32,000 nt of DNA from Halorhodospira halophila SL1 (GTDB lineage Bacteria > Pseudomonadota > Gammaproteobacteria > Nitrococcales > Halorhodospiraceae): NCBI RefSeq assembly GCF_000015585.1, contig NC_008789.1:2400001-2432000 (forward strand). The letters run 5' to 3'. The notes beneath the pieces are model-generated. The model was given only the letters and a program-made list of their open reading frames with translations, ran no database searches and had not been told where the DNA came from. The translations under genes were made by a program, and so were the position numbers. Position 1 is the stretch's first letter; each line of letters opens with the position of its first letter. Shown piece after piece: positions 1 to 32,000 of this stretch.

Positions 1-26
1 CCTCGCAATGGGCGCAGCTCATGCCC

Positions 27-929
27 TCAATCCGGATTCTGACCGTTTCCATGACTTGCTCCGTCTGCTTGGATCCGTTGCTCCAGCTTATCGACCTTGG
101 CGTGCAGTTCGCGCAGGTGGTGAAGCATCTCTTCGCGCTCGTTGTGGGCCTTCTCCTCGGAGGCGACCCGCTTCTCTTCCTCTTCTTCCCAGTGCAGGGA
201 CTGCATGCTATTGACGATGATACCGATGAAAAGGTTCAGAACGGTAAACGCCGACACCAGGATAAAGGCTACGAAGTAGAACCACGCCCCGGTGTACTCC
301 TCCATCACCGGGCGGGCGATGGCCTCTGACCAGCTCTCCAGCGTCATCACCTGGAACAGGGTGTACATGCTCGCACCGATGCTGCCAAACCAGTCGGGGA
401 AGGTGTTGCCGTAGAGCTCGGTGCCCATCACGGCAAAGACGTAGTAGACCAGCCCGAGCAGCACCCCGATCCAGCCGATGCCCGGCAGGGCGCGCAGCAG
501 CGACTCGACAATGATGCGCAGCCGGGAGACCTGGGAGAGCAGCCGCAGCAGGCGCAGGATGCGCAGCGCGCGGAGCACCGAGTAAGCGCCGGCGTCGGGG
601 ACCAGGGAGATCGCCACGATGCCGAAGTCGAAGAGGTTCCAGGGCCCTCGGAAGAAACGTGGCCCCCAGGCCACGACCCGCAGCGCGATCTCGACGACGA
701 AGAAGGCGAGGATGAGTTCGTTGATCAGCGGGATGGCCCCACGACTCCACGCCACCAGATCGTCCGAGGTCTCCAGCCCCAGGGTGACGCCGTTGATGCA
801 AATCACGGCAATGACCGTGTTCTGGAACAGCCGCGCCTCAACCAGCCCCTGCAGACGCGCGTGCCATTCCCTGATCGGGGAGCGCGCCCCCGAGCCCCGG
901 TCACTTGAAAAAGCCAAACCCGCCTCCAT
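27..929 (-). CDS. Bacterial voltage-gated sodium channel (BacNav / NaChBac family ion transport protein)
   Basis: From ORF 27..1019 (-). It has an S4 arginine ladder (LRALRILRLLRLL) and the pore/selectivity filter FQVMTLESWSE. The S6 segment FTVLNLFIGIIV is followed by an acidic neck (WEEEEEK) and a heptad-like C-terminal tail, as in BacNav coiled coils. The start is uncertain. GTG 1019 has no SD and would overlap the hsp20 start. ATG 929 is the start reported here. TTG 917 is preceded by GGAGG (927-923) at 5 nt. Confidence 0.85.
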   Translation of the reverse strand: MEAGLAFSSDRGSGARSPIREWHARLQGLVEARLFQNTVIAVICINGVTLGLETSDDLVAWSRGAIPLINELILAFFVVEIALRVVAWGPRFFRGPWNLFDFGIVAISLVPDAGAYSVLRALRILRLLRLLSQVSRLRIIVESLLRALPGIGWIGVLLGLVYYVFAVMGTELYGNTFPDWFGSIGASMYTLFQVMTLESWSEAIARPVMEEYTGAWFYFVAFILVSAFTVLNLFIGIIVNSMQSLHWEEEEEKRVASEEKAHNEREEMLHHLRELHAKVDKLEQRIQADGASHGNGQNPD

Positions 930-931
930 CT
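904..931 (+). promoter_or_regulatory. RpoH (sigma32)-type heat-shock promoter for hsp20
   Basis: CTTGAAA (904-910), a 13-nt spacer, then CTCCATCT (924-931). The consensus is CTTGAA-N13-15-CCCCATNT. It sits about 80 nt upstream of the hsp20 ATG. Confidence 0.7.
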
Positions 932-1012
932 TTAGAGTTACGGACGGGGGCACCAGCCACTGGGCCCCACTCCGAAGAACCCCCCAGTATAACGAGACAG
1001 GAGGTGATGCGT

Positions 1013-1483
1013 ATGACACTCATGCGTTACGACCCCTGGAGCACACTGCGCGACCTGCAGAGCGACCTGGACCGGATCTTCGCCCCGGGCTCGGCTCGCC
1101 CTGGCGCGCTGGCGCGGGCCGGCGAGGACAACGGCGAGACCGCCAGCAATTGGCTGCCGGCCGTGGACATCCGCGAGGATGAGCAGAACTACGTGGTCCA
1201 CGTCGACCTGCCCGGCGTCTCCCCCGAGGAGATCGATGTGGCCATGGACAACGGCATGCTGACCATCAAGGGTCAGCGCGAGTCGGAGGAGACCGAGAGC
1301 GGCGCCAACTGGAAGCGCCTGGAACGGGTCCGTGGCACCTTCTTCCGCCGCTTCACGCTGCCGGACAACGTGGACTCGGAGGGGATCCAGGCCCGCGCCC
1401 GCAATGGCGTCCTGGAGGTCACGGTACCCAAGCGCCAGGAAGAACCGGCCAAGCGCATCCAGGTGCAGGCGGCCGACGAGTAA
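1013..1483 (+). CDS. Hsp20/alpha-crystallin family small heat-shock protein (IbpA-like)
   Basis: Inner part of ORF 905..1483. AGGAGG at 999-1004 lies 8 nt before ATG 1013; ATG 1007 is too close to the SD. The product (MTLMRYDPWSTLRDLQSDLDRIF ... WLPAVDIREDEQNYVVHVDLPGV ... GVLEVTVPK) carries the alpha-crystallin domain signature. Confidence 0.92.
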   Translation: MTLMRYDPWSTLRDLQSDLDRIFAPGSARPGALARAGEDNGETASNWLPAVDIREDEQNYVVHVDLPGVSPEEIDVAMDNGMLTIKGQRESEETESGANWKRLERVRGTFFRRFTLPDNVDSEGIQARARNGVLEVTVPKRQEEPAKRIQVQAADE

Positions 1484-1506
1484 CCCTTCGCATCAACGAC
1501 CCACCC

Positions 1507-1531
1507 GCCGCGGCCTCGCCGCGGCTTTTTT
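1507..1531 (+). terminator. Rho-independent terminator of hsp20
   Basis: A 7-bp GC stem, gccgcgg (1507-1513) with ccgcggc (1519-1525), a 5-nt loop, then TTTTTT (1526-1531). Confidence 0.85.
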
Positions 1532-1602
1532 GTGGCTACAGGCGCCATCCGCCGGACGCGCGGGGTTGGGGTTCCCCCGCCGGCTGGCGCATACTGCCGG
1601 TT

Positions 1603-1977
1603 ATGGAGCTTCGAAGCCGGACAAGAGCGGGACGGGTGGGCCTCGGGCTGGTACTCGCCGCCGTGACGCTGGGGGCGTGCACCGGCTATGGCCACCAGCA
1701 GCGACCGGCCCCCGAACCGACCGACACCCAGCCCGACTACTCGGACCCGCGCCAGTGGCCGGGTAGCCACCAGCTCGACCCGGATGCCGGCGATCGCAGC
1801 ACCCGGGACGAAATGCGCGCGGCCGGCACCGAGATGTACAACCTGGGTCGCGATGCCGAACTCGAGGCGGGGGTCCGCGAACTCCAGCAAGGCATCCGCC
1901 AGGAACAGTCCGAGGTCCTCGGCACCTTCCCGGAGATCTACGGTCGCGGCGCCTGGCGGCGCTTCCCGACGCGCTAG
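1603..1977 (+). CDS. Hypothetical lipoprotein
   Basis: The N-terminus MELRSRTRAGRVGLGLVLAAVTLGAC has a basic n-region, a hydrophobic core and an LGAC lipobox. Third-position GC looks like coding sequence. I recognise no family. Confidence 0.6.
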   Translation: MELRSRTRAGRVGLGLVLAAVTLGACTGYGHQQRPAPEPTDTQPDYSDPRQWPGSHQLDPDAGDRSTRDEMRAAGTEMYNLGRDAELEAGVRELQQGIRQEQSEVLGTFPEIYGRGAWRRFPTR

Positions 1978-1990
1978 GGTGACGGCCTGG

Positions 1991-2437
1991 CTAGCCCTCG
2001 CGACCGTGGGGGACGACCACCACGGGGCAGGACGCGTGCTGCAGCACCTGGTGGCTCACCGAGCCGAGCAACAGGCCGGCAAAGCCGCCGTGACCGCGGC
2101 TGCCGACAACGAACAGCTCTGCATCCTGCCCGGCCTGATCGAGCAGCGTACCGACAATGCCGTGCCGCTCGGCATGGACCACCTCTTTGCGCAGGTCGAC
2201 CCCTTCGGGCACCTCGCCGATGGCACCCACCGCCCGGTCGAGGATCGCCCGCGCCTCCGCTTCCAGCTCCGAGGCAGCAGGGGCCACCAGCACACCGAGA
2301 TCCGAGTCCAGGTAACGCCGGTCGATGACGTAGATCGCCCGCACCGGGCAGCGGCGCAGCGCCGCCTCGTTGACCGCCCAGTTGAGGGCACGCTGCGCTC
2401 CTGTGGAGCCGTCCATACCCACCACAATCGAACTCAT
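1991..2437 (-). CDS. Universal stress protein (UspA family)
   Basis: Inner part of ORF 1991..2599. ATG 2437 is preceded by AAGGGGGG. The product MSSIVVGMDGSTGAQRALNWAV ... LFVVGSRGHGGFAGLLLGSVSHQVLQHASCPVVVV has the Usp ATP-binding motif G-2x-G-9x-G(S/T). Confidence 0.88.
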   Translation of the reverse strand: MSSIVVGMDGSTGAQRALNWAVNEAALRRCPVRAIYVIDRRYLDSDLGVLVAPAASELEAEARAILDRAVGAIGEVPEGVDLRKEVVHAERHGIVGTLLDQAGQDAELFVVGSRGHGGFAGLLLGSVSHQVLQHASCPVVVVPHGREG

Positions 2438-2532
2438 AAGCCCCCCTTGGGTCGTGCAGGCTGTTTTTCGACGGACCGAGTGAATTATAGTCCAGTGACC
2501 ATCGGCACAGACTACGGGGAAAGGAAGGCGAA

Positions 2533-4305
2533 ATGAATGCCATCTGGCTTGCGGTTGCCGTTGTCGCCCTCTACATCTTTGGATGGCTCTGGTACTCACG
2601 GTTCCTAGCGGAGCGGATCTACCGTCTGGACCCGAACTTCGTCACACCGGCCCACCGCTACCGGGACGGCGTCGACTTTGTCCCCACCAACAAGTGGGTC
2701 CTCTGGGGGCACCACTTCACCTCGGTCGCCGGCGCAGCGCCGATCGTCGGCCCGGCCATCGCCATGTACTGGGGCTGGGGGCCCGCCCTGGCCTGGGTGG
2801 CCCTAGGGACCGTCTTCGCCGCCGGCGTGCACGACTTCGGCGCCCTGGTGCTCTCCAACCGCCACCGCGGTCAGTCGGTGGGCACCATGGCCAACCGGAT
2901 CATTGGCCGCCGCGCCAAGCTCTTGTTCCTGTTCATCATCCTGATCCTCATCCTGATGGTGAACGCGGTCTTCGCCTGGGTGATCGCCAACCTGTTCATC
3001 AGCAACCCGGCCGCGGTCCTGCCGGTGGTCCTGCAGGTGCCGGTGGCGATCTGGATCGGCTACATGGTCCTGCGCCGCGGCGGCAGCCTGCTGGTGCCGT
3101 CGCTGATCGCCCTGGTGATCATGTACGGCACGGCCATCCTCACCACGCACTACGAGTTCCTGCAGATCGACCTGGTGCGCTGGTTCGGCGGTGAGGGCGA
3201 GACCACCGCCCTGTTTGGGCTGGAGGCCACCCCGGCCAGTTTCCTGATCTGGATCCTGGTCCTGCTGGCCTACGTCTACTTCGCCAGCACCCTGCCGGTG
3301 TGGAAGCTCCTGCAACCCCGGGACTACATCAACGCCCAGCAGCTGGTGGTCGGCCTGGGCATCCTCTACCTCGGTCTGTTCGTGATGCAGCCGGAGATCA
3401 CGGCGCCGGCCTACAACACCGAGGCCACCACCTCCTGGTTCCCGCTGCTGTTCATCACCATCGCCTGCGGCGCCATCTCCGGCTTCCACGGGCTGGTGGC
3501 CTCGGGGACCTCCTCGAAGCAGCTGGACAAGGAGACCGACGCCCGCACCGTCGGCTACCTGGGGGCCCTGGGTGAGGGAACCCTGGCGCTGATCACCATC
3601 ATCGCCGTGGCCACCCTGTTCGCCGGCACCGCCGAGTTCACGGACAGCTACTCGAGCTTCGCCGCGGCCGGCCAGGCCGGCGTCGGCAACTTCGTCGAAG
3701 GCGCCTCGCAGCTGGCGGGCGGCATCGGCATCCCGTCCGACGTGGCGGCCACCATCGTGGCGCTGATCATCGTCTGCTTCGCCGCCACCACGCTCGACTC
3801 GGCGGTCCGCCTGCTGCGCTACATCATCGGCGAGCTCGGCACCGAGTACCGCATCCCCAACCTCACCCGCCGCCACGTGGCCACCTCGCTGGCCGTGGGC
3901 CTGACCGCCTTCCTGGTGCTGGTCCCGGACGGGGGCGAAGGCCTCGGCTCCGGCGGTTACCTGCTCTGGCCGCTGTTCGGCACCTCCAACCAGCTGCTGG
4001 CCGGGATCACGCTGATGCTGATCTCGCTGTGGCTGTATCGGAAGGGGCGCAGCCCGATCCCCACCCTGATCCCAATGGTCTTCCTGCTGGCCATGACCAT
4101 CTGGGCCATGACCGAGCAGGTGGTCCTGGAGTGGTCGGGGCTGCGCGAGGCCGACGCCGAGTGGCTGCTCTTCGGTCTGGGCGCGGTAATCCTCGGCTTC
4201 GCCATCTGGATCCTGCTCGAGGCGGTGCGGCTGTTCCGCAACCGCGACGAGCTGGAGGCCCTGCGTGACCCGGCTGACGAAGAGCCGGAGCGGGAGCGGT
4301 CATGA
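2533..4305 (+). CDS. cstA: Carbon starvation protein A family transporter (CstA; peptide/pyruvate transporter family)
   Basis: 590-aa polytopic membrane protein. The N-terminus YSRFLAERIYRLDP ... VPTNKWVLWGHHFTSVAGAAPIVGPAIAMYWGWGPALAWV is the conserved CstA N-terminal signature. SD GGAAGG precedes ATG 2533. Confidence 0.92.
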   Translation: MNAIWLAVAVVALYIFGWLWYSRFLAERIYRLDPNFVTPAHRYRDGVDFVPTNKWVLWGHHFTSVAGAAPIVGPAIAMYWGWGPALAWVALGTVFAAGVHDFGALVLSNRHRGQSVGTMANRIIGRRAKLLFLFIILILILMVNAVFAWVIANLFISNPAAVLPVVLQVPVAIWIGYMVLRRGGSLLVPSLIALVIMYGTAILTTHYEFLQIDLVRWFGGEGETTALFGLEATPASFLIWILVLLAYVYFASTLPVWKLLQPRDYINAQQLVVGLGILYLGLFVMQPEITAPAYNTEATTSWFPLLFITIACGAISGFHGLVASGTSSKQLDKETDARTVGYLGALGEGTLALITIIAVATLFAGTAEFTDSYSSFAAAGQAGVGNFVEGASQLAGGIGIPSDVAATIVALIIVCFAATTLDSAVRLLRYIIGELGTEYRIPNLTRRHVATSLAVGLTAFLVLVPDGGEGLGSGGYLLWPLFGTSNQLLAGITLMLISLWLYRKGRSPIPTLIPMVFLLAMTIWAMTEQVVLEWSGLREADAEWLLFGLGAVILGFAIWILLEAVRLFRNRDELEALRDPADEEPERERS

Positions 4306-4580
4306 GCGCGGCGGACTCCTCCTGGTGGGCCTTACTGCAGCAGCTGCTGCGCGGCTACGACCAGTCGCTGCGCCTGGGCCACGATGCCGAGGTAAAACGG
4401 GAGCTACAGGAGCAGGAGGATCTGATCCTGTTGATGCTGTTCGGGGAGGCCATGGGCCTCCCCAACCCGGCCTCCTACTACACCCTGGAGCTCTATCCGG
4501 CGCTCATCGAGTCGTACCACGAGTGGCATCAGCGGATGGGCATGGACCACTCGCCGCTGGATCACATCCGGTGCTGTTAG
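4302..4580 (+). CDS. Small CstA-coupled protein with C-terminal Cys-Cys-stop (YbdD/YjiX-analogous position; function unknown)
   Basis: 92 aa. Its ATG overlaps the cstA stop (ATGA at 4302-4305). Third-position GC is high. It ends ...SPLDHIRCC-TAG. It occupies the slot that small DUF466 proteins occupy downstream of cstA paralogs in enterics. Confidence 0.65.
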   Translation: MSAADSSWWALLQQLLRGYDQSLRLGHDAEVKRELQEQEDLILLMLFGEAMGLPNPASYYTLELYPALIESYHEWHQRMGMDHSPLDHIRCC

Positions 4581-4604
4581 GCGTCGGCCCGTGGAGGCAT
4601 CGCG

Positions 4605-5543
4605 GTGATGCATGAACCGATCCTCTTCTTTTCCGGCAAGGGCGGCGTGGGCAAGACCACCACGGCAGCCGCCCACGCCTTGGCGGCCGCGGACAGCGGA
4701 CGACGGGTGCTGCTGGTATCCACCGACCCGGCCCACAACCTGGGCGACGCCTTCAGCCAACCACTCGGCGGACAGCCGACGCGGGTGGCACCGAACCTCG
4801 ATGCCATCGAGATCGACCCGGATGCGGAGTGCGCCCGCTACATCGAGCAGGTCAAGCAGAACATCCGGGCCACAGTGCGCTCGACGATGATCGAGGAGGC
4901 CGAACGCCAGATCGACATGGCCGGCCGCGCCCCGGGGGCCTACGAGGCGGCGCTGTTCGATCGCATGGTCGGAATCCTGCTGGACGAGGCCCATCCGGGC
5001 GAGGCGAAGGGGTACGATCAGGTGGTCTTCGATACGGCCCCCACCGGCCATACCATCCGACTGCTGACCCTGCCGGAGCTCATGGGGGCGTGGGTGGACG
5101 GCCTGCTCCGCCAGCGCACGGAGCACAACCGGGAGCGGTCGCAGTGGCTCGGCGACGGAGAGGTCCCGGAGGATCCGCTCTACGATCTGCTCAGTGAGCG
5201 GCGCCGACGCATCGCGGCGGTGCGCGACCTGATGCTGGATCCGGCCATGACAGCCTTCGTCTTTGTCCTCACTCCGGAGCACCTGCCGGTGGAGGAGACG
5301 CGGCGTGCGCTGGCGGACCTCGACAGCCACCAGCTTCGGGTCGGGGCGCTGGTGATCAACAAGGTGCTGCCGGAGGAGGCCGACGGTACCTTCGTGGCCC
5401 AGCGTCGCGCCGCGGAGGCGGAGCACCTAGCGGCGATCGAACGGCATTTCGCGGAACGGCGGCGCTACTACGTGCCGCTTCGCGCCGCGGACGTGCGCGA
5501 CCTGGACGACCTGCGCGCCATCGCCGGGCACCTGCGGGACTGA
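4605..5543 (+). CDS. ArsA/Get3-family P-loop ATPase (single-domain, anion-transporting-ATPase-like)
   Basis: Deviant Walker A GKGGVGKTT, STDPAHNLGDAF, and switch II DTAPTGHTIRLL. GGAGG (4593-4597) precedes GTG 4605 and ATG 4608, and either start is possible. Confidence 0.88.
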   Translation: MMHEPILFFSGKGGVGKTTTAAAHALAAADSGRRVLLVSTDPAHNLGDAFSQPLGGQPTRVAPNLDAIEIDPDAECARYIEQVKQNIRATVRSTMIEEAERQIDMAGRAPGAYEAALFDRMVGILLDEAHPGEAKGYDQVVFDTAPTGHTIRLLTLPELMGAWVDGLLRQRTEHNRERSQWLGDGEVPEDPLYDLLSERRRRIAAVRDLMLDPAMTAFVFVLTPEHLPVEETRRALADLDSHQLRVGALVINKVLPEEADGTFVAQRRAAEAEHLAAIERHFAERRRYYVPLRAADVRDLDDLRAIAGHLRD

Positions 5544-5785
5544 CCCCGGCGCGGGGGATGCCCCCGGTCCGCCGGCGTCGAACGAGCGCGCCCCTGCGGG
5601 GTCCCCTGCGCTGCTCACCGGCGCGGGGCCGCTCGCTTAACTCGCGGCGCTGGCGCGCCGCTCGGACAAAACCTCGCTGACCAGCGCGAACCGGTCAAGG
5701 TTCGCGCTGGGCCCCCGCGCCGGCTGCGCGGCTCGGCGCGCTCAATGACGCCGGCGGACCGGGGGCATCCCCCGCGCCGGGGTCA
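5541..5785. repeat. 245-bp composite palindrome (MITE/REP-like structured element or bidirectional terminator) between convergent genes
   Basis: 5541-5579 is the exact reverse complement of 5747-5785 (39/39). The interior has further complementary blocks, gagcgcgcc and cggcgcgggg, on both sides. At the apex is a perfect 12-bp hairpin: ccagcgcgaacc (5681-5692), loop ggtcaa, ggttcgcgctgg (5699-5710). Confidence 0.9.
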
Positions 5786-6772
5786 ATCCGCTGCGCCGAG
5801 ATCGAGCACCGTGGCGCCGGTGGTCGCCCGCGCCTCCAGATCCGTGTGGGCCCGGGCCGCCTTCTCCAGCGGGTAGCGCCGCCCCACCGCCGGCTCGATC
5901 ACCCCCTGCGTAAGGGCATCGTAGTAGGCCGACGCTCCGGCCAGCAGCTCGTGCCGATCGGCGATGTAGTGGAACAGCACCGGCCGGGTCAGGAACAGCG
6001 ACCCCTTCTGCGCCAGCAGCCCGGGCTCGATGGCAGGCGGAGCCCCCGAGGCATTGCCGTAACTGACCATCATCCCCAGTGGGCGCAGGCAATCCAGCGA
6101 GGCCTCGAAGGTGGCCGCCCCCACCGAGTCGTAGACCACATCCACACCGCGTCCCCCGGTGATCGCCTCGACCTTCTCGCGGAAGTCGTCTTGGGTGTAG
6201 AGGATGGGGTGGTGACAGCCGTGCTCGGCGGCCACCTGCGCCTTGTCCTCGTCGCCCACGGTGCCGATCACCGTGGCCCCGAGGTAGTCCGCCCACTGAC
6301 AGAGGATCTGCCCCACCCCGCCCGCGGCGGCGTGGATCAGCAGCGTATGCCCCCGGCGCACCGGGAAGGTACGGTGCAGCAGCAGCCACGCCGTGAGGCC
6401 GCGGAGAGTCGTGCCACCGGCCACCGCGTCCTCCACCTCGTCGGGGACCGGGATCAGGCGATCCGCCGGCAGCACGCGGGCCTCGGCGTAGGCGCCGGGT
6501 GGCGGCGTGGCATACGCCATCCGTTCCCCGGTCTGCACCCCGCGGACCCCGTCGCCGACCGCCTCGACCACACCACAGGCCTCGACCCCGATGCCGTGGG
6601 GCAGCTGGGGCAGCGGGTACAACCCGCTGCGGTGGTAGCAGTCGATGAAGTTGACCCCGCAGGCGGTCTGGCGCAACAGGACCTCACCCGGACCGGGGGC
6701 GGGCACGTCGATCTCCTCGACCTGGAGTTGCTCGGGGCCACCCGTTTGATGGATGCGGACAGCGCGGGCCAT
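5783..6772 (-). CDS. qor: NADPH:quinone oxidoreductase (zeta-crystallin/Qor family, MDR superfamily)
   Basis: 329 aa. MARAVRIHQTGGPEQLQVEEIDVPAPGPGEVLLRQTACGVNFIDCYHRSGLYP ... AAAGGVG nucleotide-binding motif. AGGAGG lies upstream of ATG 6772. Confidence 0.88.
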   Translation of the reverse strand: MARAVRIHQTGGPEQLQVEEIDVPAPGPGEVLLRQTACGVNFIDCYHRSGLYPLPQLPHGIGVEACGVVEAVGDGVRGVQTGERMAYATPPPGAYAEARVLPADRLIPVPDEVEDAVAGGTTLRGLTAWLLLHRTFPVRRGHTLLIHAAAGGVGQILCQWADYLGATVIGTVGDEDKAQVAAEHGCHHPILYTQDDFREKVEAITGGRGVDVVYDSVGAATFEASLDCLRPLGMMVSYGNASGAPPAIEPGLLAQKGSLFLTRPVLFHYIADRHELLAGASAYYDALTQGVIEPAVGRRYPLEKAARAHTDLEARATTGATVLDLGAAD

Positions 6773-6802
6773 GGCGTCCTCCTGTTGGCCGGGCGGCGCC
6801 GC

Positions 6803-7696
6803 TCAGGCGCCGGTGTCCAGCCCTTTGAGATAGTCCCGGAAGGCCGGGCCGAGTTCCGGATGTTCGAGTCCGTAGGCCACCGTGGCCTGCAGGTAGCCGA
6901 GCTTACTGCCGCAGTCGTAGCGTTCGCCGGCGTACTCGTAAGCGTACACCGACTCTTCCGCCATCAGGGAGACGATGGCATCGGTGAGCTGGATCTCCCC
7001 CCGGTGGTCGGGCTCGGTCCGGTCGAGGTGGTCGAAGATGTTGCGTGACAGGATGTAGCGTCCGACCACCGCCAGATTCGACGGGGCCTCAGCGGGGCTG
7101 GGCTTCTCGACCATGCCGCGCACGGCGGTCACCCCGTCGGCCACGGTCTCGCCCTCGACGACGCCGTACTTGTCCGTCTCGGCCTGCGGAACGCGCTCGA
7201 CACCGAGCACCGAACCACCGCGGGCGGCGGCCACCTCGGCCATCTGGGCCAGCGCCGGGGCACCGTCACCGGCGTTGATCAGGTCGTCGGCGAGAATGAC
7301 GCCGAACGGTTCACGGCGGCCGACCGCCGGACGGGCACAGGCGACGGCGTGCCCCAGCCCCAGGGCCTCGCCCTGGCGGATGTAGATACAGCTGACCCCC
7401 TTGGGCACGGTGTCCTTGACCAACCGGAGGAGCTTCTCCTTGCCCTTGGCCTCGAGTTCCCGCTCCAGTTCGGTGGCGGTATCGAAGTGGTCCTCGATGG
7501 CGCGCTTGGTGCGACCGGTGACGAAGACCAGGTACTCGGCGCCGGCGGCCACGGCCTCTTCCACGGCGTACTGGATCAGCGGCTTGTCGACGACCGGCAG
7601 CATCTCCTTGGGACTGGCCTTGGTGGCCGGCAGGAAGCGAGTGCCGAGCCCGGCCACCGGGAAGACGACGGTTCGGATGGGGTAGTTGGCGCTCAA
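6803..7696 (-). CDS. galU: UTP--glucose-1-phosphate uridylyltransferase
   Basis: 297 aa. [38 protein letters not shown] is the GalU signature. The start is TTG at 7696, with AGGAGG 7 nt upstream. Confidence 0.92.
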
Positions 7697-7789
7697 GATA
7701 CGACCTCCTGACGTTGTTCGGTCATTCCCTGTGCCGCCGGCCGGCGGCGATCCGGCCGACGGCCCTACCGGGTAAGGTAGGGGCCGATC

Positions 7790-10700
7790 TCAGCCAACCC
7801 AAGCCCGCGCATTACGGAACATGCGCAGCCATGGCCCGTCCTCGCCCCACTCCGACGGATGCCAGGAGTACTGCACGCTTCGGAAGACCCGCTCGGGGTG
7901 GGGCATCAGGATGGTGGCCCGGCCATCTTCGCTGGTGAAGCCGGTCACCCCTCCGGCCGAGCCGTTGGGGTTGGCCGGGTAGGTCTGTGCCGGCTGGCCG
8001 TAACCGTCGATGTAGCGAAGCACCGGTCGGGCCGAGTCCGCATCGCCGGCGCCGAAGTCCACCCGCCCCTCGCCATGGGCGACCGCCAGCGGGAGCCGCG
8101 AGCCGGCCATGCCGCGCAGCAGTACCGAGGGGGAGTCGAGCACCTCCACCAGGGCCAGGCGCCCCTCGAACTGCTCGGAGCGATTGCGCACGAAACGCGG
8201 CCAGGCCTCGGCGCCGGGGATGAGATCGCGCAGATGGGCCAGCATCTGGCAGCCGTTGCACACCCCCAGGCTGAATGTATCGGGGCGCTGGAAGAAGGCG
8301 TGGAAGGCCTCCCGGGCGCCCTCGTGGAAGCGGATGCTCTTGGCCCACCCCCCGCCGGCGCCGAGCACGTCGCCGAAGGAGAAGCCGCCACAGGCCGCGA
8401 GACCGTGGTAGCTGCCGAGGTCGTCCCGTCCGGACAGGATATCGCTCATGTGCACATCCACGGCCTCGAACCCGGCGGCATGGAAGGCCGCCGCCATCTC
8501 CACGTGGCCATTGACCCCCTGCTCGCGGAGGACCGCCACGCGGGGGCGGGCGCCCGTGGCGATGTACGGAGCCGCCACGTCCTCGCCCGGCTCGAAGGTC
8601 AGCCGAGTGGCTGTCAGCCCGGGGTCGTCGGCGACCGGGATGGCGTCGAAGGCCTCGGCGGCGCACTCGGGGTCGTCGCGCAGGGCCTGCATGCGATAGC
8701 TGGTCTCGGCCCAGCGCCGCTGCAGCTCCCGGCGACACCGATCCAGCAGCACGTCGCCCTGGCCGCGGACCACCACGCGGTCATCCGGGCGCGGGTGCCC
8801 CAGCCGGCGCACGCGCACCCCCTCAGGGGCTTCGGCAGCGGCCGCCTCGAGGGCGTCCGCCTCGGCGGTGGCAAGCTGCAGGACCAGACCGGGCTCTTCG
8901 CTGAATGCGGCGGCCAGGTGGCGGTCCGCGGCCTCGCCGCCCAGGGTGTCCAGATCGATCTCGAAACCGCAGCGCCCGGCGAAGGCCATCTCGCAGAGGG
9001 TGACCAGCAGACCGCCGTCCGAGCGGTCGTGGCAGGCGAGGACGCGCCCTTCGGCCAGCAGGCCCTGCACGCGATCGAAGGCCCAGCGCAAAGCGGCCGG
9101 GCTATCCAGATCGGCCGGGCGCTCGCCGACGCGGCGGTAGACCTGCGCCAGGGCCGAGCCGCCCAGCCGGTGCTGGTCGCCGCTGAGCTCCAGGGCGACC
9201 AGCACGCTGTCGTCCTGCGGTTGCAGCTGCGGCGTCACCGCCCGACGCACATCGGCCACCGGGGCGAAGGCCGAAACCACCAGGGAGACCGGCGCCGTGA
9301 CGCTCCGCTGCCCGCCGGCCTCCTCCCAGACCGTGCGCATGGACAGCGAGTCCTTGCCCACTGGGATGGCGACCCCCAGCTCGGGGCAGAGCTCCCGACC
9401 GACGGCGGCCACCGTGTCGTACAGCGCCGCGTCCTCCCCCTCGTGGCCGCAGGCGGCCATCCAGTTGGCGGAGAGGTTCACCGCCGACAGCGACCCCACC
9501 CCGGCGGCAGCCAGGTTGGTCAGGGCCTCGGCCACCGCCAGGCGACCGGAAGCCGGGGCGTCGAGGATGGCCACCGTGGGCCGTTCGCCCACCGCCATGG
9601 CCTCCCCGGCGTAGCCGCGGTAATCGGAGACTGTCACCGCGCAGTCGGCCACTGGCACCTGCCAGGGCCCGACCATCTGATCCCGGACCACCTGCCCGGT
9701 GACGGTGCGATCGCCGATGGTGATCAGGAACTCCTTGGAGGCGACCGCGGGCAGCTGCAGAACCCGTTCCAGGGCCTCGGCGACGGTCACCCCGGCGAGA
9801 TCCAGGGGGGCGCCGGCCACCGGCCGACGACGCACGTCGCGAAGCATCTTCGGCGGCTTGCCCAGGAGCAGCTCCATGGGCAGGTCCACCGGCGTGTTGT
9901 CGAAGTGGCCGTCCCCGACCACCAACTCCCGCGCGTCGGTGGTCTCGCCGACCACCGCGTAGGGGCAGCGCTCGCGGGCACACAGGGCCTCGAACTCGGC
10001 CAATCGCTCGGGATCGACGGCGAGGACGTAGCGCTCCTGGGACTCGTTGCACCAGATCTCCAGCGGCGACATACCCGGGTCGTCGATGGGGATAGTGCGC
10101 AGCTCGATGCGTCCACCGCGGTCGGCGTCGTCGAGGATCTCGGGGATGGCGTTGGACAGACCGCCGGCACCGACGTCGTGGATCGACAGGATCGGGTTCG
10201 TCTCGCCGCGGGCGGTGCAGGCGTCCAGCACACCCTGTGCGCGACGCTGCATCTCGGGGTTGTCGCGCTGCACCGAGGCCAGATCCAGCGACTCATCGCC
10301 CGCGCCACTGGCCACCGACGAGGCGGCCCCGCCGCCCAAGCCGATGAGCAGGGCCGGGCCGCCCAGCACCACCACCGGCGTCCCCACCGGGAGGCTGCGC
10401 TTGTGGACGTGGGCGTCGCGGATGTTGCCCATGCCGCCGGCGATCATGATCGGCTTGTGGTAGCCGCGCACCTGCTCGCCGCCGCCGGGGCCGGGGGCCG
10501 GCAACTCCAGGGTGCGGAAGTAGCCGCTGAGCGCCGGCCGCCCGAACTCGTTGTTGTAGCCGGCTGCCCCCAGCGGGCCGTCGAGCATGATCGCCAGCGG
10601 AGAGGCGATCCGGCGCGGCCGGGCCTCCGGGCCTTCCCAGGGCTGCGGGAAGCCGGGGATGCGCAGATCGGAGACCGAGAAGCCGGTCAGCCCTGCCTTG

Positions 10701-11689
10701 GTGCGACCGCCGATGCCGGTCGCGGCCTCATCGCGGATCTCGCCGCCGGCACCCGTAGCGGCGCCGGCAAAGGGCTCGATGGCGGTGGGGTGGTTGTGGG
10801 TCTCGACCTTCATCACCAGATGGGCCGGCTCCGGGTGCTCGCGGTAGCACCCGTCGGCCCCGGCGTGCAGGCGCCGGGCGTCGTAGCCGGCGGCCACGGC
10901 GGCGTTGTCGCTGTAGGCCGAGAGCACCCCCTCGGGGCTGGCCTCGTGACTGCGCCGGATCATGGCGAACAGCGACTGCGGCTGCCCCTCACCGTCGATG
11001 ACCCAGTCGGCATTGAAGATCTTGTGTCGGCAGTGCTCCGAGTTCGCCTGGGCGAACATCATCAGCTCGACGTCGGTGGGATTGCGACCCAGACCGTCGT
11101 AGCTCTCGAGCAGGTAATCGATCTCGTCCTCGGCCAGCGCCAGGCCCAGCTCGGCGTCGGCCCGGACCAGCGCCTCGCGGCCACCACCGAGGATATCGAC
11201 CTCGGCCACCGGGCGCGGCTGGCTGTCGCGGAACAGGGCCTCGGCCTCCTCGGGGCCGGCGAGAACGGCGTCGGTCAGCGGGTCGTGGATGGCCGCGACC
11301 AGCGCCTGGCGCGCAGCCCCCTCCAGGGGGCCGTCGGTAGTGATGCGAAACAGGGTCCCGCGCTCGATACGTTCGATATCGCTCAGCCCGCAGTTGCGGG
11401 CGATATCCGTGGCCTTGCTCGACCAGGGAGAAACGGTGCCGGGCCGAGGCACCACCAAGAGCGTGGTGACCTCGCCCTCCGCCGCGGACGGCGCCGGGTA
11501 GTCGGCGCCGTAGTCGAGCAACTGCAGCAGGATCTCATGCTGCGCTTCGGAAAGGGGGCGGGACGTGGCGGCAAAGTGGCAGTACGTCGCATCGACGGCG
11601 CGCACCGCAGCACAGGCGTCACGGAGTTCGTCCCGCAGCTTGTCGAGGCGAAAGGGAGAGAGGGCGCGTTTTCCGGGGATCTGCAACAT
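7790..11689 (-). CDS. purL: Phosphoribosylformylglycinamidine synthase, single-chain large form
   Basis: 1299 aa. N-terminus [22 protein letters not shown] synthase core, and a C-terminal glutaminase domain (GVCNGCQML ... HPER). Its ATG is 2 nt after the bamC stop. Confidence 0.97.
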
Positions 11690-11691
11690 GG

Positions 11692-12291
11692 TCAGTAGAG
11701 CTGGCGATCGAGCAGGGTCAGGAGCCGTTCCGCCACCGCTTCCGCGGCTGGATCGCCGTTCTCATCGCGGACCTTGGCCACGACCTGCCCGTTGTCGCGG
11801 CCGATCTGGATACGGAAGCGCTGGGGCGAAGTGTCGATCCGTTCGGCGCCACCGAACCAGCGCGCGAACAGGCCGGGCTGCTCGATCTGCTCATCGGCCC
11901 GTGGCTCGTAGCGGATCAGGTAGTAGAGGTCGTCGCGCTGGCGCTCCAGGACGGTGAAATCGAGCCGGTTGAGGGCGGCCCCGGTACCCATCCACGCCTG
12001 GTTGATGCCCATGTCCAGCGCCAGCCGGGGATCTCCGTCGACGTCGGTGAGCCGGGACGGGATGGTACGCTCGACCTCCACCGGCAGCTCGGCGTCGGCA
12101 TCCGGCTCCGGAGGCACTGGATCATCCTCGGCGAGCTCGGGCTCACCGACCAGATCCGGCGGGATGACGAGGTGATCCGGGTATTCGGCCTCGTCGCGGG
12201 TCAGCGGGTCCGTGGCACAGGCGCCCAGCAGCCCGGTGGCGAGCACCGCCACCAGGACCCAGCGGGCGCCATTGGCGACCCGGCCCCTCAC
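11692..12291 (-). CDS. bamC: Outer-membrane protein assembly factor BamC-like lipoprotein (NlpB/DapX family), short form
   Basis: Inner part of ORF 11692..12405. GTG 12291 overlaps the dapA stop (GTGA). The signal peptide (M)[24 protein letters not shown] carries a lipobox. The block [26 protein letters not shown] resembles the BamC helix-grip domain. The dapA-bamC synteny matches E. coli. At 199 aa it is much shorter than E. coli BamC. Confidence 0.6.
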
Positions 12292-13175
12292 AGCAGACCG
12301 GCGTCTTGCATCGCCTGGCGCACCCGGGCCTGCCCGGCCTCGGTCAGGCGGGTCATGGGCAGGCGCATACCGGAACCGGCCATGCCGAGCTCCTCCACCG
12401 CCCACTTCACCGGTACCGGGTTAGGCTCGCAGAACATCGCCTGGTGCAGGGGCGTCAGGCGCTCGTTGATGGCCTCGGCGGTCTGCATGTCGCCGGCCAG
12501 GGCGGCCGCACAGAGGTCGTGCATCTGCCGCGGGACGACATTGGCGCTGACCGAGATCACCCCCTTGCCACCGACCCGCATCATGCCCAGGGCGTTGAAG
12601 TCGTCGCCGGCGAAGACATCCAGCCGATCACCGCAGCGGCGGATCACCTCCTCGGCCCGCTCCACGGTGCCCTGGGCCTCCTTGAGGCCGACCACGTTGG
12701 GCAGGTCGGCAAGGCGCTCGACGGTCTCGGGGAGCATGTCGCACCCAGTGCGGCCCGGCACGTTGTAGAGGATCTGAGGGATGGGCACCGCCTCGGCGAT
12801 GGCGCTGAAGTGCTGAACCAGCCCTTCCTGGGTGGGCTTGTTGTAGTAGGGCACCACCAGCAGCGCCGCATCACAGCCGGCCTCCATGGCGCTGCGGGTC
12901 AGCTCGATGGCCTCCCAGGTCGAGTTGGCACCGGTGCCGCCGATCACCGGGATTCGGCCCGCAGCGGCCTCGACCGTGGCGCGGATCACATCCCGGTGCT
13001 CTTCGTAGTCGAGAGTGGCCGATTCGCCGGTGGTCCCCACGGCAACGATGGCGTCACTGCCCTGCTCGACGTGATACTCGACCAGCTGCTTGAGCGCCTT
13101 CTCATCCACGGCGTCCCGAATTCCATCCTGCGCCTTCATCGGGGTGACCATCGCCACCATGCTGCCGCGGAACAT
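12288..13175 (-). CDS. dapA: 4-hydroxy-tetrahydrodipicolinate synthase
   Basis: Inner part of ORF 12288..13190. ATG 13175 has GGAGG 5 nt upstream and gives MFRGSMVAMVTPM, matching the usual DapA N-terminus. ATG 13190 is the alternative. Confidence 0.95.
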   Translation of the reverse strand: MFRGSMVAMVTPMKAQDGIRDAVDEKALKQLVEYHVEQGSDAIVAVGTTGESATLDYEEHRDVIRATVEAAAGRIPVIGGTGANSTWEAIELTRSAMEAGCDAALLVVPYYNKPTQEGLVQHFSAIAEAVPIPQILYNVPGRTGCDMLPETVERLADLPNVVGLKEAQGTVERAEEVIRRCGDRLDVFAGDDFNALGMMRVGGKGVISVSANVVPRQMHDLCAAALAGDMQTAEAINERLTPLHQAMFCEPNPVPVKWAVEELGMAGSGMRLPMTRLTEAGQARVRQAMQDAGLL

Positions 13176-13333
13176 CACCACCTCCGTCATCGGTCACGAG
13201 TCTGATCGGCAAGGGGGTCATGGTACTAAGCGGGCTGCGCGGCGCCAAGCAAGGATCCCCACCGGACCCCGACGCACCGTGACCGGGTTCCGTGCTAGAC
13301 TGCCGCCGCATACCCAACAGGGCGAGCAGCGCG

Positions 13334-13861
13334 ATGCACAACCTGATGGTCATCACCGCCCTCGGACACGACCGCCCCGGCATCGTCCGCGAACTAGCCA
13401 GTGCAGTGACCGAGACCGGCTGCAACATTGCCGACAGCCGCATGAGCGTGCTCGGCGGCGAGTTCGCCATGATCCTGATGGTCTCTGGGCGCTGGAACGA
13501 ACTGGCCAAACTCGAGACCAGCCTGCCCCACTCGGCACGGCGCATGGGCCTGGAGATCCACATCCAGCGCACCGAACCGGCCGCCACCGGCGAACAACTG
13601 CTGCCCTACTCGGTGGAGGTGGTCGCCCTGGATCACCCGGGGATCGTCGCCGAACTGGCCAACTTCTTCGCCACCCGCGAGATCAACATCCGCGACATGC
13701 AGACCGCCAGCTACGCCGCGGCCCACACCGGAACCCCGATGTTCTCGGTCTACCTGACCGTGGATGTCCCGGCCGGGCTGCACATCGCCAGCCTCCGCGA
13801 CGAGTTCATGGACTTCTGCGATCAGTTCAACCTGGACGCCATCATGGAGCCAGCCAAGTAG
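13334..13861 (+). CDS. gcvR: Glycine cleavage system transcriptional repressor (tandem ACT domains)
   Basis: Inner part of ORF 13292..13861. ATG 13334 gives MHNLMVITALGHDRPGIV ... GCNIADSRMSVLGGEFAMILMVSG, which aligns with the GcvR N-terminus. A second ACT block is VVALDHPGIV. It is divergent from dapA, as in E. coli. Confidence 0.85.
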   Translation: MHNLMVITALGHDRPGIVRELASAVTETGCNIADSRMSVLGGEFAMILMVSGRWNELAKLETSLPHSARRMGLEIHIQRTEPAATGEQLLPYSVEVVALDHPGIVAELANFFATREINIRDMQTASYAAAHTGTPMFSVYLTVDVPAGLHIASLRDEFMDFCDQFNLDAIMEPAK

Positions 13862-13905
13862 CCGCGGAACCGGACCACCCACCCCGATACGGGGATGAAA
13901 GCGCC

Positions 13906-15240
13906 ATGAGCCACCCGCCCGCCCAACGCATCTACGTGCTCGACACGTCGGTCCTGGTGCACGACCCCACGGCACTGTTCCACTTCGAGGAGCACGACGT
14001 CTGCCTGCCGTCGGCGGTCTTGGAAGAGCTCGACGCCGCCAAAGAGGGGCTGTCCGAGGTGGCGCGCAATGCCCGGCAGGTCAGCCGCTTCCTGGACGGC
14101 CTGCTGACCGGACACACGCCGGGCTCCCTCGAAGACGGCGTGCCTCTGGGCAGCGGCGCGCCGGGCGAACCGTCCGGGCGACTGTTCTTCGAGACCGAGG
14201 GGCACGGACGCGGCGACTCGGCCATCCTGGCCGCCGCCGCGCGGCTGCGCGAGGCCCTGCCGCCGACCCCGGTACTGGTCTCCAAGGACATCAACCTGCG
14301 CATCCGTGCGCAGGTGGCCGGCATTGCCGCCGAGGACTATGAGAGCGACCGGGTCATCGATGATGTCGACCTGCTGCCCACCGGCGTCGATGCCATCCCC
14401 GCAGCGGCCTGGGACCGGGCCCGCACCCACGAGCGCGGCTACCGGGTTCCGGTGCCCCAGGACACCGTCTGGCGGGTCAACCAGTGCCTCTACGCCGAGG
14501 ACGGCTTCGAGGGGGTAGTGCGTGGCTTCGAGGATGACCAGGCCATCCTGGCGCCGGTGACCGATTTCCGGGAGCACAACGCCGTCTGGGGCGTCCGTGC
14601 ACGCAACCGCGAGCAGAACTTCGCCCTGCACTTGCTCATGGACCCGGAAGTCGACCTGGTCTCGCTGCTGGGCGCCGCCGGCACCGGCAAGACCCTGCTG
14701 ACCCTGGCCGCCGGGCTGGCGCAGACCATGGACCAGGGGCGCTACCGGGAGGTCATCGCCACCCGGGCCACCGTGGCCATCGGCGAAGAGATCGGCTACC
14801 TGCCCGGCACCGAGGAAGAGAAGATGACCCCCTGGATGGGGGCCCTGATGGACAACCTCGAGGTCCTGAGCGCCCCGGACAGCGGCCTGGGCGGCGACTG
14901 GGCACGGGCGGCCACCGCCGATCTGCTGCACTCGCGGGTGCGCATCCGCTCGATGAGCTTCATGCGCGGCCGGACCTTCCTGGAGAAGTTCGTCATCCTC
15001 GACGAGGCACAGAATCTGACCGCCAAACAGATGAAGACGCTGATCACCCGAGCCGGCCCCGGCACCAAGGTGATCTGCCTGGGCAACATCGGCCAGATCG
15101 ACACCCCCTACCTGACCGAGAGCACCTCCGGGCTGACCTACGTGGTGGACCGGCTCAAGGACTGGCCCCACAGCGGCCACGTGACCCTGCGCCGCGGCGA
15201 GCGCTCGCGGCTGGCGGACTACGCCTCCGACGTCCTCTGA
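13906..15240 (+). CDS. PhoH-like ATPase with N-terminal PIN domain (PhoH2 / YlaK type)
   Basis: Inner part of ORF 13090..15240, which overlaps gcvR upstream. ATG 13906 gives MSHPPAQRIYVLDTSVLVHDP (PIN acidic motif), then Walker A GAAGTGKT and Walker B FVILDEAQN. Confidence 0.88.
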   Translation: MSHPPAQRIYVLDTSVLVHDPTALFHFEEHDVCLPSAVLEELDAAKEGLSEVARNARQVSRFLDGLLTGHTPGSLEDGVPLGSGAPGEPSGRLFFETEGHGRGDSAILAAAARLREALPPTPVLVSKDINLRIRAQVAGIAAEDYESDRVIDDVDLLPTGVDAIPAAAWDRARTHERGYRVPVPQDTVWRVNQCLYAEDGFEGVVRGFEDDQAILAPVTDFREHNAVWGVRARNREQNFALHLLMDPEVDLVSLLGAAGTGKTLLTLAAGLAQTMDQGRYREVIATRATVAIGEEIGYLPGTEEEKMTPWMGALMDNLEVLSAPDSGLGGDWARAATADLLHSRVRIRSMSFMRGRTFLEKFVILDEAQNLTAKQMKTLITRAGPGTKVICLGNIGQIDTPYLTESTSGLTYVVDRLKDWPHSGHVTLRRGERSRLADYASDVL

Positions 15241-15244
15241 GACC

Positions 15245-15270
15245 CGGGGCGCCGCCACGGCGGCGCCCCG
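15245..15270. terminator. GC-rich hairpin between convergent phoH2 and perM (possible bidirectional terminator)
   Basis: cggggcgccgcc (15245-15256), ac, then ggcggcgccccg (15259-15270). This is about 11 bp of perfect stem. There is no U-tract on either side. Confidence 0.45.
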
Positions 15271-15277
15271 CTCGGGC

Positions 15278-16375
15278 TCAGGGGACCAGCTCCTCCTCGA
15301 CCCCTGCGGATTCGTCATCCGGCGGCTTGCGGCGCCGCACCCACGCCTTGATGATCGCCTGGATAAAGGTGGCCAACGGGATGGCGAAGAAGATCCCCCA
15401 GAATCCCCAGATCCCGCCGAAGACCAGGATCGAGACGATGATCGCCACCGGGTGGAGGTTCACCACCTCGGAGAAGAGCAGCGGCACCAGGACGTTGCCG
15501 TCGAGCACCTGGATGATGGTGTAGGCCACCAGGACGTAGACCAGCTCCTGGCTCACCCCGAAGTGGAAGTAGGCGATCAGCGCCACCGGCACGGTCATCA
15601 CGAAGGCCCCGACATAGGGGATGATCACCGACAAGCCGGTGGCCACCGCGAGCAGCATGGCAAACGGCACCCCCAACAGGGAGAAGGTGATGTACGTGAC
15701 CGCCCAGACGATCAGGATCTCGATGAACTTGCCGCGGACGTAGTTGCCGATCTGCTGATCGACGTCCAGCCACACCTCCGAGGCAAAGGCACGGTGGCGG
15801 GGCATATGGTTGCTGACCCACTGCAGCAACAGCCGTTTGTCCTTGAGCAGGAAGAAGACCAAAAATGGCACCAGCACCGCGTAGATCACCAGCGTGCCGA
15901 GGATCATCAGCGACTGAACCGTCACCGAGGCCACCACCCGCTGCCCCAGGTCGGTGATCTCCCGCCGGGCGGTATCGAGCATCTCGCGGATCTGCGCCTC
16001 GGAGAAGAGCTGCGGGTAATGCTCGGGCAACTGCAGCAGCAGCATCTGCCCCTGGGCGAGGATCGCCGGCAGCTGATCCACCAGCTGGCCCACCTGGCGG
16101 TAGAGCAACGGGATCAGCGCAAAGAGCACCAGGACCAGGAAGGTGGTGAGGAACAGGATGACGATCACCACCGCCAGCATCCGGGGCACCCCGGCGCGTT
16201 CGAAACCCCTCACCACCCCTTCGAGCAAGTAGGCGATCACCACGGCGGCGATCACCGGGGCGAGAATGCTGCCGAGCATCAGCAGCGCCCCGAGGCCCAC
16301 CACCATCAAGACGATGAAGGCAGCGATCTGAGGGTCGTTGAATGTGCGTCGCAGCCAGCTACGAATCAGCTCCAA
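15278..16375 (-). CDS. perM: AI-2E family transporter (PerM/YfgO-like, UPF0118)
   Basis: Inner part of ORF 15278..16468. TTG 16375 has GAAGGAG 8 nt upstream and gives (M)ELIRSWLRRTFNDPQIAAFIVLMV, collinear with E. coli PerM MLEMLMQWYRRRFSDPEAIA. The longer ORF-track start at 16468 would overlap the bepA start region. Confidence 0.85.
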   Translation of the reverse strand: MELIRSWLRRTFNDPQIAAFIVLMVVGLGALLMLGSILAPVIAAVVIAYLLEGVVRGFERAGVPRMLAVVIVILFLTTFLVLVLFALIPLLYRQVGQLVDQLPAILAQGQMLLLQLPEHYPQLFSEAQIREMLDTARREITDLGQRVVASVTVQSLMILGTLVIYAVLVPFLVFFLLKDKRLLLQWVSNHMPRHRAFASEVWLDVDQQIGNYVRGKFIEILIVWAVTYITFSLLGVPFAMLLAVATGLSVIIPYVGAFVMTVPVALIAYFHFGVSQELVYVLVAYTIIQVLDGNVLVPLLFSEVVNLHPVAIIVSILVFGGIWGFWGIFFAIPLATFIQAIIKAWVRRRKPPDDESAGVEEELVP

Positions 16376-16477
16376 GGGCGCATCTCCTTCGCGGATCGCG
16401 CTTCGATGATAACGTAGCCAGAACAGACTTGCGCCTGCGGGAACTTGCATCCACGCCGCCCAGTCCAATTGTTGACC

Positions 16478-17938
16478 ATGCTCGATCGCCTCCGCCGAAC
16501 AGCCGCGGCCCTACTGATCGCCGCGCTGACGCTCACCGCCCCGGCCCCGTCGCCGGTCCAGGCGGAGAGCGCCCAGCTGCCGCAGCTTGGCGTACCGGGG
16601 GCGGACGCCCTGCCCGTGCACAAGGAGCGCGAACTGGGGGCCAAAATCATGCGCCAGGTCCGCCAGCACCTACCCCTGCACGAGGACCCAGAAACCAATG
16701 AGTATCTCCAGAACCTCGGGCACCGCCTGGCGGCGCACAGCAACGAGCCGGGATTCGGCTACAGTTTCTTCCTGGTGGAAGACGACCAGATCAACGCCTT
16801 CGCCCTGCCCGGCGGATACATCGGCCTCCACACCGGGCTGATCCGCGAAACCCGGACGGAGAGCGAACTCGCCGGCGTGCTCGCCCACGAGATCGCCCAC
16901 GTCACCCAGCGCCACATCGCTCGGCAGTACGCTCAGTCGCAGCAACTCAACCTGCAGACCGCCGCCGCCGTCCTGGCCGCCATCCTGATCGGCTCGCAGA
17001 GCCCGCAGGCCGGCAGCGCCGCCGCCATGGCGGGCATCGCCGCGCCCATCCAGCAGCAGCTGAGCCACTCCCGCACCCACGAGCAGGAGGCGGACCGGGT
17101 CGGCCTCCACAACCTGGTGGCCGCCGGGCTCGACCCCTACGGCATGCCCGGGTTTTTCGAGCGCCTGGCCGACGCCTCCCGTTTTGCCGAGGATCCGCCG
17201 GAGTACCTGAGCACCCACCCGCTCACCGAGCGCCGCCTGAACGAGGCCCAACGCCTGGCCGAACGCCTGGAGGGCGGCACCGTCTACGAGAGCGGCCATC
17301 ACGCCTTCATTCGCGCCCGGCAGCAGGTCCTCACTAATAGGGAGCGCAGCACCAGCGCAGTGGCGTTTATGCGGGATCAGTTGCGGCGCAGCACCGACGA
17401 CCCCACCGAGCGTGCGGCCGCCCTCTACGGCCTCGCCCTGGCGCTCTCTTGGGAAGAGGGGCAGCACGCCCAGGCCCTGGCCCTGCTCAACACCCTGAGC
17501 GCCATCGAGGGGGAGCGCCTCTACGTCCTCCTCGGGCGCGGCGAGATCTTGCGCGCCATCGGCGACACCGAGGAGGCACTGGCCACCTACCGGGAGGCCC
17601 GCTCCCTGTACCCGGGTAGCTGGGCCGCCACCTACCGACTGGCCGAGACCCTGCTGGCCGACGACGACGCCAAGGAGGCGCGCCGGGTGCTGGCCCGCGC
17701 GACCCGCGGGTCGTCCGGATCGCCTCAGCTCCTGCGGCTGCTGGCCGACGCCGCCCACGCCGCCGGCCGCGAGGCCGAGGGTTACATCGCGCTGGCCGAA
17801 CACTACCGGGGCCGCGGCGAACACCGACTGGCCGTGGCGCAACTGAACAATGCCATCCGCCACGCCGGCGAAGACCGCTACCAGCGCGCCCGCGCCGAGG
17901 CACTCAAGGCGCGCTGGACGCAGCACGCCGCGGACTAG
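16478..17938 (+). CDS. bepA: M48 family metalloprotease with C-terminal TPR region (beta-barrel assembly-enhancing protease BepA/YfgC-like)
   Basis: Inner part of ORF 16445..17938. ATG 16478 gives the signal peptide MLDRLRRTAAALLIAALTLTAPAPSPVQA. It has the zinc motif HEIAHVTQRH and TPR-like repeats at the C-terminus. It is divergent from perM, as in E. coli. Confidence 0.85.
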   Translation: MLDRLRRTAAALLIAALTLTAPAPSPVQAESAQLPQLGVPGADALPVHKERELGAKIMRQVRQHLPLHEDPETNEYLQNLGHRLAAHSNEPGFGYSFFLVEDDQINAFALPGGYIGLHTGLIRETRTESELAGVLAHEIAHVTQRHIARQYAQSQQLNLQTAAAVLAAILIGSQSPQAGSAAAMAGIAAPIQQQLSHSRTHEQEADRVGLHNLVAAGLDPYGMPGFFERLADASRFAEDPPEYLSTHPLTERRLNEAQRLAERLEGGTVYESGHHAFIRARQQVLTNRERSTSAVAFMRDQLRRSTDDPTERAAALYGLALALSWEEGQHAQALALLNTLSAIEGERLYVLLGRGEILRAIGDTEEALATYREARSLYPGSWAATYRLAETLLADDDAKEARRVLARATRGSSGSPQLLRLLADAAHAAGREAEGYIALAEHYRGRGEHRLAVAQLNNAIRHAGEDRYQRARAEALKARWTQHAAD

Positions 17939-17990
17939 CCATCCCTTCCACCGCCTTAGTAGACTGCCGCAGCATTCTGGGAGCGCGGCC

Positions 17991-18779
17991 ATGGCGTCCG
18001 GCGAAGCCTTCGACAGCGATTGGATCCTCCGCATGGGCGATGCCATCCCCGTGGGGGTGTTATGGCGTGCCCTGGAGGCCGACGGCGGCACGCCGGGGCC
18101 GGCCTGCACGGCAGCCTTCCAGAGCCTGCGCACCCAGCTCGACACCACGCAGGCCGCGCTGGAGGCGGTCGCCCCGGCGGCGGCCGGCAAGGAAGGGGGG
18201 ACGGCGGATCCAACCCCGGAGTGGCTGGCGCCGTGGCTCCAGACCATCGCCCGGCTGGGCCCCTGGCAGCACGGCCTCGAGCGCGCGCAGGGATTGCAGG
18301 CGGCCCTGGACCGGTACCTGCGCGCCTACGCCGAGTGTGCCCGGATCCTGATCGGTTCGGTGCGCGCCGGACTCGACGCCCTCGAGCACCGCCTGCAAGT
18401 GGCGGCGCAGACCCCGGAGCAGCCGCCGCCGGAGAGCTATCGAACGCTCTACGACTGGTGGCTGACCGAGAGCGAGGCCTGCTACGAGGAGACCCTGGCC
18501 TCGCAGCAGTGGGCCGCGGCCTTCGGGCGGCTGACCAATGCCACCACCGCCCTACTCAACCGCTATCAGGAGCAAGTCGACGCCGGGCTGCGCACCCTGG
18601 ACCTGCCCAACCGGGACGACTTCATCGACACCCAGCGGCGCCTGGTCGAACTCGAGCGCAGCCAGCGCCGCACGGCGCGCGGCGACGAGCTGACCGCGCT
18701 GCGCGAGGAGGTGGCCCGCCTGCGGGAGGAGGTGAACACCCTGCGTGCCGACCAGTCACCCGGATCGCGGGAGCGCTGA
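17991..18779 (+). CDS. phaE: Class III poly(R)-hydroxyalkanoate synthase subunit PhaE (short form)
   Basis: Inner part of ORF 17850..18779. GGGAG precedes ATG 17991. The C-terminal half, YRTLYDWWLTESEACYEETLASQQWAAAFGRLTNATTALLNRYQEQVDAGLRTLDLPNRDDF followed by a coiled coil, aligns by eye with Allochromatium PhaE. It is coupled to phaC (TGATG). Confidence 0.8.
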   Translation: MASGEAFDSDWILRMGDAIPVGVLWRALEADGGTPGPACTAAFQSLRTQLDTTQAALEAVAPAAAGKEGGTADPTPEWLAPWLQTIARLGPWQHGLERAQGLQAALDRYLRAYAECARILIGSVRAGLDALEHRLQVAAQTPEQPPPESYRTLYDWWLTESEACYEETLASQQWAAAFGRLTNATTALLNRYQEQVDAGLRTLDLPNRDDFIDTQRRLVELERSQRRTARGDELTALREEVARLREEVNTLRADQSPGSRER

Positions 18780-19819
18780 TGGCAGAGAGGCCGTCCGGCA
18801 ACGGACTGACCGACTGGCAGCGCCGGCTGATCGAGACGCTGGACCAGGCGGCAGCACTGCCCGTGGACACCCGCGGCGCCACCCCGTTCACCCACCACGC
18901 CGAGGTGGGGCCGGGCATGCACCTGCGCCGCTACAGCCCGACCCACGGCGCCCGACAACGCCCGGTACTGATCGTCTACTCGCTGGTCAACCGCCCGTTC
19001 ATCCTCGATCTGACCGAGCGCCGCTCACTGATCGCCGCCCTGACCCGGGCCGGCCACCCGGTCTACCTCCTCGACTGGGGGTACCCGAAGGGCGCCGATC
19101 GCTTCCTCGGCCTGGCGGATTACATCGAGGGCTTTCTCGCGGCAGCGGCCGACGAGGTCGCCGCCAGCGAGGGGACCACACCGGACCTGCTCGGTGTCTG
19201 CCAGGGGGGGGTCTTCGCGCTGTGCCTGGCCGCCCTGCAGCCGCAACGGGTCCACCGGCTGGTGAACCTGGTAACCCCGGTGGACTTCCACACCCCCGGC
19301 GACAACCTCAGTCGCATGGCGCGGGAGGTCGACTTCGACCAGGCGGCGCGGTCCCTCGGCAACATCTCGGCGGAGTGGCTCAACGGCGTCTTTGTCGCCC
19401 TGAAACCCTACCGACTCCTGGCCCAGCGCTACATGGACCTGCCCGAGCTGGCCGACCACCCGGAGGCCCTCCACGACTTCCTGCGCCTAGAGCGCTGGAT
19501 GTACGACAGCCCGGACCAGGCAGCCACCGCGTTTGCTGAATTCGGCCGCGAATGCTACCAGCGCAACGGACTGATCCAGGGCACACTGCAGCTCGACGGC
19601 CAGCCCGTGCGACTGGCCAACATCGAGCACCCGATCCTGAACGTCTACGCCGAACAGGACCACCTGGTCCCCGCCGACGCCGCCCGCGCCCTGGGCACAC
19701 ACGTGGGTTCAGGGGATTATGGCGAGCTGACCTTCCCCGGGGGGCACCTGGGCGTATTCATCAGCCGCCGTGCCCACGCGGAACTCCTGCCGCGCATCGT
19801 GGCCTGGCTGGCGGAATGA
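18779..19819 (+). CDS. phaC: Class III poly(R)-hydroxyalkanoate synthase catalytic subunit PhaC
   Basis: Inner part of ORF 18020..19819. ATG 18779 overlaps the phaE stop. The product has PVLIVYSLVNRPFILDL, YLLDWGYP, the lipase-box Cys in LLGVCQGG, VTPVDFHTP, and EQDHLVP ... FPGGHLG. It is about 346 aa, typical of class III PhaC. Confidence 0.93.
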   Translation: MAERPSGNGLTDWQRRLIETLDQAAALPVDTRGATPFTHHAEVGPGMHLRRYSPTHGARQRPVLIVYSLVNRPFILDLTERRSLIAALTRAGHPVYLLDWGYPKGADRFLGLADYIEGFLAAAADEVAASEGTTPDLLGVCQGGVFALCLAALQPQRVHRLVNLVTPVDFHTPGDNLSRMAREVDFDQAARSLGNISAEWLNGVFVALKPYRLLAQRYMDLPELADHPEALHDFLRLERWMYDSPDQAATAFAEFGRECYQRNGLIQGTLQLDGQPVRLANIEHPILNVYAEQDHLVPADAARALGTHVGSGDYGELTFPGGHLGVFISRRAHAELLPRIVAWLAE

Positions 19820-19849
19820 CCCAGATTGGTGCAGCGCCACATCGAGAAA

Positions 19850-19870
19850 GCTTGCAGCGGCCGCTCAAGC
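19850..19870 (+). terminator. Possible stem-loop downstream of phaC
   Basis: The sequence gcttgcagcgg/ccgctcaagc forms an imperfect hairpin of about 10 bp around a gcggccgc core, 30 nt after the phaC stop, with only a weak T-rich trail. Confidence 0.3.
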
Positions 19871-19922
19871 TCACCACAATCTTTGCTCCATTCGGGCGCA
19901 CGGCTGGACCGGGGCCGCGCCC

Positions 19923-19948
19923 AAAAAAAACCCCCTCAGAGAGGGGGC
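19923..19948 (-). terminator. Strong Rho-independent terminator, minus-strand orientation
   Basis: On the minus strand it reads gCCCCCTCtctGAGGGGG followed by TTTTTTTT. The stem is 19931-19937 with 19941-19947, and the 8 A residues at 19923-19930 on the plus strand supply the T-run. Confidence 0.85.
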
Positions 19949-20096
19949 AAGGAGTTGGCGACAACTGTCTCCAGGAAGGAGACGCCGCCAGGAGGAGACC
20001 GGCTAACAAAATCCTAGCTCCGTCAGGAGCCTTCCGCCGCAGACCCACCTAGATCTCTGCCCCACGCAGGGAGGGTGGGCTGCGGCATTGTTGCTA
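19923..20096 (-). ncRNA. Candidate stand-alone small RNA (about 175 nt) in the phaC-phaB intergenic region
   Basis: It is bracketed by the promoter at 20103-20131 and the terminator at 19923-19948. No credible ORF is present. The predicted structure is stem ccgcagcccacc/ggtgggtctgcgg, hairpin gctcc-tgac-ggagc, then stem UGGCGGC/GUCGCCA enclosing GUCUCC-UUCCU-GGAGAC. The CU-rich segments UCUCCUCC, UUCCU and ACUCCUU are left unpaired. Confidence 0.55.
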
Positions 20097-20102
20097 CGCA
20101 AC

Positions 20103-20131
20103 ATGATAGCGCCGTCACATTGACCTGTCAA
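20103..20131 (-). promoter_or_regulatory. Near-consensus sigma70 promoter (minus strand) for the candidate sRNA
   Basis: On the minus strand: TTGACA (20131-20126), a 17-nt spacer, then TATCAT (20108-20103). Confidence 0.6.
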
Positions 20132-20134
20132 ATA

Positions 20135-20170
20135 CGGGTCCGCCCGGCATCGATGCAACGGGCGGACCCG
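20135..20170 (-). terminator. Stem-loop immediately downstream of phaB
   Basis: A perfect 11-bp stem, cgggtccgccc (20135-20145) with gggcggacccg (20160-20170), and a 14-nt loop containing the palindrome gcatcgatgc. It lies 6 nt after the phaB stop and is followed on the minus strand by TATTT only. Confidence 0.5.
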
Positions 20171-20176
20171 GGCAGC

Positions 20177-20923
20177 TCAGAAGCTGCAGAACTGGCCACC
20201 GTTGACCGGCACATTGGCACCGGTAATGTAGCCCGACTCATCCGCCGCCAGGAAAGCGATCACCCGGGCGATCTCCCCGGGCTCGGCCATACGGCCGGCC
20301 GGGATCTGTGAGACGATCTGCTCACGCACATTATCGGGGATCGCCGCCGTCATGCTCGTCGCCACATACCCCGGCGAGACGGTGTTCACCGACACACCCT
20401 TGCGCGCGTTCTCCTTGGCCAGGGCCATCGTGAAGCCGTGCATCCCCGCCTTCGCCGCTGAGTAGTTGGCCTGACCGAACTGCCCGGTCTGGCCATTCAC
20501 CGAAGAGACATTGACGATGCGGCCAAAACCACGGTCCCGCATGCCGTTCAGGAACTGACGGGTGACGTTGAACACGCTGTCCAGATTGATGTCGACCACA
20601 TCCTGCCAGTCCTTGTGGTCCATCTTGTGGCAGAAGGCGTCGCGGGTGATGCCGGCGAGGTTGATCAGCACCTCGACCTCACCGTACGACGCCGCCATCT
20701 GCTCAGCCATGCGCTGGCAGGACGCGTAGTCCGCCACATTGCACTCGACGTAGCCGACCTCGAAGCCCTCCTCGCGCAGCTGCGCCTGCCACTCGTCCAC
20801 GCGCTCCGCCTTGGCGTCCACGCAGGTAGTGACCACGCGATACCCCTGCGCGGCGAGTTCGCGACAGACAGCGGTCCCAATGCCACCGTTGCCTCCGGTT
20901 ACCAGGGCCAAACGACCTGCCAT
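20177..20923 (-). CDS. phaB: Acetoacetyl-CoA reductase (SDR family)
   Basis: Inner part of ORF 20177..21004. ATG 20923 has GAGGAA upstream. The product has MAGRLALVTGGNGGIGTA (TGxxxGIG), NLAGITRD, and the catalytic YSAAKAG. It is about 248 aa and sits in a PHA gene context. Confidence 0.9.
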   Translation of the reverse strand: MAGRLALVTGGNGGIGTAVCRELAAQGYRVVTTCVDAKAERVDEWQAQLREEGFEVGYVECNVADYASCQRMAEQMAASYGEVEVLINLAGITRDAFCHKMDHKDWQDVVDINLDSVFNVTRQFLNGMRDRGFGRIVNVSSVNGQTGQFGQANYSAAKAGMHGFTMALAKENARKGVSVNTVSPGYVATSMTAAIPDNVREQIVSQIPAGRMAEPGEIARVIAFLAADESGYITGANVPVNGGQFCSF

Positions 20924-21004
20924 AACGGTATTCCTCGCTCTTTTGCACTCGACTTGCACCCGTGGGCGCTCGGCCCCCGGCCGCGGCGCACCACTTTTGT
21001 GCAT

Positions 21005-21020
21005 CGCAGCATCTGCTGCG
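21005..21020. promoter_or_regulatory. 16-bp palindrome CGCAGCA-tc-TGCTGCG at the phaB promoter (candidate PhaR operator)
   Basis: Perfect 7-bp arms. It lies just downstream of the putative phaB -10 element. TGC/GCAG-rich sequence is the type reported for PhaR operators in other proteobacteria. Confidence 0.35.
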
Positions 21021-21027
21021 CCTACGA

Positions 21028-21056
21028 AGCTTATGGTGCAGCGCAGCGAGTGTCAA
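21028..21056 (-). promoter_or_regulatory. Putative sigma70 promoter of phaB
   Basis: On the minus strand: TTGACA (21056-21051), a 17-nt spacer, then TAAGCT (21033-21028). The -10 element is weak. Confidence 0.4.
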
Positions 21057-21236
21057 CGCGCATTGCCGCCGGCGGGGCACCGCCGGGCAGGACAGGAGGC
21101 GAGGAACAGCAGGGTGGGCAGAGGGTTATGCGGCCCCGCGGAAACACCGTCCCGGGGTGGGCACGGGCGCGCGGGGGCGAAGCCACAACGGGACCGGGCG
21201 GGGCGTCGAAGGTGGAGGAGCGGGCGGGGCCGCCGA

Positions 21237-21767
21237 TCAGCCCTGAGGGCCTTCGCTGTCCTCGTCGCGGCGATGGCGCCCCGGGCCCCGGCTGGAGGCG
21301 GGCGGGTCTTCAAACCCGCTGTTTTCTTCGTCGCGGGTGCCGTCCAGCCCGCTCATCTGCCGCCACAGGGCCAGGTTGCGCTCAGCGAACTGGGTCATGA
21401 TATTCATGGGGTTGTGGTCCATGAACTCCCGGGTGCGCTGCTGGAAGACGCGCTGCTGATCCGCCCAGAGCTCCAGGCTCTTCTCCAGGTAACTGGTGAG
21501 CATGTTCTGCATGTTGCCGCCGTAGGCCCGGATGAGCTGGGCCAGCAGCTGGCTGGAGAAGATCGGCTCGCCCTCCTCCTCCTCCTCGCTGATGATCTGG
21601 AGCAGGATGCTGCGGGTGATGTCCTCGCGGGTCTTGGCATCGACCACCTGGAAGTCGACGCTCTCCAGCACCAGTCGCTTGACGTCGGCCAGCGTGATGT
21701 AGCTCGAGATCGCCGTATCGTACAGACGGCGATTGGGATACTTCTTGATGATGCGGGTATCTGACAT
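21237..21767 (-). CDS. phaR: Polyhydroxyalkanoate synthesis repressor PhaR
   Basis: 176 aa. MSDTRIIKKYPNRRLYDTAISSYITLADVKRLV ... DITRSILLQIISEEE is the conserved PhaR N-terminal DNA-binding signature. GGAGG lies 5 nt upstream of ATG 21767. Confidence 0.93.
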   Translation of the reverse strand: MSDTRIIKKYPNRRLYDTAISSYITLADVKRLVLESVDFQVVDAKTREDITRSILLQIISEEEEEGEPIFSSQLLAQLIRAYGGNMQNMLTSYLEKSLELWADQQRVFQQRTREFMDHNPMNIMTQFAERNLALWRQMSGLDGTRDEENSGFEDPPASSRGPGRHRRDEDSEGPQG

Positions 21768-21790
21768 TCAGAGCCTCCGGCGCGGGCACC

Positions 21791-21822
21791 CGAACCGTAT
21801 GCTGCGGTGCGTGGAGTGTCAA
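21791..21822 (-). promoter_or_regulatory. Putative sigma70 promoter of phaR
   Basis: On the minus strand: TTGACA (21822-21817), a spacer of about 17 nt containing GCACCGCAGC, then TACGGT. The hairpin-capable inverted repeat gctacc-N5-ggtagc (21830-21846) lies just upstream. Confidence 0.35.
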
Positions 21823-21905
21823 GCGAGTTGCTACCATGGGGGTAGCTTTCACGCGGCGCCGGCCACCCCCGGGCTGGCCCCACCCAACCCCGACCGAGGT
21901 TATTC

Positions 21906-22751
21906 ATGGGCAACGCCGAACGGGTGGCCACGCTGGAGCGGCTGGGTGACGCGAACACCCTACCCGCCCTGCCTTATGTCGCTCACGACATCCTGGTGGC
22001 CACCAGCCACAACGAGGTCAACATCAGCGACGTCGCCGAAACTCTGGCCCGCGAACCGGGCCTGGCGGCGCGCATCGTTGCCATCGCCAACTACGCCTTC
22101 TTCTCCCGCCGCGAGACGGTCTACTCCCTCGAGCAGGCGATCATGCGCATCGGGCTCAACCGCGTGCGTGTACTTGCCACCTCGCTGCTGCTCAACGACA
22201 TCTTCCAGACGGGCCAGTGCCCCCACTTCCAGCTCCAGCGGTACTGGCACGAGGCCCTAGGGACCGCCTTCTGCGCCGCTCGTCTGGCCCCCCACTCCGC
22301 CCCGCGGGAGAACCGCGACGCCGCGTACCTGGGTGGCGTGCTGCACAGCATCGGTCTGCTGCTGCTGGTGCATGTCTTCCCGCAGACCATGGACGAGGTG
22401 CTCGCCGAACATGAGGCGGACCCGGAGCGCTCGCTGGCCGGCATGACCCATCGCGCCCTGGGCTGCGACTACGGCGAGGCCGGGGCTCTGCTACTGCGCG
22501 AGTGGTCGATCCCCGAGGCCATCGTCGTCGCTGCGGGGCACACCCACCGCGAACGCTATCAAGGCGCCCACGCCGATCTGGTGACCACCATCCGGTTCGC
22601 CAACGAGTGGCTGCAGCGGGGTTTCGACCCGGAGCAGTGCGCCGACGCCCCGCCCATCCCGCAGGGCAAGCTCGAACGCATCGGCAACGCGTGCCGTGAG
22701 GAGTACGAGGCCCTGGCGGCGTTCGCACAACTGCTCAGCGGCGAGGCCTGA
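21906..22751 (+). CDS. HDOD domain-containing signalling protein
   Basis: 281 aa. LPALPYVAHDILVATSHNEVNISDVAETLAREPGLAARIVAIANYAFF ... SLEQAIMRIGLNRVRVLA is the HDOD pattern, and H/D-containing blocks follow. GAGG lies 6 nt before the ATG. Confidence 0.8.
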   Translation: MGNAERVATLERLGDANTLPALPYVAHDILVATSHNEVNISDVAETLAREPGLAARIVAIANYAFFSRRETVYSLEQAIMRIGLNRVRVLATSLLLNDIFQTGQCPHFQLQRYWHEALGTAFCAARLAPHSAPRENRDAAYLGGVLHSIGLLLLVHVFPQTMDEVLAEHEADPERSLAGMTHRALGCDYGEAGALLLREWSIPEAIVVAAGHTHRERYQGAHADLVTTIRFANEWLQRGFDPEQCADAPPIPQGKLERIGNACREEYEALAAFAQLLSGEA

Positions 22752-24120
22752 CCCCTGCCGCGGCCTGGCCGCCCTCGGCCAGCGACAGAAAACCAGCGGC
22801 CTTGTCTTCCGTCTCCTGGAGCTCGGCGGCAGCGGTGGAGTCCGCCACCACCCCGCCACCGGCCCAGTAGGTCATACTGCCGTCGCTGCACGTCGCGGTG
22901 CGAATGGCAATGCTGGTGTCCATGCGGCCATCCAGCCCCAGGTAACCGATGGCCCCACAGTAGACCCCGCGCGGTCCCGGCTCGAGCTCGGTGATGATCT
23001 CCATGGCACGGCGCTTCGGCGCCCCGGTGATGGAGCCACCGGGCAGGCAATCGCGCAGCAGATCGGTGGCGCGCCGCCCCGGGGCCAGGCGCCCGGTGAC
23101 AGTACTGACCAAGTGGTGCACGCTGGCAAAGCGCTCGGCGCGGCAGAGCGACGGCACCCGCACGCTGCCCACCTCGCACCCCTTGCCCAGGTCGTTGCGC
23201 AGCAGATCGACGATCATCACGTTCTCGGCCCGATCCTTGGCGCTGCCCAGCAGGTCCCGGCGGGCCGCCTCATCCTCGGCGGGATCGGTGAACCGCGGCC
23301 GGGTGCCCTTGATCGGCTCGGTGGTCACCCGCCCGTCGCCGTCGATGTGCAAGAAGCGCTCCGGCGAGAGGCTGAGCACATCGCCCCCGGGGAAGCGGAG
23401 CCACGCCGCAAAGGGCGCCGACGAGGCTGCGCGCAGGGCGAGGTACGCCGCCTGGGGATCCCCGCAGCAGGGCACCGAGAAGCGCCGGGCCAGATTGACC
23501 TGGTAGCAGTCACCGGCGTGCAGATACCCCTGCACCCGACGGAAAGCGGCCGCGTACCCATCGGCGTCCGGTTCACGGAGGACCGGACCTGCGGTCGACC
23601 ACGGCTGCGGTCTCGCCCCCGTCTCCCGGCGGCAGGCCACGTCCGCCAGCCAGGCCTCATCCAGGCGTCGCCCCACCGCAGTGCTGCATTCGTGGCGATG
23701 GTCGGTGATTACCGCGTGCTCGTAGATCCCCACGGCCATCTCGGGCAACGCGGGATCGGCACCCGGAACCCCCATCAGGCGGCGCCCCAGGTCGTAGCCG
23801 AAATACCCCACCGCGCCGCCGGTGAACGGCCACCGAGGGTCAACGGGGAGCGGGCCGAGGGCATCGAGCTCAGCAGCCAGGTGGGCCAGCGGATCGCCGT
23901 GCCGGCGCTCGACCCGCTCGCCGCGCCGGATGGTGGTCTGCCCGCCGGCTGCGATCAGCGTGACCGTCGGCCGGGCGACGAGGATGTCGTAACGCGCCCC
24001 GGCACAGCCGCCGTGGCCCGAGTCGAGCCACGCTGACCACGGTTCGCCCCCCAGGACGCGCATCGCCGTTGCCCCGTCACCGATGTACGGCAGGGATCGA
24101 GATTGCAGGGGTAAGGACAC
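22735..24120 (-). CDS. pabB: Aminodeoxychorismate synthase component I (chorismate-binding enzyme family)
   Basis: Inner part of ORF 22735..24588. The product has GGAVGYFGYDLGRR, GDCYQVNLARRF, SPERFL, PIKGTRPR, AKDRAENVMIVDLLRND, GGSITGAPKRRAMEII, and CGAIGY. The start is either GTG 24120 (GGAG 9 nt upstream), giving an N-terminal length comparable to E. coli PabB, or ATG 24063. The longer ORF-track start would run into fadD. Confidence 0.78.
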   Translation of the reverse strand: MSLPLQSRSLPYIGDGATAMRVLGGEPWSAWLDSGHGGCAGARYDILVARPTVTLIAAGGQTTIRRGERVERRHGDPLAHLAAELDALGPLPVDPRWPFTGGAVGYFGYDLGRRLMGVPGADPALPEMAVGIYEHAVITDHRHECSTAVGRRLDEAWLADVACRRETGARPQPWSTAGPVLREPDADGYAAAFRRVQGYLHAGDCYQVNLARRFSVPCCGDPQAAYLALRAASSAPFAAWLRFPGGDVLSLSPERFLHIDGDGRVTTEPIKGTRPRFTDPAEDEAARRDLLGSAKDRAENVMIVDLLRNDLGKGCEVGSVRVPSLCRAERFASVHHLVSTVTGRLAPGRRATDLLRDCLPGGSITGAPKRRAMEIITELEPGPRGVYCGAIGYLGLDGRMDTSIAIRTATCSDGSMTYWAGGGVVADSTAAAELQETEDKAAGFLSLAEGGQAAAGVRPRR

Positions 24121-24195
24121 GTAATGGTGCTCCGGACAGCTCAGATCGTTTAACCTCGCAACGATAAAAAAACCTACGGTCGACGGAGGAGAATC

Positions 24196-25929
24196 ATGAC
24201 CGACCAAGGCCATGCGGCATTCTACGATGCCCGTCCCTGGGAGCGCTGCTACGGTACCCCCCCCGACCAAGAGCCGATGCTGCAGGAACTGGGCACCGTG
24301 GCGGACATCGCCCGTCGGCGGGCCGAGCAGAGCCCGCACCTGCCGGCGTACACCGCCTGCCTGGAGAATGGCCTGAACGCCACCCTGGATTTTGCCACCG
24401 TCGACCGCCTGGCTGACTGCTTCGCCGCCTGGCTGATGACCGAGGCCGGGATCCGCCCCGGCGACCGGGTGGCGGTGCAGATGCCCAACGCCCTGCCCTA
24501 CCCGGTCGCCGTCTTTGGCACGCTGCGTGCCGGCGCGGTCCTGGTGAACATCAACCCCCTCTTCACCCCGCGGGAGATGCAGCACCAACTGCAGGACAGT
24601 GGCGCGCGCGTCCTGGTCATCGTCGACCTGTTTGCCGACAAGCTCCCCGGCGCGCTAACCGGGACCGCCGTCGAGGAGGTGGTCCTGAGCGGGGTTGCCG
24701 ACCTCTTCCCCTGGCTTAAGCGCGGCCTTGTTCACGGCGTCCTGCGCGCCAAGCGGGAGATCCCGGCCTCGCCGCAGGGCACGCGCCGGCTCGGAGCGGT
24801 GCTGGCCCGCGGCGAGCGGCTGGGCCCGCAGCCTTGGCCCGAGCGCAGTCCCGACGACCTGGCCCTGCTGCAGTACACCGGCGGCACCACCGGACTGCCC
24901 AAGGGGGCCGAGTTGCGCAACCGCAACATCCTCGCCAACCTCGAGCAGATCAAGCGGGTGGCCGGCGACGCCATCCGCCCGGGCGAGGACGTGGTGCTGA
25001 CCGCGCTCCCGCTCTACCACATCTTCGCCTTCACCTTTAACTTACTCACCTTCCACCACTACGGCTGCCGGAATATCCTGTGCCCCTCACCGCGCCCGGT
25101 GGACAAGCTCCGCAAGGCCTTCGAACAGTTCCCGGTGAGCAAGTTCTCGGCGGTCAATCTGCTCTTCTACGGCCTCCTGCAGGCGGAGTGGTTCCAGAAG
25201 AACCCGCCGCAGCACCTGGACTTCGCCATCGCCGGCGGCACCGCCCTGCACCGCAGCACCGCCGAACAGTGGCAGTCGCTGCTCGGCCACACGCCCCTCG
25301 AGGGGTACGGCCTCACCGAGACCAGCCCGGTCCTGGCGGTGAACCCGCCCCACGGCGAGAACCGCCTCGGCAGCGTTGGCGTTCCGCTCCCCGGGACGGA
25401 TGTGCGCATCGTCGACGATGACGACAGGCCCGTCCCCCAAGGTCAGACCGGCGAGATCGTCGGCCGCGGCCCCCAGGTCTTCGAGGGCTACTGGCAGCGC
25501 CCCGAGGAGAATCGCCAGACGCTGCGCGGCGGCTGGTTCCACACCGGCGACATCGGCTACATGGACCCCGATGGCTACATCTACATCGTCGACCGCAAGA
25601 AGGACATGATCGACGTCTCCGGCTTCAACGTGTACCCCAACGAGGTCGAAGAGGCGCTGGCCGAGCACCCGGCCGTGGCCGAGGTCGCCGTGGTGGGCGC
25701 ACCGCGCGGAGAGGCCGGGCAGGCGGTGATCGCCTTCGTGGTCACCCCCGAACAGCAGGAACTCGCCGAGTCGGAGCTGCTCGACTTCGCCCGACAGCAG
25801 TTGACCCATTACAAGGTCCCCCGCCGGGTGGTATTCCGCGACGCGTTGCCCAAATCGGCGGTGGGCAAGCTGCTGCGACGGGATCTGCGCGAGGAGGCTC
25901 GGGCCATCGTCGAGGCGAGCGGGGCGTAA
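24196..25929 (+). CDS. fadD: Long-chain-fatty-acid--CoA ligase (AMP-dependent synthetase/ligase)
   Basis: 577 aa. AMP-binding motif LQYTGGTTGLPKGAEL, then GYGLTETSP, TGDIGYMDPDGYIYIVDRKKD, and C-terminal PKSAVGKLLRR. GGAGGAG lies upstream of the ATG. Confidence 0.88.
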   Translation: MTDQGHAAFYDARPWERCYGTPPDQEPMLQELGTVADIARRRAEQSPHLPAYTACLENGLNATLDFATVDRLADCFAAWLMTEAGIRPGDRVAVQMPNALPYPVAVFGTLRAGAVLVNINPLFTPREMQHQLQDSGARVLVIVDLFADKLPGALTGTAVEEVVLSGVADLFPWLKRGLVHGVLRAKREIPASPQGTRRLGAVLARGERLGPQPWPERSPDDLALLQYTGGTTGLPKGAELRNRNILANLEQIKRVAGDAIRPGEDVVLTALPLYHIFAFTFNLLTFHHYGCRNILCPSPRPVDKLRKAFEQFPVSKFSAVNLLFYGLLQAEWFQKNPPQHLDFAIAGGTALHRSTAEQWQSLLGHTPLEGYGLTETSPVLAVNPPHGENRLGSVGVPLPGTDVRIVDDDDRPVPQGQTGEIVGRGPQVFEGYWQRPEENRQTLRGGWFHTGDIGYMDPDGYIYIVDRKKDMIDVSGFNVYPNEVEEALAEHPAVAEVAVVGAPRGEAGQAVIAFVVTPEQQELAESELLDFARQQLTHYKVPRRVVFRDALPKSAVGKLLRRDLREEARAIVEASGA

Positions 25930-26009
25930 CCGGCGTATCGGGACAGACCAGGCGGGCGTGGTATCCTGACGCGATCGTTCTCCCCGACGAGCAAGCCTGT
26001 AGAGGATCC

Positions 26010-26753
26010 ATGGCTGGACACAGCAAGTGGGCCAACATCAAACGCCACAAGTGGGCGCAGGACGCCAAGCGGTCCAAGATCTTCACCAAGCATATCCGCG
26101 AGATCACCGTCGCGGCACGCCTCGGCGGCCCCGACCCGGAGATGAACGCCCGGCTCCGGCTGGCCCTGGACCGCGCCTTTGCGGTGAACCTTCCCAAGGA
26201 CCGCGCCGACGCCGCCATCAAGAAAGGCGCCGGCCTGGAGGAGGCGGAGGCCTACGAGGAGATCCGCTACGAGGGCTACGGCCCCGGCGGCTCGGCGATC
26301 ATGGTCGACTGCATGACCGACAACCGCAACCGCACCGTCTCCGAGGTGCGCCACGCCTTCAGCAAGCATGGCGGCAAGATGGGCACCGACAACTCGGTGG
26401 CGTATCTCTTCCAGGAGCGCGGGGTGCTGGTCTTCGCCCCGGGCACCGACAGCGACCAGGTGCTGGAAGTCGCCCTGGAGGCCGGCGCCGACGATCTGGT
26501 CGAGAACGATGACGGGTCGCTGGAGGTCCTGACCACGCCAGAGGCCTACCGCGGTGTGCGGGATGCGCTGACCGAGGCCGGCCTGGAGCCCGAGCAGGCG
26601 GATGTCACCCAGCGCCCGGACCTCACCGTCCAGATCGAGGGCGACAACGCCGTCAGCACCGCCCGGCTGATCGAGCGCCTGGAGGACCTGGACGACGTGC
26701 AGCACGTCTACACCAACGCCGACCTGCCGGCGGAGGCCTACGAAGAAGGCTAG
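26010..26753 (+). CDS. yebC: YebC/PmpR family DNA-binding transcriptional regulator
   Basis: 247 aa. MAGHSKWANIKRHKWAQDAKRSKIFTK is the invariant YebC N-terminus. Confidence 0.95.
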   Translation: MAGHSKWANIKRHKWAQDAKRSKIFTKHIREITVAARLGGPDPEMNARLRLALDRAFAVNLPKDRADAAIKKGAGLEEAEAYEEIRYEGYGPGGSAIMVDCMTDNRNRTVSEVRHAFSKHGGKMGTDNSVAYLFQERGVLVFAPGTDSDQVLEVALEAGADDLVENDDGSLEVLTTPEAYRGVRDALTEAGLEPEQADVTQRPDLTVQIEGDNAVSTARLIERLEDLDDVQHVYTNADLPAEAYEEG

Positions 26754-26756
26754 GCG

Positions 26757-27260
26757 ATGACCCGCATCCTCGGCATCGACCCCGGCTCGCGGGTCACCGG
26801 CTACGGCATCGTCGACGACGGCCGACCCACCCGCCTGGTGACCGAGGGGACGCTGCGCCTGCCGCGGCAGGCCGGACTGGCCGAGCGCCTGGGGCGGATC
26901 TTCGACGGCCTGGCCGAGCTGATCGCCGAGCACCGCCCCCAAGAGGTCGCCCTCGAGCAGGTCTTCGTCCACCGCAACGCCGACACCGCCCTGAAGCTCG
27001 GCCACGCCCGCGGCGCTGCCCTGACGGCCTGCGTCCAGGCAGGCCTGCCGGTGGCCGAGTACGCCCCGGCGCGGATCAAGCAGGCGATTGCCGGCAGCGG
27101 TCGCGCCGACAAGACCCAGGTGGGCTACATGGTCCGGGCCCTGCTGCGCCTGCGCACCAGCCCGGCCGAGGACGCCGCCGACGCCCTGGCCGCCGCCCTG
27201 TGCCACGCCCATCACCGCAGCGCCCCCCTCACCGCGGCCACGACCGGAGCCCGCCGATGA
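26757..27260 (+). CDS. ruvC: Crossover junction endodeoxyribonuclease RuvC
   Basis: 167 aa. MTRILGIDPGSRVTGYGIV. It starts 3 nt after the yebC stop. Confidence 0.95.
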   Translation: MTRILGIDPGSRVTGYGIVDDGRPTRLVTEGTLRLPRQAGLAERLGRIFDGLAELIAEHRPQEVALEQVFVHRNADTALKLGHARGAALTACVQAGLPVAEYAPARIKQAIAGSGRADKTQVGYMVRALLRLRTSPAEDAADALAAALCHAHHRSAPLTAATTGARR

Positions 27261-27871
27261 TCGCCCGGCTGCGCGGCACACTGCTGGAGAAGCGCCCGCC
27301 CACACTGGTGGTCGAGGCGAACGGGCTCGGCTATGAGGTCGAGGCGCCGCTATCCACCATCGAGGCCCTGCCGGAGACCGGCCGGGAGGTTATCCTGCAT
27401 ACCCACCTCAGCGTCCGCGAGGACGGACAGACGCTGTTCGGCTTCCGCACCCGCGCCGAACGGGACCTGTTCCGGCGGCTGATCCGCGTCTCCGGCGTCG
27501 GGCCGAAGCTGGGTCTGGCCCTGCTCTCCGGCGTGGACGGCGAAGAGCTGGTGCGCTGCGTCCGTGACGACGACCCCAAGCGGCTCACCCAGGTCCCGGG
27601 GATCGGCCGCAAGACCGCCGAACGACTCATCGTCGAGCTGCGTGATCGGCTAGACGGGGTGGGCGGCGGGTCCACGGCCGCGCCCGCTGCGGGCGCGGAC
27701 CACCCCACCGGGGAGAACGACCCGGTGAGCGAGGCCATCGAGGGCCTGGTCGCCCTGGGCTACAAGCCGCCCGAGGCGGCGCGCATGGCCCGCAACGCGG
27801 CAGAGCCGGAGCTCGGCTGCGAGGCGATCATCCGGCGTGCGCTGCAGCGCGCCGTGCCGCGAGGGGGGTGA
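27257..27871 (+). CDS. ruvA: Holliday junction branch migration complex subunit RuvA
   Basis: Inner part of ORF 27200..27871. ATG 27257 overlaps the ruvC stop (ATGA). The product has [28 protein letters not shown] and HhH motifs ([25 protein letters not shown]). Confidence 0.95.
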
Positions 27872-27873
27872 GC

Positions 27874-28914
27874 ATGAGCGACGAATACGGACCGCCCGAG
27901 CGCATCATCGACGCCGCCGGCACCGGTGACGAAGCGGCACTGGAGCGCGCCCTGCGCCCGGTGAGCCTGGATGAGTACGTCGGCCAGACCGGGGTGCGTG
28001 AACAGCTGGAGATCTTCATCCGCGCCGCCCGCGGACGCGACGAGCCGCTGGACCATACCCTGCTCTTCGGCCCACCGGGGCTGGGCAAGACCACGCTGGC
28101 GAACATCATCGCCACTGAGATGGGCGCCAGCCTGCGCCAGAGTTCCGGCCCGGTGCTGGATCGCCCCGGCGACCTGGCGGCGATCCTGACCAACCTGGAA
28201 CCCGGCGATGTGCTATTCATCGACGAGATCCATCGACTCTCGTCCGTGGTCGAGGAGGTCCTCTACCCGGCCATGGAGGATTTCCGGATCGACATCGTCA
28301 TCGGGGAGGGGCCCGCTGCGCGCTCGATCAAACTCGACCTGCCACCGTTCACCCTGGTCGGTGCCACCACCCGGGCCGGTCTGCTGACCTCACCGCTGCG
28401 CGACCGCTTCGGCATCGTACAGCGGCTCGCCTACTACCCGGTGGACGAACTGACCCGCATCGTCCAGCGCTCCGCCGGCCGGCTCGGGGTCAGCACCGAG
28501 GCGCACGGCGCTGCCGAGATCGCCCGACGAGCCCGGGGCACCCCCCGGGTGGCCAACCGCCTGCTCCGCCGGGTGCGAGACTTCGCCGAGGTGCGAGCAG
28601 ACGGACGGATCACCGAGCAGGTGGCCGCCGACGCCATGGAACTCCTCGACGTGGATCGCAACGGCCTCGACGAGCAGGACCGACGCCTCCTCGAGGCAGT
28701 GGTGCACAAGTTCGGTGGCGGGCCGGTGGGCCTGGACAACCTGGCGACGGCCATCGGCGAGGAACGCGGCACCCTGGAGGACGTGGTCGAGCCGTACCTG
28801 ATCCAGGAGGGGTATCTGATGCGCACCCCGCGGGGCCGCGTCGCCACCGAGCACGCCTACACCCTGCTCGGCGTGCCGGGGCAGGCCGCGGGCTCCGGCG
28901 ATCTGTTCGGATAG
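27874..28914 (+). CDS. ruvB: Holliday junction branch migration DNA helicase RuvB
   Basis: [12 protein letters not shown], Walker [10 protein letters not shown], and Walker [13 protein letters not shown] 27874 has GAGGGGGG 5 nt upstream. GTG 27868, overlapping the ruvA stop, is the alternative. Confidence 0.95.
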
Positions 28915-28963
28915 CGGCTCGGGCCGGGCAGCGGATACCCACCTCTTGGGATTTCAGTGGAAC

Positions 28964-28992
28964 TTGTTTCTGTAACTAGCTGTCGTTACATT
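28964..28992 (+). promoter_or_regulatory. Possible sigma70 promoter for tolQRAB with embedded inverted repeat
   Basis: This is the only AT-rich patch in the ruvB-tolQ spacer. It reads TTGTTT (28964-28969), a 17-nt spacer, then TACATT (28987-28992). The inverted repeat TGTAAC-N8-GTTACA (28971-28990) overlaps the spacer and the -10 element. Confidence 0.3.
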
Positions 28993-29026
28993 CGATCCTC
29001 CGGCTCTGCCAGCGCGAACGACAACC

Positions 29027-29725
29027 ATGACCGCCGACGTCTCCGTCCTACGCCTTATCCTCGACGCCAGCCTGCTGGTGCAGGCCGTGATGCTGTCCCT
29101 GATCCTCGCCTCGGTCACCTCGTGGGCACTCATCCTCTCCAAGCGGCTGACCCTCAAGCGCGCCGAACAGACCGCCATCCGCTTCGAAGAGGAGTTCTGG
29201 GCCGGCGGCAACCTCGCCGAGATCTATCGCCGGCTCAGTGATGAGGGCCCCGGGGAACACGCCGGCATGGAGCGCATCTTTCGCGCCGGGTTCCAGGAGT
29301 TCTCGCGCATGCGCAAGCAGAGCGGCGCCCCACCATCGGCGGTGGTCGAGGCCGCCCACCGCGCCATGCGCGTCTCCGTCAGCCGCGAGCTGGACAACGC
29401 CGAGCGCCACCTGCAGTTCCTCGCCACGGTGGGCTCGGTCAGCCCCTACGTCGGACTGTTCGGCACCGTATGGGGCATCATGAATTCGTTCCGCGCCCTG
29501 GCCGGTCAGCAGCAGGCGACGCTGGCCACGGTCGCCCCGGGCATCGCCGAAGCCCTGATCGCCACCGCCCTGGGGCTGTTCGCGGCGATCCCGGCAGTCA
29601 TCGCCTATAACCATTACGCCAACCGCGCGGAGCGCCTGGCCAACCGCTACGAGACCTTCGTCGAGGAGTTCACCAGCATCCTCGAGCGGCATACCCATGC
29701 GGCCGGCGCGACGCCGGCCAGGTAG
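29027..29725 (+). CDS. tolQ: Tol-Pal system protein TolQ
   Basis: 232 aa. The N-terminus MTADVSVLRLILDASLLVQAVMLSLILASVTSWALIL is collinear with E. coli TolQ. It carries the MotA/TolQ/ExbB channel motifs. Confidence 0.93.
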   Translation: MTADVSVLRLILDASLLVQAVMLSLILASVTSWALILSKRLTLKRAEQTAIRFEEEFWAGGNLAEIYRRLSDEGPGEHAGMERIFRAGFQEFSRMRKQSGAPPSAVVEAAHRAMRVSVSRELDNAERHLQFLATVGSVSPYVGLFGTVWGIMNSFRALAGQQQATLATVAPGIAEALIATALGLFAAIPAVIAYNHYANRAERLANRYETFVEEFTSILERHTHAAGATPAR

Positions 29726-29736
29726 GAGGGCACGCC

Positions 29737-30201
29737 TTGGCACGGGTGACACCGACCGGGACACGCCGCAGCCGACGGCGGCCAATGTCGGAGATCAACG
29801 TCGTCCCGTACATCGACGTCATGCTGGTATTGCTGGTGATCTTCATGGTCACCGCACCGCTGCTCTACCACGGTGTCGACCTGGATCTGCCCGAGGTCAG
29901 CAGCTCGCCCTTGGACGAAGATGAGGCGGAGCCCCTGATCGTCAGCGTCGACGCCGAGGGCCGGGTCTATCTGAACATCGCCGACGATCCCGACGAGGCC
30001 CTGTCGCGGGAGGAGCTGCTGGAGCAGGTCGGCGGGGTCATGAGCGAGCATCCGGACCGGCGCGTACTCCTGCGCGGCGACCAGCAGGTCGCCTACGGCG
30101 AGGTCGTGGCGCTGATGGCCGAACTGCAGGCGGCCGGGGTGCCGAGCGTGGGACTGATGAGTCAGCCGCCGGAGGACACCCCGGCCCCCGACGCGGGATG
30201 A
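29737..30201 (+). CDS. tolR: Tol-Pal system protein TolR
   Basis: 154 aa. TTG 29737 has AGGAGGG 6 nt upstream. (M)[42 protein letters not shown] aligns with E. coli TolR MARARGRGRRDLKSEINIVPLLDV. ATG 29785 is the alternative start. Confidence 0.9.
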
Positions 30202-30211
30202 GGCCCTGCCC

Positions 30212-31162
<951 letters not shown>

Positions 31163-31165
31163 GCC

Positions 31166-32000
31166 GTGACGCGACTGAAACGAGTATGGAGCACCCTCTA
31201 CCTGGCAGCCCTGCTATCGCTGCCGGCCCATGCCAGTGCCGATGACGATCTGGTGATCGACATCATCGGCGGTATCGAGGGCGCCACCCCCATCGCCATC
31301 GTGCCGTTCCAACGGGCCGAGGGGGCCGACCCGGAGACCGAACTCGCGCCGATCATCACGGCCAACCTGGCCCGTACGGGCCGCTTCGACATCCTGCCGG
31401 AGGAGGACCTGGTCGACACCCCGGGGCGCATGGAGGATGTGCGCTTCTCCACCTGGCGGGCCCAGGGGGTGGATCACCTGGTGGTGGGCGGGATCGATGA
31501 CGCCGGAGACGGCCGCTACGAGGTGCGCTTCGAGGTCCTCGACGCCTTCCAGGGGCAGCGCACCGACGGCCGGCGCTACCGCGCCGAGGAGCGCCACCTG
31601 CGCACCCTCGCCCACACCATCTCCGACCGCATCTACGAGACCATCACCGACCGTGAGGGCACCTTCACCAAGCGGATCGCCTACGTGGCCGTGGAGCAGC
31701 GCGAGGACGGCGAAGGTCGCCGCCACCGACTGGTGGTGGCCGACTCCGACGGGCACCGGCCGCAGACCATCCTGACCTCCGACGAACCACTGCTCTCCCC
31801 GGCGTGGTCACCGTCGCGGGACCGGCTGGCCTACGTCTCCTTCGAGGGCCGCCGGTCGGAGGTCTTTGTCCAGGAGATTCGCACCGGCGAGCGCGAGCGG
31901 GTGGCCAGCTTCCGCGGTATCAACAGCGCACCGGCGTGGTCGCCGGACGGGGACCAACTGGCGGTGACCCTCTCCCGCGACGGCGCCGCCAACATCTACC
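31166..32000 (+). CDS. tolB: Tol-Pal system beta-propeller protein TolB (3'-truncated by window end)
   Basis: This ORF is absent from the ORF track because there is no stop before the window end. GTG 31166 has GGAG 8 nt upstream. The signal peptide is (M)TRLKRVWSTLYLAALLSLPAHA. Later blocks include IAIVPF ... ITANLARTGRFD, RIAYV, SPAWSPSRDRLAYVSFE, and SAPAWSPDGDQLA (TolB/WD40-like repeats). Confidence 0.92.
   Translation, partial: MTRLKRVWSTLYLAALLSLPAHASADDDLVIDIIGGIEGATPIAIVPFQRAEGADPETELAPIITANLARTGRFDILPEEDLVDTPGRMEDVRFSTWRAQGVDHLVVGGIDDAGDGRYEVRFEVLDAFQGQRTDGRRYRAEERHLRTLAHTISDRIYETITDREGTFTKRIAYVAVEQREDGEGRRHRLVVADSDGHRPQTILTSDEPLLSPAWSPSRDRLAYVSFEGRRSEVFVQEIRTGERERVASFRGINSAPAWSPDGDQLAVTLSRDGAANIY

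Follow-up and report, generated by a model that had tools for sequence, protein, structure and literature searches.

The cstA-cstX-arsA-homologue operon of Halorhodospira halophila SL1 and a possible two-part adaptor role for its Cys-Cys-ended small protein

Within a 32,000-nucleotide stretch of the Halorhodospira halophila SL1 genome (GCF_000015585.1 NC_008789.1:2400001-2432000; hereafter the window), we identified a conserved module of three genes on the plus strand, encoding a short-form CstA-family carrier (cstA, 2533-4305, 590 aa), a 92-aa protein with a Cys-Cys terminus (cstX, 4302-4580) and a single-domain Get3/ArsA-class ATPase (4605-5543). The locus is almost certainly the cstA-cstX-arsA-homologue operon of Castillo & Saier (Int J Microbiol 2010:187373, PMC2963123), with which it shares the three families, their order and a single-domain ATPase of ~310 aa. 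In that paper, 26 cstA/arsA-homologue clusters were found, 24 with cstX, in operons of the form cstA-cstX-(cstY)-arsA-homologue that contain single-domain ATPases of ~300-330 aa and no arsR. The H. halophila SL1 ATPase is tabulated there as Hha1 (311 aa, cluster 17), and the cluster-17 members found in SEED all lay within cstA/cstX clusters. As the operon was described in 2010 and the H. halophila ATPase was listed, the trio is already known rather than new, and its authors proposed that CstA is energised by the ATPase via CstX. The additions made here are a predicted soluble CstX, an ATPase clade without a conserved cysteine, a putative assignment of the CC tail and the helical body of CstX to different partners, and relatives with an apparent Sec-Cys terminus.

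Direct reading of the sequence confirmed every coordinate given in a preliminary description of the window. The cstX start codon overlaps the cstA stop codon at ATGA (4302-4305), as had been noted, and this 4-nt overlap, also present at loci L002, L003 and L044, constitutes translational coupling. The 92-aa reading frame, for which a coding-like GC3 had been claimed, does look coding by its GC content at the three codon positions (0.66/0.37/0.89), and its LDHIRCC-stop terminus can be read as TGC TGT TAG at 4572-4580 (R90-C91-C92-stop, CGG TGC TGT TAG, 4569-4580). Likewise present were the ArsA/Get3-type ATPase gene 24 nt beyond the cstX stop codon, its GGAGG ribosome-binding site (4593-4597) and the three diagnostic motifs GKGGVGKTT, STDPAHNL and DTAPTGHT. 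The GGAGG lies 7 nt ahead of the GTG start at 4605, which gives a protein of 312 aa, and 10 nt ahead of an alternative ATG at 4608, which gives 311 aa. From the gene overlaps, we infer that the trio is co-transcribed.

The suggestion that these genes form a functional module was upheld by a neighbourhood census of cstA, CC-stop reading frames and arsA-like genes at 80 loci (contigs from one genome per species, ~8 phyla). An ArsA-like gene lay downstream on the same strand at each of the loci having downstream sequence (78/78), starting within ~500 nt in 76 of the 78, and of the 76 loci with both flanks complete, 66 had the contiguous order cstA, small ORF, arsA-like, an arrangement far beyond chance. 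The small ORF terminated in CC at all 77 loci where it reached a stop codon, once as CCC. Within the genus, the module was retained in 9/10 genomes, whereas across the class, sampled as 151 genomes each from a different family, just 2-3 had the small-protein family. At seven loci, the adjacent cstA had been lost and the cstX-arsA pair retained, making the link between cstX and the ATPase gene the tightest of the trio. All seven of these genomes encoded a short-form CstA elsewhere, whereas PMC2963123 describes CstX as never occurring without CstA.

CstX belongs to a named protein family. It scored 117.1 bits against NF041419, "cory-CC-star" (cut-off 80, E=2.5e-34, profile positions 2-80 of 80), its 92 residues and Cys-Cys-stop agree with the ~90-95 aa, CC-ended description of that model, and its relatives carry a precomputed PF25952 (DUF7990) annotation; structurally, CstX does not differ from this family. 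The named family of ~95-aa CC-stop proteins mentioned in the preliminary description does therefore exist, and although its name points to Corynebacterium, it spans ~8 phyla. Terminal CC was present in 114 of 178 retrieved proteins, the remainder being mostly fragments or members of a distant CC-less branch. That the small ORF is no real gene, or merely a fortuitous neighbour, is a reading with nothing but small size in its favour. It is opposed by a profile score exceeding the curated cut-off, by family matches in 201 cluster representatives (E<=1e-3) and 586 genome stretches, and by a gene order kept across phyla. Comparison of codons 48-92 with the two closest orthologues (11 synonymous to 1 nonsynonymous changes, and 12 to 4) also points to purifying selection on cstX. 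Spurious origin and chance adjacency are refuted by these conservation data, and we give them practically no credence.

The AlphaFold2 model of CstX (mean pLDDT 86.8) comprises a helix (residues 3-47), a loop, a second helix (58-78) and an extended tail (79-92). A G-L-P-N-P turn at residues 52-56 (4455-4469) matches the break between the two modelled helices, with G52, N55 and P56 invariant and P54 at least 90 % conserved across 64 sequences. At the end of helix 2, the H73-E-W75-H76 motif (4518-4529) contains three invariant residues, H73, W75 and H76 (alignment A2). Among CC-ended cluster representatives, H73 was found in 99/107 and H76 in 98/107, and in genuine CC-less relatives the two positions are mostly exchanged for E, K or P; the His pair, absent from a few CC-ended members, co-varies with the CC ending. 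Kyte-Doolittle hydropathy in 19-residue windows peaked at 1.08 for CstX and did not exceed 1.45 across 64 members, none reaching 1.6, and the hydrophobic stretch of CstX is interrupted by GLPNP. This acidic protein is hence predicted to be soluble rather than a membrane protein, folding as a helical hairpin from which an HxWH…RCC tail extends. PMC2963123 presents CstX as a single-TMS protein, and the passages searched there contain no mention that we found of its cysteines or C-terminus; we take the predicted solubility as a correction to that description and not as an exclusion of this locus from the operon type. Some metagenomic relatives of CstX have an apparent Sec-Cys terminus followed by a SECIS-like hairpin.

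The carrier matched PF02554 (E=1.9e-141) in two stretches, positions 1-358 and 405-560, and this split indicates that ~50 residues are deleted, as is typical of the short form in linked loci. Its score against the E. coli CstA equivalog NF011590 was 235 bits, below the cut-off of 1188, and it has 590 aa compared to the ~700 aa of the E. coli-type pyruvate/H+ symporter CstA. Members of the CstA family are predicted to adopt the LeuT fold, and those of E. coli import pyruvate. The protein contains ~16 or more hydrophobic segments and is the sole CstA encoded in the H. halophila genome. Within hydrophobic segment 303-324, Cys312 (codon 3466-3468, motif TIACGAISGFH) is cysteine in 66/66 linked CstA proteins, and no other cysteine is invariant in that clade.

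The ATPase scored 270 bits against TIGR00345 (Get3/TRC40/ArsA transport-energising ATPase subfamily, cut-off 135) and gives the genome's only full-length match to PF02374 (E=1.2e-74), with the archaeal Get3-type structure 3zq6 as its nearest solved relative (E=2.7e-58). Across 76 linked ATPases, at least 95 % conservation was observed for G11, K12, G13, G14, V15, G16, K17 and T19 of the deviant Walker A GKGGVGKTT (residues 11-19, 4635-4661), for switch I STDPAH (residues 39-44, 4719-4736) and for D143, T144, A145, P146, G148, H149 and T150 of switch II DTAPTGHT (residues 143-150, 5031-5054). Judged by these motifs, the enzyme looks homodimer-type and catalytically competent. A two-domain (A1-A2) ArsA was ruled out, the protein being single-domain and scoring 180 bits against the ArsA equivalog TIGR04291 (cut-off 650; positions 5-285 of 565 matched). 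BagA/BagB (Rv3679/Rv3680) of Mycobacterium tuberculosis are likewise bacterial Get3-like ATPases, but the match to them is confined to the N-terminal P-loop half (PDB 6bs3, E=4e-12), and membership is excluded by scores of 82 and 57 bits where 400 and 521 would be needed. The Get3/TRC40 proteins, including archaeal 3zq6 and 3ug6, share the fold family and the homodimer-type deviant Walker A, but differ in possessing a CXXC zinc motif. By sequence counts only, the helical subdomain of the linked ATPases appears charged and methionine-poor, its two segments containing a median of 2+2 Met versus 11 in 3zq6 and 11 in 3ug6, and its hydrophobic fraction is 0.33-0.38 versus 0.37-0.44 in archaeal Get3.

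The preliminary description judged the N-terminal part of the 92-aa protein not to be YbdD-like, and the searches agree. PF04328 had no match in the whole H. halophila genome, a Pfam scan of CstX returned no family at E<=0.1, and profile-profile comparison of DUF7990 with DUF466 (hhalign) gave a probability of 3.9 % (P=0.011); CstX was consequently rejected as a DUF466/YbdD member. The Cys-Cys terminus attributed there to YbdD/YjiX proved correct, E. coli YbdD ending in ...GGARCC and the Haft 2022 preprint stating that YbdD and YjiX terminate in CC. Like CstX, these are small cytoplasmic proteins encoded just 3' of a CstA-family carrier, with an invariant [R/K]-C-C-COOH, a pair of invariant histidines, an N-terminal helix leading into a G-x-P-[DN] turn and a selenocysteine variant at the terminal pair (Cys-Sec in DUF466). 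Unlike CstX, they are of 65 aa rather than 92 aa and without detectable homology to it, the YbdD type is modelled as three short helices (pLDDT 69) rather than a long two-helix hairpin, they partner long-form (~700 aa) rather than short-form (~550-600 aa) carriers, and they are unaccompanied by an ArsA-like ATPase. In E. coli, where ybdD is required for CstA-dependent pyruvate uptake, the gene starts ~180 nt past the cstA stop codon, and no ArsA-like gene was found in the 5-kb region around cstA-ybdD. One Rhodoferax genome contains both systems: a DUF466 gene accompanies a long CstA, no ArsA-like gene being found around this long cstA-ybdD pair, and a short CstA and a cstX-arsA pair are encoded elsewhere. 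CstA is the one partner that the two CC-ended families share. As homology between DUF7990 and DUF466 is without statistical support and the YbdD-type model is three-helical and of low confidence, the shared RCC ending could be convergence for another reason.

These comparisons weaken the earlier proposal in which the vicinal dithiol serves the ATPase as a ligand or handle. No cysteine column is conserved among the 76 ATPases of the clade, 22 of which contain no cysteine whatever. In alignment with 1f48, no cysteine falls at the positions of C113 or C172, two of the metalloid-binding cysteines of E. coli ArsA (C113, C172 and C422), and the Get3 CXXC ('CefC' and 'CdfC' in the archaeal proteins) aligns to 'GtfV'. 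Furthermore, DUF466 systems keep the CC without such an ATPase, and CC-less DUF7990 relatives are encoded directly upstream of ArsA-like ATPases, both of the 'QYHF' relatives looked up overlapping the start of the ArsA-like gene. Because the RCC of YbdD occurs without the ATPase and the CC-less relatives occur with it, we take CstA to be the probable partner of the CC tail, and the ATPase that of the helical body.

Our working model, which we regard as quite plausible and a little short of probable, is that CstX is a two-part adaptor coupling the ATPase to CstA. Its tail (H-x-W-H ... S-P ... R-C-C-COOH) would act on CstA from the cytoplasmic side, in parallel to the unrelated-looking, [R/K]CC-ended YbdD/YjiX beside long-form CstA/BtsT, and the CC and His residues may provide a metal site or a redox switch. 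The long helical hairpin, absent from YbdD, would recruit the ATPase, and ATP binding and hydrolysis would be coupled to CstA activity by energising or gating the carrier. In this manner ArsB, otherwise a secondary carrier, is turned into an ATP-driven pump by ArsA. Counting against the model, SIMIBI ATPases (Get3, MinD, ParA, HypB) are usually switches or chaperones and not transport motors, and we know of no LeuT-fold carrier that is ATPase-driven. The E. coli ybdD phenotype may also be indirect, according to its authors.

A role in biogenesis, with the Get3-like ATPase and CstX (in a Get1/Get4-like docking role) targeting, inserting, assembling or protecting CstA or another membrane client, is unlikely but deserves serious consideration. 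The nearest solved relatives are of the archaeal Get3 type and the Get3/TRC40 family, the TIGR00345 cut-off was exceeded, the cstX-arsA pair is separable from cstA, and the predicted hairpin of CstX recalls the Get1 coiled-coil that wedges into Get3. This reading would have to accommodate a zinc clasp exchanged for G and V, a helical subdomain that appears charged and Met-poor, and a trio in which no tail-anchored or small hydrophobic client or membrane receptor is identifiable, CstX itself not being hydrophobic. A dedicated chaperone for a single polytopic carrier would be unusual, and the invariant CC tail would be left without a role.

Another reading is a hand-off of thiophilic cargo after the logic of ArsD/ArsA/ArsB, in which a soft metal, metalloid or S/Se species would be bound by the CstX dithiol together with the histidine pair and passed to or from CstA under control of the ATPase. 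The invariance of the CC and of both histidines, the apparent Sec-Cys relatives with their SECIS-like hairpin and the Cys-Sec variant of DUF466 all suit such chemistry. ArsD uses its vicinal cysteines to supply ArsA, Hg(II) is carried by a C-terminal CC in MerA, and many of the SIMIBI NTPases act as partners of metallochaperones. ArsD-ArsA-ArsB likewise joins a carrier to an ArsA-family ATPase and a small protein in which cysteines are vicinal, but there the carrier is ArsB or Acr3 and the ATPase has C113/C172-type ligands, whereas the single-domain enzyme here has neither these ligands nor a conserved cysteine, and CstX is helical, with no ArsD-family (PF06953) hit in the Pfam scan. The CstA-family carriers characterised so far transport pyruvate and peptides, the trio is adjoined in the window by no ars (arsR, arsB, acr3, arsD), mer or metal-regulator gene, and the 2010 survey found none in these operons (PMC2963123). 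We consider cargo hand-off rather improbable. Still more doubtful is redox gating alone, whereby a vicinal disulfide/dithiol switch in CstX would turn CstA on and off and the ATPase would be separate and co-regulated. The Sec variants and the predicted extended tail fit this scheme, and a flexible C-terminus bearing a vicinal CC or Sec-Cys is characteristic of redox-active tails such as the GCUG of thioredoxin reductase. However, the adjacency of cstX to arsA (78/78) is stricter than that of cstX to cstA and is kept where cstA lies elsewhere, so that mere co-regulation is inadequate, and CC-less relatives remain paired with the ATPase.

The trio is flanked by a divergent universal-stress-like gene, named by sequence motifs rather than by HMM and conserved as a neighbour in close relatives only, and by a convergent quinone-oxidoreductase gene. 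No canonical T-run terminator was found 3' of the ATPase gene on the plus strand. An inverted repeat at 5537-5789, with 43-nt arms (5537-5579 and 5747-5789) that are 98 % complementary and separated by 167 nt, covers the stop codons of the ATPase gene and of its convergent quinone-oxidoreductase neighbour and is likely to mark the 3' boundary of the operon.

All three genes of the trio lie on the + strand of the window and are closely spaced. The carrier gene cstA (2533-4305, 590 aa) shares its TGA stop with the ATG of a 92-aa open reading frame in an ATGA tetranucleotide (4302-4305), and this small ORF, cstX (4302-4580), encodes a protein ending ...SPLDHIRCC, with the two cysteines and the stop read from TGC TGT TAG (4572-4580). 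A GGAGG (4593-4597) lies between cstX and the gene for the ArsA/Get3-like ATPase, whose 312-aa frame runs from a GTG at 4605, 24 nt past the cstX stop, to 5543, with the ATG at 4608 as an alternative start, and contains the motifs GKGGVGKTT, STDPAHNL and DTAPTGHT. All coordinates of the preliminary description were correct when re-read on the sequence. The small ORF looks coding-like by its GC per codon position (0.66/0.37/0.89) and by its substitution pattern, codons 48-92 showing 11/1 and 12/4 synonymous/nonsynonymous changes against the two closest orthologues. The genome (one contig, 2,678,452 bases) holds a single cstX copy and a single CstA, its only full-length ArsA-family ATPase is the one encoded at 4605-5543, and no DUF466 gene was found in it. 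In a scan of positions 2300-5900, neither a sigma-70-like site nor, behind the ATPase gene, a T-run terminator was seen; at 69 % genomic GC this is uninformative.

A pattern scan across one genome per species yielded 586 stretches encoding relatives, from which the best 80 were fetched and searched by tblastn for relatives of the window's three proteins. These best 80 of 586 loci spanned Gamma-, Beta- and Alphaproteobacteria, Bacillales, Opitutales, Balneolales, Vicinamibacteria, Gemmatimonadota and a cyanobacterium. Among them, a same-strand ArsA-like gene followed cstX in every locus with downstream sequence (78/78), starting within ~500 nt in 76 of these, whilst of the 76 loci with both flanks intact 66 showed cstA, cstX and the ATPase gene contiguously in that order, and CC was terminal in all 77 cstX ORFs that reached a stop. 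The trio singled out in the preliminary description is thus real and strongly conserved, and its chance adjacency is excluded. Within the class, the CstX family is rare, being present in 2-3 of 151 genomes (one genome per family), but within the genus it is inherited stably and occurred in 9 of 10 genomes, the one without it being only 77 % complete.

Seven of the best 80 loci had no adjacent cstA (L050, L052, L059, L061, L068, L074 and L075), and these came from Pseudohongiella, other Pseudomonadales and a Rhodoferax genome. Each of the seven genomes encoded a short-form CstA elsewhere (7/7). Since the cstX-ATPase pair is kept in all seven, it represents the tightest link of the operon. Two of these loci, L050 (4196-8235) and L075 (2686-6118), carried ratA(SRPBCC)-rnfH upstream of cstX and the ATPase gene, with an SNF-family transporter, also of the LeuT fold, farther upstream.

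The operon itself has been published. Castillo & Saier (2010, PMC2963123) reported 26 cases of cstA clustered with an arsA homologue, 24 of which also hold an "auxiliary" cstX of ~90 aa. According to the same paper, the clustered ATPases are single-domain proteins of ~300-330 aa without the three ArsA cysteines, arsR is absent from the clusters, and CstA was proposed to be energised by the ATPase with CstX as coupler. Hha1, a 311-aa protein of H. halophila SL1, is tabled there in cluster 17, whose SEED-covered members are all in cstA/cstX clusters, and the locus in the window is very probably the Hha1 locus; among named relatives, the one closest to CstX comes from Halorhodospira. Our seven loci contradict the paper's claim that no cstX occurs without cstA in its cluster. 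The small protein likewise belongs to a named family.

The name comes from NCBIfam, where CstX scored 117.1 bits against NF041419, "cory-CC-star protein" (curated cut-off 80), and its relatives carry precomputed annotations for PF25952 (DUF7990); the preliminary description was therefore right that CC-stop proteins of some 95 aa have been named as a family. CstX had no match in the local Pfam copy, and "cory-CC-star" was not mentioned in the literature searched. Searches by sequence found no solved structure for CstX, and Foldseek of its model against the PDB gave no match. The 19-residue Kyte-Doolittle mean stayed below 1.6 throughout 64 CstX members (maximum 1.45), and the AlphaFold2 model from the 64-sequence alignment (mean pLDDT 86.8) has a 45-residue helix (3-47) that leads through the invariant G-L-P-N-P turn into a second helix (58-78), with residues 79-92 forming an extended tail. 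Hydropathy and model indicate that CstX is a soluble, acidic helical hairpin rather than a membrane protein, and the "single TMS" label that it bears in the 2010 paper should be abandoned.

Invariant residues were concentrated in the second half of CstX (G52, N55, P56, T61, E63, P66, H73, W75, H76, R78, G80, M81, S84, P85, C91 and C92). Amongst 107 CC-ended cluster representatives, H73 was present in 99 and H76 in 98, and in genuine CC-less relatives both positions were mostly E, K or P. A putative His2-Cys2 site, metal-binding or redox-active, can reasonably be inferred from this pattern. A few members replaced the plain CC with CSCCC, CGCC or CCC (proteins P0080, P0109 and P0093, and locus L015). 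One metagenomic protein of 461 aa, P0033, joins CstA residues ~1-306 to a complete CC-ended CstX domain; it could be a natural fusion and is probably a deletion or assembly artefact.

A parallel is found in the DUF466 proteins of E. coli. YbdD and YjiX, which adjoin CstA and BtsT, end in Arg-Cys-Cys-COOH, and a relative with a Lys-Cys-Sec terminus is described from Campylobacter/Helicobacter (Haft 2022 preprint). The K-12 record of YbdD ends ...GGARCC, in agreement with the Cys-Cys terminus mentioned in the preliminary description, and CstA-dependent pyruvate uptake requires ybdD (Hwang et al. 2018). DUF466 shares with the CstX family two invariant histidines as well as the CC pair, but unlike CstX its members have no ATPase nearby. 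In an hhalign comparison of DUF7990 with DUF466 the MG[LI]P[ND] turns lined up, as did the RCC termini; at 3.9 % probability (P=0.011) the alignment is not significant, and homology is therefore not claimed. The AlphaFold2 model of a YbdD-type protein, of low confidence (pLDDT 69), runs from a helix through a G-x-P-D turn to two short helices and ends in a flexible tail, and the two families thus appear similar in design, with common ancestry unproven. Both systems were found in one Rhodoferax genome (L083 and L090), in which a long CstA (731-aa open frame) is followed by a DUF466/YbdD homologue (L083, minus strand, long CstA ~1477-3180 and YbdD homologue 965-1162), whilst a short CstA (584-aa open frame) is unlinked from the genome's cstX-arsA pair (L075).

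Two CC-less "QYHF" DUF7990 relatives were looked up; both overlapped an ArsA-like gene at its start, and for one of them no cstA lay within 3 kb upstream. Because CC-less relatives pair with ArsA-like genes and DUF466 keeps its CC without an ATPase, CstX is read as modular, with a helical body that would face the ATPase and an HxWH…RCC tail that would face CstA. A distant CC-less relative, P0165, lay directly after a gene for a FeoB-type (Gate/FeoB_C) transporter rather than cstA (L101:1-1444, L102:3-957), and in L101 no ArsA-like gene followed it; the DUF7990 helical body may accompany other transporters too.

Five metagenomic DUF7990 genes departed from the CC type (...R-TGY-TGY-stop) by ending ...GFR-TGA-TG[CT]-TGA. 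Four came from a metagenome scan in which the family's C-terminal pattern had to precede TGA-TGY-stop (L094:1073-1081, L095:1256-1264, L096:7066-7074 and L097, minus strand, match 315-371), and the fifth was found separately (L082:481-486). All of L094 to L097 had a cstA relative upstream of the small gene, and L094, L096 and L097 also had an ArsA-like relative downstream. In four of the five loci a stem of 8-9 G/C base pairs with an invariant GGC loop begins 12-15 nt past the TGA's first base. L095 carries compensatory changes at four stem positions, in both arms (CCUCCCCC/GGGGGAGG versus GGGGCCCC/GGGGCCCC). Of 77 CC-type loci, only 4 had a perfect stem of 7 bp or more at that place, and in three of these a T-run follows, as in a terminator. 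An Rfam scan of the variant loci matched no SECIS family, and the evidence for the hairpin therefore rests on our own comparison. These five genes probably encode a putative Sec-Cys-COOH form of DUF7990, paralleling the Cys-Sec form of DUF466, and we found no description of such variants in the literature searched. The apparent Sec-Cys form speaks for a chemical role of the terminal pair, in redox or metal binding, and against a passive anchor.

The carrier matched PF02554 (E=1.9e-141, the Pfam match split in two) and reached 235 bits against the E. coli CstA equivalog, whose cut-off is 1188; it is classed here as a short form of about 550-600 aa. A sequence search returned no solved structure for any CstA-family protein. 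Two cstA paralogues surrounded one cstX-arsA pair in several Vicinamibacteria loci, a Natronospirillum locus and a Natribacillus locus, the second copy following arsA (L038, L040, L041, L046, L058 and L076) or lying between cstX and arsA (L021).

Catalytic motifs were at least 95 % conserved among the linked ATPases, and the window's protein is therefore probably an active, dimerisation-dependent ATPase, as predicted from its sequence. As the best-supported scheme we tentatively propose, with slightly less than even confidence in it as a whole, that short-form CstA would depend on CstX as a cytoplasmic accessory whose tail would act on the carrier, as we infer for the YbdD tail on E. coli CstA. 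Its hairpin would recruit the dimeric ATPase, which, by analogy to ArsA with ArsB, would couple ATP binding and hydrolysis to CstA activity, energising or gating it. A Get3-like biogenesis or chaperone role for the ATPase module seems rather unlikely to us: the protein scored 270 bits against the Get3/ArsA/TRC40 subfamily model TIGR00345 (cut-off 135) and the closest protein of known structure is 3zq6, an archaeal Get3-type protein (E=2.7e-58), but its own helical subdomain is charged and methionine-poor compared with two archaeal Get3-type proteins, which speaks weakly against a client groove of the Get3 type. Membership of BagA/BagB was ruled out by score.

That a thiophilic cargo is passed on as in ArsD/ArsA/ArsB, for which the putative His2-Cys2 site might serve, is distinctly improbable. 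The ATPase fell below the ArsA equivalog (180 versus 650 bits), has no cysteine at the positions aligned to C113 and C172 of E. coli ArsA, and has G..V where archaeal Get3-type proteins have CXXC; 22 of 76 linked ATPases contain no cysteine at all, and no Cys column is conserved. On these alignments the ATPase cannot be a thiol partner in the ArsA sense, and of the preliminary description, the part with least support is that the ATPase would use the dithiol as a handle. An ArsA/ArsD-type arsenic system was likewise rejected, the ATPase being single-domain, without metalloid-binding cysteines and without ars genes. More doubtful still is a switch that works by redox alone while the ATPase has another task, which would accord with chemistry at the terminal pair and less readily with the constant pairing of cstX and the ATPase gene. 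Returning to ATP coupling through CstX, a more specific version appears unlikely as a complete package: a Get3-class dimeric ATPase would make a LeuT-fold-type secondary carrier, short-form CstA, ATP-gated or ATP-driven through CstX as soluble adaptor, the terminal vicinal dithiol (selenol-thiol in some lineages) and two histidines would form a metal/redox centre at the carrier's cytoplasmic mouth, and YbdD/YjiX would be the ATPase-free minimal version.

The operon bears on the role of small CC-ended partners of CstA-family carriers, YbdD included, on that of bacterial Get3/ArsA homologues without arsenic pumping or a GET pathway, and on whether a LeuT-fold carrier can couple to an ATPase. As it has been in the literature since 2010, its value is that of a clean experimental system rather than a discovery, and the Halorhodospira trio, three single-copy genes encoding the genome's only CstA and only full-length ArsA-family ATPase, offers a minimal test case. 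Beyond this, interest lies in the mechanism, in the Sec-Cys variants and in CstX being soluble.

The best-scoring relatives were overwhelmingly from isolates or MAGs of soda lakes and saline sites (Kulunda sediments, Alteribacillus, Salibacterium, Idiomarina, Alkalimonas and Natronospirillum). This bias may merely reflect ranking by similarity to a haloalkaliphile query, and a need for ATP coupling at low proton motive force would also fit. The universal-stress-like gene upstream was rejected as a fourth member of the module, being adjacent in only 3 of 80 loci (L002, L003 and L065, all close relatives), with one further weak, distant match. Downstream lies a 43-nt inverted repeat (5537-5579 and 5747-5789, arms 98 % complementary and 167 nt apart), whose arms overlap the stops of the ArsA-like gene and a convergent quinone-oxidoreductase gene; it may act as a terminator in both directions or represent a repeat element.

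Follow-up and report, generated by a model that had tools for sequence, protein, structure and literature searches.

A candidate small RNA gene between phaB and phaC in Halorhodospira halophila and its relatives, with a putative PhaR-type operator at its start

Comparative sequence analysis of the pha locus of Halorhodospira halophila SL1 points to a minus-strand gene, located between phaB and phaC, whose product would be a non-coding RNA of ca. 175 nt. We estimate the chance at roughly one in two that this unit is a real sRNA gene of a new family whose product acts in trans, is gated by PhaR and blocks Shine-Dalgarno sequences. The window, by which we mean the whole stretch of DNA analysed, comprises 32,000 nt (NC_008789.1, 2,400,001-2,432,000), and all positions are window positions. 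The genes surrounding the sRNA gene are the following:

17991-19819, plus strand: phaE (17991-18779) and class III phaC (ca. 18776-19819), convergent with the sRNA gene
20177-20923, minus strand: phaB (acetoacetyl-CoA reductase), co-oriented with the sRNA gene and directly upstream of it
21237-21767, minus strand: phaR (PHB_acc_N and PHB_acc domains), the presumed regulator

A sequence-only reading of this DNA had taken a 599-aa ORF (18020-19819) for phaC; the gene calls of relatives and tblastn showed that this region encodes phaE and a class III phaC instead. No phasin gene was found within the window. The phaB gene carries its own hairpin, which lies upstream of the sRNA promoter. The sRNA unit itself and its predicted product are composed of these elements, all on the minus strand:

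20103-20131, minus strand: promoter, with -35 TTGACA (20131-20126), a 17-nt spacer and -10 TATCAT (20108-20103)
19923-20097, minus strand: predicted transcript of ca. 173-175 nt, its start (ca. 20097-20095) placed by the spacing from the -10 and its end in the U8 tract
20037-20085, minus strand: 5′ domain, a long bulged hairpin (CCGCAGCCCACC / GGUGGGUCUGCGG) that is variable in sequence across the family
20016-20031, minus strand: small hairpin GGCUCC-UGAC-GGAGCU (GGCUCC-NNNN-GGAGCC in the closest relatives)
20001-20012, minus strand: A/U-rich single-stranded linker AUUUUGUUAGCC, a possible Hfq site
19983-19998, minus strand: block UCUCCUCCUGGCGGCG, which includes the seed UCUCCUCC (19998-19991), a predicted unpaired anti-Shine-Dalgarno sequence
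19956-19990, minus strand: composite hairpin with outer helix UGGCGGC/GUCGCCA, inner helix GUCUCC/GGAGAC and loop UUCCU
19949-19955, minus strand: ACUCCUU, the third CU-rich motif
19923-19948, minus strand: intrinsic terminator GCCCCCUC-UCU-GAGGGGG followed by U8, identified by terminator scan and conservation

A consensus scan of positions 14000-26000 returned the promoter as the sole sigma70 match, with 11 of 12 consensus positions, where shuffled sequences average 0.5 sites. A scan of the same region ranked the terminator (GCCCCCTC-TCT-GAGGGGG plus T8 in the DNA) first among terminator-like sites; both signals are as the sequence-only reading had described them. In ten aligned homologues TTGAC and the -10 (CTATCAT; TAGTAT in one) show little or no variation and the spacer is variable, and an equivalent promoter was recovered independently in Alkalilimnicola ehrlichii, Aquisalimonas and H. 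halochloris. Every homologue possesses a G/C terminator hairpin followed by at least seven U, with one C interrupting the tract in three of them, and the predicted homologous RNAs of 168-240 nt share the same layout. Indels of 1, 2 and 5 nt separate the invariant blocks and reading frames change between homologues, which argues that the unit is non-coding. No conserved ORF was found on either strand across the homologues, in agreement with the earlier view that nothing credible is encoded between promoter and terminator, and a small-protein reading was discarded for both strands because no frame is kept. With its own promoter, a U-tailed Rho-independent terminator, a conserved accessible seed and no ORF, the unit has the generic anatomy of an Hfq-type sRNA.

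The spacer element, for which an alignment of relatives had been suggested, is conserved in all relatives with the phaB-phaC arrangement, amounting to 12 distinct homologues from at least three genera. Carriers are Halorhodospira-like contigs, H. halochloris, H. abdelmalekii, A. ehrlichii and Aquisalimonas lutea, and the element is always located in the phaB-phaC spacer. The metagenome members are all flanked by phaB, and by phaC where the contig extends that far; the sRNA was never seen away from phaC. Scores obtained with nhmmer and a covariance model are 82-107 bits in relatives with the phaB-phaC spacer, 58 in A. ehrlichii and 32.6 in Aquisalimonas. The element is absent from Nitrococcus, in which phaC does not lie beside phaB, and from Chromatiaceae, Xanthomonadales, Thiothrix, Nitrospira and others with a related PhaC, and a phaC-based genome scan of 58 loci found it only in L001, a close relative. 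Scanning of metagenomes with the pattern CTCCTCCTGGCGGCG-N(10-40)-GTCGCCA gave 101 matches, six of which qualify as members by score (two of these, L102 and L128, had been obtained before via phaB); a seventh, L097, lies at a contig end and has no model match. The remaining matches were regarded as chance, with at most 25 bits and no terminator. Judged by these searches, the family does not extend beyond the lineages of Halorhodospira, Alkalilimnicola and Aquisalimonas. Identity of the 3′ domain to the window copy is 0.77-0.97, as compared to 0.49-0.76 for phaB third codon positions, and by this measure the 3′ domain is under purifying selection as non-coding DNA.

The predicted fold corresponds to the one first described, with a 12-bp bulged stem (20085-20037), a small hairpin (20031-20016) and a stacked hairpin (19990-19956). 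The folding energy calculated for a 178-nt RNA is -84.2 kcal/mol, versus -69.0 ± 4.3 kcal/mol for shuffled sequences (z = -3.5), and none of 200 shuffles was as low. Promoter hexamers and terminator are conserved, whereas the promoter spacer and the hairpins of the 5′ part have diverged, the latter through substitutions under which they still fold; the long 5′ hairpin differs even in close relatives such as L001, yet its folding into a hairpin persists. On the plus strand, the same bulged hairpin followed by CAUUGUUGCU could form a weak terminator for antisense or phaEC transcripts, although the scan called none.

In alignment A3 (12 sequences), 96.6% of the cells in the helices are paired, versus 45-68% for slid controls. 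Compensatory changes, which the sequence-only reading had proposed to look for, were found in this alignment in the inner helix (two pairs) and in the terminator but not in the outer helix; double changes affect four pairs in the 12 sequences and overall covariation is modest. The outer helix and the seed are invariant within the Halorhodospira/Alkalilimnicola set, so these sequences give no covariation signal, and a G.U pair of the outer helix is present in 12 of 12. Across the homologues the outer and inner helices contain 14 G.U and no A.C pairs, which indicates that the composite-hairpin fold belongs to the minus strand.

Three exposed CU-rich motifs had been noted as complementary to GGAGG-type ribosome-binding sites. 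The first of these, UCUCCUCC, is universal (12 of 12 homologues), but the other two are not conserved: the loop of the composite hairpin varies (UCCCC, UUCCU, UAACC, CUACUUUG), and instead of ACUCCUU other homologues have AACCCUUU, AAGCUUAG or UUCCUCUU. The complete block UCUCCUCCUGGCGGCG shows no change in 11 of the 12 homologues (ten sequences of alignment A2 plus A. ehrlichii), and Aquisalimonas retains UCUCCUCC, followed by AGGCGAC. The predicted probability that the seed is unpaired, 0.48-0.87 versus a whole-RNA mean of 0.34-0.43, exceeds the mean in all 12 homologues; in the window's own RNA, accessibility is moderate (0.53). An A/U-rich stretch is found directly upstream of the seed in most homologues, L064 and L068 being G/C-richer there, and this linker is partly paired in several predicted folds (probability unpaired 0.20-0.49). 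The seed UCUCCUCC is a near copy of the 3′ tail of 16S rRNA.

Two features go beyond the sequence-only reading, namely a candidate operator at the start of the sRNA and a predicted convergent antisense unit. The former is a palindrome related to boxes in the phaB and phaR promoters:

20089-20103, no strand assigned: palindrome TGTTGC-GTA-GCAACA with core TGC-N3-GCA (20100-20092), following the -10 and spanning the predicted start; candidate PhaR operator
21000-21056, minus strand: phaB promoter TTGACA-17-TAAGCT (21056-21028), with box 1 TGCGCTGCA (21045-21037) in the spacer
21008-21000, minus strand: box 2 TGCGATGCA of the phaB promoter, ca. 20 nt after the -10
21794-21822, minus strand: phaR promoter TTGACA-17-TACGGT, whose spacer holds the near-box CGCACCGCA (21811-21803)

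All homologues, S. halobius among them, keep TGC and GCA of the sRNA palindrome unchanged, with variable central 3 nt and Y/R flanks. In S. halobius no sense promoter or terminator could be recognised around the box. Upstream of phaB, 10 of 11 relatives have one or more perfect boxes, the H. halochloris copy being mismatched, and both phaB boxes occur in seven Halorhodospira-like loci. With its flanks, phaB box 2 (ATGCTGCGATGCACAAA) closely resembles the sRNA box (ATGTTGCGTAGCAACAA). The near-box in the phaR promoter has one mismatch in the window, and L060 and L066 possess a perfect TGC-N3-GCA at the equivalent position. The PhaR/AniA motif of S. meliloti and the EMSA-positive box of the mmgR promoter agree with TGC-N3-GCA (PMC12542648). 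The motif occurs 21 times in the window versus 14 ± 3.8 expected, an enrichment that is not significant, and three of the 21 sites are within the ca. 0.8 kb of pha intergenic DNA. We infer that PhaR binds TGC-N3-GCA at the sRNA start. A role in carbon storage had been suggested from the position of the unit inside the PHA locus, and it gains independent support from a candidate PhaR-type operator that lies on the predicted start and is common to the phaB and phaR promoters. The palindrome might alternatively represent a 5′ RNA hairpin; its second position shows U-A, U-G, C-G and C-A, all four combinations. The hairpin reading was judged less likely than an operator because the predicted start lies inside the palindrome and the same motif is found between the -35 and -10 of phaB.

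The proposed mechanism is as follows. Sequence and comparison indicate that the sRNA would be transcribed from its own strong sigma70 promoter to the Rho-independent terminator. PhaR, encoded two genes away, may bind the start-site palindrome and repress the sRNA gene, and PHB granules would titrate PhaR, leading to derepression of the sRNA along with phaB and phaR, which have the same box in their promoters. The location of the accessible UCUCCUCC between the A/U-rich linker and a stable hairpin with U-tailed terminator suggests an Hfq-type layout, and UCUCCUCC would pair in trans with GGAGG-type Shine-Dalgarno sequences of target mRNAs, blocking translation initiation. PHB status would thereby be fed back to granule or carbon-flux proteins, as by MmgR in Sinorhizobium meliloti. 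A sliding duplex scan of the window, dominated by GC-rich noise, gave no convincing conserved target, nor did a search of the family loci for matches of at least 9 nt to the reverse complement of the seed, and in none of 10 loci do the ribosome-binding sites of phaE, phaC, phaB, phaR or the HDOD gene show extended seed complementarity. A lone AGGAGGAGA-AG-ATG site (L001, L086) was rejected as it is internal to a PIN/PhoH ORF.

The convergent unit is represented in the window by two features:

19852-19880, plus strand: candidate antisense promoter TTGCAG-N17-CACAAT, between the phaC stop and the sRNA terminator and directed toward the sRNA gene
19830-19838, no strand assigned: near-box TGCAGCGCC upstream of the antisense -35 (weak evidence)

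In ten homologues the TTGC and A.AAT of this promoter are invariant at a spacing of 16-18 nt, with an unconserved spacer. The near-box is a perfect TGC-N3-GCA in five of ten homologues and has at least one mismatch in the remaining five, one of which is the window copy. Transcripts of the phaC strand, produced by phaEC read-through or from the antisense promoter, would be fully complementary to the sRNA and may form an extra layer of control by sponging it or being co-cleaved with it. This leads to the tentative and rather improbable picture of a PhaR-gated sense/antisense switch, in which the seed would compete with ribosomes for GGAGG when granules titrate PhaR, the phaC-strand RNA would set the threshold, granule status in these haloalkaliphiles would be turned into a programme of translation, and the whole would have arisen independently of MmgR.

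The same arrangement could mean that the RNA acts mainly in cis, as an antisense to the phaEC 3′ UTR or to a dedicated antisense RNA. Pairing over ca. 150-200 nt would then lead to RNase III cleavage or transcriptional interference and set the level of phaEC mRNA, or the sRNA would be neutralised in the way SdsR is by RyeA. We consider this unlikely, though several observations agree with it. The conserved phaC-strand promoter aims into the sRNA gene and was called independently, with 10 of 12 consensus positions (TTGCCA-16-TACAAT), in A. ehrlichii and Aquisalimonas; plus-strand intrinsic terminators were found in four genera, 20-50 nt within the 5′ part of the sRNA: in these two, which have both antisense signals, and in H. 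halochloris and S. halobius. In the window the terminator scan called no phaC-strand terminator between the phaC stop and the sRNA gene, and the constant proximity to phaC, with absence of the element from Nitrococcus, would also fit. However, the promoter is weak in the window clade (7 of 12 in the window, uncalled in the consensus scan), where the terminator scan of the window called no antisense terminator, and the L060/L086 lineage keeps the sRNA 3′ domain intact without any antisense promoter. Moreover, pairing with a cis-antisense partner leaves the primary sequence unconstrained, yet no change is seen in the 16-nt block or in most of the 3′ domain and the 5′ domain drifts freely, which favours a partner in trans. 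Cis and trans action are compatible and can coexist.

Still less probable is that selection acts on the plus strand, where CGCCGCCAGGAGGAGA, CAAGGAG and the loops would make up a GGA-rich RNA titrating a CsrA/RsmA-type repressor, or an element of the phaEC 3′ UTR, with the minus-strand unit as merely its antisense regulator. The conserved block is equally conserved when read on the plus strand, where it is GGA-rich, the antisense promoter and terminators exist, and S. halobius has a well-defined unit on the plus strand only and keeps the GGAGGAGGAG tract; RsmZ/Y-RsmA control of PHB genes is known in the gammaproteobacterium Azotobacter (PMC9049629). Nevertheless, no Rsm/Csr family gave a match on either strand at E up to 10, and on the plus strand the 14 G.U pairs would become A.C mismatches. 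The best conserved signals, the U-tailed terminator and the promoter with 11 of 12 positions, are on the minus strand, the GGA of the loop is missing in three of seven loop variants, and the lineage without antisense promoter (L060/L086) retains the block. That the spacer contains no functional RNA and is conserved as DNA (PhaR operators, promoters, back-to-back terminators) or as a small-protein gene is very improbable: several candidate operators and two terminator hairpins are indeed found within it and H. halochloris has a called 70-aa gene antisense to the element, but the most conserved part (seed and hairpin, 19998-19956) is not a promoter, operator or terminator, phaB already has a hairpin of its own, the helices have G.U pairs of the RNA type along with compensatory changes, and no reading frame is kept across the homologues on either strand.

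RNA control of PHA/PHB is known in few systems, which include MmgR in Sinorhizobium, ArrF and RsmZ/Y in Azotobacter, and CrcZ/Y in Pseudomonas (PMC8401924, PMC9049629). No such system is known in bacteria whose PHA synthase is a class III PhaEC, nor in any haloalkaliphilic phototroph, and in the literature we found no paper on sRNAs in the genera described here or in any phaB-phaC spacer. The proposed family is small, sharply defined and syntenic, and its occurrence in completely sequenced or cultured species (H. halochloris, AP017372; A. ehrlichii, CP000453; Aquisalimonas lutea) makes the hypothesis directly testable. It may be of use for raising or tuning the PHA yield of halophilic production strains by engineering, and the possible sense/antisense pairing could provide a tractable case of sRNA sponging.

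No Rfam family, whether of housekeeping or other RNAs, reaches its threshold on either strand of the window and 11 homologous loci, so the sRNA would represent a new family; the sequence-only reading had not recognised it as SRP RNA, 6S RNA, tmRNA or RNase P RNA. Permissive scans of the window and four homologues (E up to 10) gave sub-threshold matches only, and those that recur, always on the sRNA strand, are to CU-rich regulatory RNAs: anti-hemB (RF02837; 17.4-28 bits vs gathering 49.5), the Betaproteobacteria toxic sRNA (RF02278; 17.4-20.6 bits vs 50) and mmgR/suhB (RF00519; gathering 41), for which the window scores 18.2, H. halochloris 20.9 and Aquisalimonas 22.9 bits, the other two loci being unlisted. 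The cuckoo/alpha-r14/CcsR families gave no match in these five sequences even at E up to 10. Similar to anti-hemB, the toxic sRNA and the cuckoo/alpha-r14/CcsR group, the sRNA described here has a C/U-rich tract complementary to Shine-Dalgarno sequences. The suggested likeness to the CCUCCUCCC-loop (cuckoo) sRNAs holds in principle, as regards the anti-Shine-Dalgarno tract, but extends neither to a family match nor to repeated loops. The cuckoo type displays CCUCCUCCC in at least two hairpin loops, whereas the tract here is single-stranded and 5′ of the hairpin; only one hairpin has a CU-rich loop, and this loop varies among homologues.

In enterobacteria, SdsR (RyeB) and RyeA (SraC) are encoded by opposite-strand units that overlap nearly fully and have their own promoters, so one RNA can neutralise the other. 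The locus described here may be similar, in that two predicted opposite-strand units, each with a promoter of its own, would overlap almost completely. It is unrelated to SdsR/RyeA in sequence. The predicted antisense unit, moreover, has only weak signals in the window clade and is absent in one lineage, and it may simply be the phaEC 3′ UTR.

The best reading is that the sRNA is analogous, not homologous, to MmgR (alpha-r8, RF00519 'suhB'). The mmgR gene presumably lies outside the pha cluster, whereas the sRNA gene described here is fixed between phaB and phaC. Further differences are the family-model scores of only 18-23 bits vs 41, which do not support homology by model, the length (77 nt for MmgR, 170-240 nt here, with an extra variable 5′ domain), the presence of a convergent antisense unit, and the occurrence in Gammaproteobacteria instead of Alphaproteobacteria. 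The similarities concern layout and setting. MmgR has a CU-rich (CCUCCC-like) single-stranded tract between a hairpin and a U-tailed terminator, a predicted feature of the sRNA described here as well, and in both a PhaR/AniA-type box with TGC-N3-GCA core, a candidate in our case, adjoins the -10 and start. In S. meliloti, AniA represses MmgR and MmgR lowers phasin levels (PMC8401924). MmgR reduces phasin levels and PHB content, and the window sRNA, which sits in the pha cluster, is proposed to act likewise. The comparison suggests that in these gammaproteobacteria of salt lakes translation is coupled to the status of the storage polymer, in a way similar to that of rhizobia, which use the unrelated sRNA MmgR. 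If true, PhaR control of a Shine-Dalgarno-blocking sRNA would be a convergent design of Alpha- and Gammaproteobacteria, and such convergence would suggest that a post-transcriptional layer generally accompanies the sensing of granules by PhaR.

On comparative sequence evidence, the minus-strand promoter-to-terminator unit in the phaB-phaC spacer of Halorhodospira halophila is a genuine sRNA gene and belongs to a conserved family that had not been described before. Its promoter and terminator, about 175 nt apart, are present as described in the sequence-only reading: in a consensus scan of the 12 kb around the element the promoter is the sole sigma70-like site (11/12 matches) and the terminator ranks first. 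For the 178-nt RNA the predicted folding energy is -84.2 kcal/mol as compared to -69.0 ± 4.3 kcal/mol for dinucleotide shuffles (z = -3.5), and the predicted fold includes all three structural elements proposed earlier.

Features of the window (sRNA promoter and terminator from the sequence; phaE and phaC from gene calls in relatives and tblastn)
2533-4305, CstA
7790-11689, minus strand, FGAM synthase-type (PurL-like) ORF
13090-15240, plus strand, 716-aa ORF with PIN_4 and PhoH domains (PhoH-like ATPase fused to PIN nuclease)
15278-16468, minus strand, AI-2E transporter
17991-18779, plus strand, phaE (PHA_synth_III_E in relatives), ribosome-binding site GGGAG
about 18776-19819, plus strand, class III phaC, start overlapped by phaE
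19852-19880, plus strand, putative antisense promoter TTGCAG-17-CACAAT, only 7/12
19948-19923, minus strand, sRNA terminator GCCCCCTC-TCT-GAGGGGG, then T8
20103-20089, palindrome TGTTGC-GTA-GCAACA, directly after the sRNA -10
20108-20103, minus strand, sRNA -10 TATCAT, 17-nt spacer from the -35
20131-20126, minus strand, sRNA -35 TTGACA
20177-20923, minus strand, phaB, acetoacetyl-CoA reductase
21237-21767, minus strand, phaR
26010-26753, YebC
26757-28914, RuvCAB

The class III phaC is the plus-strand alpha/beta-hydrolase ORF that converges with the sRNA gene. A single 599-aa 'phaC' ORF was rejected, as relatives' gene calls and tblastn resolve it into phaE and phaC; what the long ORF reads from 18020 up to the true phaC start is an out-of-frame extension. 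No phasin gene is found in the window. Directly 3' of the phaB stop lies a strong hairpin, GGGUCCGCCCG...CGGGCGGACCC (20134-20171, minus strand), with only a short UAUUU as tail, which overlaps the sRNA -35. Termination of phaB may be leaky, so that read-through could yield a longer phaB-sRNA transcript as well. The phaB coding strand also contains UUCCUGGCGGCGG (20243-20253; 3681 in the A. ehrlichii locus, L171), with 10-11 nt common with CUCCUGGCGGCG of the sRNA; being on the same strand the two are not complementary, and the match is probably a coincidence of GC-rich DNA.

The phaB neighbourhoods of twelve PhaB relatives and one phaC relative were compared, the nearest PhaB proteins being those of an ENA metagenome contig (94% identity), a Halorhodospira sp. 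MAG (80%), H. halochloris (77%), H. abdelmalekii (75%) and Alkalilimnicola ehrlichii (70%). Spacer conservation, which had been proposed as a check, was found: at every fetched locus arranged phaR-phaB-spacer-phaC-phaE the element lies close behind the 3' end of phaB, in the same orientation. R1, a covariance model built on the 3' domain, sets members apart from all other sequences, with 82-107 bits for Halorhodospira-like members, 58 bits for A. ehrlichii, 32.6 bits for Aquisalimonas lutea and 25 bits or less for the next best matches, non-members that all lack the terminator and that contain the search pattern by construction since they were drawn from a metagenome pattern scan. Six further scoring members came out of that scan, every one of them from a soda-lake or hypersaline sample and located next to phaB and, wherever the contig reaches that far, phaC. 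Sediminicurvatus halobius and Nitrococcus mobilis mark the edges of the family. The diverged spacer of the former (L172 3800-4134, CP086615; R1 only 9 bits) retains a palindrome (TTGC-AGA-GCAA), a CUCUCCUCCUCCC tract and an antisense promoter and terminator; on the sense strand neither a promoter nor a terminator can be recognised. Either the sRNA has diverged here, or the phaC-strand unit alone survives. Nitrococcus mobilis (L173, CH672427, 3747-3834) has phaR-phaB and an 87-nt spacer, with no adjacent phaEC and no element, which was likewise missing from the loci examined in more remote bacteria that have a related PhaC. The H. abdelmalekii phaR (L069 1462-2115) is called on the strand opposite phaB, unlike at all other loci. 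Another homologous locus (L064, about 3500-3843) has a ~250-nt insertion between sRNA terminator and phaC, built from two copies, duplicated or inverted, of one segment (GCGAGGGGACGCCGT.AACCC.TCCCTGGAGGCTATCG...), which possibly represents a MITE-like element or small repeat.

Alignment of ten homologues revealed little or no variation in TTGAC, the -10 hexamer, the block UCUCCUCCUGGCGGCG, GTCGCCAA and the terminator core, whereas the promoter spacer and the entire 5' domain drift, with indels up to 40 nt. Identity to the window copy is 0.77-0.97 in the 3' domain as compared to 0.49-0.76 at phaB third codon positions. In a model-based alignment, paired cells amount to 96.6%, versus 45-68% with the partners slid. 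The compensatory changes suggested as a check occur in the inner helix and the terminator (each with two pairs in which both partners differ). No such change is seen in this alignment for UGGCGGC/GUCGCCA, the outer helix, which is uninformative; in Aquisalimonas its G.U pair has become A-U. Of the three CU-rich motifs first noticed, only the seed UCUCCUCC is universal, while neither the loop, UUCCU in this copy, nor ACUCCUU is constant among homologues. Predicted seed accessibility is 0.48-0.87 versus an RNA average of 0.34-0.43, and is higher in 12/12 homologues.

The palindrome resembles a PhaR-type operator. In all homologues its TGC and GCA are invariant, the central three bases variable and the flanks Y/R, and the predicted sRNA transcription start falls within it if the usual -10 spacing is assumed. 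At seven Halorhodospira-like loci, that of the window included, the phaB promoter has two such boxes, the first in the -35/-10 spacer and the second ~20 nt past the -10, with flanks resembling the sRNA box (ATGCTGCGATGCACAAA vs ATGTTGCGTAGCAACAA); most other relatives retain one. Two lineages carry a perfect box in the phaR promoter spacer, where the window copy departs from it at one position. Of 21 TGC-N3-GCA sites in the window, three lie within ~0.8 kb of pha intergenic DNA; over the whole window the motif is not enriched. The Sinorhizobium-type precedent is that of S. meliloti, where the PhaR (AniA) motif likewise has a TGC-N3-GCA core and one site bound in EMSA is 13 nt distant from the mmgR start (PMC12542648); AniA represses the mmgR sRNA, which reduces both PHB content and the level of phasins (PMC12542648; PMC8401924). 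Because of this shared core and its site at an AniA-repressed sRNA gene, we infer that PhaR would repress the sRNA gene and that PHB granules would lift the repression. A 5' RNA hairpin formed by the palindrome is the weaker alternative to an operator.

We give roughly even odds, judging from sequence, that the element encodes a trans-acting sRNA of the Hfq type, gated by PhaR. The accessible UCUCCUCC tract is very similar to the 16S rRNA 3' tail (GAUCACCUCCUUA) and would occlude GGAGG-type ribosome-binding sites. Duplex and site comparison gave no extended pairing to the local pha ribosome-binding sites. A mainly cis-antisense action, on the phaEC 3' UTR or on an antisense RNA, is compatible with the trans-acting reading; as the main role it is unlikely, since cis-antisense pairing would not constrain primary sequence, yet the sequence is invariant, which argues for a trans partner.

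Between the phaC stop and the sRNA terminator, a promoter-like site on the phaC strand, which the earlier reading does not mention, is directed into the sRNA gene. Ten homologues share its TTGC and A.AAT without change, 16-18 nt apart, around a spacer that is not conserved, and in an unbiased scan the A. ehrlichii and Aquisalimonas loci each have three promoter-like matches (phaB, sRNA and antisense) and no others. Four relatives have an antisense intrinsic terminator 20-50 nt into the sRNA 5' region; the 12-kb scan called no plus-strand terminator in the window.

Antisense features in relatives (coordinates of each locus)
L171 4159-4132, minus strand, A. ehrlichii promoter, 10/12
L174 4133-4106, minus strand, Aquisalimonas promoter, 10/12
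L171 3902-3882, A. ehrlichii terminator
L174 3903-3877, Aquisalimonas terminator
L063 3521-3498, H. halochloris terminator
L172 3863-3847, S. halobius terminator

These promoters and terminators make it likely that phaC-strand transcripts overlap the sRNA, which they could sponge or with which they could undergo cleavage. That the plus strand is the selected one, as a GGA-rich, CsrA-sponge-like RNA, is less probable than a mainly cis-antisense role: helices 1 and 2 contain 14 G.U and zero A.C pairs, which assigns the fold to the minus strand, no Rsm/Csr match was found, and one lineage (L060/L086) has an intact sRNA yet no room for an antisense promoter. Conservation of the DNA only, or a small protein, is very improbable, the latter being ruled out on either strand by indels of 1, 2 and 5 nt between invariant blocks and by frames with local peptide matches that vary from homologue to homologue on both strands, which bears out the earlier view that nothing credible is encoded here. 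A 70-aa gene called in H. halochloris (AP017372, L063 3571-3783, minus strand), which overlaps the phaC stop and runs antisense to the 3' domain of the sRNA, is probably spurious, as its frame is not kept in other homologues.

Rfam 15, a scan of which the earlier reading had proposed as a check for a known housekeeping RNA, gave no family at threshold on either strand of the window and 11 homologous loci. Recurrent weak matches were to three CU-rich regulatory sRNAs only, all on the sRNA strand: anti-hemB (RF02837, 17-28 bits; gathering score 49.5), mmgR/suhB (RF00519, 18-23 bits; 41) and Betaproteobacteria toxic sRNA (RF02278, 17-21 bits; 50). Full-text literature searches turned up no account of an sRNA in these genera or in a phaB-phaC spacer. 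The sRNA hypothesis is directly testable, and the system may come with a built-in antisense partner. The element resembles the three families in proposed action but is a member of none; we classify it among the CU-rich, putatively SD-blocking sRNAs, with MmgR as the PhaR-controlled precedent, and it is apparently a convergent solution in Gammaproteobacteria for linking PHB granule sensing to translation.
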